A DNA stretch of 64,000 bases, taken from Candidatus Woesearchaeota archaeon. GTDB taxonomy: Archaea; Nanobdellota; Nanobdellia; Woesearchaeales; UBA11576. Below, in pieces: positions 1 through 64,000 of the stretch (the first letter of the stretch is position 1; each line of letters starts with the position of its first letter). The DNA lies in NCBI GenBank assembly GCA_018675335.1, contig JABGYH010000007.1:468986-532985 (forward strand), given 5' to 3'. The position numbers and the translations under genes are program-made. Below the pieces are notes generated by a model, which saw only the letters and a list, made by a program, of their open reading frames with translations, did not search any database and was not told the DNA's origin.

Positions 1-1
1 T

Positions 2-259
2 ATTGAAAAAGTTAAAAGAGGTTCTTTTGTACCTGGTGGTTCTACAAAAGGCAATGAATATTATTTAATTGTAAAAGAAATGACCAATGATAAACTTAAA
101 GCAATGTCAAAACCAAAAGGATATATCGAATGTGATAAACTTGTTGATCAACTTGCAAACCCTGAGCAAGACGCAAAAGAAACAACCGTTACTACTTCTA
201 CTACCACAACAATTAATTCTGAACCAGGTGGAGTTCGTAATGACGTAATAAACAAATAA
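2..259 (+). CDS. 3' end of a hypothetical protein (85 codons visible, Thr-rich stretch near the C-terminus)
   Basis: Frame is open from the window edge to TAA at 257-259 (IEKVKRGSFVPGG...TTVTTSTTTTINSEPGG...). No recognisable motif. Confidence 0.45.
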   Translation: MEKVKRGSFVPGGSTKGNEYYLIVKEMTNDKLKAMSKPKGYIECDKLVDQLANPEQDAKETTVTTSTTTTINSEPGGVRNDVINK

Positions 260-421
260 TAATTAAGATTATTATTTATTTTTATTAATTAATTTTTGAT
301 TTATATTTAATTTATTTATGTTTATTTTTAACAATATATTTTATCGCTTATAATAATTATTTTATTTATAATAAAATATTTAAATACTATAACATATTAT
401 GATAATTCTGGGTGACTTTAT

Positions 422-3400
422 TTGAAAAAAAGGGGTAATCGAAATATTTATAGATTTCACACTAATAAAAAAGGAAATATTATGCATGAAATGTATTTCT
501 TTATTTTCCAAGTATTTCTAATAGGAGTAGTAACTATCGCCCTTTTTCAATACGTAAATTCAGTTGCAACCGATATGAGTTTTGAAAAAAAATATGCAGC
601 ACTTGATGCAGGACTATTAATGTCAGTTGTGCAAACTGCTCCAGGATTTACCTTTCATAAATTTCAAGCACCCCATTTTGAAGAAATAAATAAAGATGCC
701 AAAGTACAAATGTATTTTCGAGATTCAGTAGTCGTCGTACACGAACTTGAAGAAATACAAGAATTTAAAGGAAAATTTATTCAAGACAGAAGTCTTATGA
801 ATTATTTAAAAAATGCATTATTTAATTTTGAAGAACCAATTTTTTACAAAGCAGGAAACAAAGTATTTGTAAGTGATAATTCTAATCAAAATCTTCATCA
901 ACAATTATGTTCAAACACAAACACAACATTTCCTGAATGGCGTGATGAAAAAACAATTCTTTTAAAAAAATTAGGAAAAGTTCCTGAAGCAAAAGCAATA
1001 GTTTCTGCAGTAATTGATCCTTCTCAAATGCCTTCCACTCTGCCTGGCGCCCCACAACAAATTGCAACAGATAATGAAATAGATCAATTCCTAGCACAAG
1101 AAGCCCAAAAATTAGGAGTTGAGTTTGTTTTTTTTAAAGCACTAACCATAGTTGAAGCAGGAGGTAAGTTTTTCTCAAGTGATGGTCGAATAGTAATTCG
1201 AATGGAGCCACATGTTTTTAATTCAAGACATTTAGGACCTGAGTTTAAAAAAGTTAAACGAGATGATGCAGGAAGTTGGGGAACTAGTACAATTAATGGG
1301 CGAATGATAGGTGGAGTTAGTTGTCAGGGGGGACAAGAAAATGAATACAAATGTTTTGAAAAAGCAATAACTATCAATGAAAAAGCAGCATACTTGTCAA
1401 TTAGTATGGGTGCACCACAAATTATGGGGTTTAATCATAAAACTGCAGGTTATTCTTCTCCTCAAGAAATGTTTAAAGACTTTCAAGCATCGGGACTTAA
1501 TCAAGTTAAAGGATTTATTAAATTTGTAGAAAATTATAGAACTTTACTAAAGTCTGCACAATCAAAAAACTTCGCATCATTTGGGCAAACATATAATGGT
1601 GATACTACTGGAAAATATGCAGCAAAACTTGAAAAAATATATAATCAACAAAAAATAAAATATAGTGGAGGATCAGCAGTTGCAACAAGTACGGGCGGCG
1701 CTAATTCTGTAAGTTCAGGTACTGTTCCAACAAGTGCATTAACAACCTCAATTGTGAATTCTATTTCCACATCTTTTTCTAGTTTTGGAGGAATTACCGG
1801 AATGGCAACGGGAGACACTGAAGAATCTGGTAAAGAAGGAAACGGGGGGAAAAAATTAGAAGATCTTGATCCTAAAGATTATGTATCTCACACAAGTGAA
1901 GATGCTGATAATGGCGAACTTGAGTCAGATTATAGTCATGTAGAATTAACAGAAGAAGATATTGGAGAATCTAGTTTGGTTGGAATGTCATTTGTTGATT
2001 TGAATGGACTGCCAATTGATTGCACTAAAGGATTATATGCAGAACAAACAATCGATACAACTCTTAAAGAAAAAATAGAAGCAAAAGCATTTGGATCAAA
2101 GAAAACACTCAAACAAGAAATAATTGAATCAGCAACAACAAAAGGATTTCATCCTGCAATGCTTGCAACATTTGCACAACTTGAAACAAATCTTGGAAAA
2201 GAAGATACTTGTCAAAAAACATATCAAAAAAGTATGATTACAAAATGTGGTGCAACTTCCCAAAATATTTGTTCAGATGGAACTAACACTGATCGAGCAC
2301 AACTTGATTGTACAATGAATGAAACTGATTTTGCGTATAGAACTGCGATTTCTGGACAAGATTTATTTGGAACTCCAAAATATACAAAATGCGATTATTT
2401 CTTTAAAGATTTAGATCCATTAAAAATTTGGAGTTGTATTTTTTGCTCTATGAAAGATAATAAACTTGCAAAAGAAGCAATAGGCAATTGTCAAAATGAA
2501 GACTTACCTCCTGAACAATGCACTGTTAATTGTGAATATTCCTCGAAGGTTTTATCAGAATATTGTTCTTGGTCAAATTATTTTGGGCCTGAATTTAAAC
2601 TTAATTCTGAAGCACAAGAAGAACAAATTAAAACAAGTACTTTAATTACTGAAGAAGATATAGAAAAAACTCAAGAAGTAACCACTTATTTTGATAAAAT
2701 AATAAAATTATTAACTGATGATTTAAACGCGCGTTATTCTATTAACGAACAAAAACCATCAATACAAATTGGTATTGGAGGACCAGGAGATGGGGAAGTA
2801 GATAAAGCACTTAAAATATTTATTTCTGCTGAATCAAAAGATATAGATTCTAATCGAAAACTTGCTTGTTTAATTATTAATGAACTTATGACTCCTGAAA
2901 GTGAAGTTGAATTCACACAAATAATTCCTGTGGCAACAGCTAAGTTGGGTGCGAATAATCCATTAAAATTTTTAGATTATGCGAGGGACGTTGATTCAAA
3001 TTCTGCAGGCGACCAAATCGACAAATCAAAACTTGTCGGATCAGAATCAAAGGTTGCCGTATTTATTGATTTAGGACGATTTGCACCCTCCGAAGTTCAA
3101 CCACAACAAATAGCATATGCAATTGATAATGCAGTAAGTAGATACTATGGAACAAAGCCCAAATATCAAGTGGATGGTTTTACAATCAAAGCAAAATATG
3201 GATTGCAAGATCAAATTAAATCATCACCTAGTTCTTGTCAACAAGCAAGTTCAAAAAAATTATTTTTACAATATCCTGCTCACCCAGATTACCCAGAGGG
3301 AAGGCAAGGAGAACTTGGCATGGTGTGGTTACCCAAACAAACACTATGTGGAGGATCCTTCCCTCTAATTATTATGCTTCACGGATGGAGAAATTCTGAG

Positions 3401-4861
3401 AAACCAAATGCAAATTTGTATTTAGGTGAAGATAGTACGCATGCATTTGATTTACTTGCGGAAGTTATGATTAATGCAGGCAAGATTCAACCAGTAATAA
3501 TCGCAGCTCCAATGGATGATCCAAAAAATGAACAAGAAATGAACAAACCTTATTGGAAACAAGATGAATATGATGTTACAACACACGTTGAAAAAATAAA
3601 TGAAGTACTTGCGTCAGATAAAATAACAATAAGTAGTGTTAGTGTGCTTGGTCATGGAAGTGCAATATGTGGTGGAGGAGTTAGACGAGCTGTTGAAAAT
3701 ATTCAAAACATAGATTTAAGTTCGAGCGCAGGAGCAGGACCAACAAAAGCAGCATTATATTTAGTTGGATTATTTGATGGTGGGTGTAATCAATTAAATT
3801 ATGCTCAGTTTGTAACCGAATCAATAAGTTCTGATAAAACAATTGTATCTCAGTTTCATAATGGACTTACAACTGGAGATGATAGTAGCGCAGATACATT
3901 AAAAGGAGAAACATCAGACAATTATTTAACACAAACAATTTATTCACAAAATTATCAAGAAGCATATAAAAATAAACTTAAACCTTGGTATACTTACAAA
4001 CTCAAGTTAAAAGATCAAGATATTTCTCACACTAAAGTTCCTGAAATTGGTTTTGCAGAATTACTTCTTGCGCATTTTAGTTTAGGTCAATCAGTTGTAA
4101 CTCCAAAATCAACGCAAACTGCAAGTATTTCACCTAGTCAAGGAACTCCAGGAACTGGAGGGGTGGATTATTCAAAAACAGAACTTCCCAAATTTAGTTC
4201 TTATAGTGAGTTCAAAAAACACTTCGCAAGTTTATCAACAGAACAAAAAATTGGGTTGTGGGGTTTTGGAAAGGCTAGAAAAGAAACAAGATATATAGTA
4301 TTTCATGATGGGGGAGGTTATGCATTAAAAACTCTAATTTGGGATTGGGCTGCAAGATCACAAAAATTAGATTATTTGCCTGAATGTCAAAGCAAACCTG
4401 AACTTTCAATTTGTCAGTCTAGACGAGTATCTTCACATTATCATATTGGATGTGATGGAACACTAACTGCTTTAATTCCAGATCACATAACTGCATTTCA
4501 TGCAGGATGCAATCCATCAAATCCTAGTTGTTATTTTAAAAGTGTAAATTCAAAATCTATAGGAATTGATTTTAGAAATTGTAAGAAATCAGGAGGAAGC
4601 CCATATACTGCAGAACAACATGCAGCAGGAAAACAATTGATGCAAACATTAAGTACTAAATATAATTTACCGTTAGATGATGATCATGTAGTTGCACACT
4701 TTGAAGTTGGGATGCATGGAGATCCATCCAAAGGATTTAATTGGGCTGCAGTAGGACTCACAGATCATAGAACTAATGGTTATTGTTGTAGACATCCAAC
4801 TGAGCAAAATTGTGCAAGGTATGTTTCAAAAGCAGGAGGAAGTAGTTGGTCTTGCGCGTAA
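422..4861 (+). CDS. Membrane-anchored multidomain peptidoglycan hydrolase: N-acetylmuramidase (PF11860/DUF3380-like) plus C-terminal N-acetylmuramoyl-L-alanine amidase (Amidase_2)
   Basis: 1479-codon ORF. GGGTGA at 410-415 lies 6 nt before TTG 422; the alternative start is ATG 482. N-terminal TM helix (FFIFQVFLIGVVTIALF). Residues ~215-410 match the muramidase family by eye (ALTIVEAGG with Glu codon at 1154, SMGAPQIMGFNHKTAGY, FASFGQTYNG). The last ~150 aa show Amidase_2 signatures (YIVFHDGGG; AHFEVGMHGDPSKGFNW, with His/Asp spaced as Zn ligands). A central esterase-like LIIMLHGW...VLGHGSA segment is uncertain. Confidence 0.8.
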   Translation: MKKRGNRNIYRFHTNKKGNIMHEMYFFIFQVFLIGVVTIALFQYVNSVATDMSFEKKYAALDAGLLMSVVQTAPGFTFHKFQAPHFEEINKDAKVQMYFRDSVVVVHELEEIQEFKGKFIQDRSLMNYLKNALFNFEEPIFYKAGNKVFVSDNSNQNLHQQLCSNTNTTFPEWRDEKTILLKKLGKVPEAKAIVSAVIDPSQMPSTLPGAPQQIATDNEIDQFLAQEAQKLGVEFVFFKALTIVEAGGKFFSSDGRIVIRMEPHVFNSRHLGPEFKKVKRDDAGSWGTSTINGRMIGGVSCQGGQENEYKCFEKAITINEKAAYLSISMGAPQIMGFNHKTAGYSSPQEMFKDFQASGLNQVKGFIKFVENYRTLLKSAQSKNFASFGQTYNGDTTGKYAAKLEKIYNQQKIKYSGGSAVATSTGGANSVSSGTVPTSALTTSIVNSISTSFSSFGGITGMATGDTEESGKEGNGGKKLEDLDPKDYVSHTSEDADNGELESDYSHVELTEEDIGESSLVGMSFVDLNGLPIDCTKGLYAEQTIDTTLKEKIEAKAFGSKKTLKQEIIESATTKGFHPAMLATFAQLETNLGKEDTCQKTYQKSMITKCGATSQNICSDGTNTDRAQLDCTMNETDFAYRTAISGQDLFGTPKYTKCDYFFKDLDPLKIWSCIFCSMKDNKLAKEAIGNCQNEDLPPEQCTVNCEYSSKVLSEYCSWSNYFGPEFKLNSEAQEEQIKTSTLITEEDIEKTQEVTTYFDKIIKLLTDDLNARYSINEQKPSIQIGIGGPGDGEVDKALKIFISAESKDIDSNRKLACLIINELMTPESEVEFTQIIPVATAKLGANNPLKFLDYARDVDSNSAGDQIDKSKLVGSESKVAVFIDLGRFAPSEVQPQQIAYAIDNAVSRYYGTKPKYQVDGFTIKAKYGLQDQIKSSPSSCQQASSKKLFLQYPAHPDYPEGRQGELGMVWLPKQTLCGGSFPLIIMLHGWRNSEKPNANLYLGEDSTHAFDLLAEVMINAGKIQPVIIAAPMDDPKNEQEMNKPYWKQDEYDVTTHVEKINEVLASDKITISSVSVLGHGSAICGGGVRRAVENIQNIDLSSSAGAGPTKAALYLVGLFDGGCNQLNYAQFVTESISSDKTIVSQFHNGLTTGDDSSADTLKGETSDNYLTQTIYSQNYQEAYKNKLKPWYTYKLKLKDQDISHTKVPEIGFAELLLAHFSLGQSVVTPKSTQTASISPSQGTPGTGGVDYSKTELPKFSSYSEFKKHFASLSTEQKIGLWGFGKARKETRYIVFHDGGGYALKTLIWDWAARSQKLDYLPECQSKPELSICQSRRVSSHYHIGCDGTLTALIPDHITAFHAGCNPSNPSCYFKSVNSKSIGIDFRNCKKSGGSPYTAEQHAAGKQLMQTLSTKYNLPLDDDHVVAHFEVGMHGDPSKGFNWAAVGLTDHRTNGYCCRHPTEQNCARYVSKAGGSSWSCA

Positions 4862-4910
4862 AAAAATAAATGCAATTTGATAAATAAACCTGATTTGATA
4901 GTGAAAAAAT

Positions 4911-5483
4911 ATGAAGTTAAATTTTCAAACAAAAATCTTGAAGAACAAGAACGCATTAATTACATTTAACATACTTGCAATGATTCCTAGAATAATTTTT
5001 TTAATTCTTGCGATGATTGCAATAGTAATACTTGTAAGATTATTTGTCGTAGGTCAATTAGATATAGATCCTGTAATTGCAGATGTATTTGAACATTCAT
5101 TATTGTATTCTCCAGGAGGGATTTCATTTCATGATCCATTAACTGGAAGAATATATCCTGGAGTAATTGATGGAACTCAATTTGGAATAAACAAACTCGA
5201 TCTTAATAAATCACTTAGTTTAGGCAATAATCGATTAATTGCTGCAAGAATAAATTTAGAAACTTTTGCGCTTGAAGGAAAACCAATTGTTGTAGGATAT
5301 CCTATATTATTTTATAATGAAGATTGGTACTATAACTGGAAACCATTGGCTGATTTGAATAGTAATTTGAAAGGTCTTGGAAAAGCAGATTATCACGTTA
5401 GAACTTTACCTGTTGTAGTTAGAACAGTTCTTGGGCCATATCAAGGGAAATTAACAATAAGAATGATTATTCCTAGAGGCTAA
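4911..5483 (+). CDS. Hypothetical membrane-anchored protein (Lys-rich N-region plus one TM helix)
   Basis: 190-codon ORF starting 50 nt after the upstream stop, on the same strand. N-terminus is KILKNKNALITFNILAMIPRIIFLILAMIAIVILV. No catalytic motif recognised. Confidence 0.6.
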   Translation: MKLNFQTKILKNKNALITFNILAMIPRIIFLILAMIAIVILVRLFVVGQLDIDPVIADVFEHSLLYSPGGISFHDPLTGRIYPGVIDGTQFGINKLDLNKSLSLGNNRLIAARINLETFALEGKPIVVGYPILFYNEDWYYNWKPLADLNSNLKGLGKADYHVRTLPVVVRTVLGPYQGKLTIRMIIPRG

Positions 5484-5531
5484 GAGTGCAATATTATTTT
5501 TTTGATATATTATTTTTTTAAGAGGAATTTT

Positions 5532-6167
5532 ATGAGTTGGAAAAAATCAGTTAATAAGAATAGAAAAAAAATATTGAAAAATAAAAAAGGATTCATAGCA
5601 AGCGCTATAGTTGATTTATACGCATATATCGTATTTGTGTTAGTTGTTTTAGTCTTTTATTTTATTTTCAAATGGAGTGCAGATGCTGACATTGTAAAAT
5701 ATGAAGCTTATACTTTGAATAATCAAGGCAATTATTTGGTTTCAGTATATTTGAAATTGCCTGTTGATGTAGTATCTCAAGATACTCAATTAACAATGGG
5801 TGAATTAATGCTTCTTGCAGAGGGAGATTCTGATAAATATAAACCTGAATTAATATCGCAAACAAATATTTTTTTACAAAAATTTGCAAATAAAGATAGG
5901 TGTTATATCTTTTTTATTGAAACTGCGAATTGGAAACATTTAGATTATCCCACTAAGTGTAATCAATTTTTTTATGCGTATGGGTCAAACCCGAGTGAAT
6001 TGAATAATCGAATAATAAGATTTTTAGATACAAAAAAGTTTCCACACGAACAATATCAAACACTAATTCCTTCATTAAATTATGAGGGTGATGCAATAGA
6101 TGTACGATTTTATTATATTTCAGAAAGCGTATATGATTTTTATGGATTTAAAGATTTAGTAAATTGA
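5532..6167 (+). CDS. Hypothetical membrane-anchored protein with a class III (type IV pilin-like) signal-peptide-like N-terminus
   Basis: ATG 5532 is preceded by AGAGGA; the ORF-track TTG 5502 has no SD. N-terminus is KNKKGFIASAIVDLYAYIVFVLVVLVF, i.e. K-G-F-I-A-S followed by a hydrophobic helix. Confidence 0.6.
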   Translation: MSWKKSVNKNRKKILKNKKGFIASAIVDLYAYIVFVLVVLVFYFIFKWSADADIVKYEAYTLNNQGNYLVSVYLKLPVDVVSQDTQLTMGELMLLAEGDSDKYKPELISQTNIFLQKFANKDRCYIFFIETANWKHLDYPTKCNQFFYAYGSNPSELNNRIIRFLDTKKFPHEQYQTLIPSLNYEGDAIDVRFYYISESVYDFYGFKDLVN

Positions 6168-6215
6168 ATTAAATGAATTAATTGTTTTAAAAAAATAAAA
6201 TAATTGTGTTAAAGA

Positions 6216-7694
6216 ATGAACAAATCAATTTTAAATAAGTTTTTTAAAAATAAGTTTTTAAGAAATAAACGAGGGATGTTGTTTAACATACTTTTAGTAA
6301 TAGTTACAGTAGTTATTCTTAGCAATGCTTTTGTTCAATTAACACACAAAAAAGAATTTAGAGACTATAATATTGGCGAACAACAAATGAAACAAATTCA
6401 AAAAATTCAAGCAGGAGAAAAGGCAGCATTATGTATTGACTTAGCATCAATTGTTGGAGTAAATCAAGCATTGTTTAAATTACAAGAAAAAGGTGGAACT
6501 AGTGGTGACTGCGGAGAATATTATGGATTTAATTTATGGCATGATAAAAAAGGAAAAGATTGTAGTCCAACAGATAAAGGTGTTAAGGAAGGAATGAAAA
6601 AACATTTCAAAGAAGTTTTTGAAAAATATTATTATTTTTGTCCAGGAGATTTTGTAAGGCAATTTGTAACAACTACTGAAATAAATGATATTAACTCACA
6701 AGCAACAGCATTAGGTGCGGGCACGCCTACAAGTCAAACTGCATCTGCTAATACTGTGCAACAACCATTAAGTCTTAGTGGCGGACTAAGATTTTCAGTA
6801 ATATCTGATGTTCATTTGCCAGGTGGAAAAAAATCTTTGGATGCAGCATTTAATTCAATGAAAAACTTAAATCCCAAACCCAATCTGGTTTGGATAACTG
6901 GAGATTTAACAAACTGTAATAATCATCCATCTAGTGGAGATAAAGACTTTGCATCAATTAAAGAATCAATGCAAATATTAGAATCTCAAGGGATACCTGT
7001 TTTTGTAGTTCCTGGAAATCATGATTTACATGAAAAATCCGGAAAATGCAGGCAACTTTATACTCAAACTTTTGCACAATTCCCAACACAATTATCTGTT
7101 CAAAACCAAGATATTTCAAAACAGCCTTTTTATTATTCATTTGATTTCCAAAATTCACATTTTATAGGGTTAAACATTGCTTCAAATAGTTTTTCAGAAG
7201 AACAAGCACAATGGGTTACAAGTGATATGCAAAAAGCAAAAACTCGAGGCGCACAACATGTTTTTGTATTTTTTCATGTACCTCCTGCAAATCCAATAAA
7301 TCAAAATAGTGGTTTTTCAAAAGCAGGAAGAAAAGGTGTTGTGTATAAAGGCAGTTCAAAAAACTTTATGCAAATATTTTCAAAATTCAATGCAGTGATA
7401 TTTGTTGGACATTTACACGTAAATTATTTAACAAAATATAAAGGAGTAAATATTGTTTATTCAGGAACTTCTTCAAATGATAGAGGAAATAATATTATTA
7501 ATGTTAAAGGAAGAAGACCACCCAAATCATTTTATGTAGTTGATGTTTTAAATGATCAAACATCATTTAGTATTCCGAGTGGAAATAATTTTGATACTCC
7601 ATTTGATACTACTAAACATTGGTTGCCATTACCTGAAAGAACAGATTATGCTTTTGAAAAATTTGATTATGGGAGTGCGCCACTAGTTGGCTGA
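6216..7694 (+). CDS. Membrane-anchored calcineurin-like metallophosphoesterase
   Basis: All five metallophosphoesterase motifs are readable: VISDVHLPGG, ITGDLTN, VVPGNHDL, FFHVPP, VGHLHVN. N-terminus is RNKRGMLFNILLVIVTVVIL. Confidence 0.8.
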   Translation: MNKSILNKFFKNKFLRNKRGMLFNILLVIVTVVILSNAFVQLTHKKEFRDYNIGEQQMKQIQKIQAGEKAALCIDLASIVGVNQALFKLQEKGGTSGDCGEYYGFNLWHDKKGKDCSPTDKGVKEGMKKHFKEVFEKYYYFCPGDFVRQFVTTTEINDINSQATALGAGTPTSQTASANTVQQPLSLSGGLRFSVISDVHLPGGKKSLDAAFNSMKNLNPKPNLVWITGDLTNCNNHPSSGDKDFASIKESMQILESQGIPVFVVPGNHDLHEKSGKCRQLYTQTFAQFPTQLSVQNQDISKQPFYYSFDFQNSHFIGLNIASNSFSEEQAQWVTSDMQKAKTRGAQHVFVFFHVPPANPINQNSGFSKAGRKGVVYKGSSKNFMQIFSKFNAVIFVGHLHVNYLTKYKGVNIVYSGTSSNDRGNNIINVKGRRPPKSFYVVDVLNDQTSFSIPSGNNFDTPFDTTKHWLPLPERTDYAFEKFDYGSAPLVG

Positions 7695-7704
7695 ATAGTT
7701 TAAA

Positions 7705-10674
7705 ATGAATAAAAAACAAAATGTTAAAAAATTGAAATCAATTTTTTTAGTTTTAACTTTAATTACTTTGTTAAGTTTAAGTTCTAGTTTTGTTTTTTCA
7801 GAAGAGGTTGCAGGAATTGATTTATGTTCTACTGCCAAAATTGCATTACTTGGAGATTCAATAACAAATTCAGCAGGGACTGCAGGGTGGGGTAATGAAC
7901 TTAGAAAATTATGCAATAATAATCCAATAAATTATGCTCACGGTGGAAAATTAACTATTTGGATGTTACAAAGATTAAAAGGAGAAAAGGATGACTCAAG
8001 CCCATATATTTCTGGAAAAATACTTGGTCAAGGTTATCAATACTTGATAGTAAAAGGAGGCACTAATGATATATCTTCGTCAAGATCTTTTGAACATATC
8101 ACAAATAATCTAGCTCAAATTTATTCGATTGCAAAGCAAGATGGAATAAAAGTAATCGCTGGAACTATTTCACCATATAATAAAGAACAAAATCCTGAAC
8201 GAAATGAATTAGTAAAACAAGTTAATAGTTGGATCAAACAACAACACTCAGAAGGAAAAATTGATGGAGTAATTGATTTTTATCAATTTCTTGTAGGAAC
8301 AGAACCATGTATGAATTCACAATATGCATCATCCTGTAATAATGTTCATCCTAATACTGCAGGATATAAAGCCATGGCTGAGAAAGTTAAATCAGAATTA
8401 TTTGGGTCTGGATCTGATGGTTCAATTAGTGCCACGCAAACTACGTCCATAAATTTAGGTGAGGGAGTAAAAATACTTCATATTGGAGATAGTCATAGTG
8501 CACAAACCTATGGAAAAGAACTTGCAGCTCAATTAAGAAGTGGTGGTGCTACGGTTAGACATTATGGGCAATGTGGATCAAGACCTTCTTGGTGGTTAGA
8601 AAAAGATTCTACTAAAAATGCAAATTCAGGAGTTTCTGGGCATGCAACAACTTGTGGTTCATTATTTATTTTAGAAGATGGCAAAAAAAATCTTGTAAAA
8701 ACAAGAGCCACCCCATTATTACCTAATTTAATGTCAGAGTTTAAACCAGATTATGTTGCAGTATCACTAGGTGCAAACTTACACGGATTTGTAAATAAAA
8801 AATCAGGAGATGAATGGTTTGTTACAAAAGCATCAAGACTAATGGCAGAACAAATAGTTGCAGCAGGTTCTAAATGTATTTGGATAGGAGTTCCACAAGG
8901 ACCTAATAAAGTTCATTTAGAAAATTTGTATGAACGGATTAAAGCAGGAGTTGGGGATAAATGCACATTTATTGATTCTCGACCACACTCTAATTTTGAT
9001 TTTTGTGGAAATGGGAAATCTTGTTGTTGTAGTGCGAATGTTCATTTTGATGCTCACGGCGCTGCAGGAAAAAATGCAGGTGCAAAATGGGCTCGTGCAA
9101 TATACGCAGAAATAAAAAAATCAGGAGTTTCAATGCCAACTCAAGTTGCAACTCAATCTTTAGTTCCAACTCAAGTAGTTCAAAAAGGGCCGCCTCCAAA
9201 ACCTGCATATTACAATTTTCAATTTTTTCCAATGGGATCTAAAACAACAGTTATTGGTCTTGCAAAAAGTCATTGGGGTCCGACACTTGTAAAACAAGAT
9301 TTAGCAAAAGACTGGGCAGATCTTTTTGGTGGGACTATTTTAGAAAGTAGTGCTGAAAATGCTTTAAGCATAAAATCTGATGTTTCACAAGATTTGAATA
9401 TGAATTTTAATCTTGTTGATGGAATATCTGTTAATACACCTGATTATGGTCAAATGACTTTAAATCCAACACAACAATGTCCGTCAGATATTTGTGAATG
9501 GGACCCAATGGAAAAAGGATTTAGTCGAGATAATATAGATGGACTTGTAATTCATTGTACTGTTGGAGGATCAGCAAAATCAACTGCAAATACTTTCAAA
9601 AAAAGAATGGCAGATCGTCTTAAAGAAAAGCCAGGTAAAAGATATAGTGGAGGAACACAATATGTTTTTGGACGTGATGGAAAATATATTCAACAAGTAA
9701 AAGAAGAAATGGGTCTTTATCATACTAGTGATTCTAAACGAGATAAAACAAATATTGGAATTGAAGTTGCAAATTCTGAAAGTTTATGTAAACAAGTTTG
9801 TACTGGGGGTGTATGTAAACCTGACGCTTGTCAAAAACCAAATGTTCCAACAGGCATTCCAGAATACAATTATTGGAAAAGTAAATCAACTAAATATTTA
9901 GAAACATATAGTGAAACTCAACTCAAAGCATTAGTAAAATTAAGTGCTGAAATTTTCTTAAGACAAAATTTGAAAATTGATGGACTCATAAGACATCTCG
10001 ATGTTACTATGAGTGGAAAAGGAACACATACTGATCCGGGACCTCATTTCCCTTGGGACAAATTCAAAAAAAATGTTTTAGCTGCAGTAAATGAATATAA
10101 AAAACAAGCAGGAAATGGTGCAGTTTCTGAAGGGGCAAGTAGTGGTAGTTTAACAAGTGCTCAAACAGGAGGAATTATTCCTGCAAATCCTGAAGGAAAT
10201 CATGATCCTGTGCCTCAAGTTTATACAAAATATAAACAATTAGAATCCGTTTATGGAACTACTGAATCAGGGATTAAATCTCAGTTAGTTAGTATTGATT
10301 TTATGGGGCGAAAAGTTCCTGTTCATAAAAACGCAAAAAAAGCATTTGAATATGTACTCGCAGATATTAAACAATGTCCTGAAGCACAAAGTTATCCTTA
10401 CTGGAGCACTGTTTGGACACACAATTATCGTTGTGTACTTCATAAAGGAACTCCTCCAAATTGTGACATTGGACTAAGTGCTCACAGTTTTGGAACTGCA
10501 ATTGATATAAATCCTAAAGGTAATCCCTATTCCAAAACAAAATTAGTTTATGATATTCCTCCTTGCGTTATTGGTGCATTTAAACGATATGGTTTTAGAT
10601 GGGGGGGAGATTGGAAAACTGCAAAAGATGCAATGCATTTTGAGTTTATGGGAAATCCTGCAAGTTTGGCTTGA
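7705..10674 (+). CDS. Secreted four-domain cell-wall hydrolase: SGNH esterase, second SGNH-like domain, Amidase_2, peptidase M15 (VanY/Hedgehog-type)
   Basis: Signal peptide KKLKSIFLVLTLITLLSLSSSFVFS. SGNH blocks are IALLGDSITNS, KGGTNDI and VHPNTAGYKAMA. Second domain has ILHIGDSHSAQ...VHFDAHGAAG. Amidase_2 signatures are LVIHCTVGG, NIGIEVAN and RHLDV...THTDPGPHFPW. M15 Zn motif is SAHSFGTAIDINP (H-x6-D, His codon at 10483) plus DAMHFEF (His codon at 10636). Confidence 0.85.
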   Translation: MNKKQNVKKLKSIFLVLTLITLLSLSSSFVFSEEVAGIDLCSTAKIALLGDSITNSAGTAGWGNELRKLCNNNPINYAHGGKLTIWMLQRLKGEKDDSSPYISGKILGQGYQYLIVKGGTNDISSSRSFEHITNNLAQIYSIAKQDGIKVIAGTISPYNKEQNPERNELVKQVNSWIKQQHSEGKIDGVIDFYQFLVGTEPCMNSQYASSCNNVHPNTAGYKAMAEKVKSELFGSGSDGSISATQTTSINLGEGVKILHIGDSHSAQTYGKELAAQLRSGGATVRHYGQCGSRPSWWLEKDSTKNANSGVSGHATTCGSLFILEDGKKNLVKTRATPLLPNLMSEFKPDYVAVSLGANLHGFVNKKSGDEWFVTKASRLMAEQIVAAGSKCIWIGVPQGPNKVHLENLYERIKAGVGDKCTFIDSRPHSNFDFCGNGKSCCCSANVHFDAHGAAGKNAGAKWARAIYAEIKKSGVSMPTQVATQSLVPTQVVQKGPPPKPAYYNFQFFPMGSKTTVIGLAKSHWGPTLVKQDLAKDWADLFGGTILESSAENALSIKSDVSQDLNMNFNLVDGISVNTPDYGQMTLNPTQQCPSDICEWDPMEKGFSRDNIDGLVIHCTVGGSAKSTANTFKKRMADRLKEKPGKRYSGGTQYVFGRDGKYIQQVKEEMGLYHTSDSKRDKTNIGIEVANSESLCKQVCTGGVCKPDACQKPNVPTGIPEYNYWKSKSTKYLETYSETQLKALVKLSAEIFLRQNLKIDGLIRHLDVTMSGKGTHTDPGPHFPWDKFKKNVLAAVNEYKKQAGNGAVSEGASSGSLTSAQTGGIIPANPEGNHDPVPQVYTKYKQLESVYGTTESGIKSQLVSIDFMGRKVPVHKNAKKAFEYVLADIKQCPEAQSYPYWSTVWTHNYRCVLHKGTPPNCDIGLSAHSFGTAIDINPKGNPYSKTKLVYDIPPCVIGAFKRYGFRWGGDWKTAKDAMHFEFMGNPASLA

Positions 10675-10721
10675 TTTTAAAATTATTATTTATTAGAATT
10701 CCAAATGAATTAAAACAAAAA

Positions 10722-12707
10722 ATGAATCAAAACAAAACATGTAAAAAATTGAAAGCGATGTTTGTATTTTTAATTGTATTAGGTTTATTTATTCAATTGA
10801 TTAGTTTATCTGTTGCAGAAGAAATTAGTGAATCTGATTTGAATAATTTTAGTGCTGATTTAATTAATTATCCTGATGATATACTTGACATAGATTATGA
10901 TTTAGGAGAAAAAATTATTTATTTTACAATAGAATCAAATTCAGGAAAAATTAATATTGGAGATTTATTTATTTTTAATAAAGACTATACTCTTCCTGAT
11001 TATTCTGAAGATTTAGAATTAAAATATTTAGTTGAATTCTATGATTTTTATGGAACTCTTTTATCTTCTGAAGAAACATCTGAAATTTATGTTGGTGTTA
11101 TGAATCCTGCAACAGAAAAAATTGTAATAAAAAAAGATCAAATAATAGTTTATGAACATAGTTTTGACGTAAACATTCAAAAATTAAACTCGATTTCAAA
11201 TAATCTCGAAAAATATATTTTTATTGAATCAGTATTAACTGATGATGATGTAAAATTTAACAAAGCATATGTTATTGAAGATAATTCGTTTTATTCAGGA
11301 CTTTTTTTGAAACATTCAGGACCTCTCGATTATGAAAAAGTATACTTAGTATTATCTTCTTCAGATAATCCTTCAGTATTTGAATTGGAATATGATTATT
11401 TAGCATTTCAATATGATGTTGAGGATATCCAAACATTAGATCCTGAACTCAAACCTGATGATTCATTTTTACCTTTACTCAATTCAGAAAAAAAGAAAAA
11501 ACTTATTAAAATTGAAATGGACGCTAAAGACGATTATGAACTATTATTATTTAATTCGTTAACAAAATTATTACAAATTTATCAACCTAATTTATGGGGG
11601 TTTGATGAACTAATGTATCAGAGATCTATTGATTTTTGTGATGGTGATGGGATTTGCGAGCCTTGCTTTAGTGATGATTGTTTAGTTTCTGAAACTTTCG
11701 CATCTTGCGGGGATTGTAGTTCTGGAAGTTTAGATAATTATTGCGATTTAAGATCTGATGGGGTTTGTGATCCTGATTGCGAAGGCTATGATTTAGATTG
11801 TGGATTTTGTGAAAAAGATCGGGGCTGTTTATTATCTTCTAAATCATTTGAAGAAATAAGTTGTGACACTATTGGTGGATTTAATTGTTTAACTGATATG
11901 AGTTGTTATGACGGATTAGTTGTTGACACACTCGATTCGGGAATTTGTTGCGTTGGTGGTTTTTGTCAAGCAGACTATTATGGTGCTTTATATGATTTTG
12001 AATCGGAACCTGAGTTTGATATTGAATATGATGAAAAGGGAGTTGTTCAAATATTTAAACCAACAATTGTTGACTTGGATAATTCTCAATTAGCTAACTC
12101 TTTGTCACCATTACCTTTTGAACAAAATATTAATTTATTATCTGCAGAAGCTGCAGAACAAAAAATAATGGAAGATTTTAGTACTATTGATTTTGAAATT
12201 TCAAAAACTGGAGAAGCAGTACCTAAAGAAATAGTTGAGTTAGAAGAAAGCGAAAAAGAATTTGAAAAATCAATGCAACAAGATTTTGAACAAACAAGTC
12301 AAGAAATAAATTCACCACTAAAACCATATTCATTTTTGTTTATATTTATTTTAATTATAGTTGTTATTTTAATTGTGTTTGCGTTTATTGTATCTTTTGT
12401 TAGAAATTCAAAAAAACAAATACCTCTAACTAAAGAGTATAATTCTAAACAATTTGCGCAACCAACCACTCAAGTAAATCAAAGATCAACTCAACAATTT
12501 GCGCAACCAACTAATAAGTTATCTGCACAAAATCAACCTGCCTACTATGATTTACAAAAAATAATAACTGACATGGTGAAAAGAAGATATAATTATTCTC
12601 AAATAAAACAAATATTAATTAAAAAAGGATACTTATCTTCAAATGTAGATTCAGAAATAAGAAAACACTATTCCAATTTTACTCAAAAATATGGTGTGAG
12701 AAAATAA
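10722..12707 (+). CDS. Cys-rich surface protein with signal peptide, C-terminal TM anchor and short cytoplasmic tail
   Basis: ATG 10722 yields a canonical signal peptide (KKLKAMFVFLIVLGLFIQLISLSVA/EE), whereas TTG 10671 overlaps the upstream stop. Cys-rich core is CDGDGICEPCFSDDC...CDPDCEGYDLDCGFC. TM segment is YSFLFIFILIIVVILIVFAFIV. The tail contains a QFAQPT repeat. Confidence 0.65.
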   Translation: MNQNKTCKKLKAMFVFLIVLGLFIQLISLSVAEEISESDLNNFSADLINYPDDILDIDYDLGEKIIYFTIESNSGKINIGDLFIFNKDYTLPDYSEDLELKYLVEFYDFYGTLLSSEETSEIYVGVMNPATEKIVIKKDQIIVYEHSFDVNIQKLNSISNNLEKYIFIESVLTDDDVKFNKAYVIEDNSFYSGLFLKHSGPLDYEKVYLVLSSSDNPSVFELEYDYLAFQYDVEDIQTLDPELKPDDSFLPLLNSEKKKKLIKIEMDAKDDYELLLFNSLTKLLQIYQPNLWGFDELMYQRSIDFCDGDGICEPCFSDDCLVSETFASCGDCSSGSLDNYCDLRSDGVCDPDCEGYDLDCGFCEKDRGCLLSSKSFEEISCDTIGGFNCLTDMSCYDGLVVDTLDSGICCVGGFCQADYYGALYDFESEPEFDIEYDEKGVVQIFKPTIVDLDNSQLANSLSPLPFEQNINLLSAEAAEQKIMEDFSTIDFEISKTGEAVPKEIVELEESEKEFEKSMQQDFEQTSQEINSPLKPYSFLFIFILIIVVILIVFAFIVSFVRNSKKQIPLTKEYNSKQFAQPTTQVNQRSTQQFAQPTNKLSAQNQPAYYDLQKIITDMVKRRYNYSQIKQILIKKGYLSSNVDSEIRKHYSNFTQKYGVRK

Positions 12708-12710
12708 AAA

Positions 12711-15700
12711 TTGAAAACTATGGTTTATGCAAATAATAAAAGTAAAAACAAGAATAAGTTTAGAATGAATTTATTAGTTTTAACTATCTTGTTTATATTT
12801 TTAGTATCATTAGTTTCTGTTCAAGCAATAACTTATGCACAACATTCGCCAAAATGGAAACCTGAATGGAATGATTACATTGCCGAAGGAATTGACACAA
12901 AAGCACCCAAGTTACTTGATGAAACTTTTTTACCGCCAGATGCTTTTGAAATATGTCCTGGATTAAAAGGATCGAGCACAGATCAAAAAAAAGCATTTTG
13001 GGCATTATTTTTCGCATCATTTGCTAAATTTGAATCAGGATTTAATCCTGGAACTACATTTGACGAAAAAGCACTATCTCAAAAATACGGAAAAGAAATA
13101 ATTAGTGAAGGCCTCTTGCAATTAAGTTATGGTGATGGAAAAAATCATCCTCCTTGTGAAATAAGTAAAGCAAAACAAAATGTTCAAGATCCAAAAGTAA
13201 ATCTTCAATGTGGCACAGTAATTATGAAAAATCAAATAATTAAAAAAGGAGTTTTATTTCCTGATGGTAAACATTATTATTGGTCAGTTCTAACAAAAAA
13301 TAGGGCTAATGGTGTTGAAACATACAAAAAAGTTCAAGATTATTTTTTAAAATATGCCCCTCAATTAGGTTTTTGTGGGGAGGGGGATGTAAGTTCTGCT
13401 AGTTCTCAATCAAGTTGTCAACTAACAACCAATGCACAACCAAATGAATTTAAAAATATGTTAATTTTAGGAAATGTTGAAGAGTCAGTTCGAGTTAAAC
13501 GAATTAATGGCGCATATGAATTAATGCAAAAAGGCAATTATGAAAATATTATAGTTTCTGGAGGGTGTGGTGCACATAAATCTGCAAAAGACAATTGTGA
13601 ATCAGTACACATGGCGAAATTATTAGAACAAAAAGGAGTTTCTTCCGATAAGATATATCAAGAAGGAAAATCTGGAAGCACAAATTCTAATTATAAAAAT
13701 TCCATAAAATTAACTAAACCTGATGGTTCTTTAGTTTTTAAACCAGGAGAAAAAACAGTTGTTGTCTCAAATCATCCGCATGCAAAATCAGTTGCATATT
13801 GTTTAAGATATGTTAATAAAATTGATGCATATTATTATATTGTGGGTGAATCATCTGTTCCTATGATAGTTCCAGAGGATTCTAAAGTAAATTATGCAGG
13901 AATGGTTACTAGTTGTATGCTTTCAAAAAAAGAAGTCGAATGTGCTTCTGCAGTAGAAGGTTCAGGCGTTGTTTCACAAACTCCTCCTTCAAGTATATCA
14001 CAATCAGGAGTATTTGTTCCACAAATATCCTACTTACCAACATTTTCTAGTACTTTTCGTAAAACTGATTATTCATTTAATCCTTCATTTAGACTTGATG
14101 TCGCTTACGATTTTGAAATATATAATAAAATAGTTGAGCAAGTAAAAGAATTGAAGCGATGTAAGGGAGACGTTGATTGCGTTGAAGAAGAATTAAAACA
14201 AAGATCAAATAATTTGTGGATGGGAAAAATATTTTCAGATGTTCAAAAAGCAACTGGTGGAGACGAACTTTTTTCATTTTGGATGGGAAAACACGCAGGG
14301 CGAATAGTAAATGAAGAAACTAAAACTCTTGAAAATTCTATAGGAATTGATGTTGGAGAAGTTCCTGAATGGAATTTATATTGTGAAAATCCTGCAGAAG
14401 ATGCAGTAAGTTCAATTGCAGAATTTATTGATGATTGTGCACGAGTAAAAGATACAAATTGTTATTGTGAATTTGAAACCCCTGAACGATTTGTTAATTT
14501 ATTTATTGATTTTGATGTTAGACTTAATTCTAATCCTAGTTCAAAAAATGTTGTTATAAGTTTACCTGAACCTCTCGAAGTCGATCAAAGTATTTACTCA
14601 GGAGAATATGGTTTGTTTGGGAGTAGTTTATTTGGAGATAAGTATAAATTTAATTCAAAATCATTTGAAGTTTCTGATGCGCTACTTTATACTGTTCGAG
14701 ATAATAGTCTTATGACTGATGCGTTAGATTTTGTAACTATGCAAGATACGCCCGAAGGAAAATTTTTAGTTGGTAATTTTGATTTTGAGCTTGATGAATA
14801 CAGTTCAATATATTTAACAAAAAATTCTTCTGAAATTGATATGGGACTTTATTTTGATGTTCCTGATTCTAGCATGAAACAATGTGATATGGAACAAACA
14901 CCAATGAGATTTTTTAAATTCTGTGTTAAATCATTTTCTACATTTTACGCATTTGATCCGCAAAAGAAAAAATTAGAAGAAAAAGACGTTGTAATAAAAT
15001 TTGCAGAAATATTTAGGACATCACTTCCTGAAGTACAAAATTTTAAAGCAATGAGTTTATACGGATTTGAAGGTGGAACCTGGGTTATGTGGGATGAAAT
15101 TACTGAAGGGGACATGGATTCATATCAGATTTTTGTTTTGGATCCGTCCAAATCAGGAAAGATAAGTAAAATATCTCCTGAAGAAGCACTAGTAAAACAA
15201 TTTAGTGGAGACTTAGGAGATGTCAAATTAGAAAAAATAGATGTTAGTAGTTCTGAAGAGATACAATCAATTGATTTAACTCGATTTATATGTTCCGATG
15301 CAACTGACACTTGTACCATTTCTTACGAAGGAGAATCCGAACAGGGATCTGCAATTGAATTATTACCTGAACAATTATACTATGTTAAACAAGGACATTA
15401 TTATCTTTATTTTATTCCGGAACTTGAAATTGGAAAAAATTATTGGATGGGAATATATGGGGTTGATGTTGATGATTATAAATCTCCTGCAATTACTGGA
15501 ATAACTGCCAAATCTGAAGATAAATTACCTCCTGCAATTGTAAATTTAGAAGTTGAGGAAGTCACATTTAAAGAAGAAGAAGCGGGAACTGTAAGATTCT
15601 TTGTAACTGAAATTCCTTCATATAATTTAGATGGGACTGAACTGAACTTTACTGAAATATCTCGAATTGATTTATTTTGTGCAAATACTGCAACACCTCA

Positions 15701-15917
15701 AATTGGTTCTAATTTAGCTGAACAAAAAATAGTAAGTTTGGGTGCACTACCCTTCCCAGTTTTAGAAGTTACACATCCATTCTCCGCATTAAAAACTTGT
15801 CCAAAAGATTTAGATCAAACATCTCATTTTTTTGCAATTGCTGTTGATAAATCAGGAAATTCATTTAAAGGAGAATTTCCAACAGATTATACTTATCCTC
15901 TCTTCTTTAGTGAATGA
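12711..15917 (+). CDS. Exported lytic transglycosylase (SLT-like) plus DUF218/YdcF-like domain protein with a large C-terminal region of unknown function
   Basis: SLT signatures are FAKFESGFNP (Glu codon at 13032) and EGLLQLSYGDG. A DUF218-like segment is IIVSGGCGAHKS...YQEGKSGSTNSNYKNS. N-terminal anchor is FRMNLLVLTILFIFLVSLVSVQA. The C-terminal end carries FN3-like AVDKSGN. Start is TTG 12711 or ATG 12720. Confidence 0.75.
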   Translation: MKTMVYANNKSKNKNKFRMNLLVLTILFIFLVSLVSVQAITYAQHSPKWKPEWNDYIAEGIDTKAPKLLDETFLPPDAFEICPGLKGSSTDQKKAFWALFFASFAKFESGFNPGTTFDEKALSQKYGKEIISEGLLQLSYGDGKNHPPCEISKAKQNVQDPKVNLQCGTVIMKNQIIKKGVLFPDGKHYYWSVLTKNRANGVETYKKVQDYFLKYAPQLGFCGEGDVSSASSQSSCQLTTNAQPNEFKNMLILGNVEESVRVKRINGAYELMQKGNYENIIVSGGCGAHKSAKDNCESVHMAKLLEQKGVSSDKIYQEGKSGSTNSNYKNSIKLTKPDGSLVFKPGEKTVVVSNHPHAKSVAYCLRYVNKIDAYYYIVGESSVPMIVPEDSKVNYAGMVTSCMLSKKEVECASAVEGSGVVSQTPPSSISQSGVFVPQISYLPTFSSTFRKTDYSFNPSFRLDVAYDFEIYNKIVEQVKELKRCKGDVDCVEEELKQRSNNLWMGKIFSDVQKATGGDELFSFWMGKHAGRIVNEETKTLENSIGIDVGEVPEWNLYCENPAEDAVSSIAEFIDDCARVKDTNCYCEFETPERFVNLFIDFDVRLNSNPSSKNVVISLPEPLEVDQSIYSGEYGLFGSSLFGDKYKFNSKSFEVSDALLYTVRDNSLMTDALDFVTMQDTPEGKFLVGNFDFELDEYSSIYLTKNSSEIDMGLYFDVPDSSMKQCDMEQTPMRFFKFCVKSFSTFYAFDPQKKKLEEKDVVIKFAEIFRTSLPEVQNFKAMSLYGFEGGTWVMWDEITEGDMDSYQIFVLDPSKSGKISKISPEEALVKQFSGDLGDVKLEKIDVSSSEEIQSIDLTRFICSDATDTCTISYEGESEQGSAIELLPEQLYYVKQGHYYLYFIPELEIGKNYWMGIYGVDVDDYKSPAITGITAKSEDKLPPAIVNLEVEEVTFKEEEAGTVRFFVTEIPSYNLDGTELNFTEISRIDLFCANTATPQIGSNLAEQKIVSLGALPFPVLEVTHPFSALKTCPKDLDQTSHFFAIAVDKSGNSFKGEFPTDYTYPLFFSE

Positions 15918-16015
15918 TTTTAATTGAAAATTAATTTTAATTAGTTTTAATTATTTTTGAATTGATTCTACAGTTTAATTATTCTTATAATATTGTTTTC
16001 ATTTCTTTTTTTTTT

Positions 16016-16285
16016 ATGGTAAATCATCCAAGACAAGTTAAAGGATTTAATGGGTCATTAGATGAATTAGCTTGCGCCATAGGTAATATGACTTATGATC
16101 AAACAGCGGAGGTTATAGGAAAACTTGCAGATGATTTGAAAAGACAAGCAGATGCAGATCATGCTAGGGGAAGAGTTAAACTAGCAACTGAATTATATGC
16201 TACTGCAGAAAGATTATATTCCTCGCGCGATAGGATGAATGCTGCATGGACAATATGTATTCCTTACATGAATGATTCGAAATAA
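16016..16285 (+). CDS. Small hypothetical helical protein
   Basis: ATG 16016 lies within ORF 15962-16285. The product MVNHPRQVKGF...RGRVKLATELYATAERLY has no recognised family. Confidence 0.45.
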   Translation: MVNHPRQVKGFNGSLDELACAIGNMTYDQTAEVIGKLADDLKRQADADHARGRVKLATELYATAERLYSSRDRMNAAWTICIPYMNDSK

Positions 16286-16430
16286 GTTTCATTTTATTTT
16301 TAAACTTTAAAAAGAAATCAACAGTTTTTTAAAGATCTATTTTTAACGTAACTATAGTGTATTGTCCTAACTCAATATTGGATAATCATAATAAATAATC
16401 ATATTAAATAATAAACTCGGGTGGTAATTA

Positions 16431-17429
16431 ATGTTTCAACTTCCTTATGAAAAAATAGTCGAATTAATACAAGAAAAGTCTGAATTAAGCCAAGCTGAAG
16501 TAGAAATGAAGATCAAAGAAAAACTAGATCAATTATCTGGTTTGATTTCAAAAGAAGGCGCCGCACACATTGTAGCAAACCAATTAGGGGTCAGCATAAT
16601 GGATCAGAGTGGTGGTGCTATAAAACTTAAAAATGTTCTTTCTGGAATGAAAAATGTAGAAGCTGCAGGAAAAGTTTTAGGTGTTTATGACATAAGAGAT
16701 TTTGAACGAGAAGGAAAGCCGGGAAAAGTTGGATCGTTTTTGATTGGTGACGAAACTGGAGTTTTAAGAGTAACTTGTTGGCACGCTAAAACTGAAGTTA
16801 TGAAAGACCTTAGTGTTGGAGATATAGTTTCAATTAAAGGTGCGCAAGCTCGCCAAAATAATGGTAGAATAGAATTACATTCAAATGATCGTACTGAAAT
16901 TATAAAAAATCCTGAAGGAGTAGTTATTGATGTTCCAACAAATATGCCTTCTCAAGATGTAACTCGAAAACATATTTCTGAACTTACTGATAATCAATTC
17001 AATGTTGAATTACTAGCAACAATTGTTCAAGTTTTTAACCCGAATTTTTTTGAAGTATGTCCTAATTGTAAAAAGAGAGTTCGTGGCAGTGAAGATAGTT
17101 TTGTATGTAATGAACATGGACAAGTATCTCCTGATTTTTCATATGTTATGAACTGCGTTTTAGATGATGGAACTGAAACCATTCGAACAGTATTTTTTCG
17201 CGATCAATTATTAAAACTTGCGAGTAAAACACATGAAGAAATATTACAATACAAAGAAGTTCCAGATAAAATGGAAGAACTCAAAAATAATTTGCTCGGT
17301 CAATTAATTAAAGTTGATGGAAGAACAAAGAAAAACGATATGTTTGATCGTGTTGAGTTTACTGCGCGAACTGTTGATCCTAACCCAAATCCTGAAGAAG
17401 AACTAAAAAAGTATACTAAAGAGGATTAA
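16431..17429 (+). CDS. Replication protein A-like ssDNA-binding protein (OB folds plus Zn ribbon)
   Basis: GGGTGG SD at 16419-16424. OB-fold segments (GKVGSFLIGDETGVLRVTCW, IELHSNDRTEI) and a CPNCKKRV...CNEHG zinc motif, as in archaeal RPA/RFA. Confidence 0.7.
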   Translation: MFQLPYEKIVELIQEKSELSQAEVEMKIKEKLDQLSGLISKEGAAHIVANQLGVSIMDQSGGAIKLKNVLSGMKNVEAAGKVLGVYDIRDFEREGKPGKVGSFLIGDETGVLRVTCWHAKTEVMKDLSVGDIVSIKGAQARQNNGRIELHSNDRTEIIKNPEGVVIDVPTNMPSQDVTRKHISELTDNQFNVELLATIVQVFNPNFFEVCPNCKKRVRGSEDSFVCNEHGQVSPDFSYVMNCVLDDGTETIRTVFFRDQLLKLASKTHEEILQYKEVPDKMEELKNNLLGQLIKVDGRTKKNDMFDRVEFTARTVDPNPNPEEELKKYTKED

Positions 17430-17531
17430 TTTTTTAATAATTTTTTTCTTATTTATTTTTCTTAACTTGTCTAATATTAATCATTTTAAGCTAGAAATCT
17501 TTATTAACTTCTGTTTTTTAACTATTTTAAA

Positions 17532-18143
17532 ATGAAAACACGAAAAAGATCTGGTTCTATCATAATTTTAGCATTATTAGTATTTACTATGTTTTTTTTA
17601 GTTGGGTGCGCATGTGACGAAAAGGAAGTAAAATACTTTGAAAAAGTACCCATAATTGAAAATAAAGCAAATATTGTGGAATCAACTGAAACTATACAAG
17701 AAGAATACTTAGATAAAGAATGCATTTCAGTTCCAAATTACGAATTAGAATTAGGCGAGCTTACTTGGCTTAATGGAGAAAAAACCGGGGATAATCAAGC
17801 AAAAAGAACAGTTACTATAACTAATCCCAATCCAAAACTAGTCACATTTTATTTTGATAAAGTTTTTTTAGCTGGGGAAGAAGAGGTTTGGAGAAGTAGT
17901 CCATCATATGAACAAAAATTACCTGCAAAGGGATCTAGAAATGTTTATTTGATTTGGAATACGGAATACTCAAAAGATAAAGATATAGTTGTAGATTTAA
18001 TGAACAAAACATCAATTCCTGGAAAACAATCTTGTGAATTTGTGAAAAAAACTAAAGATGTTGAGATTTCTGTTAATACAACAGTTCCCTATACTGAAAC
18101 TCACTTCGAAACTGTAATTAAGACAAAAAAAGTTTGTACATAA
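17532..18143 (+). CDS. Putative lipoprotein (lipobox LVGC)
   Basis: N-terminus is KRSGSIIILALLVFTMFFLVGCACDE. No other motif recognised. Confidence 0.55.
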   Translation: MKTRKRSGSIIILALLVFTMFFLVGCACDEKEVKYFEKVPIIENKANIVESTETIQEEYLDKECISVPNYELELGELTWLNGEKTGDNQAKRTVTITNPNPKLVTFYFDKVFLAGEEEVWRSSPSYEQKLPAKGSRNVYLIWNTEYSKDKDIVVDLMNKTSIPGKQSCEFVKKTKDVEISVNTTVPYTETHFETVIKTKKVCT

Positions 18144-18413
18144 GTTTTAGTTGAGTTTTAAGAAAATTATTTAGATTAGTTCTTTTATTTATTTTTATTA
18201 AATTAAAATGAGGTTTAAAACAACTATGCGGAGTATTTCAATTTTTTGTGAAATTTTTAGATCGAAAACGTTTCTGCATGTGCTCAAAAATTAATTTGAT
18301 TTTTGGCATCCTAAAAATCTTGGATTTTTATGAAATCAATGATATTTCGTTAAATAAAATGAACAAAAAGTTTCAAGTTATTCTCCAAGGCATAGTTTGT
18401 ATATTTATCTAAA

Positions 18414-18872
18414 ATGATGTTTAAAACACATATGTTGTTTAGTTATTTAATATGTTTAATTAGTTTAAGTATTCTTAATCCCAAAAATGTTTTTGGATTT
18501 ATGATCTTATTTTTAGTCGCTGGTGCGTTTCCTGATATTGATCATCCGAAAAGTAAAATCGGAAAAAAAGTGAAAATCATTGCTTTTTTGTTTGAGCATC
18601 GAGGTTTTTTTCATTCTTTAATTGCTGCAATATTATTTTCAATTGGCGCATATTATTTATTTGGTGGAACAGAATATTCTTGGGCCATATTTTTGGGATA
18701 TAGTTCGCATTTAATTTTAGATTTATTATCTCATCAAGGAATTATGCCAATTCATCCATTTTCAAAATTTAGACTTTCAGGCGTATTTAAAACAGGAGGA
18801 TTTTTTGAATGGATATTATTTGTTAGTTTAATATTTTTTGATATATATTTTTCGATTAAGTATTTTTTCTGA
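18414..18872 (+). CDS. Membrane-bound metal-dependent hydrolase, YdjM/DUF457 family
   Basis: FPDIDHPKSKIG, HRGFFHS and GYSSHLILDLLSH motifs, with several TM helices. Confidence 0.7.
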   Translation: MMFKTHMLFSYLICLISLSILNPKNVFGFMILFLVAGAFPDIDHPKSKIGKKVKIIAFLFEHRGFFHSLIAAILFSIGAYYLFGGTEYSWAIFLGYSSHLILDLLSHQGIMPIHPFSKFRLSGVFKTGGFFEWILFVSLIFFDIYFSIKYFF

Positions 18873-19000
18873 TTTTGATTTGTATTTTGTAGTTTTTTAA
18901 AAATTGATTTTTACTGAACTTTTTAGTTTCATAGTTGTTCAACTTCACAATTGTATAAACCGTAAACTTTAAAAAGAATGAAATTATTCTTTATATAAAT

Positions 19001-19273
19001 ATGAATATAAAAGAAGAGAGACTTGCAAGAGGACTTAGTGCGAACTCTCGCAGACAGATTCTAAAACTTATTTCAGACCAAGAATTAACAGTAAAAGATA
19101 TTGCGCAACAAACAAACATGAGTGTATCATTAACTTCTAGACATTTAACATTACTTTATGATTTAGGTTTTTTAAATTTAAGAATAAAGCATCCAAACAA
19201 GTTCTATTCATTAAAAATTAAGGAATTAAAAGATTTATTGAAAGTTTATGATAAGGTAATTAAAAAACTATGA
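19001..19273 (+). CDS. ArsR/SmtB-type winged-helix transcriptional regulator
   Basis: SRRQILKLISDQELTVKDIAQQTNMSVSLTSRHLTLLYDLGFL is a typical ArsR HTH. Its stop TGA (19271-19273) overlaps ATG 19270 of the giant gene. Confidence 0.75.
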   Translation: MNIKEERLARGLSANSRRQILKLISDQELTVKDIAQQTNMSVSLTSRHLTLLYDLGFLNLRIKHPNKFYSLKIKELKDLLKVYDKVIKKL

Positions 19274-22200
19274 ACTCAATTAATTTGAAACAAATTAGTG
19301 AAAGCCAAAAATTGGCAATGGTTTTAATAGTTACATTACTTATTGGTATTGGTGGAATTCTTAGTATAAATTTAAATTCAACAAATGTGGGAGTTGCGTC
19401 TGAAAATAACAATAATTTGTTTTCAGATTCAATTAATAGTTTCTTTTCTAGTAAAATGGGATTAACTGGATATTCCGTAAAAGACTCAGGAATTTTAGAT
19501 GTTGGGGTTGATGATAGCAGCGAGAATGAAAATTTGTTAGAGGTTCAAGGAGAATGGACTGGTTGTCAATCAGGGCCTATATTAACTCCTGGAATTTTTA
19601 CATTAACTCAAGATGATACTACTACTGAAACTTGTTTCCTTATAAGTACTGATGATTTGTGGATAGATTGTCAAGGGCACACGTTTACTAATGATCTGGG
19701 AGATTCAGGTGTTTATGTAAGTAATAGCAGGGATAATATTTCAGTTTTTAACTGTACTTTTATTAATTTTAGTTCTGGTGTAGATATTCATGGAGCGAGT
19801 ATTGGCTCAAATATTTCTTATGTAAACATTTATAATTCAGTATATGGAATTAAATTAGGATCAACTTCGGGAGGAGTTACAAATAGTTATTTTATTAATA
19901 ATCAAATCATAAATACAACTCAAGAAGCAATTAAATTTGATTCATTTGAAACAAATACTGGAAATTATTTTATTAATAATTATTTACAAAATTTTTCAAA
20001 AGGCTTTTTAATTGTTTCTGAGGATTCTGCAATAAATTATTTTTATAATAATCAATTAATTAATGGAACTATATTTGGATTTCAATTTGGTCAAAATACT
20101 ACTTCCATATTGATAAATAATACAATATCAAATGTTTTACAACGAAGTTTAGAACTTAATAGTGATGCTGAAGTAGAATCAATTGATACTACCCTAATAA
20201 ATGCAGGGTTATATGCAATAGATGATACAACAGATCCTGGCAATTATAGTTCACTGATTTATAATAATTCATTTGGTTTAATTAATTGGACAAAAGAAGA
20301 TCTTACAATTGGCGCGTTTGATTTAGAAGTTGGTTCAACAATATTTTTAGAAGAGAATAATATTGGTTTGGCAGACTTACCGGGGCTATCATCTCTTGAT
20401 TCTTTTGCACAAATAGAAATTAAGGGAGTTGATTTTACTGGGGATCCACAACTGGTTAAATTAGGAACTAATTGTAGCAGTCCAAATTGTAATGTAACGT
20501 CTTCTCTATCTGGACAATATGTCAAAGCAGATGTTAATGGTTTTAGTAATTACTCAATATATCAAGAAGAAACAACTCAAGAATATTTTACTTTTCAGAT
20601 TAATACCAGTCATATTGCTGGAACTAATTTTTCATTTCAGGCCGACGATGCGAATTTAACAGTTTGGTGGAATGAAACAAACTACACAAATTACGTTGAT
20701 TATGATGGACTAATGTGGCATAATTATTCTACTGAGGGAATTTACAATATTTCAGTAAATGGAACTGCATCAAGAATATCATTTTATGAAGGAACTGAAG
20801 ATGCACTAATAGACATACTAACAAATGTATCAAATGGGGTTAGTGGAATTACTAGTGCTTATAGAATGTTTATGGATGCAGATAATTTTGGAATAACTCC
20901 ATTAACTGAACCTAATTTCTTTGATGAGCTTTCTGAAAATATAACTACGTTGCAAAGCATATTTTCTTCATCGAGTTTTAATCAAGATGTTAGTAATTGG
21001 AATGTTTCTAATGTAATTACTATGTCTGAATCGTTTTCAAATTCGCCTTTTAACCAAAATATCGATAATTGGGATGTATCTAATGTTAAAGATATGAGTT
21101 TAATGTTTAATTATGCTCAAGATTTTAATCAAAATCTTAGCAACTGGAATGTTTCAAATGTTTTAGATATGCGCAACATGTTTTCAGGAGCATTTGATTT
21201 TAATGGAAATATAACTGATTGGGATGTTTCTAATGTAATTAATATGAATTCAATGTTTAATAATGCATTAAATTTTAATCAAAACATAAGTTCGTGGAAT
21301 GTTTCTAATGTTACTAACATGGGATATATGTTTAGAAGTACTTATGATTTTAATCAAGATATTGGTTCTTGGGACGTCTCGAATGTTGAGCAAATGGATT
21401 TTATGTTTAATATTGTTTCTGATTTTAATCAGGATATTAGTGCTTGGAATGTTTCTAAAGTTACTAATATGAACTCTATGTTTAGACAATCAGAAAGTTT
21501 TAATCAAAACTTAAGTTCTTGGGATGTTTCAAATGTTCAAAATATGCGTAATATGTTTTATAATTCTGTTTTTGATCAGGATATAAGTTCTTGGAATGTT
21601 TCTAATGCGGTTGATATGAGTTATATGTTTTATGATTCTATTTTTGATCAGAATATTAGTTCTTGGGATGTGTCGAATGTAACTGATATGACACACATGT
21701 TTCAAAATTCAGATTTTAATCAAAATATTAGTAGTTGGAATGTATCTAATTTGATTGATATGGGTTATATGTTTTGGAATTCTCAGTTTAATCAAAGTAT
21801 TGGTGAGTGGGATGTATCAAGTGTAACTAATATGAATAGTACATTTATTTATTCTCAGTTTGATCAGGATATAAGTTCTTGGAATGTTTCTAATGTGGTT
21901 GATATGAGTTACATGTTTTATGACTCTTTCTTTGATCAGGATATTGGTGCTTGGAATGTTTCTAGTGTGACAGATATGAGCGGCATGTTTGAAAGTTATC
22001 AATTATCTCGAGAAAATTATGATAGTTTGTTAAATGGTTGGGCTGAATTAACATTGACTGATTCAGTAATTTTTGGTGCAGGAAATTCACAATATTGTTT
22101 AGGTGAGACTGCTAGAAATTCAATATTAACAAATGAATCAGAATATAATTGGACAATTACTGATGGTGGAAAAAATTGTAGTGGTATAAGTTTTGATCCA

Positions 22201-25200
22201 ACCAATAAGTTTACTTTTCAAATTAATACCAGTCATATTGCTGGAACTAATTTTTCATTTCAGGCCGACGATGCGAATTTAACAGTTTGGTGGAATGAAA
22301 CAAACTACACAAATTACACAGATTATACTGGACTCATGTGGCACAATTATTCTGCAGATGGAATTTATAATATTTCAGTAAATGGAACTGCCTCAAGAAT
22401 ATCCTTCTTTGAAGGCGCCGAAGATGCACTAATTGATATTTTAACTAATATATCTTTAGGAGTTAGTGGAATTACAAATGCTGAAAATATGTTTCGTGAT
22501 ACAGTCAATTTTGGAATAACTCAATTAACCGAACCTAATTTTTTTGATGAAATTTCTGAAAATATAACTACTATGCAATATATGTTTTCGGGTTCTAAGT
22601 TTAATCAAGATATTAGTTCTTGGGATGTTTCAAATGTAACTAATATGTATGTCCTGTTTGGAAATTCTCCATTTAATCAAGATATCAGTAGTTGGAATGT
22701 TTCTAATGTTGGCACTATGGGCTATATGTTTTCAAATACTATTTTTAATCAAGATATTAGTTCTTGGGATGTTTCAAATGTGGTAGTTATGGCTAATATG
22801 TTTGCTAATTCTTTTTTTAATCAAGATATTAGTTCTTGGGATGTTTCAAATGTAACTAATATGTATGCTATGTTTGGAAATTCTCCATTCAATCAAGATA
22901 TTGGTAGTTGGAATGTTTCAAATGTTATTAATTTGCAGTACATGTTTCAAGATTCGCAATTATCTAGAGAAAATTATGATAGTTTGTTAAATGGCTGGGC
23001 TGAATTAACATTAACTGATTCCGTGAATTTTGAAGCAGGAAATTCTCAATATTGTTTAGGTGAGGAATCAAGAAATGATACGTTGATTGATACTTATAAT
23101 TGGGTTATTACAGATGGTGGAAAAAATTGTAGTGGGATCATAAATAATTTACCAATTATTAACGATTTGATATTAAATTCAACAAATAATTTAATTAATA
23201 ACACGAATCAGAATTTAACCTCATATTGGACTGTTAGTGATGATGACGAAGATAGTGTAAAAAATATTACTGATTGGAAAGTTAATGGAACTTCTTTATT
23301 TATTGCAAATATTCCTTTTGAAGGGGGAAGTAATTTTTCATTTACTAAAGATTATTCTCCAATTGAAAATGAAATAATTGTTAACGGTGCAGATTGGATT
23401 AGTACTGGTGGTTTTGATGGGCGTGGCGCGTATGATTTTACCCAAAATACTGATGTTGTTTCAATTATGAGTTCTGCAAATAATGATTTAACTGGAAAAT
23501 ATGGAATAACTTTTTCTGTTTGGATATATCCTACTTCTTCGAGTGCGTGGTCTAGAATTTTTTATCGTAAGTGGAGTACAGTTGATGAAGATCCTTGGTC
23601 TGCGTACTCAATGTATTTTGATGATGCTGGAAAAATAGGATTTGCATTAACGCTGGATGACAATAATGCTTATGGAACTACAACAAGTTCTGCAATTCCT
23701 TTAAATCAGTGGTTAAATATTGTTGGACGCTACAATGGAACAAATATTTCTATATATGTAAATGGGGTTTTAAACAATACTGCACAAGGAAATGGATCAT
23801 TAATTCCTTTAGGGGATCCAATAATTAATGGCAATATAGATATTGGTAAAAATACGTTTAAAACAACTCAAACTTTTTCAGGATTAATTGATGAATTTAT
23901 GATATTTAATAGATCTTTAAGTGATGAACAGATTTTTGTAATTTATGAAAACAAATCTAATATTTTAGTTTCAGAAGAAACTACAACTGGAGAAAACTGG
24001 TCATTTTGTGTTACTCCAAATGATGGTATTGGTGATGGAAATCAAGTTTGTTCAAATGAAGTAGAAATATTAGGGGGTGATTGTGATTATTATATTAATA
24101 GTTGTGGTAACTTAAATAATCCCGGAAATTATTGTTTGACTGAGAACTTAACGAGTTCTGAAACTTGTTTAACATTAAATAATAATTCAATTACTCTTGA
24201 TTGTCAAGGATATAATGTTACAGGAGATAATTCTGTTGATAATTCTCAAGGAATAACTTCTCCAGAAGGTAATTTTGAAAATGGAACTATACAAAATTGT
24301 GAAATTTCAGGATTTGAACAAGGTATTTATTTAAATAATTTTAATAATGTTTTAATTTTTAACAATACTGTTTTTAATAATTATTTTGGTCAATCAGGTG
24401 CGGGTATTTACCTATCAGGAGGGGTTAATGTTAGTCTTAGTGATAATAATATATATGATAATTATGAATATGGTATTTCTTTAAACCAAGTTAGCAATTC
24501 TTCAATTTTTAATAATTTAATTTATAATATTAGTGATGGTGCCTCTTGGGTTTCAAAAGGAATATATTCTGATGCTTCATTTAATTTAACTTTTTTTAAT
24601 AATTTTATTAACTCAAGTTCTGATGGATTTTATGGTTCTGGAAATTATATTAATTTTTCAAACAATCAAATTTGGAATATGAATACGACTGGTGCGAAGT
24701 TAAATAATATTAATAACTCTATTTTGGAATATAATATTATGACTAATATGCGACCTGCTTCAACTTCAATTAGGATATCAAATCCAATAAATTTAAGTTT
24801 TAGATTTAATAATTTAACTAACGTATCTAGACTTCTCTCAATTGGTGAGACTTTAGAAAATCAAATTTTACTTGAATCAAATAATTTTAATTCTTATTAT
24901 CTTTATACTTATAATATTAATTTAGGAAGTGTTTCGATTTTAGCAGATAATAATTATTGGAATGGATCTACTTGCGAACAAATAATGTCCATGGTTGATC
25001 ACGATGATGATTCAAAATTTTTCTTAACTAATGTGTTAAATGATAGTTGGCCTCAAGGAATACCTGAAGATTGTGGGGAGTTATATTGTGGTCAATTCGT
25101 AAATGAGTCAAAAAATTTAACTGAAAATAGACAATGTGAACATGAATGGATAAAAATTGTTGAAGATAATATAACTATTGATGGTTTGAATAATTTAATT

Positions 25201-28200
25201 AACTATAGTCGAGGAACGAGAACATCAAATGGAATTACTGCTTTGAATGTTGTTAACATTACAGTTCAAAACTGTTCATTGTTGCGTCCTGATGGTTATC
25301 AACAAGATCAACCAGCAATTTATTTTGAAAATGTTTCTCAATCAGAAATTTTTAATAATTCATTTAATATTTTAGGTTATGAACATTATTCATATCCTGT
25401 TTATTTATACGAATCTCAATTAATTGACGTTTATGATAATTATATGAATACTGAATGTTATTATTGTTATGGGGTTTTCACAAAAAATTCTGATCAAATA
25501 ACAATTCATAATAATACTGTTAATACTAGCATGTTAGATGCGCATGGATTTAAATCAGAATATTCAACTAATATTGATTATTTTTTAAATAATATTACTG
25601 CTAATGCTTATTTATCTGAAGGCTTTAGAATAGAAGATTCAGAAAATGTTTCAATAATAAATAATTTTTTTAATGCAACCAGTTATTCTAGCAATCCTGT
25701 AAATGCTCAAAGCACTATTAATTTAACTATTGAAAGCAATGAGTTTTTGACGCCGGGATCTGGAGGATTATCAATATCTGGAACGCAATATTCTCATTTT
25801 GATCATAATATTGCAAATAATAATACTATTGATGGTTTTTCTATTTGGGTAAATAAATCAGTACAAAATCATCAATTGAATAATGAATTATTAAATGATT
25901 TTGGGCAAGTAATTTGTTTGAACTGCGAAAATGTAAGTTATTATAATACTACTTTTGGAATTGATGGCCTTGGACTCTTTGGTGGAACCAATATAAGTTT
26001 AATTAATTCCTCTTTTAGTACAAGTACTTCTGGAAGTATTTTGGATTATACTTTAGCTAATTTTAATTTTTTAAATTCATCAATAAATGGTGCGGGACCT
26101 ACTAATTATGGTTTGGTAATTAATTCTATAAATGCAACAATTCAAAATAGTTTAATTAATACAGCTGGATCGGGAGTTGATTCAATTCAAGTAAATTCAG
26201 AGGGTTTTGTAATTAATAATAGTGAAATTTTTTCAGGACCTTTAGCTTTAAGACTTAATAATGCAGATTTTTCTTTTGTAGATAATATTAATACTACTAC
26301 TGTTTCTGGTCAAGGAATAGTTCTTGAATGGTCTGATTTTGTAATTATTAAGAATTCAAATATTAATTCAACTAGTTATTCTTTACGTAATTATTATTCA
26401 GATAATAATCTTTTTGAAAATTTAGATCTATATTCTGAGAGTAATTGTGGATTGTTTCTTTATGCAGGTGACGCGGAAAACTTAACATTAAAAGATTCAA
26501 TCATTAAACATAATTCAGCCAATTCTGTTTGCAGTCAAGATAATAATATTATGGCCAGATTATTAAATACATCATTTAATCATTCAAAAAACTTTTCTTT
26601 TTCTAATAGTGATGGAGCAATATTTGTTGATTGGTATGTTCAATTTAATGTAACAAATATTACTGAAGAACAATTAGATTTAGCAGAAATACAAATTTTG
26701 AATGTTACTGGTGATTTGATTGAATCAGTTAATACTAATTCTAGCGGTCTTACAGAAATGTTAACTATTAGAGAATTTAATCAAACATCTTCAAATAAAA
26801 CTATGATGACTCCTCATGATGTTACTATTGATTTAGCAGGATTTGAACAAGAAAATTTTATGTTAAATTTATCCGAAACTGAAAGTACATTACAAAACAT
26901 AACTTTAATTCCTACTGGATATTATCAAGAAGTTAGTGAATGTGGAGTTTTAGATACTGAAGATATGTATTATAAATTAGTTGCAGATTTAGAATCAAAT
27001 GAAACTTGTATAACTATTGCTGCAGAAGGAATAACTCTTGATTGTCAAGAACATTCAATAAATTATTCTATAAATGAAAGTTTTGGTTATGGGATAAATA
27101 ATTCAGGATACACTGAAGTAAATATTAATAATTGCACTGTTAAAACGAGTAGTGGTTGGGGTGCAGGACCTGCGATATATTTTAATGGAAGTCAAGGTGG
27201 AATTCATAACAGTAATATTACTATGCCTGAAGATAATTCTGCAATTTATGTAGATTATCCAACTGTTAGTGTGAATATATCAAATAATTATATTTCTGCT
27301 GTGGGTGCTTCAGGGGAAGGAATTACCTTTGCAGGTTTTAATAGTTATATTGAAAATAATTTTATTGAGGTGGATGTTGTCGATGCAATACGTATAGTAC
27401 AATATGGATTTGCCAATAAAATATTTAATAATACAATTTATTCTGAACTCGCAACACAAATTGGAATTAATATTGTTGATTCATATAATCAAGGAAATCC
27501 AAATGGATTAAATAATAATATTTCTTCTAATAAATTAACAAACTCTCAAATTTGGATTCAAAATTCAAATAATAATTTTTTAGAGGATAATAAAATTAAT
27601 TCTACTGAATATAATAGTATTGGGCTAATTAACTCTTTTAATTTAAGTATTGATTCTTCCAATCTAGTTGAAGGATTTTCAGTTTATTATAATGAATCAA
27701 TTGAAAATGAGATATTGTTAGAAAACGAAATTGTAAATGAAACATATGGTCAAATAATTTGTAATAATTGTTCAAATATAACTTATAACAATGTTACTTT
27801 TGGTAGTGATGGTATTACCTTTTTTAATTCTGCAAATATTTCAATTAATAATTCCCGCGGAATTTCTGGTGTGGGGTCATTAGTTTGGGCATATAATTCT
27901 AAAGATATAAATATAACTTTTAGTGTATTTAATTCATCTCAAGAAGAGGAAGATGGAATGTCTTTATTTTCTCTTAATTTATATCAATCAAATAATTCTA
28001 ATATTTATGGTAATACTTTTATTGCTGACAAAACAGATACGTTTAGTCTATATTATTCATCAGTAAACGATGTTTTTGTTTCTAATAATTTGTTCGATTT
28101 GAATTCTTATAGGAGTAGAGGAATCAGTTGTGGTAGTTGCACTGGAGAACTTAGTTTTAATTATAACAATTTTTCTATTGGCGGAAATTATTCGCAAGCG

Positions 28201-31200
28201 TTTTATTATTTACCCTCGCATGCAGAAATTAGTCATAATAAATTTAATAGTTCTAATGTAATTGAAGATTTAAGTTATGTCTTAGATTCAAACATTTTTG
28301 ATTCAACCAATTTAACAATTTATAATAATAGTTTTTATGGTTATTTGAGACTTATGAATTTGAGAGGATATTCATATAATGTTTCAAATAATTATTTTGA
28401 TATGGATGATTCAGATCAATCACTTTTAACTCTTTCAACTAGTAATTCATTTTTTAATAACAATATTATGGGATGTCCTTCAAACTATTGTGTTCAATTA
28501 GTTGCTGGAACAAATAATAATTTCACAAATAATACCTTGATTGGGGATGATTCTATTGTGATCGATGATGGATCTGGAATTTTTATTGATGGTGAATTAA
28601 ATACAACTGGAATATATTTTTCTGGGAGTGCTGCTGGTAATATTACAATCGCACAGTCAGTTTACTTTAATATTACCAATTCTACTTTGGACGGATTGGA
28701 TAATTCTCAAGTTTTGGTTAATGATTTATTTGGTGCGGGAGTAATTAATGCAATGACTAATTCAACCGGTTTAACTGGTTATTATGTTTTGAATGAGTTT
28801 TTGGAAAATAAAACTGAAAGAATTAATTACTCTCCTCATCAAGTTAATGTAAGTTTAGCAGGTTACAATAGTAATAATTCTTTGGTAAACATTAGTGAAC
28901 TTGAAGATTTTGAAATTCAAAAAACTCTTGAAATTTTTGTTGGAGGCAGTTTAGCAATTCAACAAAATGAACCTGCTGAATTTTTGTTAATTGATAATGG
29001 CGCTATTTTTAATTACAGTGTTAATATAAGTTGTCAAGATGGTCCTTGCGGGAATATAACTTTGATACTTGATCCTCAAGACTCTGAAGAAAAAGGAAAT
29101 GTAACTTTGGATAGTTCAGGTGATAAGACTAAACAAATTGTTTCAATTAATAGTGTTAATCTTGAGGATAATAACTCGTTTTTATATGATGTTCAACTAA
29201 GTGGATGTTATTTGACTGAGGGACAAAGTGATGCGTACGATGGATTTTTTGATTTAAATGTTAATTATTCTGAATATGGTGGACTTCGGTTTGAAGATAA
29301 TTCTTTAGAAGGTTGGGCTAATTGTGAATCACAAATAATTAGTGATTTAAATATTACTAGAAAAATTTATGTTTCAGATCAAGAAAATTGGATACGATAT
29401 TTGGAGATTTTACAAAATCCAACTGAACAAGAAATTTGTGTTAATGTTTCTATAAGTGGTGATTTAGGATCTGATTCGAGTACTGTTTGTGTAAATACCT
29501 CTGATGGAGATAATGATTTTACTATTGCAGATTCTTGGTTTATTACTGATGATGAAGGTGATTTAGGTGGAGGAAGTGAGAATGATCCTACATTGGCATT
29601 TGTTTTTCAAGAAGATAATTTTGGTGTTGAAAGAATTGATTCTGCATATTGTGCTGATGGTGATGATATGCCTTATTGGCAATGGAATGATACTTGTGTT
29701 TTTCCAGGTGAAACTAAAATTTTAATGCATTATGGAGTTCAACAAACAGATAGATCTGCAGCACTTGTCGAAGTATTAGATATTCAAGAAAATTTTTTGA
29801 GTGAAATTCATACTGCGAGAATGTCTGATGCAGAACAAGAACAAATTATTAATTGGGGTTTTAGCAAAGGAGTAATTCCTAATGGTTCGGGAAATCCATT
29901 TTATACAGTTAGTGAAAATCCTCGAACAAGTATTACTGATAATTGTTTAACTAATATGCAAGCAGATGAGTCTTGTGAAATAAATTGGACAGTTCATACA
30001 AATTCATCAGGTGGGGATTATACATTTTTTGTAATTGCAGAATCAGATATTTCTGAAGTTTTGGGAGTGTTAAGTTCAAATGTTACTATTTTAGTTGATG
30101 GTGCAAATCCAGAATTAGTTTCTAAACAACCGCAGAATGATGCGATATTTGGAGACGGTCCAATTAGTCAAGATTTTAATTGCACATTTAGTGATGATGT
30201 TAATTTATCAAATATTTCTTTGTATATTACTGATGAAACTGATCAAAATTTTGTACTTAATTCCTCTCAAAATAAAATTGGGCTAGAAAATACTAGTGAT
30301 TGGAATTTAGATTTAATTGATGGGAATTATACTTGGGCGTGTTTAGCAAAAGATCAATTTGGCAAACAAGCTTGGAGTCAAAATAATACTGTTGAAGTTG
30401 GTTATTCTGGTTTTTTAATCGATGAATGTATAAATATTACTCTTCCTGGAAATTATATTTTATCAAATTCAATTAATTCAATTAGTGGAAATTGCATCAA
30501 TATTAATGTTTCAAATGTTAATTTAGATTGTCTAGAAAATACTATTAGTAGTTCAAATATGAACAATGGAATTAATGTCGAAGATGCAGATAATATTTCT
30601 ATTACGGGATGTTCTTTTGAAAATTTAAGTCGAGGAATTAATATTGTTGGAAACTATGGGATTTATTTAAACAACCTAAATATAAATAGAAATCAAGTTA
30701 CTTCAAATAACGTATCTTATGGAATTTACTTATATTATATTAACAATAGCATTATACAAAATAATTTATTTGAATCATTACCGTATGCTATTTATGGAGA
30801 TTATTCCGATAATCTATTAGTTCAAAATAATAATTTTGATTCTGGCGATAGTGTGCTTCGTATTTATTATGTGAATAATCTTTCTTTTAATCAAAATAAT
30901 TTAACCAGTATATCTTCTGATGTAATAAATTTACAAGGAGTATTATTGGGGTCAGGAGATAAATTAAATATTTCTCAAAATAATTTTATTGATACTTCAA
31001 GTACATTATATTTTTCAGGAGCTTTTAATGTGAGTGCTCAACAAAACTATTGGAATTCTACTAGTTGTTCTGAAATAATTAGTAAGATTGGTTATCAAGG
31101 GGGAACTAAGTTTGAATTTGAACCTTTCTTAGATGATGTTTGGCCAGCGGGTGAAGAACAAGATTGTGGTGAAGAAATTTATTGCGGGATGATTATTGAT

Positions 31201-34200
31201 GAGTCAATAAATTTAACACAAGATTTGAGTTGTGATTCTAATGGTCTTAATTTTGGAGGTAGTAATTTAGTTATTGATTGTAAAGGATATAAAATAAAAT
31301 CAGAAAATATTTATTCATATTATACTGCAATTCGAGACTTGTATAATTCAAATAATACAATTCAAAACTGTTCTGTTGAACAATTTAGATCTGGTGTTGG
31401 AGGAGATGGAACTAATTTAACAATCAAGTATAACAATTTTACCAATCATACAAGCTTACTTTCTTATTATGGCTCCGTAAATTTATCCTACAATAATTTT
31501 TTTAATATATCTGAAACTTTTTTGCTTGTTGATGGTGAAATAATAGCTGAAAATAATTATTGGAACTCAACAGATTGTAATGAAATCTCAAATAAAATTT
31601 CACGAAATCATCTTGGATCTAACATAGTTTTTTATCCTGTATTAGATGCGCCGTGGCCAATAGGACAACCCCGAGATTGTCAATCTCCATATTGTAATGA
31701 ATTTTTGAATCACTCAATAATATTAACAGAAGATTTGAACTGCTTAGTAAATGGTTTAATTATTGATAATGAGAATATAACTGTAGATTGTGCAGGACAT
31801 ACAATTAGATATTCTGGAGATGATTATTATTCAGATTACACTACTGGTTTGAATATTGAAAGAACTAATGCAACAATAAAAAATTGTAATGTGAGTAATT
31901 TTTATGATGGAATAAGAGGATATTTTACTGATAGAATTAATCTTTCAGATATTGAAATTTATAATTCTTCTCAGTTTGGAATCACTTTTAATAATGTTCC
32001 TTATTCTAATTTAAACAATCTTAGTTTGATAAATAATGAGCGTGCAATTGAATTTCAAGATCAACCAGATACAAATGTTACTAATTCTCTAATTTATAAC
32101 ACTCAACTAATGGATTATGTTAATGTGGACCTTTTAAGATTACATGGGACAAATTTGTTTTTTGAAAATATAACTATAGAAAATATATCTGCAGAATATT
32201 GTAGTTCTTTTAGTGCAATAAATGTTCGAGATATGTCACATTCAGAATTTAGAAATGTAGTTATTAAAAATATGTCAAATCCTGGAGGGTGTGACTCATA
32301 TTATGAGGCAAATGGAATTTATGTTTCTTCGTATGGTTACACATATGATAATATAACTTTTGTTAATTTAGATATTCAAAACGTAAGTGATAAGTCAATT
32401 TATACTCCATATGCTGCTGAAATTAATTATGTGTTTGATACAGAAAATGGGACTATTTCTTGGCAAAATAAATCCGCTGTTGATATAAATGCAACTAGTT
32501 TTGTATTGGGAGAACAAGTATTTATTGAGGAAAATTTATTAGGTTTGGCCGACAATGAATTATTAAGTAATTTAAATTCTACTGCTCAATTAATCTTTAA
32601 AGGTTTAGGGCATCCTGCAGAACCTGAAATTTTGAAAAATGGAGTTTTATGCGGAGAAGAAGAAGGATGTAATGTAACTTATTTTAATTCACAAGAAGAT
32701 ATGTTAATCGTTGAAGTTGATTCATTTAGTAATTATTCAACTCAATTAAATTTAATTGATTACGAATTTAGTGTTGAAGTCGGAGAAAACGTGACAGGAT
32801 CTGTTGGTGAGAATGTAAGTTATGTTGTTAATGTTACTAATGAAGGTTTAATTTCAGATAATTACACCATATATTTAGATTCAAATGAAACTGATTATGC
32901 AAATATTAATCAAACTGAATTTGACCAAGTTGGGTTTGGAGAACAAATTAGTTTTAATTTAACAACTAGGGATGATTCTCCGGGAGATTATTTGGCAGGA
33001 GTTTATGTTAGGTCAGAGGGAAATAATTCTAATGATCTGTTAATTCAATTTAATACTACTTTTGAAACGCAGGCAGGAATAATAAATGTAACCAAATTGA
33101 ATCCTTTAGGGTCTGAAGAAACTGTGCAATATAATACTATTTTTAATTATTCAATTTTAGTTGGTTGTGAATTAGGGGATTGTGGGAATATTAGTTCTGA
33201 ATTATTTAGGTATAACAATACTGAAATTGAAATAGTTCCTTATTGGAGTGGCAATCCATATAGATCAATAAATCCAACCCCCAAAAATTATACTAATTAT
33301 TCTTGTCTTGGAAACATGACTCAAGGAGATACTTGTCAATTAGATTGGTTGGTGTTTTCTGAAGAACTTCCTGGACTAAATAGTATGGTTTATGCAAATT
33401 TGAGTTCTGATGTTTTAGGTTTTTCTAATACTATGAGTGATGAAGTAAATATTACTATGGACTATATTTCAGGAAATCTTAATCAAACAAGAATTGTTCC
33501 AATATCAAATCAATTGTTTAAATCTCCTGATGATTATATTAATTATACAATTTTAGTTGGTTGTAATGTAATTTCAGGCTGCAATGATTTAACTGTGAGT
33601 TTATATTGGTATAATAATACAGACCATGAACTTGTTCCTTATAATAGTGGGACTCCGTTTAGAGATATTATTTCTAATCCTAAAACTAAATTTACTGATG
33701 AGTGTTTAGATGATATGTTATTTGAAGAAACATGCCAATTAGAATGGGGCATAATCGTAGATTCAAATGTGCCAAATTCTGAATATGATATTTATTCAAA
33801 TATCACCTCTAGTTCAGAGGGTATATTGCCAATAGTTACTGAAGAATTAAATATTACTATTGGTGAGACTACTGAAATTGAAATAAATTTAATTGAGCCA
33901 CAAAATACAATTACTAATTTTACTCAAAACGAATTTAATAATTATAGTGTTAACATTAGTTGTGTGGGAAGTAATGATTGTGGTATCATAACTGCTGGAG
34001 TTTATTTTCAAAATATTTCAAATGATACTTTTGAACAAGTATTTTCATTTTATGATGTGAGTGATTTAACATCAATTGCTAGATATGATTATAGTGGAGA
34101 ATCAATATTTTCGTTTAGTGAATATAATAAATCTTTAAATTCTATTTCTGAAGGAGGGGATTATGTTTATTTAGCAAGCACTGAAGATGACATTTATCAA

Positions 34201-37200
34201 TATGATTTAGTGACTGGTGAATTAACTAATAATTGGGATGCAGTGATGGATGGTGATATTGGTTGGGCAACAGAAGTTGTTTCCGATAATCAAAGTAATT
34301 TTTATTATACTACTCTTGCTTCGGAAGTTGTAGCTAAACGAAATTCTTCAGGTGATTCTCAATGGTATTATAATTTTGATGAATCTGCATCTCAATCTAT
34401 TGAAGGAATTGCATTAAGTAACGATGATAGATTATTTTTGTATTCTGAAGAAAATTTAACAATTTTGAACAATTTAGATTCGGAAACTCCGTCATTTTAT
34501 GCTAATTTAACTTATGAGGGGGAAACAATTAAAGCAGTAGTTGCTGAGCATAATTCTAATAGAATGTTCTTTGTTGTTACTAAAGATGACACTACGGGTA
34601 ATTTATCTTTTTATCAATATGATGATGGTGATGGAGTTACTTGGAACGGGGATGAATTAACTGGTTCGTTATCCTTTTTGCCTGCGGATTATAATATTAG
34701 TTCGGAATCTGATGCATTGCTTGGTGCTGAAATGACTGCTTGGGTGTATCCTGTTGTGCTATTTAAAAATAAAGATGATTCTTACGCATATAATCTGATA
34801 TCTTTTGAATGGAATTTTGAAAATGTATTTATTAATTCTCAAATTAGACCTGGAAATGAAAGTGAATCATACTCTAATTATAATTTACGAACTGAAAAAT
34901 CTGGTGATGATCCAGTCACTACTGTGAGTGCAACATCAACTGCAGGAGATGGAAAAATTTTGATTCATGATTATAATGGGAATTATATAAGTGAATATAA
35001 TTATTCTCAATTACCAATAAATTTAGTTTCATTTAATTTAAATGGTCTAAATATAGCCGAATCTGCTAATGAAACAATTCCGTTTAATTTTGGAGCTTAT
35101 TTTTATGTAAATACGTCAAATCCAACTCAAACAAATTTTTTATTATCGGGAGAATCTGAAATTATTAATTGGTATGTCAATGCAACTGGGCCTTTATTTT
35201 CGTCATATATCCTGCAATCCGAATCATATTTATCCGAAACTCCATTTGTTAATTCCTCTTCACAAATATTAAATATAACTATAGTTTCTGCAGGAGAGTC
35301 TAATTTTTCTGGTTTGGTCGAATTGACAAATCCAATAGTATGTAGTAATGGGTATACTTCAGGTAATGGAGATTTTAATATTTCTAATGAAACAGTAATT
35401 TGTGAAAATGGACTTTTAGAAGTTATGGGGGACATAAATATATTTGAATCGATGCAAGGTGATTCTGAATTTATCGAAGTTAATAATTTTACTTTAGATG
35501 AAATAGGCTATGTTGATTTTGTTGAAGAAAATTATATTGGGTCGGTTAATATTCCTGTTGATATAAGTTTTGTTGATCAAAATTATAGTCCTGATTGGGA
35601 TAGCGGAATTGGCGAATTTAGAATAACATTTAATGAAGCAAATAAAATTGGTGTTTATTTAGATAATGTTCCTGAAAATGTAATTTATATGATTGATACT
35701 GATGGAAATTCTTCATTAGGAGTTAATTTTGGCGGGCCTATGAATGGAACTGAAGTTATTTTTGGTAATATTGGAGGGAATTATGTTGCGGGTTGTTGGA
35801 ATGAAACTGCACCTATGGAACAGCCATTTACTTTTTTAGAAAGTGGAGATTACTGTGATAATTCATTTCATTCAAATATAGGTTCAAATACGACTGTGAT
35901 TTATGATACTTTTGGAACTGCAGCAGAATACGTTTTTGATGTTACATCAGGATGGCATGAAGAAGAACTTCTTGTTTGGGTAGTTCAATTTAATGCTAGC
36001 GCAGGTGATAACGGTGAGATGGGATATACCTTATTTGCATCTACTAATTTATCTGGGTTTGGAGAAGTAGAATCTGGCTCTGAAGGAAATTTAATAATTA
36101 GAAATGTTACCTTAAAACCTGAAGGCTCAATTAATTCTTTTGGAAATTTATCAATTAATTATTCAATTGTAGAATTTCAAATGACTGAAAATGGAAGTAG
36201 TAATTTTAGTATTGGTAGTGGCGAGTATGATCAAGAGTATAGTGCAATTGCAAATATTTCTTTAAGTGAAATTAGAAGTAATGATTCTGAATATTATTGG
36301 GGTTTTAGAGTGTATGGTGTAGATCATGTTACTTTATTTGATAATGATTTTTCTGATTCTGGACTTGTTGGTGATCAATGGGGTTGGACTCATGATAATC
36401 GATTTGGTCAATGCTATAATTTGTCTATTGTTTCAAATATTTTTAGTAATTCTGCAGAACAAAGATCAGTTAATTTAGCAGACACAATATATGATTTAGA
36501 ATTTGTTTCAAATGAAATTAAAAATTATGCTTCATTATCTATTTCAGATATTTTAGGAGAAAATACTTCAGTAGTTATTAGTTCAAATATTTTAGGGTCT
36601 TTATTTATAGAAAATTTAAATGATACTTTATTTGAAAATAATACTATTATTGGTTCGATGATTTTAGCTAATGAAGCTGAACAAAACTCTTCAAATAATA
36701 CTTTTTTGAATAATAATTTTCAGGGCGGAATAATTGATAATAATTATCTTTTTGAAAATGTTTTAGTTTATAATAATTCTTATGGCGAGTTTAGAGTTGA
36801 AAGTAATAATATATCTATTGAACCTGGACCGTATAGTTTAGGTTTAGGAATGTCCGAATTATTTATTGAAAATAATAATATTACTATTGAAACAATTTTT
36901 GAATCTTGGAATGCAACACTTAAATTTTACGATCTTCCTTGGAGCGGAGGCGTAAATTTAACTCGAAATAATATTTTACAATTAGAATGTAATTATTACG
37001 AGTGTGAGTATAATAATATTACAGGCATTATGCAAGTTAATCAAACTGAACTTCCAATTGACGTTACTTATTCAACTGTTGGAAATATGGGTGTTTTTGA
37101 AGAACATACTTTCTTAGAATCATTCTTTGATGATTTTAGTCCTAATTTGAATTTATCATTTTACGAACTTGATTTAGATGAATTAGGAGTTATTTTTTCA

Positions 37201-39996
37201 AGCGATGATTATTTGCATGCAGAATTTGATTTAACTCAAGAAGAGTCTTCTAGTGTTGAGGTTATTACATTAAATTATGTTGAACCTTCTGTTGATTTTG
37301 AGGCTTTTGTAAATGTTAGTTTGCATCCAGAGTTAGGTTCTTTTGAAGAAGATGCTGTTTTATCAAGTGGGTTATTTGTATTTAATGAATTTAATGATGA
37401 CTTGTTTTTTGGTTGTGATTTTATTTATAATTCGTCTGGTTACTATTTTATGGGTGAATCTGATATTGATGAAACTAATTTGCCAATATCTGGTGTTGCT
37501 GATTCAGGAATTCTTAGTTTATCTTTTGATTCAGTTAACAATCAATCAACCTGTAGTTATGATGGTAATGAAATTACATTCAATGCAACTGTTGGAGAAG
37601 ATTATGTTTTAGCACTGGGGATGGGTCTTGATCGAGATGAAAATTGGGATAATGTTACAGGTGCAGGAAATGTTTCGATGGATGATTTAACATTTACAAC
37701 CATATCTCCTGGTTTTTTAGAATCATTCTTTGATGATTTTAGTCCTAATTTGAATTTATCATTTTATAATTTAGATGTGAATGAATTAGGAGTTAATTTT
37801 TCATCTATTGATTATTTACATTCCGAATTTGATTTAACTCAAGAAACAGGTTCTATTGTCGATATTATTACTTTTGATTATTTGGAAATTGGTGAAGATT
37901 TTGATGCATCAGTATATGTTAATTTGTTTCCCGAAATAGGATCATTTACTGAGGATGCTTATTTGTTTAATGCAATTTCTGTTTTTAATGTTGAAGATGA
38001 TGATTTATATTTTGGGTGTGAAGTTTCATATAATTCTTCTGGATATTATTTTAAAGGTAGGTCTGATATTGATGAAACTAATTTGCCGATAGGAGAAGTT
38101 TCTAGTTCAGGTTTAATTAATATGTCTTTTGACTCTGTTAATAACCAATCAACTTGTAGTTATGATGGTAATGAAATAATATTTAATGCAACTGTTGGAA
38201 GCGAATATATTTTAGCGTTAAATATGGGTCTTGATCGAGATTATGAATATACTAATGTCACTGGAATTGGAAATGTTTCGATGGATGATTTAACATTTAA
38301 TATTGAATCTCCTGGAGAATTAGAATCATTTTTTGATAATTTTTCAGAATTTAATGAAAGTTTTTATGATGTTTCAGATGAGGATAATGCAAGTTATGAA
38401 ACAACGCCTGCATTATTTATGAACGAAAGTATTGAAGATGATTCGGGAATATATGTTGATTTTTTAACTGAGGATTATGTACCTCTAAATAATTTTTCTC
38501 TTTCAATGGAGGTTAATTTAATTCCTCAAATTGGAAGTTTTGAAAATGGAACTTATTTATTGTCGTATGTTGGAGTGGTAAGCTCTGGCGAAGATGATGA
38601 TTGGTATGGGTGTGAATTAAGATATAATAGTTCGGGATATTTCTTTTCAGCAGTTTCAGAACCAGATTTTATTGGCACGAGCGCGCAAATTGTGGGTGAA
38701 GGAAAAATTACTTTTACTTATAATAGTTCAGATAATTCATCCGTTTGTTTATTTGATAATACTTCAATTCAATTTAGTGCTCCATTAGTTCCATTAGAAT
38801 TCAAAGTAGCAATGTCGATGGGAATTGATAATGATAATGAACAAACTTTTGGGAACGGCGAGGGTAATGTAACTATTGATAATCTAAATTATACTATAAT
38901 TCATACATTTGAAAATGATGTTCCAGTTATTCCTCAAACACCAGGTGGTGGAAGTGGTGGAGGTGGAAGTGATAATCCTGTGACTCATTATGTAATTCCA
39001 ACATATGACGGAGTGGATATTTCAGTAAATAGTAAAGATAAAATAACTTTGCTGTACGAAGGACAAGAGTATGATTATAAAATAAGTCAATTAACAACTT
39101 CATTATTGTTGCTTAGTAGACTTTATTCGCCTTACTTATACAATTTTGTTCCTGGTAGTGAAGTTACTATAGGTGTAAGTAATATTTTTGAAGATCAAGT
39201 TATTATAACTTACACTCAAATAGGAAAATTAGATGTGATGAATTTTAAATTGTATGCATCCCCTAAAAAACCAAATTATAATTTATTACCCCCTAAGAAA
39301 AAAGTATTTACTCCTATAATTGATGATCCTATAATCCCTGAGGAGGATACATTTATACCTGAAAAAATACTTGAAGAAATCCAAGATATGATTGAAGTTC
39401 CAGTACTAGAAGAAATGCCAAAAGAACCAATATGGGATAAAATAAAAAGTTTATTGTGGTTTGTATTATATGTATGTTTAATTTTAGGCGTGGTTGCTGG
39501 AGCAAGTTATGCAGTTCCAAAAACATATTCTTATTTGAGTTATGTGTGGCCATTAAGAAGATTTAACCCTTCAGATTTATTAAAAGGAAGACCACAACGA
39601 AAATTAGATCAAGTAAGTAATAAATTTGAATCAGTTAAACATGAAGATTCACAAATTGAAAAAATAGAACAGAATAAAGTGGAAACTTCCAAAGTAAAAA
39701 ATAATAAATTAGAACAAGTAATTGAACCGGTAAAAATAATTCCTGAAGTTAAACCAATTGAAAACCCAACCCCAATTGAAGAGTCAAATTCAGTTGAGTC
39801 TGATAATCAAATTATGGGACATGTTGATTTAAATGAAATTGATAGTAAAATAAATTTAGCATTTAAAAAATCCGAAATTGATAGTTTAGATGAACATGAT
39901 ACTCGAATTGATACAGTTCATGATGCGTTAGAAGAAATTAATCAAGCATTGGACAAAGTCAAAAAAGAAATGAAAGATTCGAATAAGAAAGAATAA
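19270..39996 (+). CDS. Giant (6,908 aa) cell-surface protein: N-terminal TM/signal, right-handed beta-helix modules, BspA/DUF285-type repeats, LamG domain, CARDB-like modules, tandem C-terminal repeats, C-terminal TM anchor
   Basis: Uninterrupted 20,727-nt ORF. N-terminal helix LAMVLIVTLLIGIGGIL. 14 + 5 repeats of F[ND]Q[DN]IssW[ND]VSNVtnMxxMF. LamG-like segment FSVWIYPTSS...LNIVGRYNGTNISIYVNG...IDEFMIFNRSLS at about 23385-23950. Seven modules start with a Cys-framed cap of the type ETCLxxxxxxITLDCQG. TM segment LLWFVLYVCLILGVVAGASYAV lies at about 39451-39516 and is followed by a ~160-aa tail. Confidence 0.85.
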   Translation: MNSINLKQISESQKLAMVLIVTLLIGIGGILSINLNSTNVGVASENNNNLFSDSINSFFSSKMGLTGYSVKDSGILDVGVDDSSENENLLEVQGEWTGCQSGPILTPGIFTLTQDDTTTETCFLISTDDLWIDCQGHTFTNDLGDSGVYVSNSRDNISVFNCTFINFSSGVDIHGASIGSNISYVNIYNSVYGIKLGSTSGGVTNSYFINNQIINTTQEAIKFDSFETNTGNYFINNYLQNFSKGFLIVSEDSAINYFYNNQLINGTIFGFQFGQNTTSILINNTISNVLQRSLELNSDAEVESIDTTLINAGLYAIDDTTDPGNYSSLIYNNSFGLINWTKEDLTIGAFDLEVGSTIFLEENNIGLADLPGLSSLDSFAQIEIKGVDFTGDPQLVKLGTNCSSPNCNVTSSLSGQYVKADVNGFSNYSIYQEETTQEYFTFQINTSHIAGTNFSFQADDANLTVWWNETNYTNYVDYDGLMWHNYSTEGIYNISVNGTASRISFYEGTEDALIDILTNVSNGVSGITSAYRMFMDADNFGITPLTEPNFFDELSENITTLQSIFSSSSFNQDVSNWNVSNVITMSESFSNSPFNQNIDNWDVSNVKDMSLMFNYAQDFNQNLSNWNVSNVLDMRNMFSGAFDFNGNITDWDVSNVINMNSMFNNALNFNQNISSWNVSNVTNMGYMFRSTYDFNQDIGSWDVSNVEQMDFMFNIVSDFNQDISAWNVSKVTNMNSMFRQSESFNQNLSSWDVSNVQNMRNMFYNSVFDQDISSWNVSNAVDMSYMFYDSIFDQNISSWDVSNVTDMTHMFQNSDFNQNISSWNVSNLIDMGYMFWNSQFNQSIGEWDVSSVTNMNSTFIYSQFDQDISSWNVSNVVDMSYMFYDSFFDQDIGAWNVSSVTDMSGMFESYQLSRENYDSLLNGWAELTLTDSVIFGAGNSQYCLGETARNSILTNESEYNWTITDGGKNCSGISFDPTNKFTFQINTSHIAGTNFSFQADDANLTVWWNETNYTNYTDYTGLMWHNYSADGIYNISVNGTASRISFFEGAEDALIDILTNISLGVSGITNAENMFRDTVNFGITQLTEPNFFDEISENITTMQYMFSGSKFNQDISSWDVSNVTNMYVLFGNSPFNQDISSWNVSNVGTMGYMFSNTIFNQDISSWDVSNVVVMANMFANSFFNQDISSWDVSNVTNMYAMFGNSPFNQDIGSWNVSNVINLQYMFQDSQLSRENYDSLLNGWAELTLTDSVNFEAGNSQYCLGEESRNDTLIDTYNWVITDGGKNCSGIINNLPIINDLILNSTNNLINNTNQNLTSYWTVSDDDEDSVKNITDWKVNGTSLFIANIPFEGGSNFSFTKDYSPIENEIIVNGADWISTGGFDGRGAYDFTQNTDVVSIMSSANNDLTGKYGITFSVWIYPTSSSAWSRIFYRKWSTVDEDPWSAYSMYFDDAGKIGFALTLDDNNAYGTTTSSAIPLNQWLNIVGRYNGTNISIYVNGVLNNTAQGNGSLIPLGDPIINGNIDIGKNTFKTTQTFSGLIDEFMIFNRSLSDEQIFVIYENKSNILVSEETTTGENWSFCVTPNDGIGDGNQVCSNEVEILGGDCDYYINSCGNLNNPGNYCLTENLTSSETCLTLNNNSITLDCQGYNVTGDNSVDNSQGITSPEGNFENGTIQNCEISGFEQGIYLNNFNNVLIFNNTVFNNYFGQSGAGIYLSGGVNVSLSDNNIYDNYEYGISLNQVSNSSIFNNLIYNISDGASWVSKGIYSDASFNLTFFNNFINSSSDGFYGSGNYINFSNNQIWNMNTTGAKLNNINNSILEYNIMTNMRPASTSIRISNPINLSFRFNNLTNVSRLLSIGETLENQILLESNNFNSYYLYTYNINLGSVSILADNNYWNGSTCEQIMSMVDHDDDSKFFLTNVLNDSWPQGIPEDCGELYCGQFVNESKNLTENRQCEHEWIKIVEDNITIDGLNNLINYSRGTRTSNGITALNVVNITVQNCSLLRPDGYQQDQPAIYFENVSQSEIFNNSFNILGYEHYSYPVYLYESQLIDVYDNYMNTECYYCYGVFTKNSDQITIHNNTVNTSMLDAHGFKSEYSTNIDYFLNNITANAYLSEGFRIEDSENVSIINNFFNATSYSSNPVNAQSTINLTIESNEFLTPGSGGLSISGTQYSHFDHNIANNNTIDGFSIWVNKSVQNHQLNNELLNDFGQVICLNCENVSYYNTTFGIDGLGLFGGTNISLINSSFSTSTSGSILDYTLANFNFLNSSINGAGPTNYGLVINSINATIQNSLINTAGSGVDSIQVNSEGFVINNSEIFSGPLALRLNNADFSFVDNINTTTVSGQGIVLEWSDFVIIKNSNINSTSYSLRNYYSDNNLFENLDLYSESNCGLFLYAGDAENLTLKDSIIKHNSANSVCSQDNNIMARLLNTSFNHSKNFSFSNSDGAIFVDWYVQFNVTNITEEQLDLAEIQILNVTGDLIESVNTNSSGLTEMLTIREFNQTSSNKTMMTPHDVTIDLAGFEQENFMLNLSETESTLQNITLIPTGYYQEVSECGVLDTEDMYYKLVADLESNETCITIAAEGITLDCQEHSINYSINESFGYGINNSGYTEVNINNCTVKTSSGWGAGPAIYFNGSQGGIHNSNITMPEDNSAIYVDYPTVSVNISNNYISAVGASGEGITFAGFNSYIENNFIEVDVVDAIRIVQYGFANKIFNNTIYSELATQIGINIVDSYNQGNPNGLNNNISSNKLTNSQIWIQNSNNNFLEDNKINSTEYNSIGLINSFNLSIDSSNLVEGFSVYYNESIENEILLENEIVNETYGQIICNNCSNITYNNVTFGSDGITFFNSANISINNSRGISGVGSLVWAYNSKDINITFSVFNSSQEEEDGMSLFSLNLYQSNNSNIYGNTFIADKTDTFSLYYSSVNDVFVSNNLFDLNSYRSRGISCGSCTGELSFNYNNFSIGGNYSQAFYYLPSHAEISHNKFNSSNVIEDLSYVLDSNIFDSTNLTIYNNSFYGYLRLMNLRGYSYNVSNNYFDMDDSDQSLLTLSTSNSFFNNNIMGCPSNYCVQLVAGTNNNFTNNTLIGDDSIVIDDGSGIFIDGELNTTGIYFSGSAAGNITIAQSVYFNITNSTLDGLDNSQVLVNDLFGAGVINAMTNSTGLTGYYVLNEFLENKTERINYSPHQVNVSLAGYNSNNSLVNISELEDFEIQKTLEIFVGGSLAIQQNEPAEFLLIDNGAIFNYSVNISCQDGPCGNITLILDPQDSEEKGNVTLDSSGDKTKQIVSINSVNLEDNNSFLYDVQLSGCYLTEGQSDAYDGFFDLNVNYSEYGGLRFEDNSLEGWANCESQIISDLNITRKIYVSDQENWIRYLEILQNPTEQEICVNVSISGDLGSDSSTVCVNTSDGDNDFTIADSWFITDDEGDLGGGSENDPTLAFVFQEDNFGVERIDSAYCADGDDMPYWQWNDTCVFPGETKILMHYGVQQTDRSAALVEVLDIQENFLSEIHTARMSDAEQEQIINWGFSKGVIPNGSGNPFYTVSENPRTSITDNCLTNMQADESCEINWTVHTNSSGGDYTFFVIAESDISEVLGVLSSNVTILVDGANPELVSKQPQNDAIFGDGPISQDFNCTFSDDVNLSNISLYITDETDQNFVLNSSQNKIGLENTSDWNLDLIDGNYTWACLAKDQFGKQAWSQNNTVEVGYSGFLIDECINITLPGNYILSNSINSISGNCININVSNVNLDCLENTISSSNMNNGINVEDADNISITGCSFENLSRGINIVGNYGIYLNNLNINRNQVTSNNVSYGIYLYYINNSIIQNNLFESLPYAIYGDYSDNLLVQNNNFDSGDSVLRIYYVNNLSFNQNNLTSISSDVINLQGVLLGSGDKLNISQNNFIDTSSTLYFSGAFNVSAQQNYWNSTSCSEIISKIGYQGGTKFEFEPFLDDVWPAGEEQDCGEEIYCGMIIDESINLTQDLSCDSNGLNFGGSNLVIDCKGYKIKSENIYSYYTAIRDLYNSNNTIQNCSVEQFRSGVGGDGTNLTIKYNNFTNHTSLLSYYGSVNLSYNNFFNISETFLLVDGEIIAENNYWNSTDCNEISNKISRNHLGSNIVFYPVLDAPWPIGQPRDCQSPYCNEFLNHSIILTEDLNCLVNGLIIDNENITVDCAGHTIRYSGDDYYSDYTTGLNIERTNATIKNCNVSNFYDGIRGYFTDRINLSDIEIYNSSQFGITFNNVPYSNLNNLSLINNERAIEFQDQPDTNVTNSLIYNTQLMDYVNVDLLRLHGTNLFFENITIENISAEYCSSFSAINVRDMSHSEFRNVVIKNMSNPGGCDSYYEANGIYVSSYGYTYDNITFVNLDIQNVSDKSIYTPYAAEINYVFDTENGTISWQNKSAVDINATSFVLGEQVFIEENLLGLADNELLSNLNSTAQLIFKGLGHPAEPEILKNGVLCGEEEGCNVTYFNSQEDMLIVEVDSFSNYSTQLNLIDYEFSVEVGENVTGSVGENVSYVVNVTNEGLISDNYTIYLDSNETDYANINQTEFDQVGFGEQISFNLTTRDDSPGDYLAGVYVRSEGNNSNDLLIQFNTTFETQAGIINVTKLNPLGSEETVQYNTIFNYSILVGCELGDCGNISSELFRYNNTEIEIVPYWSGNPYRSINPTPKNYTNYSCLGNMTQGDTCQLDWLVFSEELPGLNSMVYANLSSDVLGFSNTMSDEVNITMDYISGNLNQTRIVPISNQLFKSPDDYINYTILVGCNVISGCNDLTVSLYWYNNTDHELVPYNSGTPFRDIISNPKTKFTDECLDDMLFEETCQLEWGIIVDSNVPNSEYDIYSNITSSSEGILPIVTEELNITIGETTEIEINLIEPQNTITNFTQNEFNNYSVNISCVGSNDCGIITAGVYFQNISNDTFEQVFSFYDVSDLTSIARYDYSGESIFSFSEYNKSLNSISEGGDYVYLASTEDDIYQYDLVTGELTNNWDAVMDGDIGWATEVVSDNQSNFYYTTLASEVVAKRNSSGDSQWYYNFDESASQSIEGIALSNDDRLFLYSEENLTILNNLDSETPSFYANLTYEGETIKAVVAEHNSNRMFFVVTKDDTTGNLSFYQYDDGDGVTWNGDELTGSLSFLPADYNISSESDALLGAEMTAWVYPVVLFKNKDDSYAYNLISFEWNFENVFINSQIRPGNESESYSNYNLRTEKSGDDPVTTVSATSTAGDGKILIHDYNGNYISEYNYSQLPINLVSFNLNGLNIAESANETIPFNFGAYFYVNTSNPTQTNFLLSGESEIINWYVNATGPLFSSYILQSESYLSETPFVNSSSQILNITIVSAGESNFSGLVELTNPIVCSNGYTSGNGDFNISNETVICENGLLEVMGDINIFESMQGDSEFIEVNNFTLDEIGYVDFVEENYIGSVNIPVDISFVDQNYSPDWDSGIGEFRITFNEANKIGVYLDNVPENVIYMIDTDGNSSLGVNFGGPMNGTEVIFGNIGGNYVAGCWNETAPMEQPFTFLESGDYCDNSFHSNIGSNTTVIYDTFGTAAEYVFDVTSGWHEEELLVWVVQFNASAGDNGEMGYTLFASTNLSGFGEVESGSEGNLIIRNVTLKPEGSINSFGNLSINYSIVEFQMTENGSSNFSIGSGEYDQEYSAIANISLSEIRSNDSEYYWGFRVYGVDHVTLFDNDFSDSGLVGDQWGWTHDNRFGQCYNLSIVSNIFSNSAEQRSVNLADTIYDLEFVSNEIKNYASLSISDILGENTSVVISSNILGSLFIENLNDTLFENNTIIGSMILANEAEQNSSNNTFLNNNFQGGIIDNNYLFENVLVYNNSYGEFRVESNNISIEPGPYSLGLGMSELFIENNNITIETIFESWNATLKFYDLPWSGGVNLTRNNILQLECNYYECEYNNITGIMQVNQTELPIDVTYSTVGNMGVFEEHTFLESFFDDFSPNLNLSFYELDLDELGVIFSSDDYLHAEFDLTQEESSSVEVITLNYVEPSVDFEAFVNVSLHPELGSFEEDAVLSSGLFVFNEFNDDLFFGCDFIYNSSGYYFMGESDIDETNLPISGVADSGILSLSFDSVNNQSTCSYDGNEITFNATVGEDYVLALGMGLDRDENWDNVTGAGNVSMDDLTFTTISPGFLESFFDDFSPNLNLSFYNLDVNELGVNFSSIDYLHSEFDLTQETGSIVDIITFDYLEIGEDFDASVYVNLFPEIGSFTEDAYLFNAISVFNVEDDDLYFGCEVSYNSSGYYFKGRSDIDETNLPIGEVSSSGLINMSFDSVNNQSTCSYDGNEIIFNATVGSEYILALNMGLDRDYEYTNVTGIGNVSMDDLTFNIESPGELESFFDNFSEFNESFYDVSDEDNASYETTPALFMNESIEDDSGIYVDFLTEDYVPLNNFSLSMEVNLIPQIGSFENGTYLLSYVGVVSSGEDDDWYGCELRYNSSGYFFSAVSEPDFIGTSAQIVGEGKITFTYNSSDNSSVCLFDNTSIQFSAPLVPLEFKVAMSMGIDNDNEQTFGNGEGNVTIDNLNYTIIHTFENDVPVIPQTPGGGSGGGGSDNPVTHYVIPTYDGVDISVNSKDKITLLYEGQEYDYKISQLTTSLLLLSRLYSPYLYNFVPGSEVTIGVSNIFEDQVIITYTQIGKLDVMNFKLYASPKKPNYNLLPPKKKVFTPIIDDPIIPEEDTFIPEKILEEIQDMIEVPVLEEMPKEPIWDKIKSLLWFVLYVCLILGVVAGASYAVPKTYSYLSYVWPLRRFNPSDLLKGRPQRKLDQVSNKFESVKHEDSQIEKIEQNKVETSKVKNNKLEQVIEPVKIIPEVKPIENPTPIEESNSVESDNQIMGHVDLNEIDSKINLAFKKSEIDSLDEHDTRIDTVHDALEEINQALDKVKKEMKDSNKKE
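20960..21990 (+). repeat. Array of 14 in-frame 24-25-aa BspA/DUF285-type leucine-rich repeats (coding)
   Basis: I counted W[ND]VS[NKS]..M...[MT]F units in the translated giant ORF. The period is 72-75 nt. Confidence 0.85.
22585..22950 (+). repeat. Second array of 5 BspA/DUF285-type repeats (coding), part of a duplicated cassette
   Basis: Same repeat consensus as the first array. Two ~110-nt stretches inside it (about 22602-22712 and 22824-22934) are nearly identical. Confidence 0.8.
37111..38919 (+). repeat. Three tandem 603-nt (201-aa) coding repeats near the C-terminus of the giant protein
   Basis: Units start at 37111, 37714 and 38317 with FLESFFDDFSPNLNLSFY / FLESFFDDFSPNLNLSFY / ELESFFDNFSEFNESFY. 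Copies 1 and 2 are clearly more similar to each other than to copy 3. Confidence 0.85.
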
Positions 39997-40022
39997 ACTA
40001 GTTTAATTCTATGTTTGTAAGT

Positions 40023-40060
40023 TCACTGGACACTGGACAGTTGCGTGTGAGCTATTTAAA
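40023..40060 (+). promoter_or_regulatory. Conserved GC-rich element (copy 1) fused to a TATA-like box
   Basis: tcactggacactggacagttgcgtgtgagctat + ttaaa. The first 33 nt are identical to 56866-56898. Contains the tandem heptamer ACTGGAC-ACTGGAC and ends in tatttaaa. Confidence 0.6.
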
Positions 40061-40212
40061 TGATCAACTTAACCTATTCTTTGTTGTAAACAAGCACTCC
40101 CGATCAAAGTCCTCTTTACCCTTGTTTGCAACGACCTCCATTTCCTGAGGCCAAAGTTGTCTATAATTTAAGGGAAATTGAAACAAAAAGCGAAAGCAAG
40201 GGGGAAAAGAAA

Positions 40213-40470
40213 ATGGAAAAAACAATGCCAGTTAAAGTTTTCAAAGTAGGTGCTATTTCTGCTTCAATTTGGGTTAATAAAATTCAAAAAGATGGAAAAG
40301 AATTTGCATATAGTACTATAAGTTTAGAACGCAATTACAAGGATCGAGAAGGTCAGTGGAAAAAAACTAATTCAATGAGACTTAATGATATTCCCAAAGC
40401 TACACTTATTTTGAATAAATCGTATGAATATTTAGCAATGGAACATCCAGAATTAGCGCAAATGGCGTAA
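40213..40470 (+). CDS. Small (85 aa) putative ssDNA-binding protein, tentatively PC4/YdbC-like
   Basis: ATG 40213 is preceded by AAGGGGG. The TTG 40126 extension lies inside a predicted leader hairpin. ISASIWVNK...ISLERNYKDREGQWKKTNSMRLNDIPKATLIL resembles the PC4-like beta-sheet plus helix pattern. The function call is weak. Confidence 0.4.
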   Translation: MEKTMPVKVFKVGAISASIWVNKIQKDGKEFAYSTISLERNYKDREGQWKKTNSMRLNDIPKATLILNKSYEYLAMEHPELAQMA

Positions 40471-40533
40471 TTTGCAAAAAATAATACTTAATAGATAATA
40501 CACACAATTTTAAATATATGAGGTGATTAACAA

Positions 40534-41583
40534 ATGGCGAGTAAATCTGAAAAAAATAAAACTGAAGAAATTATGCCTGAAATTGGCGTTGAAGATATTC
40601 TTCCAACATCATTAAAAATGGAATCCGAATCAAATAACGAAGTAAAAGAAAAAGAATTTACATTATATGACTTGCCAGGAGTGGGAGCTGCAACTGCTGA
40701 AAAACTTAAAGAATCAGGATATGATACTGTGATGTCTATTGCTATAGCATCTCCTGGAAAACTAACTGATGATGTTGGTGTAAGTGAAGGAGTTGCTCGA
40801 AAAATGATAAATGCTGCTCGTGATTCTTTAAGCATGGGATTTGTTTCTGGAGATGAGATTTTAAAGAAAAGAGCAAATGTAGTAAAGATTCCTACTAGTA
40901 GTGCGATGTTTGATGAATTAATGGGAGGCGGTTTTGAAACATCTGCAATTACTGAAGTTTTTTCAGAATTTGGTGGTGGAAAAACTCAAATTGGTCACAT
41001 ATTATCTGTGAATATTATTAAACAACTTCCTGATGCGTATGTTGTGTATGTAGATACAGAAAATACATTTCGTCCGGAAAGAATTATACAATTAGCAAAG
41101 GGCGCAGGAGTTGATCCTTCTGAAGTTTTAAAAAGAATAAAAGTTGCGAAAGCGTATAACTCTGATCATCAAATGTTACTTGTAGAAAAAGTACAAGACT
41201 TAATTAATAATGATAATCTTAATGTAAAATTAGTTGTTGTGGATTCGTTAACTTCTCATTTTAGAGCAGAATTTATTGGAAGAGGAACTCTTGCAGAAAG
41301 ACAGCAGAAATTGAATAAACACATGCATACTCTTGCAAGACTTGCAGATTCAAATAATTTATGTGTTTATGTAACCAATCAAGTTATGTCTAAACCTGAT
41401 CAATTTTTTGGAGATCCAACTACTGCAATTGGAGGGCATATTGTAGGTCACGCATCTACGTTTAGGATTTATTTAAGAAAAGGTCGTAAAGGTTCGAGAG
41501 TTGCAAAACTTGTAGATTCGCCAAATTTGCCTGAAGGGGAAGCTAATTTTATGGTTGTCGAAGAAGGTTTAAAAGACCTTTAA
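40534..41583 (+). CDS. radA: DNA repair and recombination protein RadA
   Basis: GAGGTGA SD at 40520-40526. N-terminal HhH (LPGVGAATAEKLKESGY), Walker A SEFGGGKTQ and Walker B LVVVDSLTSHFRAE. Length is typical of archaeal RadA. Confidence 0.92.
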   Translation: MASKSEKNKTEEIMPEIGVEDILPTSLKMESESNNEVKEKEFTLYDLPGVGAATAEKLKESGYDTVMSIAIASPGKLTDDVGVSEGVARKMINAARDSLSMGFVSGDEILKKRANVVKIPTSSAMFDELMGGGFETSAITEVFSEFGGGKTQIGHILSVNIIKQLPDAYVVYVDTENTFRPERIIQLAKGAGVDPSEVLKRIKVAKAYNSDHQMLLVEKVQDLINNDNLNVKLVVVDSLTSHFRAEFIGRGTLAERQQKLNKHMHTLARLADSNNLCVYVTNQVMSKPDQFFGDPTTAIGGHIVGHASTFRIYLRKGRKGSRVAKLVDSPNLPEGEANFMVVEEGLKDL

Positions 41584-41724
41584 ACTCATTTTTTCTTTTA
41601 TTTTCTTTTTTAAATAATTATTTAGGCTATTTCTTTCTCGATAATTTTAAATACTACTTTACGTTTTAGATTAGTATTGTAGCTTGTCTACAAGATTAAA
41701 ACTAATTTATAGGTGTTATATAGC

Positions 41725-42414
41725 ATGTATGGGAATAATTACGGTGGAAATAATGATAGGCGTGGAGGATTTCGCGCGCCTGTGGCTCCTGTGAGAGAAG
41801 GAGAAGAAGTTGATGTAAGAATTGAAGCAGTTGGAGAAAAAGGCGACGGCGTTGCAAAGAAAAAAGGATTTGTTCTTTTTATTCCTAACGCTCGTGAAGG
41901 TGATGAAGTTAGAGTTAAAATCACTAGAGTATTGAAAAAAGTAGGATTTGCTGAAGTTATAGGCCCGGCACAAGGACCGATTGATGAGGATCAACCACCT
42001 CAGAGAAGACCTAGAGAAGATAATCGACCTGTTGCTCAACCAGAACCAATGCGTGCATCAGTACCTTCACCTGAAGATACCGAAGATTTCGGAGATGAAC
42101 CTGAAGAATCTGCACCTGAAGAAGCTGCACCTGAAGAAGCTGCACCTGAAGAATCTGCACCTGAAGAAGCTGCACCTGAAGAAGCTGCACCTGAAGAAAT
42201 GCCTGCAGAAGTTCCAGTTGCAGAACCAGTTGAAGAAGTAAATTCTGAACCTGCTTTAGAAACTCCAGTTGAAGAAGCACCTGTAACAGAACCTGAAGCT
42301 GCACCTGAAGAAGTGCCTGCAGAAGAACCAGTTGCTGAAACTCCAGTTGATGATATGGAAATTCCACCTCCTCCATTAGATGATGAATCTGATGAAGAGA
42401 AAAAAGAAGAATAA
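41725..42414 (+). CDS. TRAM-domain protein with a long acidic Pro/Glu/Ala-rich C-terminal tail
   Basis: EVDVRIEAVGEKGDGVAKKKGFVLFIPNAREGDEVRVKITRVLKKVGFAEV is a TRAM OB fold. The tail is built of APEE[AS] repeats. ATG 41725 follows AGGTG. Confidence 0.75.
   Translation: MYGNNYGGNNDRRGGFRAPVAPVREGEEVDVRIEAVGEKGDGVAKKKGFVLFIPNAREGDEVRVKITRVLKKVGFAEVIGPAQGPIDEDQPPQRRPREDNRPVAQPEPMRASVPSPEDTEDFGDEPEESAPEEAAPEEAAPEESAPEEAAPEEAAPEEMPAEVPVAEPVEEVNSEPALETPVEEAPVTEPEAAPEEVPAEEPVAETPVDDMEIPPPPLDDESDEEKKEE
42109..42198 (+). repeat. Perfect 45-nt x 2 (15-nt x 6) coding tandem repeat
   Basis: tctgcacctgaagaagctgcacctgaagaagctgcacctgaagaa occurs twice back to back and encodes SAPEEAAPEEAAPEE x 2. Confidence 0.9.
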
Positions 42415-42771
42415 ATTTCTTTTTATTTTTTTATTTCTTATTTTTATTTTTTTTATTTTATTAATCTGGTAGATTTTCTTAACAAAAGTTTTATAAATAA
42501 TTGAAGCATACTTTATAATATGTTAAATAAAATTGTAATTAAACAATTTGAATTTTTCTTTTTCTTTAGCTTTTGCTAACTTCATAATTTCTAAAATAAG
42601 TTTCTTCAAACGCTTGGCTTGAAATCCAAAATAGCATGAAACAAAAATTAGAATTCAAATCAGAACAATAATTGATTCTAGAAAATTCTATGTTGATTTT
42701 ATTGAATGAATTTTTTTAAAATTAAAATTAAAACATAAAATAGCTTAAGCTATGCAGATTTGGAGGAAAAA

Positions 42772-43512
42772 ATGCAAAATCAAACAATTCAAGGAATAAA
42801 TTTAAGAGAAGAAAATTTGGAGGGTGCAGGTATTAGTTGTAATGAAATTAGCGACTTAATTCATGAATTAGTTAGCGAGTTAGAAACTCATGATTTGAGT
42901 GTTGAATTAGTAACGCCAAAAGAATTGCCAGGAGATCAACAAGATTTGTTAATTGATTTACTTTATGATGTCGCACTTGATTCATTTGGAAGATGGTTAC
43001 CGTATGAGGCCATAGATGGGAGAACAAGGGAAGCTGATTATGTTCTTTTACTTAAACGAGATGAAAGAGTAATTGGATACGCAGTAAATGAAGTTATGGA
43101 ACTCGCAGGAAAAACTGTTAATTATTATAACACTATTTTACTTCGACGAGAAATACAACATCAGGGAATTGCAGAACCCTTATTTAAATTAGAACTTGCT
43201 TTAGGGCCGTCAGATTATTTATTATCTCGAACACAAAATCCTGCGCTTTATCGAGCAATGGATAGATTATGTTCTCAAACAGGATATAAAATGCACCCTA
43301 ATGGAGTTGAAGTTCCTGAAGCATTAAAGAAAATAGTTTTAGCATATGATCCTGAAGTTGGAGCTGATCTTGTAAAGAGAGGAGTTTATTTTGGGCGTGC
43401 ACTGATGTATGATACTCCAAAACCTAAAACTGAAGAAGCACATATTTGGGAAAAATTAGGTGTTGAAAAAGGAGACGCTATAATGCTTGTTGCAGAACGA
43501 GTACAAAATTAA
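42772..43512 (+). CDS. Putative GNAT-family acetyltransferase
   Basis: GGAGG lies before ATG 42772. IGYAVNEV...LLRREIQHQGIAEPLF resembles the acetyl-CoA binding motif A (Q/R-x-x-G-x-A). Confidence 0.5.
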   Translation: MQNQTIQGINLREENLEGAGISCNEISDLIHELVSELETHDLSVELVTPKELPGDQQDLLIDLLYDVALDSFGRWLPYEAIDGRTREADYVLLLKRDERVIGYAVNEVMELAGKTVNYYNTILLRREIQHQGIAEPLFKLELALGPSDYLLSRTQNPALYRAMDRLCSQTGYKMHPNGVEVPEALKKIVLAYDPEVGADLVKRGVYFGRALMYDTPKPKTEEAHIWEKLGVEKGDAIMLVAERVQN

Positions 43513-43586
43513 ATTTAAAATAAGTTCGTTGGATGAATTTATTAAATAATTAAATTATTTTTTTTAGTTTTTTTTTTAGAATTATT

Positions 43587-43940
43587 TTATTTAACTCTTG
43601 AAATATAAAATGCAACATTTTGGTATTTTTGTTCTTTTTCTGAGTCATATCCTGAACTTGATTCAATCAAATCTTTTTTTGATTTCCATCTTGGGCCAAA
43701 ATATTTGAGCGGAGTGTCGTTTACTAATTCTTGCCAAGAAGAATATGTTTTAATATTTGTAACTCGAACTGTTATTGATTCTTCTAAATTGGGGCGTTTT
43801 TTGAATTCAATAATATCTCCAATGCTAATTTTACTTCTTTTTTCATCTAATAAACGTAATTCTACAAGTTTTAAGTCTGCAGCGATTTCATCAAAACAAA
43901 TTGATTCTAATCTCATTTGGTGTTCAGTTTGTTGAGTCAT
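43587..43940 (-). CDS. ASCH (ASC-1 homology) domain protein
   Basis: FDEIAADLKLVELRLLDEKRSKISIGDIIEF...ITVRVTNI is a typical ASCH/PUA-like pattern. Confidence 0.6.
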   Translation of the reverse strand: MTQQTEHQMRLESICFDEIAADLKLVELRLLDEKRSKISIGDIIEFKKRPNLEESITVRVTNIKTYSSWQELVNDTPLKYFGPRWKSKKDLIESSSGYDSEKEQKYQNVAFYISRVK

Positions 43941-44141
43941 TTTGGCTTGTGGTATGTATTGATTGTTTTTTAGCTGAGTTTAGTTTTAGGGGGATTATTT
44001 AAAAATGTTTTGGGAAATATTCAGAAAGGCATATAAATTAGAATAAATATGAATTTATGAATAATAGTTTTTTTAAATTATGTTTTAATTTATGATTTAA
44101 TAATATGATAATAATATTTTAATTATAATGGGTGAATAATC

Positions 44142-45221
44142 ATGGAAATTGAAGAAAAAATCAAACTTATCAAAGAAGTTGGAGAAGAAATCATTAATGA
44201 AGATGAATTAAGAGAATTACTCCAAAATAAAGAACATCCAATAGCATATGATGGTTTTGAACCTAGCGGGCGAATACATATTGCTCAAGGACTTCTTCGT
44301 TCAATAAATGTTAATAAATTAACTAAAGCAGGAATTCATTTTAAATTCTGGGTTGCTGATTGGTTTGCACTTATGAATAATAAAATGGGTGGCGACTTAG
44401 AAAAAATTAGAACTGTTGGTGAATATTTCATTGAAGTTTGGAAAGCTTGCGGAATGGATTTAACCCATGTAGAATTTTTATGGGCATCTGAAAATATGGG
44501 TCAAGATTATTGGCTAAGAGTAATAAAAATTGGAACATTAAATACTGTTACAAGAATTACTAGATGTTCACAAATTATGGGTCGAAATGAAAAAGATTCA
44601 TTAAGTGCTGCGCAAATATTTTATCCTTGCATGCAATGTTCTGACATTTTCCATCTAGATGCAGACATAACTCAATTAGGGATGGATCAAAGAAAAGTAA
44701 ATGTACTTGCTCGCGAAGTAGCACCAAAATTAGGACATAAAAAACCTGTGGTTATATCTCATCATATGTTAATGGGACTTACTCCTCCTGCAGATCTTGG
44801 TTCGGACGTGAGTGGCGCTGATGCAAGTATTGCAAAAAAGATGTCGAAATCAAATCCGGATTCTGCAATTTTTATGACTGATACTTTTGATGAAATAAAA
44901 AGAAAATTTAAAAAAGCATATTGTCCAGAAGGAGAAGTTAAGGATAATCCAGTATTAGAATATTGTAAATATATTATTTTTGAAAAAATTGAGGAATTTG
45001 TTATTGAACGTCCAGAAAAATGGGGGGGAAATATGCAATTTAATTCATATGCTGATTTAGAAGCTGCATTTGTAAAAAAAGAATTACATCCAATGGATTT
45101 GAAAACTGCAGCAGCAAAATATATTGATTCATTAATTGATCCAGTAAGAAAACATTTTGAAACTGATGAGAAGGCAAAACAGCTTCTTGAGAAAGTTGAA
45201 AGTTATATTGTTACTAGGTAA
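44142..45221 (+). CDS. tyrS: Tyrosine--tRNA ligase (archaeal type)
   Basis: YDGFEPSGRIHIAQG (HIGH region), KMSKS, and AYCPEGEVKDNPVLEY...RPEKWGG...ELHPMDLK closely follow the M. jannaschii TyrRS pattern. GGGTGA SD at 44130-44135. Confidence 0.9.
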   Translation: MEIEEKIKLIKEVGEEIINEDELRELLQNKEHPIAYDGFEPSGRIHIAQGLLRSINVNKLTKAGIHFKFWVADWFALMNNKMGGDLEKIRTVGEYFIEVWKACGMDLTHVEFLWASENMGQDYWLRVIKIGTLNTVTRITRCSQIMGRNEKDSLSAAQIFYPCMQCSDIFHLDADITQLGMDQRKVNVLAREVAPKLGHKKPVVISHHMLMGLTPPADLGSDVSGADASIAKKMSKSNPDSAIFMTDTFDEIKRKFKKAYCPEGEVKDNPVLEYCKYIIFEKIEEFVIERPEKWGGNMQFNSYADLEAAFVKKELHPMDLKTAAAKYIDSLIDPVRKHFETDEKAKQLLEKVESYIVTR

Positions 45222-45244
45222 ATATTATATGGTGAATAATTAAA

Positions 45245-46348
45245 ATGAAATCATTAAAAGAAAAAATAAATCAATTTCAGAAGTATTTATGTGCTGAAGG
45301 TATTAAGTATTCTCTGTTTATTAATATGGATGATGACAAATTTGATCCTAATTTTTTTTATTTAAGTGGTTTTAGGGGCTATGGATTATTAGTTGTAGGT
45401 CAAAAAGGTAAATTGAAATTATACGTAAATTCGATGGAATATTTGCGTGCAAAGAAATCATATCCTTGGGTTTCGGTTGTTAAATGTTCCAATAGTTTAA
45501 TTAAACAAATAAAAAAAGATTTTAAAATTGGGAAGCGAGACAAACTAGGAGTTGATTTGAGTGCTTTAACTTGTGTTGCTTTAAATAAATTAAAACAAGC
45601 AGTTACTTGTGAGTTTCGAGATGTTTCAACTGCACTAGTTTGTTTAAGAAAAACTAAAACTTCACAAGAAATTATTAAAATTAAAAAAGCATGTAAAATA
45701 ACAGATGAAATTATGCAATCTATGTTTTGGAATTTTAAAAAATTTAAAACTGAAACTGATGTTGAAGCATTTTTGGTGAGTTGTGCGATTTCTCGAGGAG
45801 TAGAATTATCTTTTAAACCAATAGTTATGGCTGGAAAACAAGGGATGCCGCATTTTAAAGCGCGAAATGTTAAACTTTGCAAAGGATTTTTAGTAATTGA
45901 TTTTGGAATTAGAGTTGATGGCTATTGTTCTGATATGACTAGAACAATTTATTTGGGAACTCCATTAGTTAAGGAAGTTGAACTTTATTATTTAATTTTG
46001 AATACGCAACAAAAATCAATTGAATCAGTTTCTAAAGGAATTCATTTTTTAGAACTTCATGAAAATGCAGCATCTTTTTTAGGCAAATATTCAAATAAAT
46101 TTATTCATGGTTTAGGGCATGGTGTGGGAATACAAATTCATGAAGCACCTCATGTAAAACCAAAAAAAGGAATTGATCCTAAAAATGCTTTAGGTGACAT
46201 GTTGGAAAAAGGAGACATAATTACCATTGAACCTGGAATTTATGCTCCTGGAAAATATTCAATAAGAATAGAAGATACAATACTAGTTACAGAAAACGGT
46301 TGTGAAATTTTAACGAAAACTGGGAAAAACTTATTGATAATCAAATAA
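45245..46348 (+). CDS. Xaa-Pro aminopeptidase/dipeptidase (peptidase M24B)
   Basis: Metal-ligand blocks VIDFGIRVDGYCSDMTRT, HGLGHGVGIQIHEAP, IEPGIY and IRIEDT. Confidence 0.85.
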   Translation: MKSLKEKINQFQKYLCAEGIKYSLFINMDDDKFDPNFFYLSGFRGYGLLVVGQKGKLKLYVNSMEYLRAKKSYPWVSVVKCSNSLIKQIKKDFKIGKRDKLGVDLSALTCVALNKLKQAVTCEFRDVSTALVCLRKTKTSQEIIKIKKACKITDEIMQSMFWNFKKFKTETDVEAFLVSCAISRGVELSFKPIVMAGKQGMPHFKARNVKLCKGFLVIDFGIRVDGYCSDMTRTIYLGTPLVKEVELYYLILNTQQKSIESVSKGIHFLELHENAASFLGKYSNKFIHGLGHGVGIQIHEAPHVKPKKGIDPKNALGDMLEKGDIITIEPGIYAPGKYSIRIEDTILVTENGCEILTKTGKNLLIIK

Positions 46349-46394
46349 AAATAAATTTAAAAATATTTTTTTAATTATGATTTTTTTTTTAAAA

Positions 46395-47453
46395 TTAAAA
46401 TTTTCCATTCTTCTGAAATAGTTTACCGTCGAGATAAATTTCTCCTTGTTCGCGCATATCTTTAATCATATCCCAATGAAGCATTGATTTATTTGTTCCA
46501 TTTGCATCTTCAAAAGACATACCCAAAGCAAGATGAATTGTTCCGCCAATTTTTTCATCAAATAATATTTGTTTAGTAAATTGAGTAATTCCAAAATTTA
46601 GTCCAATTCCAAATTCTCCAAGATATTTCGCACCGCTATCGATATTAATCATTTTTGTAAGCAATGTTTGATTTTTGGTCGCTGTAGCTTTGATTACTTT
46701 TCCGTCTTTGAATTCTAATTTAATTCCTTCTACTTCTTTTCCTTCATAAATTGCAGGAAATGAATATTCAATAAAACCTTGAGTAGTTTTTTCTAAAGGG
46801 CATACATAAACTTCTCCATCAGGCATATTACATTGGCCATAACACATAACTGCTGGACGATCTTTTATTGAAAAAGAAATATCAGTATTTTTTCCAATAA
46901 TTCTGACTTGTTTTGCACTATCCAGGCGTTGTTTAATCTTTTTTTGAAGAACTTTCATTTTATTCCAATCAACATTAACTGCTGAAAAAACAAAATCTTC
47001 ATATTCTTCTAACGACATTTCTGCATCTTGAGCGAGTGCATTAGTTGGAAATTTAGTAAGGACCCAATCATTTTTTAACCAAATCTTTTTTATTGGGAAA
47101 AATGATTTTCTAAATTTTGATAACGTATCATTTGAAATATTTGAAAACTCACGAGTATTATATTCTCCACCAATGCGAATAATTTTATTTGTTTCTTTCG
47201 CTTCTAATAAATCAACTTTTGAAGTCTTTGTTAGTGCAGTCTCTCCCGCATATTTAAGAAATGTATGTTGAAAATTAGGCAAATTGGGTTTTAGTCTAAC
47301 TATTGCTTTGTTTTTTAATGCAAGTTTGTAACATTCTAGTGCAAGTGGGCTTGCATTCGAATCAAAAATAATCAAAACATTATCATTTTTTTTAATTCTT
47401 GTAGAATAATTAACAAGAATATCTGCAAATTGTTTAATTCTTGGATCGGTCAT
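46395..47453 (-). CDS. Aminopeptidase, M29 (AmpS/PepS) family
   Basis: NMPDGEVY, GEFGIGLN, GGTIHLALG and MLHWDMI blocks. Confidence 0.8.
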   Translation of the reverse strand: MTDPRIKQFADILVNYSTRIKKNDNVLIIFDSNASPLALECYKLALKNKAIVRLKPNLPNFQHTFLKYAGETALTKTSKVDLLEAKETNKIIRIGGEYNTREFSNISNDTLSKFRKSFFPIKKIWLKNDWVLTKFPTNALAQDAEMSLEEYEDFVFSAVNVDWNKMKVLQKKIKQRLDSAKQVRIIGKNTDISFSIKDRPAVMCYGQCNMPDGEVYVCPLEKTTQGFIEYSFPAIYEGKEVEGIKLEFKDGKVIKATATKNQTLLTKMINIDSGAKYLGEFGIGLNFGITQFTKQILFDEKIGGTIHLALGMSFEDANGTNKSMLHWDMIKDMREQGEIYLDGKLFQKNGKF

Positions 47454-47719
47454 ATTAATTTGGAGTTTGTTAAAATATATAAATGTTATTTACTTAATTT
47501 CCTTTTTTTGATTTTGTTTATTCAGGAGTATTTATGTGCTTTTATTTATTTAATCTTATTTATTCAGGATTATTTATTTGATTTTATTTGTTAATGAATA
47601 TTTTCTTGAATGATTTATTTGGATTATGGGTTTAAATGGATGAAGTTATATTTGTGGATGGTGCCTCCACATAATTTAAAAACACAAGGTTTAAATATTA
47701 CTGAGCAGAAATTAAGACG

Positions 47720-48892
47720 ATGGCAACAAAAAAACAAACAATAAAATCCCGTCAAATAAAAGATGAAGCAGTAATACAAGCTTTGATGGGAGGTTATACT
47801 GAAAGTTCATTATTAGAGCGAGAAAATAAATTGCTAAAAGAAACAGTTAACCATCTAAAAAAAGAATTAGATAGGTATCAACACCCTCCACTATTAGTTG
47901 CTGAAGTTCGTGATTTGATGGGTGATAATGCAGTTTTAAAATTAAATAATGGAAATGAGTTCTATGTATCTGTAAATTCAAATTTAAAAGATTTAACGTC
48001 TGGTGATGCAGTGTTAGTTGAACAAAAAAATCTTACCATTGTAAAAAAAATTCCAGTTACTAAATCATTCAATGTAGAAAAATTTGTGATTGTTGAAAAA
48101 CCAAACATAAGTTGGTCAAAAATTGGCGGGTTAGAACAACAAAGAAATGAATTACAAGAAGTAGTTGAATTACCTTTGAAAAAACCTGAATTATTTAAAA
48201 AAGTAGGAATTCAACCTCCTAAAGGAATATTATTATATGGTCCTCCTGGAACTGGAAAAACATTACTTGCAAAAGCCGTAGCATCCAGTACTGATTCAAA
48301 CTTTATTGAAGTTGTAGGAAGTGAACTTGTACAAAAATTTATTGGAGAAGGTGCAAAATTAATTAAAGAAATATTTCAATTGGCTAGAGATAAAGCTCCT
48401 TCAATTATTTTTATTGATGAAATTGACGCACTTGCTTCTAGAAGAATTGATATTGGAACTAGTGGGGAGAGAGAAGTTCAAAGAACATTTATGCAACTTC
48501 TTGCAGAAATTGATGGATTCAAACCATTAGGTGATGTAAAAATTATTGGTTGTACCAATCGAAAAGATATTTTAGATCTTGCAATAACTAGGCCAGGTAG
48601 GTTTGATAGATTAATTGAAGTACCACTTCCTAACGCTGAAGGTGTTGAACAAATATTTAAAATTCATACAAAAAATATGACTCTTGACTCTAAAATTAAA
48701 TTAAAAGAACTTAATAAAAAATTAGTAGGATATAGTGGTGCGGAAATAAAAGCAGTTTGTACTGAAGCAGGATATTTTGCAATTCGTGCTAATAGAACAA
48801 AGATATTAGCAAAAGATTTTGATGAAGCACTTATTAAAGTTCAACGTGAAGAAGAACTTGAGGGTGACGACTATATGAAAATGTTTGGTTAA
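47720..48892 (+). CDS. pan: Proteasome-activating nucleotidase (AAA+ ATPase PAN)
   Basis: N-terminal coiled coil and OB domain. Walker A GPPGTGKT, Walker B IIFIDEIDA, second region of homology, and a C-terminal hydrophobic-Tyr-X-like end (YMKMFG). Confidence 0.9.
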   Translation: MATKKQTIKSRQIKDEAVIQALMGGYTESSLLERENKLLKETVNHLKKELDRYQHPPLLVAEVRDLMGDNAVLKLNNGNEFYVSVNSNLKDLTSGDAVLVEQKNLTIVKKIPVTKSFNVEKFVIVEKPNISWSKIGGLEQQRNELQEVVELPLKKPELFKKVGIQPPKGILLYGPPGTGKTLLAKAVASSTDSNFIEVVGSELVQKFIGEGAKLIKEIFQLARDKAPSIIFIDEIDALASRRIDIGTSGEREVQRTFMQLLAEIDGFKPLGDVKIIGCTNRKDILDLAITRPGRFDRLIEVPLPNAEGVEQIFKIHTKNMTLDSKIKLKELNKKLVGYSGAEIKAVCTEAGYFAIRANRTKILAKDFDEALIKVQREEELEGDDYMKMFG

Positions 48893-49156
48893 GGTTGTCG
48901 TAATATTTTATTTTTTTTTACTTCTTTTATTATTTCTTTGATTGATAATATCTTGTTTGATTGTTGGAATTCTATCAAAATCATTTATAAACCTTTTTTA
49001 AATCAATTTATGTATTTTTAAACCCGTATTTTATAACTTCAAAAGATTTAAATAAATGGTAAAATTCTTTAAAATAGAAAAAACCTAAAATATAGGATTA
49101 ATAGATGATTTAGATTATTTTAATCAAGTTTCAAACATAAAACGGGGGTTTACCAC

Positions 49157-49900
49157 ATGAAATTAAGTTTAGCTGAACCAAACTATCTAAAAGATAGCGT
49201 ATCAATTATTTCTGAGCTTGTAAATGAAGCATCATTCAAATTCACACCAAATTCAATAGAACTTATTGCTATGGATCCTGCAAATGTCGCAATGGTCATA
49301 TTTAAGTTATTGAGCAGTGCATTTGTTGAATACAAGGTAGAAAAAGAAACAGATATTGCTATTAATTTGAACAATCTTAAACAAATTTTAAGAAGAGCAA
49401 AATCTAGTGATACATTAGATTTAGAAATTGAAGAAAGTAAATTAAAAATTACTCTAAGAGGAAAAAGTACTAGAAAATTCTTCTTACCAATTATTGACTT
49501 AGAAGAAAAAGAACAAAGAATTCCTGACCTAAATTTTCCTGTCGAAATTGTAACTCAAACAAATATACTAAATGATGCAATTGAAGATGTAGATGTTGTT
49601 GCAGAAAGCGTAAGTTTCATGGCCGAAAATAATACATTTATTGTAAAAGCAGAAGGAGATTTAAGTAAAGCACAAATTGAAATTCCAGGAGATGAAGCTA
49701 CTCGTATTAATGTAACATCTGATGATAAAATAAAAGCAAAATATTCTATTGAATATTTGAAAAAAATGATTAATGCATCAAAACTTGCAGATACAGTAAC
49801 AATTCGGTTTAATAAAGATTATCCGTTAAAACTCGATTATGTAAGTATTGATAAAATTTTCATAAGTTTTATTTTAGCTCCAAGAGTTGAGAACGAATAA
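49157..49900 (+). CDS. pcn: DNA polymerase sliding clamp PCNA
   Basis: 247 aa. The pattern LKDSVSIISELVNEASFKFTPNSIELIAMDPANVAMV...YPLKLDY is typical of archaeal PCNA. Confidence 0.88.
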   Translation: MKLSLAEPNYLKDSVSIISELVNEASFKFTPNSIELIAMDPANVAMVIFKLLSSAFVEYKVEKETDIAINLNNLKQILRRAKSSDTLDLEIEESKLKITLRGKSTRKFFLPIIDLEEKEQRIPDLNFPVEIVTQTNILNDAIEDVDVVAESVSFMAENNTFIVKAEGDLSKAQIEIPGDEATRINVTSDDKIKAKYSIEYLKKMINASKLADTVTIRFNKDYPLKLDYVSIDKIFISFILAPRVENE

Positions 49901-49990
49901 ACATTTAATTTTAAATAATTTATTTTTTTATATTGTTTTTTCTTTTTGTATCTATTTTAAAATTTTTAATATTTGGTTTAAGGTTGAAAC

Positions 49991-50419
49991 ATGAATATCT
50001 CAGATGATTTATTACTTGTGAAAGATCAATCATTTAGACTTATTTGTGAAAATGAATATGCAATTTGTTTTCACGATTTTAAGGCAATTCATTTTGGACA
50101 TTGCGTCGTGATGCTTAAACGACGAGTTAAACATCTTTTTGAACTTAATATGCATGAAAGTAAAGCTTTTTTTGAACTCATTGAAAAAGCAAGTGAGTTG
50201 GTAGCTAAGGCAACTGGTAAAAATGTGATTGTTTTGAAAAATATGGGCGAGTTCATATCCCATAAAGAACAGGTTCATTTTCATATTCTTCCTTCTGATT
50301 ACAAATTTGGCGATATGTATTTCACAATGCACGTTGTAAAAAAAATTGAAAAAAGAGATCGAAAGTTATGGACAAAAGAAGAATTGACAAAAGTTTCCGA
50401 AAAAATTAGAAATGTCTAA
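49991..50419 (+). CDS. HIT-family hydrolase
   Basis: Histidine triad QVHFHILP. Size is about 140 aa. Confidence 0.7.
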   Translation: MNISDDLLLVKDQSFRLICENEYAICFHDFKAIHFGHCVVMLKRRVKHLFELNMHESKAFFELIEKASELVAKATGKNVIVLKNMGEFISHKEQVHFHILPSDYKFGDMYFTMHVVKKIEKRDRKLWTKEELTKVSEKIRNV

Positions 50420-50499
50420 AATCGTTAAGCATATTTAATTTGGTCTTGGTGAGTTGTTACTTGCATATTTTGTTTTGTTTTTTAATTTTGACATTGTTT

Positions 50500-50757
50500 T
50501 TATTCGTCTACTTTTTGTTCTAGGTTTGATTTTTGCACAGGTTCAAATTGATGTTGTGCTTTTATGGACCCATAAAAATATCCTCCTGCAAATGCTAAAA
50601 GTGTAAGTCCTATTGTTGTAGGAGTGTATTCAGTATTAAATAATCCATATGCTGATGCACAAATACCTCCCGCAGCAACATATCCTACTGCGACATCTGT
50701 GATTGTCATATGCCTTTCTTTAGTTCTATTTATTTCATATTGGTTTTTTTTCTTCAT
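50500..50757 (-). CDS. Small membrane protein (two TM helices)
   Basis: An 85-aa ORF with VAVGYVAAGGICASAYGLF and LTLLAFAGGYFYG helices. Confidence 0.45.
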   Translation of the reverse strand: MKKKNQYEINRTKERHMTITDVAVGYVAAGGICASAYGLFNTEYTPTTIGLTLLAFAGGYFYGSIKAQHQFEPVQKSNLEQKVDE

Positions 50758-50882
50758 AATTTTTCCTTGTGATAATTTATTAATAAAAAGAATAAGCTAG
50801 CACAAGTTTAATTAATTGAGTGTACGCATTTATTGTTAAATGTAAACTTTATTTTGTTAGAATTATTGTGGTTTTATCGAAT

Positions 50883-52160
50883 TTAACTTCTAGAACCAAC
50901 GCCTGTGGAACCTTGATAATGACTTTTTAATTCGTCAGATCCATATGATCTTAAAACGGGTTGGTCATATTTATGAATGAGTCCTAACCCTATTGGAGTT
51001 CCTTTCTTAACCATTAATGGGAACTTTCGTCTTACTGGATGAGCAGTCACAAATCCTTGATAACCGGGATCAACCCAACCCGCACAAGCAGTATGATGAT
51101 CAACAAAAATCATTGAAGGATCAGGTCTAGTCTGAGGTCCGATTTTAGGATCATATCTATGAACAAACGGAATTTGGTGAAGAATTTGAATTCCAACATC
51201 CCCTGAAAGATCAAATTTAGGATGAATTTGACACACTGAAAATAAATTAGTTGTATTAATTAATTCAGGAGTTGTGGCTATTTTTTTGTATAAAACATCT
51301 GAAGCGGGTTTATTTTCAGTATCTATTGGACCAATATTTTCGTTAAATCTAAGAATATGATCTCCAACAGTTAATAAAATATATGGGCCATACATTTCAA
51401 AATCTGTTGTACAAACAGTTCTTGCTATTTCTTCTGCTTCTTTTGGATCAGTAACTACATATCCATCTGCTAATTCTTCGGTTTTAGGATAAAAAAATAA
51501 TTGACCAAATTTAGACTGACCATAAAGAATTATTGAATTGGGATTATTGTTTCGTAAAGAAACAAATGGGCCTTCATCTGATTGTTGTAACATCATGCTA
51601 TCAAGAGTTAAACCTAATCTTCCTCTACTACTTCTAAGATCTAATTGGACACTAAACTCTCTTGGATCGAAATCAATTGATTCGTGAAAGTATAATTCCG
51701 CATAACAACCTGGCGGAAGAGTTATTGGGATATCTTTTTGATTTGGGAGTATAACTGCAAACTCATCTGTAGGTTCTGCATCAATTATGTGTAAAGGTAA
51801 CATTTTACAATCTTCCCATGAATCTCCCATTGATTGTCTCGTTGTTTGATCTAAGTATTCTCTAACACCTAAGCTTAAATGGGTTTTAGCCATTGCTTCA
51901 CCATCAAAAACTTTAACTTTTCCAATTCGCACATCTAATGAAGCAGGTTGGATTTGATCAGTAGTTGGAGTTGGAGTTATTTTGATTTTTCTAGATTTAA
52001 TTGCTGCAATTAGACCTCTATCGCTAAGTAAATATTGAGCTAGTATTGCTGGAACTGGATCATTAGGTAAAATGGGTGTAATCATATGATTGGAAATGGA
52101 AGTGGTATTTATAAAAATTATTGGTGTTTGGTTATTATTATAGTTTAGTTTGATTAGCAT
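50883..52160 (-). CDS. dCTP deaminase-like protein (long two-lobed DCD family)
   Basis: LLSDRGLIAAIKSRKIKI...IQPASLDVRIG matches the dCTP deaminase/dUTPase-fold N-terminal signature. The true start may be the internal MITPILP at 52085. Confidence 0.6.
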   Translation of the reverse strand: MLIKLNYNNNQTPIIFINTTSISNHMITPILPNDPVPAILAQYLLSDRGLIAAIKSRKIKITPTPTTDQIQPASLDVRIGKVKVFDGEAMAKTHLSLGVREYLDQTTRQSMGDSWEDCKMLPLHIIDAEPTDEFAVILPNQKDIPITLPPGCYAELYFHESIDFDPREFSVQLDLRSSRGRLGLTLDSMMLQQSDEGPFVSLRNNNPNSIILYGQSKFGQLFFYPKTEELADGYVVTDPKEAEEIARTVCTTDFEMYGPYILLTVGDHILRFNENIGPIDTENKPASDVLYKKIATTPELINTTNLFSVCQIHPKFDLSGDVGIQILHQIPFVHRYDPKIGPQTRPDPSMIFVDHHTACAGWVDPGYQGFVTAHPVRRKFPLMVKKGTPIGLGLIHKYDQPVLRSYGSDELKSHYQGSTGVGSRS

Positions 52161-52273
52161 ATTTTTTTGAAGTTTTGTTTAAATTTTTGATTTAAATTGA
52201 TTTTATTTGGTTTAAAAAAGAAATATTTAAATTTGATAAAAAAATAATCCAAAAAAAGAGGTGTGAAACTGGT

Positions 52274-52732
52274 ATGAATCCTACAGATTATTTATCGCAA
52301 TGGTTGAAAAGATATCTTAAAAATAGAGATATCGTGTTTCATAAAATACAAACCATAGAAGAAAAAGAAGGCTTCGTTTTAGTAGAAGAAAAAACTAAAA
52401 AAATAGTATATTATATTGAACCGTTCATCAAATCATTAAAAGAACTTTTGTTAAAACTAGAATCAGATTCAACAGAACATAAAGGGCTTGTTTTTTACAA
52501 TACTACTCCAAACTTTAAAGAATTATTGAAACATTGGGATGAAATTTCTAAAATAAAAAATTTAGTTGTGTATTTTGTAAATCCATTTTCTCGTCTTGAA
52601 AAAAAATGGATGTTATTTCCAAAAACTCATGCGCTAATAAGTGGGGATGATGTTCACGAAGGGCTTAATTCCTTATTTTTAACAGTAGAAGAAACAACTG
52701 AAGACGAACTTACAAAAATAATAACTGAATAA
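52274..52732 (+). CDS. Hypothetical protein
   Basis: A 152-aa ORF with GAGGTG upstream. No motif recognised. Confidence 0.5.
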   Translation: MNPTDYLSQWLKRYLKNRDIVFHKIQTIEEKEGFVLVEEKTKKIVYYIEPFIKSLKELLLKLESDSTEHKGLVFYNTTPNFKELLKHWDEISKIKNLVVYFVNPFSRLEKKWMLFPKTHALISGDDVHEGLNSLFLTVEETTEDELTKIITE

Positions 52733-52763
52733 AATAAATCAAAAATTATTTCTATTTTTTTGT

Positions 52764-53183
52764 TTAAATAAGTAGTTTGAATAAAATTGGAATTAATAAT
52801 CCTAATATTATTCCGACGAGAACTTGAGATTTAGTATGTCCTGCAATCACATTAATTTTATCTGTTTTTACTAATTTATTAACTCTTTTAATCAAATCAT
52901 CAACAGTATGTCTAACGCCCAGAGCATCTCTAATAACTACGATTGAAAATACTAATGAAACAAAAAAAAGTGGTGCGTTAATTGAATCAAATAATGCTAC
53001 GCTCATTGTTAGCGCAGTAACTGAAGCGGAATGAGATGAAGGCATACCTCCAGTTTTATACCAGGAATGCCAAGATAATTTTTTAGATTTATAGCTATCA
53101 TAAATGAACTTAACTAAATGGCATATAAGAAAAGTAATTGCGGTTGCAAGAACTATTTTACTTGAAAAAAATTCTGATAACAT
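52764..53183 (-). CDS. Divergent PAP2 / acid phosphatase-related membrane protein (DUF212)
   Basis: GGMPSSHSASVTAL and IRDALGVR motifs. Confidence 0.7.
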   Translation of the reverse strand: MLSEFFSSKIVLATAITFLICHLVKFIYDSYKSKKLSWHSWYKTGGMPSSHSASVTALTMSVALFDSINAPLFFVSLVFSIVVIRDALGVRHTVDDLIKRVNKLVKTDKINVIAGHTKSQVLVGIILGLLIPILFKLLI

Positions 53184-53257
53184 AAAGAATCACTCCACCT
53201 CTTTTTTAAAAATTTAATAAATTTGAATTAAAAAATATTTTGAAAATTTAGACAACC

Positions 53258-53536
53258 CTATTCTGCGATGTCTTCATCATCAGGACCATAGTTAGGAACT
53301 GCAGCTTTGCTGATAATCATGATGTCACCTATAGATTTAACTAATTGGTGTGGAACAATAACTCCTTTAGCAGAACCTAAAACTCTAGCTAAAAAACTGC
53401 TTTTTGTAGCTTTAACTCTCCAACCAGCAACTTTAGTTTTAGTAAGAATTGCTTCTTCAATATCACCAAAATAATCTCCAGCATCAGTAAAAACTTTCAT
53501 TTCATACGCTTCAGTGATTTTATGCATTTTTAACAT
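53258..53536 (-). CDS. PRC-barrel domain protein
   Basis: A 92-aa product with VFTDAGDYFGDIEEAIL...VKSIGDIMIISK. A strong SD (AAGGAGGGG on the coding strand) sits at about 53541-53552. Confidence 0.6.
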   Translation of the reverse strand: MLKMHKITEAYEMKVFTDAGDYFGDIEEAILTKTKVAGWRVKATKSSFLARVLGSAKGVIVPHQLVKSIGDIMIISKAAVPNYGPDDEDIAE

Positions 53537-53767
53537 TAGTAACCCCTCCTTTGGCAGTTTTTAATAAACGTAAGCAGAGATCTGTATGTAGACTCTGTTT
53601 TGTGCCATATTATTATCAAAACCTATTAATAATTGATATTTATTAATTAATAAATAAATCAAATATATTTATAAATTTTATCATTATCTATTTATATATA
53701 AGTTTGTGGTTTATTAACTACTCCAATAATTATTGGAAAATTATATTGTTAAAAAAATTGGATAAAA

Positions 53768-54526
53768 ATGAAATATAAAAATCTCACCCTAATAGGGACA
53801 AGTCACGTATCTGCACAAAGTGTTGCTGAAATAAAGCACACAATTGAGAAAGTAAAACCTGAAGCAGTAGCAGTAGAATTAGATGTTAATAGATTACAAG
53901 CGCTCATGACTGAACAAAAAAGTAAGTTAAGTATTAGAGATATATTACAGATTGGTTTAAAAGGATATTTATTTGCGAAAATTGGTGGTTGGGTACAACA
54001 AAAAATTGGTCAAATAGTTCGTGTAAAGCCTGGAAGTGATATGAGAATTGCAGTCATAACTGCGGATAAAGAAAAATCAAAAATTTATTTAATAGATCAA
54101 CATATACAAATCACTCTTAAAAATTTATCAAAACGTCTTACTTGGAGAGAACGAGGGCGAATGGTTGTTGATGTTTTTCGCGCAATGATTTATCGTGAAA
54201 AAGAACTTGCGAAATGGGGAATAAAAAATTGGGATTTAACAACCGTTCCTGACAAACATGTTATTAGCAAAATGATTAATCAAGTGAAAAAAAGATATCC
54301 AAATATTTATGGAGTTTTAATTGATGATCGAAATAAAATTATGGCAAAAAGACTAGTAAAAATAATGAAGCAACATGACGGAATAGTAGTGGGAGTTGTT
54401 GGTGCAGGACATGAAGAAGGAATGATGAAAGAGATGAAGCGCATTTGGAATTCTGTTGAGGTTGTAAAAACTAAAAACTCTAAAAAAACTGAGACTACTC
54501 ATAAAATAAATATTTCTTCAAAATAG
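53768..54526 (+). CDS. TraB/PrgY-family protein
   Basis: LIGTSHVSAQSV...PEAVAVELD and VGAGHEEGM signatures. Confidence 0.75.
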   Translation: MKYKNLTLIGTSHVSAQSVAEIKHTIEKVKPEAVAVELDVNRLQALMTEQKSKLSIRDILQIGLKGYLFAKIGGWVQQKIGQIVRVKPGSDMRIAVITADKEKSKIYLIDQHIQITLKNLSKRLTWRERGRMVVDVFRAMIYREKELAKWGIKNWDLTTVPDKHVISKMINQVKKRYPNIYGVLIDDRNKIMAKRLVKIMKQHDGIVVGVVGAGHEEGMMKEMKRIWNSVEVVKTKNSKKTETTHKINISSK

Positions 54527-54592
54527 GAAATAACTAATATTTTACTTTTTTTTTAGAAAACTATTTAAAAACTGATTTCTGTAATAACTAAT

Positions 54593-55342
54593 ATGAGTAG
54601 TTGGATCAATTTCAAAGATAAGTTTAGACTATATGGCCAATTTTCTGCGAAAGAAATAAAAGGACTCATAATCACTATTTTAGTTCTATCATTTATTGTT
54701 TCATTTCGAAATTGGGGAATTGATAAATTTGATTTTGAATTTGGACTTGTGAATTTACTCGTCGCAATAGTTTTAGTAACCATCTCATTTGGTATTCGAG
54801 AATTAGGCCATAAAACTGCAGGAGTTTTAGTTGGGTATAAAGTTGAATATAAACCTTGGACTTTAGGACTTGTAATTGGATTATTGCTTGCATTTGTTTC
54901 TAATGGATATTTATTTTTTTTAGCACCTGGAGGAATTATGCTCCATCATCTTTCAAAACATAGACTCGGGAGATTTTGGTATGCGCCTGAAAATAGCACT
55001 CGAGGATGGTTATGTGCTGCAGGACCTATAACTAACATAATTCTTGCAATGATTGCAAAAATTTTATTTGTAAGTACTGGTTTTGGAATATTTCAAGAAC
55101 TCGTACTCATTAATATTTGGCTTGCAGTATTTAGTATGCTTCCGATTCCTCCACTGGATGGATCTAGATTCTTTTTTGGGTCGAAACATTTGTATGTATT
55201 TAGTGTTGGCGCAATACTCGCATGTGCACTTTTTTTAAGAATATCCGAATATACTTTACTTTCATTATTGGGTGGATTATTTTTTGGTGCAATAATTTTG
55301 TTAATATTCTTTGTAGTTATTGATAAAAAGTTTACGATTTAG
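54593..55342 (+). CDS. Peptidase M50 (site-2 protease)-like membrane protein with a variant metal motif
   Basis: Multi-TM protein. NIWLAVFSMLPIPPLDG is the NxxPxxxLDG motif. The expected HExxH reads RELGH (54797-54811). Confidence 0.65.
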   Translation: MSSWINFKDKFRLYGQFSAKEIKGLIITILVLSFIVSFRNWGIDKFDFEFGLVNLLVAIVLVTISFGIRELGHKTAGVLVGYKVEYKPWTLGLVIGLLLAFVSNGYLFFLAPGGIMLHHLSKHRLGRFWYAPENSTRGWLCAAGPITNIILAMIAKILFVSTGFGIFQELVLINIWLAVFSMLPIPPLDGSRFFFGSKHLYVFSVGAILACALFLRISEYTLLSLLGGLFFGAIILLIFFVVIDKKFTI

Positions 55343-55349
55343 GTAAAAA

Positions 55350-55901
55350 ATGAAATCTGCAATTTTAGTTATAGACATGTTATCTGATTTTTTTTTAGAC
55401 AAACCTATGTTAAATGAAAAAGAATCTTTGGTTAAAAATATTAATTCATTAACCAAAACTGCTAGATCTAAACAAATTCCTATTTTTTTTATCCGACAAG
55501 AATTTTTACCCGATCTTTCTGATGCGTATTATTTCATGAAAAAACGTAAAGAATACACAACAATCAAAGGAACTGACGGTTGTGCATTTGTTAATGGGTT
55601 AGTTACTGAAAAAACTGATCATATTATAACAAAAAAAAGATTTAGTGCTTTTTTTAAAACTAATTTATTGTCTAAGTTAAACAAATTAGGAATTGATACT
55701 TTAATTATAACTGGAATTTTTTCTCATGCGTGTGTTCGCCAAACAACAATTGATGCGTATCAATTAGATTTTAACCCTATTTTGGCAAAAGAATGTATTT
55801 CTTCTTGGGATAAAAAACATCAAAAAGTAACTTTAGATTATTTAAATTTAGGTTTGATGATTCCTTTATTATCTAATTCTGCAATTAAAAGAAGAATTTA
55901 G
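55350..55901 (+). CDS. Isochorismatase-family cysteine hydrolase
   Basis: ILVIDMLSDF, a conserved Lys region, and LIITGIFSHACVRQTTIDA with the catalytic Cys. Confidence 0.75.
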   Translation: MKSAILVIDMLSDFFLDKPMLNEKESLVKNINSLTKTARSKQIPIFFIRQEFLPDLSDAYYFMKKRKEYTTIKGTDGCAFVNGLVTEKTDHIITKKRFSAFFKTNLLSKLNKLGIDTLIITGIFSHACVRQTTIDAYQLDFNPILAKECISSWDKKHQKVTLDYLNLGLMIPLLSNSAIKRRI

Positions 55902-55902
55902 G

Positions 55903-56175
55903 TTAACTCATTAAAGAGAAGAATGCTTTTTGACCTAGATAAATTATGATTGCCCAAGTTAAAAATGTTGTGAATCCAAATATTAGTAAAAGCATATATG
56001 CTCCGCAAAGAATATCTAGAATGGAATTAATTTCTGGAAAGAACAAAACTCCTTTGAATATTAAATAAACTACAAATATAATTCCAATTCTCCAATAAGA
56101 AAAAACTTCTAAGTGAAAGAGTAAAATAACTATTGCAGTTATTAAATCACCAATTCCTAAAATTTTTCCAATCAT
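55903..56175 (-). CDS. Small membrane protein
   Basis: A 90-aa ORF with three hydrophobic helices. Confidence 0.45.
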   Translation of the reverse strand: MIGKILGIGDLITAIVILLFHLEVFSYWRIGIIFVVYLIFKGVLFFPEINSILDILCGAYMLLLIFGFTTFLTWAIIIYLGQKAFFSLMS

Positions 56176-56274
56176 TAATTTTTAATAAATTGAGATAAAT
56201 ATTTAAATATAGTTGGTTTGATATTTTTTTCATATTATTAGATTCTGATAGTATAGATTAATTTGGAGACAATA

Positions 56275-56847
56275 ATGATTTCAAAAGTAGCAAAAGATGT
56301 ATGGAAATTTACAGGAGATGACATGGTTAATGTCTATTTTTTAGATTTTGAACAAAAAATCATAGTTGATTGTGGGAATCGATGTGATAGTGCATTAATT
56401 GATCAGTTCTTAGGAAAAGTCACTGATTTTAAATTTGTGGAAGTAGTAATTTTTACTCATCTACATTATGATCATATAGGTAATTTTGATTTATTTCCTA
56501 ATGCAAAATTTTATGCGTCTTCTGAAGAAATTGCAGATTTTAAAGCAAGAAAAACTGTAACTGGACATTTAACTGAAGAATTTTTAAAAAAATTAGATTT
56601 AAAATTAGAAGTTTTACCTGAAAAATTTAATCGATTAGAACTGATTAAAACTCCTGGGCATACTCGAGGATCAATATGTATTTGGTATCCTGAAGAAAGT
56701 ATTCTTTTTAGTGGAGATACTATGTTTGGGAATAAAATGTTTGGAAGAACAGACCTACCCACATCATCACCGGGAGATTTAAATAAATCTATTGTAAAAC
56801 TTGTGGGTTATAATTATCGAATTCTGTGTTCTGGACATGATTATTAA
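56275..56847 (+). CDS. MBL-fold metallo-hydrolase
   Basis: FTHLHYDHIGN (HxHxDH), TPGHTRGS, and GHDY at the C-terminus. ATG 56275 follows TGGAGA. Confidence 0.8.
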   Translation: MISKVAKDVWKFTGDDMVNVYFLDFEQKIIVDCGNRCDSALIDQFLGKVTDFKFVEVVIFTHLHYDHIGNFDLFPNAKFYASSEEIADFKARKTVTGHLTEEFLKKLDLKLEVLPEKFNRLELIKTPGHTRGSICIWYPEESILFSGDTMFGNKMFGRTDLPTSSPGDLNKSIVKLVGYNYRILCSGHDY

Positions 56848-56865
56848 TTTTTTTCTCTTTTTTGC

Positions 56866-56903
56866 TCACTGGACACTGGACAGTTGCGTGTGAGCTATAT
56901 AAA
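56866..56903 (+). promoter_or_regulatory. Conserved GC-rich element (copy 2) fused to a TATA-like box, about 22 nt upstream of the hef ATG
   Basis: tcactggacactggacagttgcgtgtgagctat + ataaa. There is one mismatch to copy 1 over 38 nt. The spacing from tatataaa (56896-56903) to ATG 56925 fits a leaderless transcript. Confidence 0.6.
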
Positions 56904-56924
56904 CAAAGTTGTTATTACTAACTT

Positions 56925-59450
56925 ATGATGGGATCAATTGATGCGATGGAACAAGTTATAACTCAAGGTGGTAAGTTTTATAATCTCACAGATTTTATTT
57001 ATGGCAAACCCAGTACAACCGTTATTAATGGTAGAACTAATACAAGAACTATGAAAACTCTTGATGAAATGGAAAAAGAATTTGAGAAAGAGCTAGAACA
57101 AAAAGCTAAATTAGAAAAATTAAAACAATCAACTAAAACAAATTCATTAAAAAAATCTGAAAAATTTGAGAAGATAAGTTCAAATTCAGTACCTAATGTT
57201 AAAGAAACGTCTGAATTATTAAATACTCAATTAAAACCTAGATTGTATCAAGAAACAATACTTGGAACTTGCTCATTCAATAATACTTTAGTTGTTCTTC
57301 CAACTGGAATGGGAAAAACAATGATTGCAATGTTGCTTGCAGCAAATAGACTCAAAACATTTCCTAATTCTAAAATTTTAGTGCTTGCACCAACTAGACC
57401 TCTTGTTGAACAACATTTACATACATTTCGTAAGCACACTAACTTGACTGAAGATGAAACTGTTTTATTCACTGGACATGTTAAACCTGAAAAACGAGCA
57501 GAACAATGGAAAACTGCAAAAGCAATATTTAGTACACCACAAGGACTTGAAAATGATGTTTTAAGTGGCAGAATTAAACTTACTGAGGTGTCATTAATTG
57601 TTTTTGATGAAGCACATCGTGCGACAGGAGATTATAGTTATGTTTTCTTGGCAAAAAAATATGATTCTCAAGCGACCTATTCTCGAGTTTTAGCATTAAC
57701 TGCAAGTCCTGGAAGCGATGCAGAAAAAATAATTGAAGTTTGTCAAAATTTAAAAATAGAAGCAGTCGAAGTAAGAACTGATGAAGATCCTGATGTGAAA
57801 CCATATATTCAAGACGTAGAACTCAAATGGATTTCAGTACAATTTCCAGAACAATTTAAAAAATTACACTCTTATTTGCAAGAATCATATAAATCAAAAA
57901 TTGCACAAGCAAAAAACTATGGTTATATTAAAAATGGTAGTTCGCCATCAAAAACAGAACTTCTTAGAGTGCAAGGATTTTTACATAAAGAACTTTCTAA
58001 AGGCTTTAAAGATGAAGGATTATTCAAATCAATATCTTTAATTGCGGAAGCTATGAAAGTTCAGCATGCAATTGAACTTATTGAAACTCAAGGAGTAACT
58101 CCGCTTGTTGAATATTTGGATAAATTAGAAACTGAAGCAGTTCAGGGAAAATCAAAAGCTGCAAAAAATCTTTCAATTGATATAAATTTTAAATCTGCAA
58201 AAATTATTGCAACAAGATTAAACGAAGAAGGAGTAGAACATCCAAAAGTTCAAACATTAGTTGATTTAATTACAAAAGAAACAATTAATCCAAATCAAAA
58301 AATAATCTTATTCAATCAGTACAGAGATAGTGCATTAAAACTTAAAACTGAATTAGATTTAGCAGGGATTTCAAATCAAATATTTTTTGGGCAAGCCAAG
58401 AAAAAAGGACGGGGCCATAGTCAAAAAGAGCAAAAACAAATTTTAAATGATTTTAGATTTGGAAAATTTCAAATATTAATTTCAACTAGTGTTGGTGAAG
58501 AAGGTCTTGATATTCCGAAAGTTGATTCTGTTATTTTTTATGAACCAATACCCTCAGCAATACGAACTATTCAGAGGCGAGGAAGAACTGGTCGAAGTGA
58601 AAAAGGTAAAGTATTTGTTTTAATGACTAAGGGTACGCGGGATGAAGGATATAGGTGGAGTGCACATCATAAAGAAAAAAGAATGTATCGTGTTTTAGAA
58701 GAAATAAGGAAAGGATTTGAAAAAGCAGGACTTACCAAACAAACACAAAAATATGTTAAACCTTTAGAAAAATCCGAATCAAAATTAACTGATTTTATTT
58801 CAGAAAAACCTTTGCTAATTTATGCAGATCATCGAGAAAAATCAAATACAATAGTTAAAGAAATGTCATCTCAAGGAATTCACATTGAACTTAAACAATT
58901 AACACTTGGGGATTATCAACTTTCTAAACGAGTTATTGTCGAACTCAAAAAAGTTTCTGATTTTGTAGACTCAATAATTGATGGTAGATTACTTGATCAA
59001 GTAAAACGACTCAAAAGTGAAGTTGAAAGACCAGTTATCATAATTGAAGGTGAAGAAAATATTTATTCACAACGAAAAATTCATCCGAATGCAATCAGGG
59101 GAATGATTGCAACAATTACAATTAGTTTTGGGATCCCAATAATTCAAACAAGAAATGTGTCAGAAACTGCAGCATTATTATTGATCATGGCTAAACGTGA
59201 ACAAGATGAGTTTAGTAGTGAATATTCTATGCATGGATCTCGTAAACCAATTACTGTGAAAGAACAAGTGGAATATATTGTTAGTTCGCTACCAGGAATT
59301 GGTCCTGGACTTGCAAAACCATTACTTGAAAAGTTTAAGACAATTAAAAATATTGTTAATGCAACTGAAGATGAATTAAAAGAAGTTGCAAAAATAGGAG
59401 ATAAAAAAGCTAAAGAAATACAAAAAGTTTTAACTCAAGAATGGATTTGA
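56925..59450 (+). CDS. hef: Hef-type helicase-nuclease (SF2 helicase + ERCC4/XPF nuclease + HhH2)
   Basis: Helicase motifs LPTGMGKT, VFDEAHRA, LTASPG and QRRGRTGR. Nuclease signatures are YADHREK and GDY...VELKKVSDFVDSIIDGR. C-terminal HhH2 is LPGIGPGLAKPLLEKF...IGDKKAKEI. Confidence 0.88.
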   Translation: MMGSIDAMEQVITQGGKFYNLTDFIYGKPSTTVINGRTNTRTMKTLDEMEKEFEKELEQKAKLEKLKQSTKTNSLKKSEKFEKISSNSVPNVKETSELLNTQLKPRLYQETILGTCSFNNTLVVLPTGMGKTMIAMLLAANRLKTFPNSKILVLAPTRPLVEQHLHTFRKHTNLTEDETVLFTGHVKPEKRAEQWKTAKAIFSTPQGLENDVLSGRIKLTEVSLIVFDEAHRATGDYSYVFLAKKYDSQATYSRVLALTASPGSDAEKIIEVCQNLKIEAVEVRTDEDPDVKPYIQDVELKWISVQFPEQFKKLHSYLQESYKSKIAQAKNYGYIKNGSSPSKTELLRVQGFLHKELSKGFKDEGLFKSISLIAEAMKVQHAIELIETQGVTPLVEYLDKLETEAVQGKSKAAKNLSIDINFKSAKIIATRLNEEGVEHPKVQTLVDLITKETINPNQKIILFNQYRDSALKLKTELDLAGISNQIFFGQAKKKGRGHSQKEQKQILNDFRFGKFQILISTSVGEEGLDIPKVDSVIFYEPIPSAIRTIQRRGRTGRSEKGKVFVLMTKGTRDEGYRWSAHHKEKRMYRVLEEIRKGFEKAGLTKQTQKYVKPLEKSESKLTDFISEKPLLIYADHREKSNTIVKEMSSQGIHIELKQLTLGDYQLSKRVIVELKKVSDFVDSIIDGRLLDQVKRLKSEVERPVIIIEGEENIYSQRKIHPNAIRGMIATITISFGIPIIQTRNVSETAALLLIMAKREQDEFSSEYSMHGSRKPITVKEQVEYIVSSLPGIGPGLAKPLLEKFKTIKNIVNATEDELKEVAKIGDKKAKEIQKVLTQEWI

Positions 59451-59467
59451 AAAACTTAGTTTTTATT

Positions 59468-59680
59468 TTACATTAATTCTTTTGTTAAATAATCAGTAAT
59501 TAAAAGAATTATTATTCCGAGTCCTAATGAAACTGTGAAACTTGTGATTGGTAACTGAGGAACTAAGAATTCGTCTAATAACCCCCACACTCCTCTCCAA
59601 AAACAAACAACTGCAAAACCTATAAGTAGTGCGAAAATTATTTGGTGATGAGATTTTAATTTACTAATTCTTCTTAACAT
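59468..59680 (-). CDS. Small membrane protein
   Basis: A 70-aa ORF with two TM helices. Confidence 0.4.
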   Translation of the reverse strand: MLRRISKLKSHHQIIFALLIGFAVVCFWRGVWGLLDEFLVPQLPITSFTVSLGLGIIILLITDYLTKELM

Positions 59681-59815
59681 ATTCGCACAAAAATCATTTT
59701 GAGTTTATATATTTAAGTATTTTAATGTGAGTTTTTATTTTTAAGAAAATAGTTGAGTTAATTATTAGCTGTTAATTGATATTGAATTAATAAAAAATGA
59801 GAAAGTTTATTTTAT

Positions 59816-60091
59816 TTAATCTTCTTCAGGTTCTTCAATATCTTCGCCAAAATCATTTGCAGTATCTGCAATAATTAAAGTTTCACATTTTTGAATATCT
59901 TCAATAGTATTAATATTGTTTTGCATAAATTCTTCAAACGAAGTAGAAGTTTCACAATCAATCTTTACAATTAAATCATATCTACCATAAGTCTCATTAA
60001 GTATTGCTACTTCTTCAAAATTGTTCATTCTAGTTGCAACAAGCTTTTTCTTGCCAAATTTGGTATTTAATAATAGATATGCTGAATACAT
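59816..60091 (-). CDS. Stand-alone Lrp/AsnC-type ligand-binding (RAM) domain protein
   Basis: YSAYLLLNT...VAILNETYGRYDLIVKIDCET...FEEFMQN has the beta-alpha-beta-beta-alpha-beta pattern of AsnC_trans_reg. No HTH is present. Confidence 0.55.
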   Translation of the reverse strand: MYSAYLLLNTKFGKKKLVATRMNNFEEVAILNETYGRYDLIVKIDCETSTSFEEFMQNNINTIEDIQKCETLIIADTANDFGEDIEEPEED

Positions 60092-60193
60092 AATAAAAAG
60101 AAAAAGAGAATGGATTTATAAAATTTTTGCTCTTAAATTTAGGCATTGCTTTTATTAGTTTTAGTGAATTCTTTGCACGTATGGTGTGGGAAC

Positions 60194-61042
60194 TTAAAAT
60201 TTCATGTGCTTAAGCCTTTTAATGCGTTCTTCCATTGGTGGGTGAGTTGATAATAGTGCAAATAAGTTTTTTGAAGTGAATGGATTTATGATGAACAACG
60301 AAGAAGTTGCTTCTGAACCCAATTTCATTTTATTATGGTGTGAACTATTGTGAAGTTTTGCAAGCGCACTTGCTAGCGCTTGAGGATTTTTGATAAATCC
60401 TGCGCCAGTTTCATCTGCAAGGTATTCTCTAGATCTTGAAATTGCAAGACGAATTATTGTTGCAATTAAAGGAGTTATGATTGCTAAAACTAAAAATTGT
60501 AATATGTTTCCACCATCTCGATCTCGATTTCCAAAACCCCCAAAAATCGCACCCCATCTTGCTATAAATCCCACATAACTAATTACTGCGGCAATTGTTG
60601 CAGCAATTGTTTGAATTAAAATATCTCTATTTTTGATGTGTGCCATTTCATGTGCAATTACTCCTCTAAGTTCATCTTTTGAAAGTAATTTCATGATTCC
60701 TTCTGTGCAAGCAACAACTGCATGTTTTGGGTTTCTACCTGTTGCAAATGCGTTACTTTGTTCGGAAGGTACTATGTATACTTGGGGCATAGGAATTTGA
60801 GCTAAATGCGCGACTTCTTTTACAATTGAAACTAATTCGGGATAATCTTTTTTAGAAACTTTCTTTGCACGATAAACCATTAAAACAAATTTGTCTGAAA
60901 ACCAATACGAACCAAAATTCATAACGATTGCAAAAATAAGTCCTATAGTTAAACCATTAAATCCCCCTAGTAGCCAACCTACTGCAAGTAATACTCCAGA
61001 TAAAAGTCCTAATAGAACAACTGTTTTTAATTGATTTAACAT
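60194..61042 (-). CDS. htpX: Membrane zinc protease HtpX (peptidase M48)
   Basis: HEMAHIKNRD (HExxH), EYLADETG, and four TM helices. ATG 61042 is preceded by GGGTGA, which lies inside the GTG-extended ORF that runs to 61060. Confidence 0.88.
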   Translation of the reverse strand: MLNQLKTVVLLGLLSGVLLAVGWLLGGFNGLTIGLIFAIVMNFGSYWFSDKFVLMVYRAKKVSKKDYPELVSIVKEVAHLAQIPMPQVYIVPSEQSNAFATGRNPKHAVVACTEGIMKLLSKDELRGVIAHEMAHIKNRDILIQTIAATIAAVISYVGFIARWGAIFGGFGNRDRDGGNILQFLVLAIITPLIATIIRLAISRSREYLADETGAGFIKNPQALASALAKLHNSSHHNKMKLGSEATSSLFIINPFTSKNLFALLSTHPPMEERIKRLKHMKF

Positions 61043-61302
61043 GTGATCACCCAAGTACACAGAATATGTGTTATTTAATAATTATTATTTAGTATTTATT
61101 TTTGTTATTTGTTATTGAGTGTTTGTTATCAAAACTGATTTATATATTTAACCACTTTAAAATAATTTATTATAATTTAGTGAGATTCTAATTTGTTGTG
61201 AATTTTTTCATAAAACCATTTATAAAGTTTTTTTAGTATTGCTTAAATATGTTAATAACTATTCCTAAATTAATAAATACTACATTAAATTAAGGCTTCT
61301 AA

Positions 61303-62985
61303 GTGAATAATATGGATCCTGTAATGCTTAGCAAAGTTCTAAAACACTATAAAAAAATAGATGTACAACAAGCCATAATAGACGGAGCTACAGATAAAGA
61401 AATTTCAGGCAGTTATGGTGGAAAAGGATATACTAGAAGGCCTGATGTGTTACAATATCCTACCGACGTAATTGAAATGGTAAAAAAAGGAGTTACAAGT
61501 TTTCATGCGAGTGAAGAACTCTGGCGAAACCCTTTACAAATAAAAACCGGATCACCAAGAAGAGAAATGGACGATCTAAGAAAAGGGTGGGATTTGGTTT
61601 TAGACATTGATTGTACCTGGTTGGATTATAGTAAAATTGCAGCACATCTTTTAATACAGGCAATAAAATATCAGGGAATAAAATCAGTAAGTTGTAAGTT
61701 TTCGGGTAATCATGGATTTCATATTGGAGTTCCGTTTGAATCATTTCCTGAAAATGTTTTAGGAATTGAAACAAGAACATTATTTCCTGAAGGTCCTCGA
61801 AAAATTGCAGAATACTTAAAAGAAATGATAAAAGAACATTTATCTCGAGAAATACTAGAATTTGATAGTTTAGATGTTATAATGAAAAAGTCAGGAAAAC
61901 CTTACGAAGAACTTGTTGTTGATGGGAAGTTTGACCCATTCACTATTTTAGAAGTTGATACAATTCTTATTTCTTCTCGGCATTTGTATAGGATGGCATA
62001 TTCATTTAACGAAAAAAGCGGGTGGGTAAGTTTGCCGTTAGATCCTGACAAAGTTAAAGAATTTGATGTAAAAGACTCGTATTCTGAAAATGTAGTTGTT
62101 AATGATTTTAGATTTATGGATAAACGAAATATTGTTTTAGGTGAGGCTCGAGATTTGATAATTAAAAGTTATGATTTTGCCGCCGAGCAAGAACAAAAAA
62201 AGAAAAAAATCGCACAAGATAAAAAAGTTTTCAAAGTAGAAAAAAGAAATGAAGAAGTAGATCTTGAAAAATTTGAAATAAAAATTCCTGAAGAATTATT
62301 TCCACCTTGCATTAAAAAGATTTTTGGAGGGCTTGAAGATGGGAAGAAACGAGCAGTTTTCATATTAATTAATTTTCTTGCGAGTTGTAATTGGTCGTAT
62401 GAAGATATGGAAGATTATCTTGAGCGATGGAACAAACAAAATAAAGAACCTTTACGTGAAGTTTATTGGAGGGGGCAATTAAGATATGCTAAAACTCAAA
62501 ATAAAAAAGTACTTCCCCCTAATTGTAATAATAAAATGTATTACACTGATTTACAAATTTGTTGTCCTGATGGTATTTGCAGGGGAGTTAAAAATCCAGT
62601 TAATTATGCAGTTAGAAGAATGAAAAGTTTAATTGCAATTGAAAAGAAAAAAACTAAAACAAAAAATAAATCAGAAAACAAAAAAGAAACTTCAAATAAG
62701 AAAAAACAGGATGAGGATCAAGAAACAAATACTCAAGAAGCGCCCACTGATCAAGAAACAAATAATTCTGAAGGGTTAAAAGATCAAGACAAGTCTGATG
62801 AGTCAGAATCTTTGAAAAATGAAAATGTTTTAACTGTGGATGATGAGTCCGTTGATAATTCTACTTCTGAAGATGTTACCTCAGATGATTTGGTCGAATC
62901 AAATGACATAAGTAAATCTTCTAATCAAAATGGTTCCGTAGTTAATAAAAATAATATTGATAATGAAAATGACCGTGCAGAATAA
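61303..62985 (+). CDS. priS: DNA primase, single-chain PriS catalytic domain fused to a Cys-containing PriL-CTD-like domain, with a low-complexity tail
   Basis: DLVLDID (61591-61611) and SGNHGFH (61702-61722) are AEP primase motifs. The C-terminal part PPCIKKIFGGLEDGKKRAVFILINF...PPNCNN...ICCPDGIC provides possible Fe-S ligands. Start is GTG 61303 or ATG 61312. Confidence 0.75.
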   Translation: MNNMDPVMLSKVLKHYKKIDVQQAIIDGATDKEISGSYGGKGYTRRPDVLQYPTDVIEMVKKGVTSFHASEELWRNPLQIKTGSPRREMDDLRKGWDLVLDIDCTWLDYSKIAAHLLIQAIKYQGIKSVSCKFSGNHGFHIGVPFESFPENVLGIETRTLFPEGPRKIAEYLKEMIKEHLSREILEFDSLDVIMKKSGKPYEELVVDGKFDPFTILEVDTILISSRHLYRMAYSFNEKSGWVSLPLDPDKVKEFDVKDSYSENVVVNDFRFMDKRNIVLGEARDLIIKSYDFAAEQEQKKKKIAQDKKVFKVEKRNEEVDLEKFEIKIPEELFPPCIKKIFGGLEDGKKRAVFILINFLASCNWSYEDMEDYLERWNKQNKEPLREVYWRGQLRYAKTQNKKVLPPNCNNKMYYTDLQICCPDGICRGVKNPVNYAVRRMKSLIAIEKKKTKTKNKSENKKETSNKKKQDEDQETNTQEAPTDQETNNSEGLKDQDKSDESESLKNENVLTVDDESVDNSTSEDVTSDDLVESNDISKSSNQNGSVVNKNNIDNENDRAE

Positions 62986-63412
62986 ATCCCTTAAACGAGT
63001 TTTAGCATTCGGAACATTTGATGTACTTCACAAAGGTCATAAAGATTTTTTAACACAGGCCAGACAATATGGCGATTTATTATTTGTGGTGATAGCTCGA
63101 GATAGAACAGTTAAAATTCATAAAAAAGTAAAATTACATCACAATGAAAATTATCGATTAAAAAGTGTGGTGGAATCAGGCATTGCAGATTTTGTACTTC
63201 TTGGAAATAAAAAACGTAAAATGGATGTTATTCGACGAGTAAAACCAGATATAATTTGTTTAGGTTATGATCAAAAACATTTTATTTTTGAACTTGAACA
63301 GTATATTGATCGGAAAAATCTTAAAATTTTAGTTAAACGATTAAATTCTCATAAACCGCACATTTACAAATCAACAATTATTAGAAAAAAGTTGAATGAA
63401 TCTGATGAATGA
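62957..63412 (+). CDS. Cytidylyltransferase-like nucleotidyltransferase (RibL-type FAD synthetase candidate)
   Basis: VLAFGTFDVLHKGHKDFL is the (T/H)xGH nucleotidyltransferase signature. The gene overlaps the primase 3' end, and the start could instead be 62963 or 62969. Confidence 0.65.
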   Translation: MIMKMTVQNKSLKRVLAFGTFDVLHKGHKDFLTQARQYGDLLFVVIARDRTVKIHKKVKLHHNENYRLKSVVESGIADFVLLGNKKRKMDVIRRVKPDIICLGYDQKHFIFELEQYIDRKNLKILVKRLNSHKPHIYKSTIIRKKLNESDE

Positions 63413-63497
63413 ATTGGATTAATGAGTGGGTGCATGAATATGTGTGTTAATAAGTGAGTTTGATAATGAATAAAACCAATAAATTGAGGTGTTATTG

Positions 63498-64000
63498 ATG
63501 GATGTTAAAATAGCAATAAACGAACGAAAAAGCATAAGAAAATATCAAGAAAAGGAAGTTAGTTCTGAAATTTTACTGGAGCTTATTGATGCTGCAAGGC
63601 TTGCTCCGTCAGGAAATAATGCACAACCTTGGAAATTTAAAATAATTACTGATAAATCTTTGAAACAAAAGCTTCGTGAAAATAATATTTTTCCACAAGA
63701 CTTTGTATATTCTGTTCCTGCTATAATACTTTGTTGTGCGGATCCAACTGAATATAAAAAGAATGTTTCTGGACTTGATGATGCTAATAACCTCAGAGCA
63801 GTTAGAGATTTGTCTATTGCCACATCATTCTTATTATTAAGAGCTACAGAACTTGGTTTAGGTACTTGCTATGTTGGTTGGATGAAAAAAGAAGAAATTT
63901 TGAATTTGTTAGAGTTGCCATCAGAATATGTTGTACCCTATATAATAACAGTAGGATATCCTGCAGAATCGCCTGATTCTAAACCCCGAAAAAATATTGA
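63498..64000 (+). CDS. Nitroreductase-family protein (5' part, runs off the window)
   Basis: Not in the ORF track because no stop is reached. ATG 63498 follows GAGGTG. ERKSIRKYQEKEV...AARLAPSGNNAQPWKF and GLGTCYVGW are nitroreductase signatures. Confidence 0.75.
   Translation, partial: MDVKIAINERKSIRKYQEKEVSSEILLELIDAARLAPSGNNAQPWKFKIITDKSLKQKLRENNIFPQDFVYSVPAIILCCADPTEYKKNVSGLDDANNLRAVRDLSIATSFLLLRATELGLGTCYVGWMKKEEILNLLELPSEYVVPYIITVGYPAESPDSKPRKNI

Follow-up and report, generated by a model that had tools for sequence, protein, structure and literature searches.

A conserved GC-rich promoter motif as a putative control site of recombination and repair genes in Woesearchaeota

Why should two recombination and repair loci of a woesearchaeon, separated by a run of housekeeping genes, carry the same short GC-rich sequence immediately in front of their promoters? 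Within the 64-kb stretch of DNA analysed here (the window), the 33-mer TCACTGGACACTGGACAGTTGCGTGTGAGCTAT occurs exactly at 40023-40055 (+) and again at 56866-56898 (+), whereas 100 dinucleotide-preserving shuffles yielded no match, which bears out the original prediction that the identity of the two copies and their + strand orientation are real. A repeat finder extended the copies to 38 nt with 97% identity and a single mismatch, and this longer repeat takes in the TATA boxes TATTTAAA and TATATAAA; the 33-mer thus abuts a TATA-like box at both places, as had been claimed. No third copy was found in the 64 kb at up to three mismatches, neither half of the 33-mer had a further copy in the window at the same tolerance, and a profile search of the window returned no site beyond the two, in line with the earlier statement that no others exist. 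The element has a GC content of 44-46% in a window of approximately 30% GC, and the contrast that had been noted with its AT-rich background also holds at the level of promoters: the sequence 5' of the TATA box at the other promoters of the window is A-rich, and the GC-rich block is therefore gene-specific.

The tandem heptamer ACTGGAC-ACTGGAC described in the original prediction is real and is better phrased as CACTGGA-CACTGGACA. In copy 1, a distal box CACTGGA (40024..40030, +) starts 29 nt 5' of the TATA start and a proximal box CACTGGACA (40031..40039, +) starts 22 nt 5' of it; these are followed by the 13-nt GC-rich spacer GTTGCGTGTGAGC (40040..40052, +), whose GTGAG end falls at the BRE position, and by the TATA box TATTTAAA (40053..40060, +) of the transcription unit that includes radA. 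Copy 2 has the same order of parts, with the distal box CACTGGA at 56867..56873 (+), the proximal box CACTGGACA at 56874..56882 (+), the spacer GTTGCGTGTGAGC at 56883..56895 (+), identical to that of copy 1, and the TATA box TATATAAA of hef at 56896..56903 (+). Window-wide, ACTGGAC occurs seven times versus 2.5 expected. Single extra CTGGACA heptamers are located near the hef promoter at 56561, 56831 and 57472 (+), two of them within the upstream MBL gene and one within hef; these may be auxiliary sites or chance occurrences.

Both repair proteins named in the original prediction were confirmed, with RadA (40534..41583, +) being a Rad51/RadA recombinase and Hef (56925..59450, +) combining DEAD and Helicase_C helicase domains with an ERCC4 nuclease domain and HhH2. 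The accompanying claim that the element lies directly upstream of its genes did not stand for copy 1, whose TATA box lies 160 nt 5' of the ATG (40213) of the small gene that opens the radA unit, and transcription of that unit is predicted to start near 40083, judging from the usual distance between TATA box and start site. The TATA box of copy 2 starts 29 nt 5' of the hef ATG, so the hef mRNA would be leaderless or nearly so. On their 5' side, copy 1 begins 26 nt past the stop (39996) of a giant ORF, and copy 2 begins 18 nt past the stop (56847) of an MBL-fold gene. The giant ORF (6908 aa; 19270-39996, +) encodes DUF285, Laminin_G_3 and Beta_helix domains, has long arrays of 72-75-nt tandem repeats at 20977-23015, and presumably specifies a giant surface protein.

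The small gene (40213..40470, +), with radA 63 nt 3' of it, encodes an 85-aa protein of no known family, with no sequence match in Pfam, NCBIfam or PDB. Its AlphaFold model (pLDDT 85) has four strands and one helix, and PC4 was absent from the best 50 Foldseek matches to this model; the label "PC4-like" given to it earlier was therefore left without confirmation. Only two relatives of the protein were found in the databases (in L038 and L039), each with its gene followed by radA. A linear block preceding the small-gene ATG is common to the three genomes (GAAACAA.A.GCGAA.AGCAAGG.GGAAAAGAAA-ATG; window ~40172-40212, L039 ~972-1012, L038 ~1250-1288). In so long a 5' UTR, this block may act as a translation signal or as a second signal for regulation. 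A structured 5' UTR was considered at this place and dropped, as the block has a fold z-score of -0.5 and no consensus structure. Elsewhere in the neighbourhood, a 15-nt tandem repeat, GAAGCTGCACCTGAA, at 42060-42350 encodes an E/A/P-rich stretch inside a TRAM-domain ORF (41725-42414), the product of which has 229 aa in the window and in L005 versus 209 aa in strain L004, so that the repeat number appears to be strain-variable. A stand-alone AsnC-type RAM-domain gene (91-92 aa, without an HTH) is convergent with hef in the window (59816-60091, -) and in L040 (12499-12777, -), and no such gene was found convergent with hef in L043, L045 or L051.

The same motif recurs at promoters in related genomes. 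Altogether, 14 distinct promoters carry it in the same orientation and register (13 clear, one degenerate), comprising all six hef promoters examined (the window included, one of the six being the degenerate case), all three promoters of the small-gene/radA unit (again with the window), the promoter of a winged-helix gene in four of four genomes examined, and one further promoter (L001) that precedes a tRNA-like gene and then a gene for a Cas4/Dna2-like nuclease, this association with genes having been established in part by fetching chosen genes (hef and the winged-helix members). The hef homologues bear the names Woesearchaeota or Nanoarchaeota, which places the window in a DPANN archaeon, and exact matches to the window's proteins come from contigs of 0.46-0.56 Mb in Saanich Inlet and other marine metagenomes. 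The hef modules of the relatives read GCACTGGACACTGGACTTGCCCGCGTGAGATATATAAA in L040 (68% amino acid identity), CCACTGGACACAGGACATGCGCTCGTGAGGTATTTAAA in L043/L044 (60%), CACTATCCACTGGACACGTACGGATGAGCTATATAAA in L045 (61%) and CACTCTCCACTGGACAGACGCGCGTCAGGCTTTTAAAA in L051 (55%). The degenerate module precedes the hef of L052 (57% identity) and has the form CACGGGACA-N15-TATATAAA, elsewhere given as CCACGGGACA-N15-TATATAAAG, which indicates that the module can degenerate. Promoters of the small-gene/radA unit carry CACTGGTCACACCGGACAGATGGCGAGAAACTATAAAAGG in L038 and CCACTGGACAACCTCGCGCAGCGCTTTTGAATGG in L039. Loci with the module in front of the winged-helix gene are L016/L023/L037, L046, L048-50 and L053, and L016/L037 and L023, from a related AT-rich archaeon, have the element variant TCACTGGACACTGGACAGTTGgtCGTGTGAGaTATTTAAA. 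The winged-helix gene of L046 and the hef of L051 are located on one 868-kb contig, and therefore represent a second organism with at least two motif members.

Genomes carrying the motif span 29-50% GC and their flanking intergenic DNA is unalignable; when the sequences upstream of hef in the window and in L040 were aligned, the motif and TATA box accounted for most of the identity. The marks of a regulon, namely presence of the motif at two or more units of one genome (in two organisms), conservation at orthologous genes, and fixed orientation and distance, were all found. This listing of the downstream genes in related genomes supports the original prediction of an operator or activator site, at or beside the BRE, of a recombination and repair regulon. 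Some of the related loci have features of their own around the motif. A 38-codon ORF, MIVFFDAERKESCDQAQYVADSNDFMNQFRWQPKGESFF, occupies L016 595-711, starting approximately 36 nt past the TATA box in the 200-nt gap before the winged-helix gene. Directly 5' of the hef promoter in L043, a perfect 54-nt tandem duplication (2.2 copies; 9799-9915) has a unit that starts with CCACTGGAC, giving three boxes in a row. Extra single boxes occur farther upstream in L048 (at 9838) and in L053 (at 9876), and those of L043, two in number, are within the 54-nt duplication.

Read from 12 promoters anchored on the TATA box, the module consists of CACTGGA-CACnGGACA, a 13-nt GC-rich spacer usually ending in RTGAG, and the TATA box. 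The distal box, CACTGGA, is at -29 from the TATA start, with C.CT nearly invariant among the 12 promoters and its CACT kept even when the remainder is lost. Conservation peaks in the proximal box, CACnGGACA, at -22, whose CAC..GAC is invariant in 12/12; this box starts 22 nt (range 22-24) 5' of the TATA start at all sites. The spacer (13 nt, rarely 14-15) contains one nearly invariant C and ends in RTGAG at 8/12 sites, and the TATA consensus that follows is TATWTAAA. Every site is oriented toward the downstream gene and is on the strand of that gene. Relative to the predicted transcription start, the module would span roughly -52 to -31. The two boxes form a direct repeat with a 7-nt offset, not a palindrome, although the 16-bp site may also be read in a pseudo-palindromic form, CTGnnCAnTGnnCAG, as an alternative binding mode.

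Within the sequence searched, the motif is specific to these promoters. A sequence-only profile (R1), built from 12 promoters and run over 230 kb on both strands, found no full site beyond the training promoters and their strain duplicates, and a further 37 kb yielded just one significant match (E=4e-5), the L053 promoter, on which the profile had not been trained. Copies scattered away from promoters had been named at the outset as evidence that would speak against a regulatory role; in the 230 kb, all sites were at promoters. In these loci, no site was found at the promoters of PCNA (pcn), primase, PolB, MGMT, a DEAD helicase and a ribosomal-protein operon, among them the two (PCNA and primase) that the original prediction had already described as lacking it. 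Across 185,579 species-representative genomes (GTDB), the core 20-mer had three matches, which is approximately the chance expectation, and two bacterial ones (L002, L003), inside GC-rich bacterial DNA, were set aside as chance. Metagenome contigs gave 26 matches to an 18-mer, which fall into four groups: a strain copy of the window, the AT-rich archaeon (L016/L037, L023), tandem arrays of GGACACTGGACAGTT, and chance. Units of GGACACTGGACAGTT(G) or ACTGGAC, which have the 18-mer in common with the element, are repeated in tandem over long stretches in unrelated organisms (L013, L017, L020, L030, L032), and these arrays appear microsatellite-like, without a promoter link. Viral contigs contained neither the core 20-mer nor the degenerate module, and a full-text search of the literature returned nothing relevant on the motif string or on radA, hef or DPANN regulons. 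Based on its conservation, its geometry and its gene association, the element is very probably a cis-regulatory promoter motif of a recombination and repair gene set, and its likeliest role is to control a small gene circuit that has not been described previously.

One member of this set, L001 (CAYJXD010000012.1; positions of interest 3913-5010, 2864-3916, 7060-7154 and 6930-7000), is the third and sole archaeal match to the core 20-mer among the species representatives. It has an intergenic 22-nt match, CACTGGACACTGGACAGTTGCG, followed, after the same 7 nt, by the TATA-like TTAATAAA. The contig is labelled Methanosarcinales, and conservation across phyla was rejected as a reading of it, since its TyrRS is 59% identical to that of the window and it shares the same pair of TyrRS and M24 peptidase genes, making it a relative of the window that is probably mis-binned. 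The first feature 3' of the L001 promoter is not a repair gene. At the predicted start lies a tRNA-like sequence that scores below the Rfam threshold (17 bits, E=0.3); its variable arm is long and Leu-type, and 17 nt are inserted in its T loop. A gene for a Cas4/Dna2-like PD-(D/E)XK nuclease begins 28 nt past this sequence, with a Shine-Dalgarno-like GAGGT and no space for a promoter of its own, so the tRNA-like sequence and the nuclease gene would be co-transcribed. Several TTCCGGAA(A) repeats are located 5' of the L001 element.

Which protein might read the motif? The best candidate is the product of the winged-helix gene, because its own promoter carries the site in 4/4 genomes. The gene 3' of the element in L016 encodes a 162-aa protein, and the family (~155 aa) has 5762 database matches at ~60% identity among Woesearchaeota and Nanoarchaeota. 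The family has no significant Pfam match and no PDB sequence match, with a weak match to the Pfam wHTH family HVO_A0261_N in 20/30 members, and some members are labelled ArsR-family regulators by JGI. The AlphaFold model (pLDDT 85, pTM 0.82) has a helix-helix-helix-wing core plus two C-terminal helices, and its best Foldseek matches are Fur, OhrR/MarR, NsrR, PadR and RovA (probability up to 0.99, E ~0.1). The window itself gave no homologue of this protein, only a spurious 29-aa match.

A site at the gene's own promoter fits an autoregulated regulator and equally an ordinary member of the regulon, and hence the main alternative is that another protein is the factor and that the winged-helix protein is just one of its targets, for example a repair or chromatin protein. 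The protein is indeed unusually conserved for a regulator and could be such a protein instead, ~60% identity over 5762 matches being a level seen more often in core machinery; histone H1 and the cullin WHB, neither of which is a regulator, are also among its fold matches; and, as the target of a dimeric winged-helix protein, a 7-nt direct repeat would be unusual. Nonetheless, the regulators of comparable regulons, LexA among them, as a rule control their own genes, MarR/PadR/Fur-type regulators dominate the fold matches, and the loci examined show no consistent link between the sites and any other regulator gene. We therefore consider a different factor unlikely, if worth keeping in mind, and put the winged-helix protein forward as the putative factor for the motif, with the box sequence CACTGGACACTGGACA as its putative target, at slightly less than even confidence.

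A further alternative dispenses with a dedicated regulator and reads the element as an extended core promoter recognized by an alternative TFB or TBP, with RTGAG as a variant BRE and the boxes as its upstream extension. RTGAG falls exactly at the BRE position and differs there from the A-rich sequence of the other window promoters, and a precedent exists in the Sulfolobales, where the response to DNA damage involves TFB3, a damage-inducible paralogue of TFB. The gene tfb3 is listed among the DNA-damage-responsive genes of that order (PMC6061795). However, the best-conserved part of the module, CAC..GAC, is located 13-22 nt 5' of the TATA box, past the normal BRE contact, and the boxes are kept in L001, L038 and L039 despite the absence of RTGAG. 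Moreover, no TFB paralogue was found in association with the sites, the sole TFIIB gene seen being 10 kb off in L046. An alternative core promoter is thus quite improbable, and the element is probably, on sequence grounds, a gene-specific cis-regulatory promoter module with a putative transcription-factor site just 5' of the BRE and TATA box.

The two window copies agree even where the spacer differs from one genome to another, which points to gene conversion or a recent copying event in this lineage. This could be taken to mean that the copies are a recently copied "mobile promoter", a MITE-like repeat or an att pair with no regulatory meaning. However, the 64 kb contain just two copies, the 230 kb searched gave no site beyond the promoters, the element has no terminal inverted repeats, the motif is found at orthologous promoters of genomes with 55-68% protein identity, and viral contigs gave no matches. 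A MITE or dispersed repeat was rejected for the same reasons, the sites being confined to promoters and of low copy number. The 16.8 kb between the copies encode TyrRS, M24 and M29 peptidases, a proteasome-type AAA ATPase, PCNA and other housekeeping genes, the order of which is kept in relatives, and there is no tRNA gene in the window; therefore, the copies are not att sites of an integrated element, and the GC content is uniform as well. A mobile origin without regulatory meaning is accordingly very unlikely. No more credible is an element acting at the RNA level, whether as part of a small RNA or as a signal that terminates the upstream gene or directs its 3' processing: both window copies do lie 18-26 nt past a + strand stop codon and a CTCAC/GTGAG stem can be drawn, but in L016/L023, L001, L048 and L051 the gene 5' of the element runs in the opposite direction, fold z-scores of -1.2 to +1.7 are not significant, the stem is paired in 57% of cells versus 53% in shuffles with no covariation, there is no T-run, and Rfam was matched neither at gathering score in any part of the window nor, over 39900-40300, at E<=10, so that the 3'-end signal offered as an alternative in the original prediction is rejected.

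Under the preferred reading, a regulatory site serving a set of repair promoters, a sequence-specific DNA-binding protein would sit on the CACTGGA-CACnGGACA boxes and control the recruitment of TBP and TFB at a promoter that is without the usual A-rich BRE. The units co-regulated in this way in Woesearchaeota would be hef, the small-gene/radA operon, probably the Cas4/Dna2-like nuclease gene, and the ~155-aa winged-helix gene, the product of which may act on its own promoter in an SOS-like logic. As for the direction of control, the position of the boxes fits an upstream activating site, and a repressor that occludes the BRE and TATA box is equally possible. Responsiveness of the regulon to DNA damage is a tentative proposal, suggested only by the functions of RadA, Hef and the Cas4/Dna2-like nuclease. 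The full version, an autoregulated SOS-like regulon of Woesearchaeota in which the winged-helix protein switches hef, radA with the small gene, the nuclease gene and itself upon damage or replication stress, is conceivable and somewhat doubtful.

The closest parallel in logic is the bacterial SOS regulon, in which the LexA operator, or "SOS box", is located upstream of recA, lexA, the uvr genes and others. Similarly, one short motif here links a recombinase with nuclease and helicase repair genes and also, should the winged-helix protein prove to be the factor, with the regulator's own gene, and it too overlaps or abuts the core promoter. The setting differs in that the promoter is an archaeal one with a TATA box and BRE, and the site is a direct repeat of 7-nt offset 5' of the TATA box rather than a palindrome; no S24/LexA domain was found among the annotated neighbour genes examined. 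The Deinococcus RDRM, of the DdrO-IrrE system, is comparable in the manner of its discovery, as that repair regulon was first recognised by a promoter motif upstream of recA and other genes, and the set described here would likewise be a lineage-specific repair regulon recognised purely from a conserved promoter motif. However, the Deinococcus system is bacterial, with a palindromic 17-bp site and an XRE-family repressor that is cleaved by a metalloprotease.

Among archaea, upstream activating sites are represented by those of Ptr2 (Methanocaldococcus), GvpE (haloarchaea) and TFB-RF1 (Pyrococcus). These resemble the present module in being repeat-based, in lying immediately 5' of the BRE and TATA box, and in serving promoters with a weak or atypical BRE that needs help in recruiting TBP and TFB, whereas the motif is unrelated, the protein family differs or is unassigned, and activation is putative in our case. 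The Sulfolobales have a DNA-damage-responsive element, 5'-ANTTTC-3', which is bound by Orc1-2 (PMC6061795). That element is also a promoter-proximal motif of a DNA-damage gene set, situated a few tens of bp before the start codon, and the protein that binds it has a winged-helix domain (PMC6061795), as our candidate factor does. Nevertheless, ANTTTC is absent from the 38-nt element, the phylum is another one, and the genes are ups, ced and tfb3 there versus hef and radA here (PMC6061795); the protein there is an Orc1/Cdc6 AAA+ protein, whereas the candidate here is a winged-helix protein of 155 aa. In S. solfataricus, Sta1 binds and activates in vitro the promoter of the radA paralogue sso0777 (PMC2175319). 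Sta1 is likewise a small DNA-binding protein with a gene-specific site at the promoter of a recombinase-family gene, binding being putative in the present case, but the AT-rich site that it recognises (TTATT, CANGNA, TTATT) was described at a single promoter (PMC2175319), with no conservation over multiple genes and genomes comparable to that of the motif here. Sequence, lineage and candidate factor all differ from the SOS, Orc1-2, Sta1 and Ptr2/GvpE/TFB-RF1 systems.

DPANN archaea are mostly uncultivated and have tiny genomes with few regulators, and to our knowledge nothing is known of DNA-repair regulation in them. Even in archaea as a whole, the regulation of DNA repair has been detailed mechanistically essentially only in Sulfolobales, for Orc1-2 and TFB3 (PMC6061795). 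The motif described here provides a rare handle on the control of archaeal repair genes, and could serve as a practical marker for predicting members of a repair regulon in Woesearchaeota MAGs. A 16-nt putative operator of fixed geometry, together with a short list of targets and a candidate regulator, makes the question testable in vitro without culture. If the proposal is true, this would be the first defined archaeal DNA-damage regulon outside Sulfolobales, and the first regulon of any kind in DPANN.
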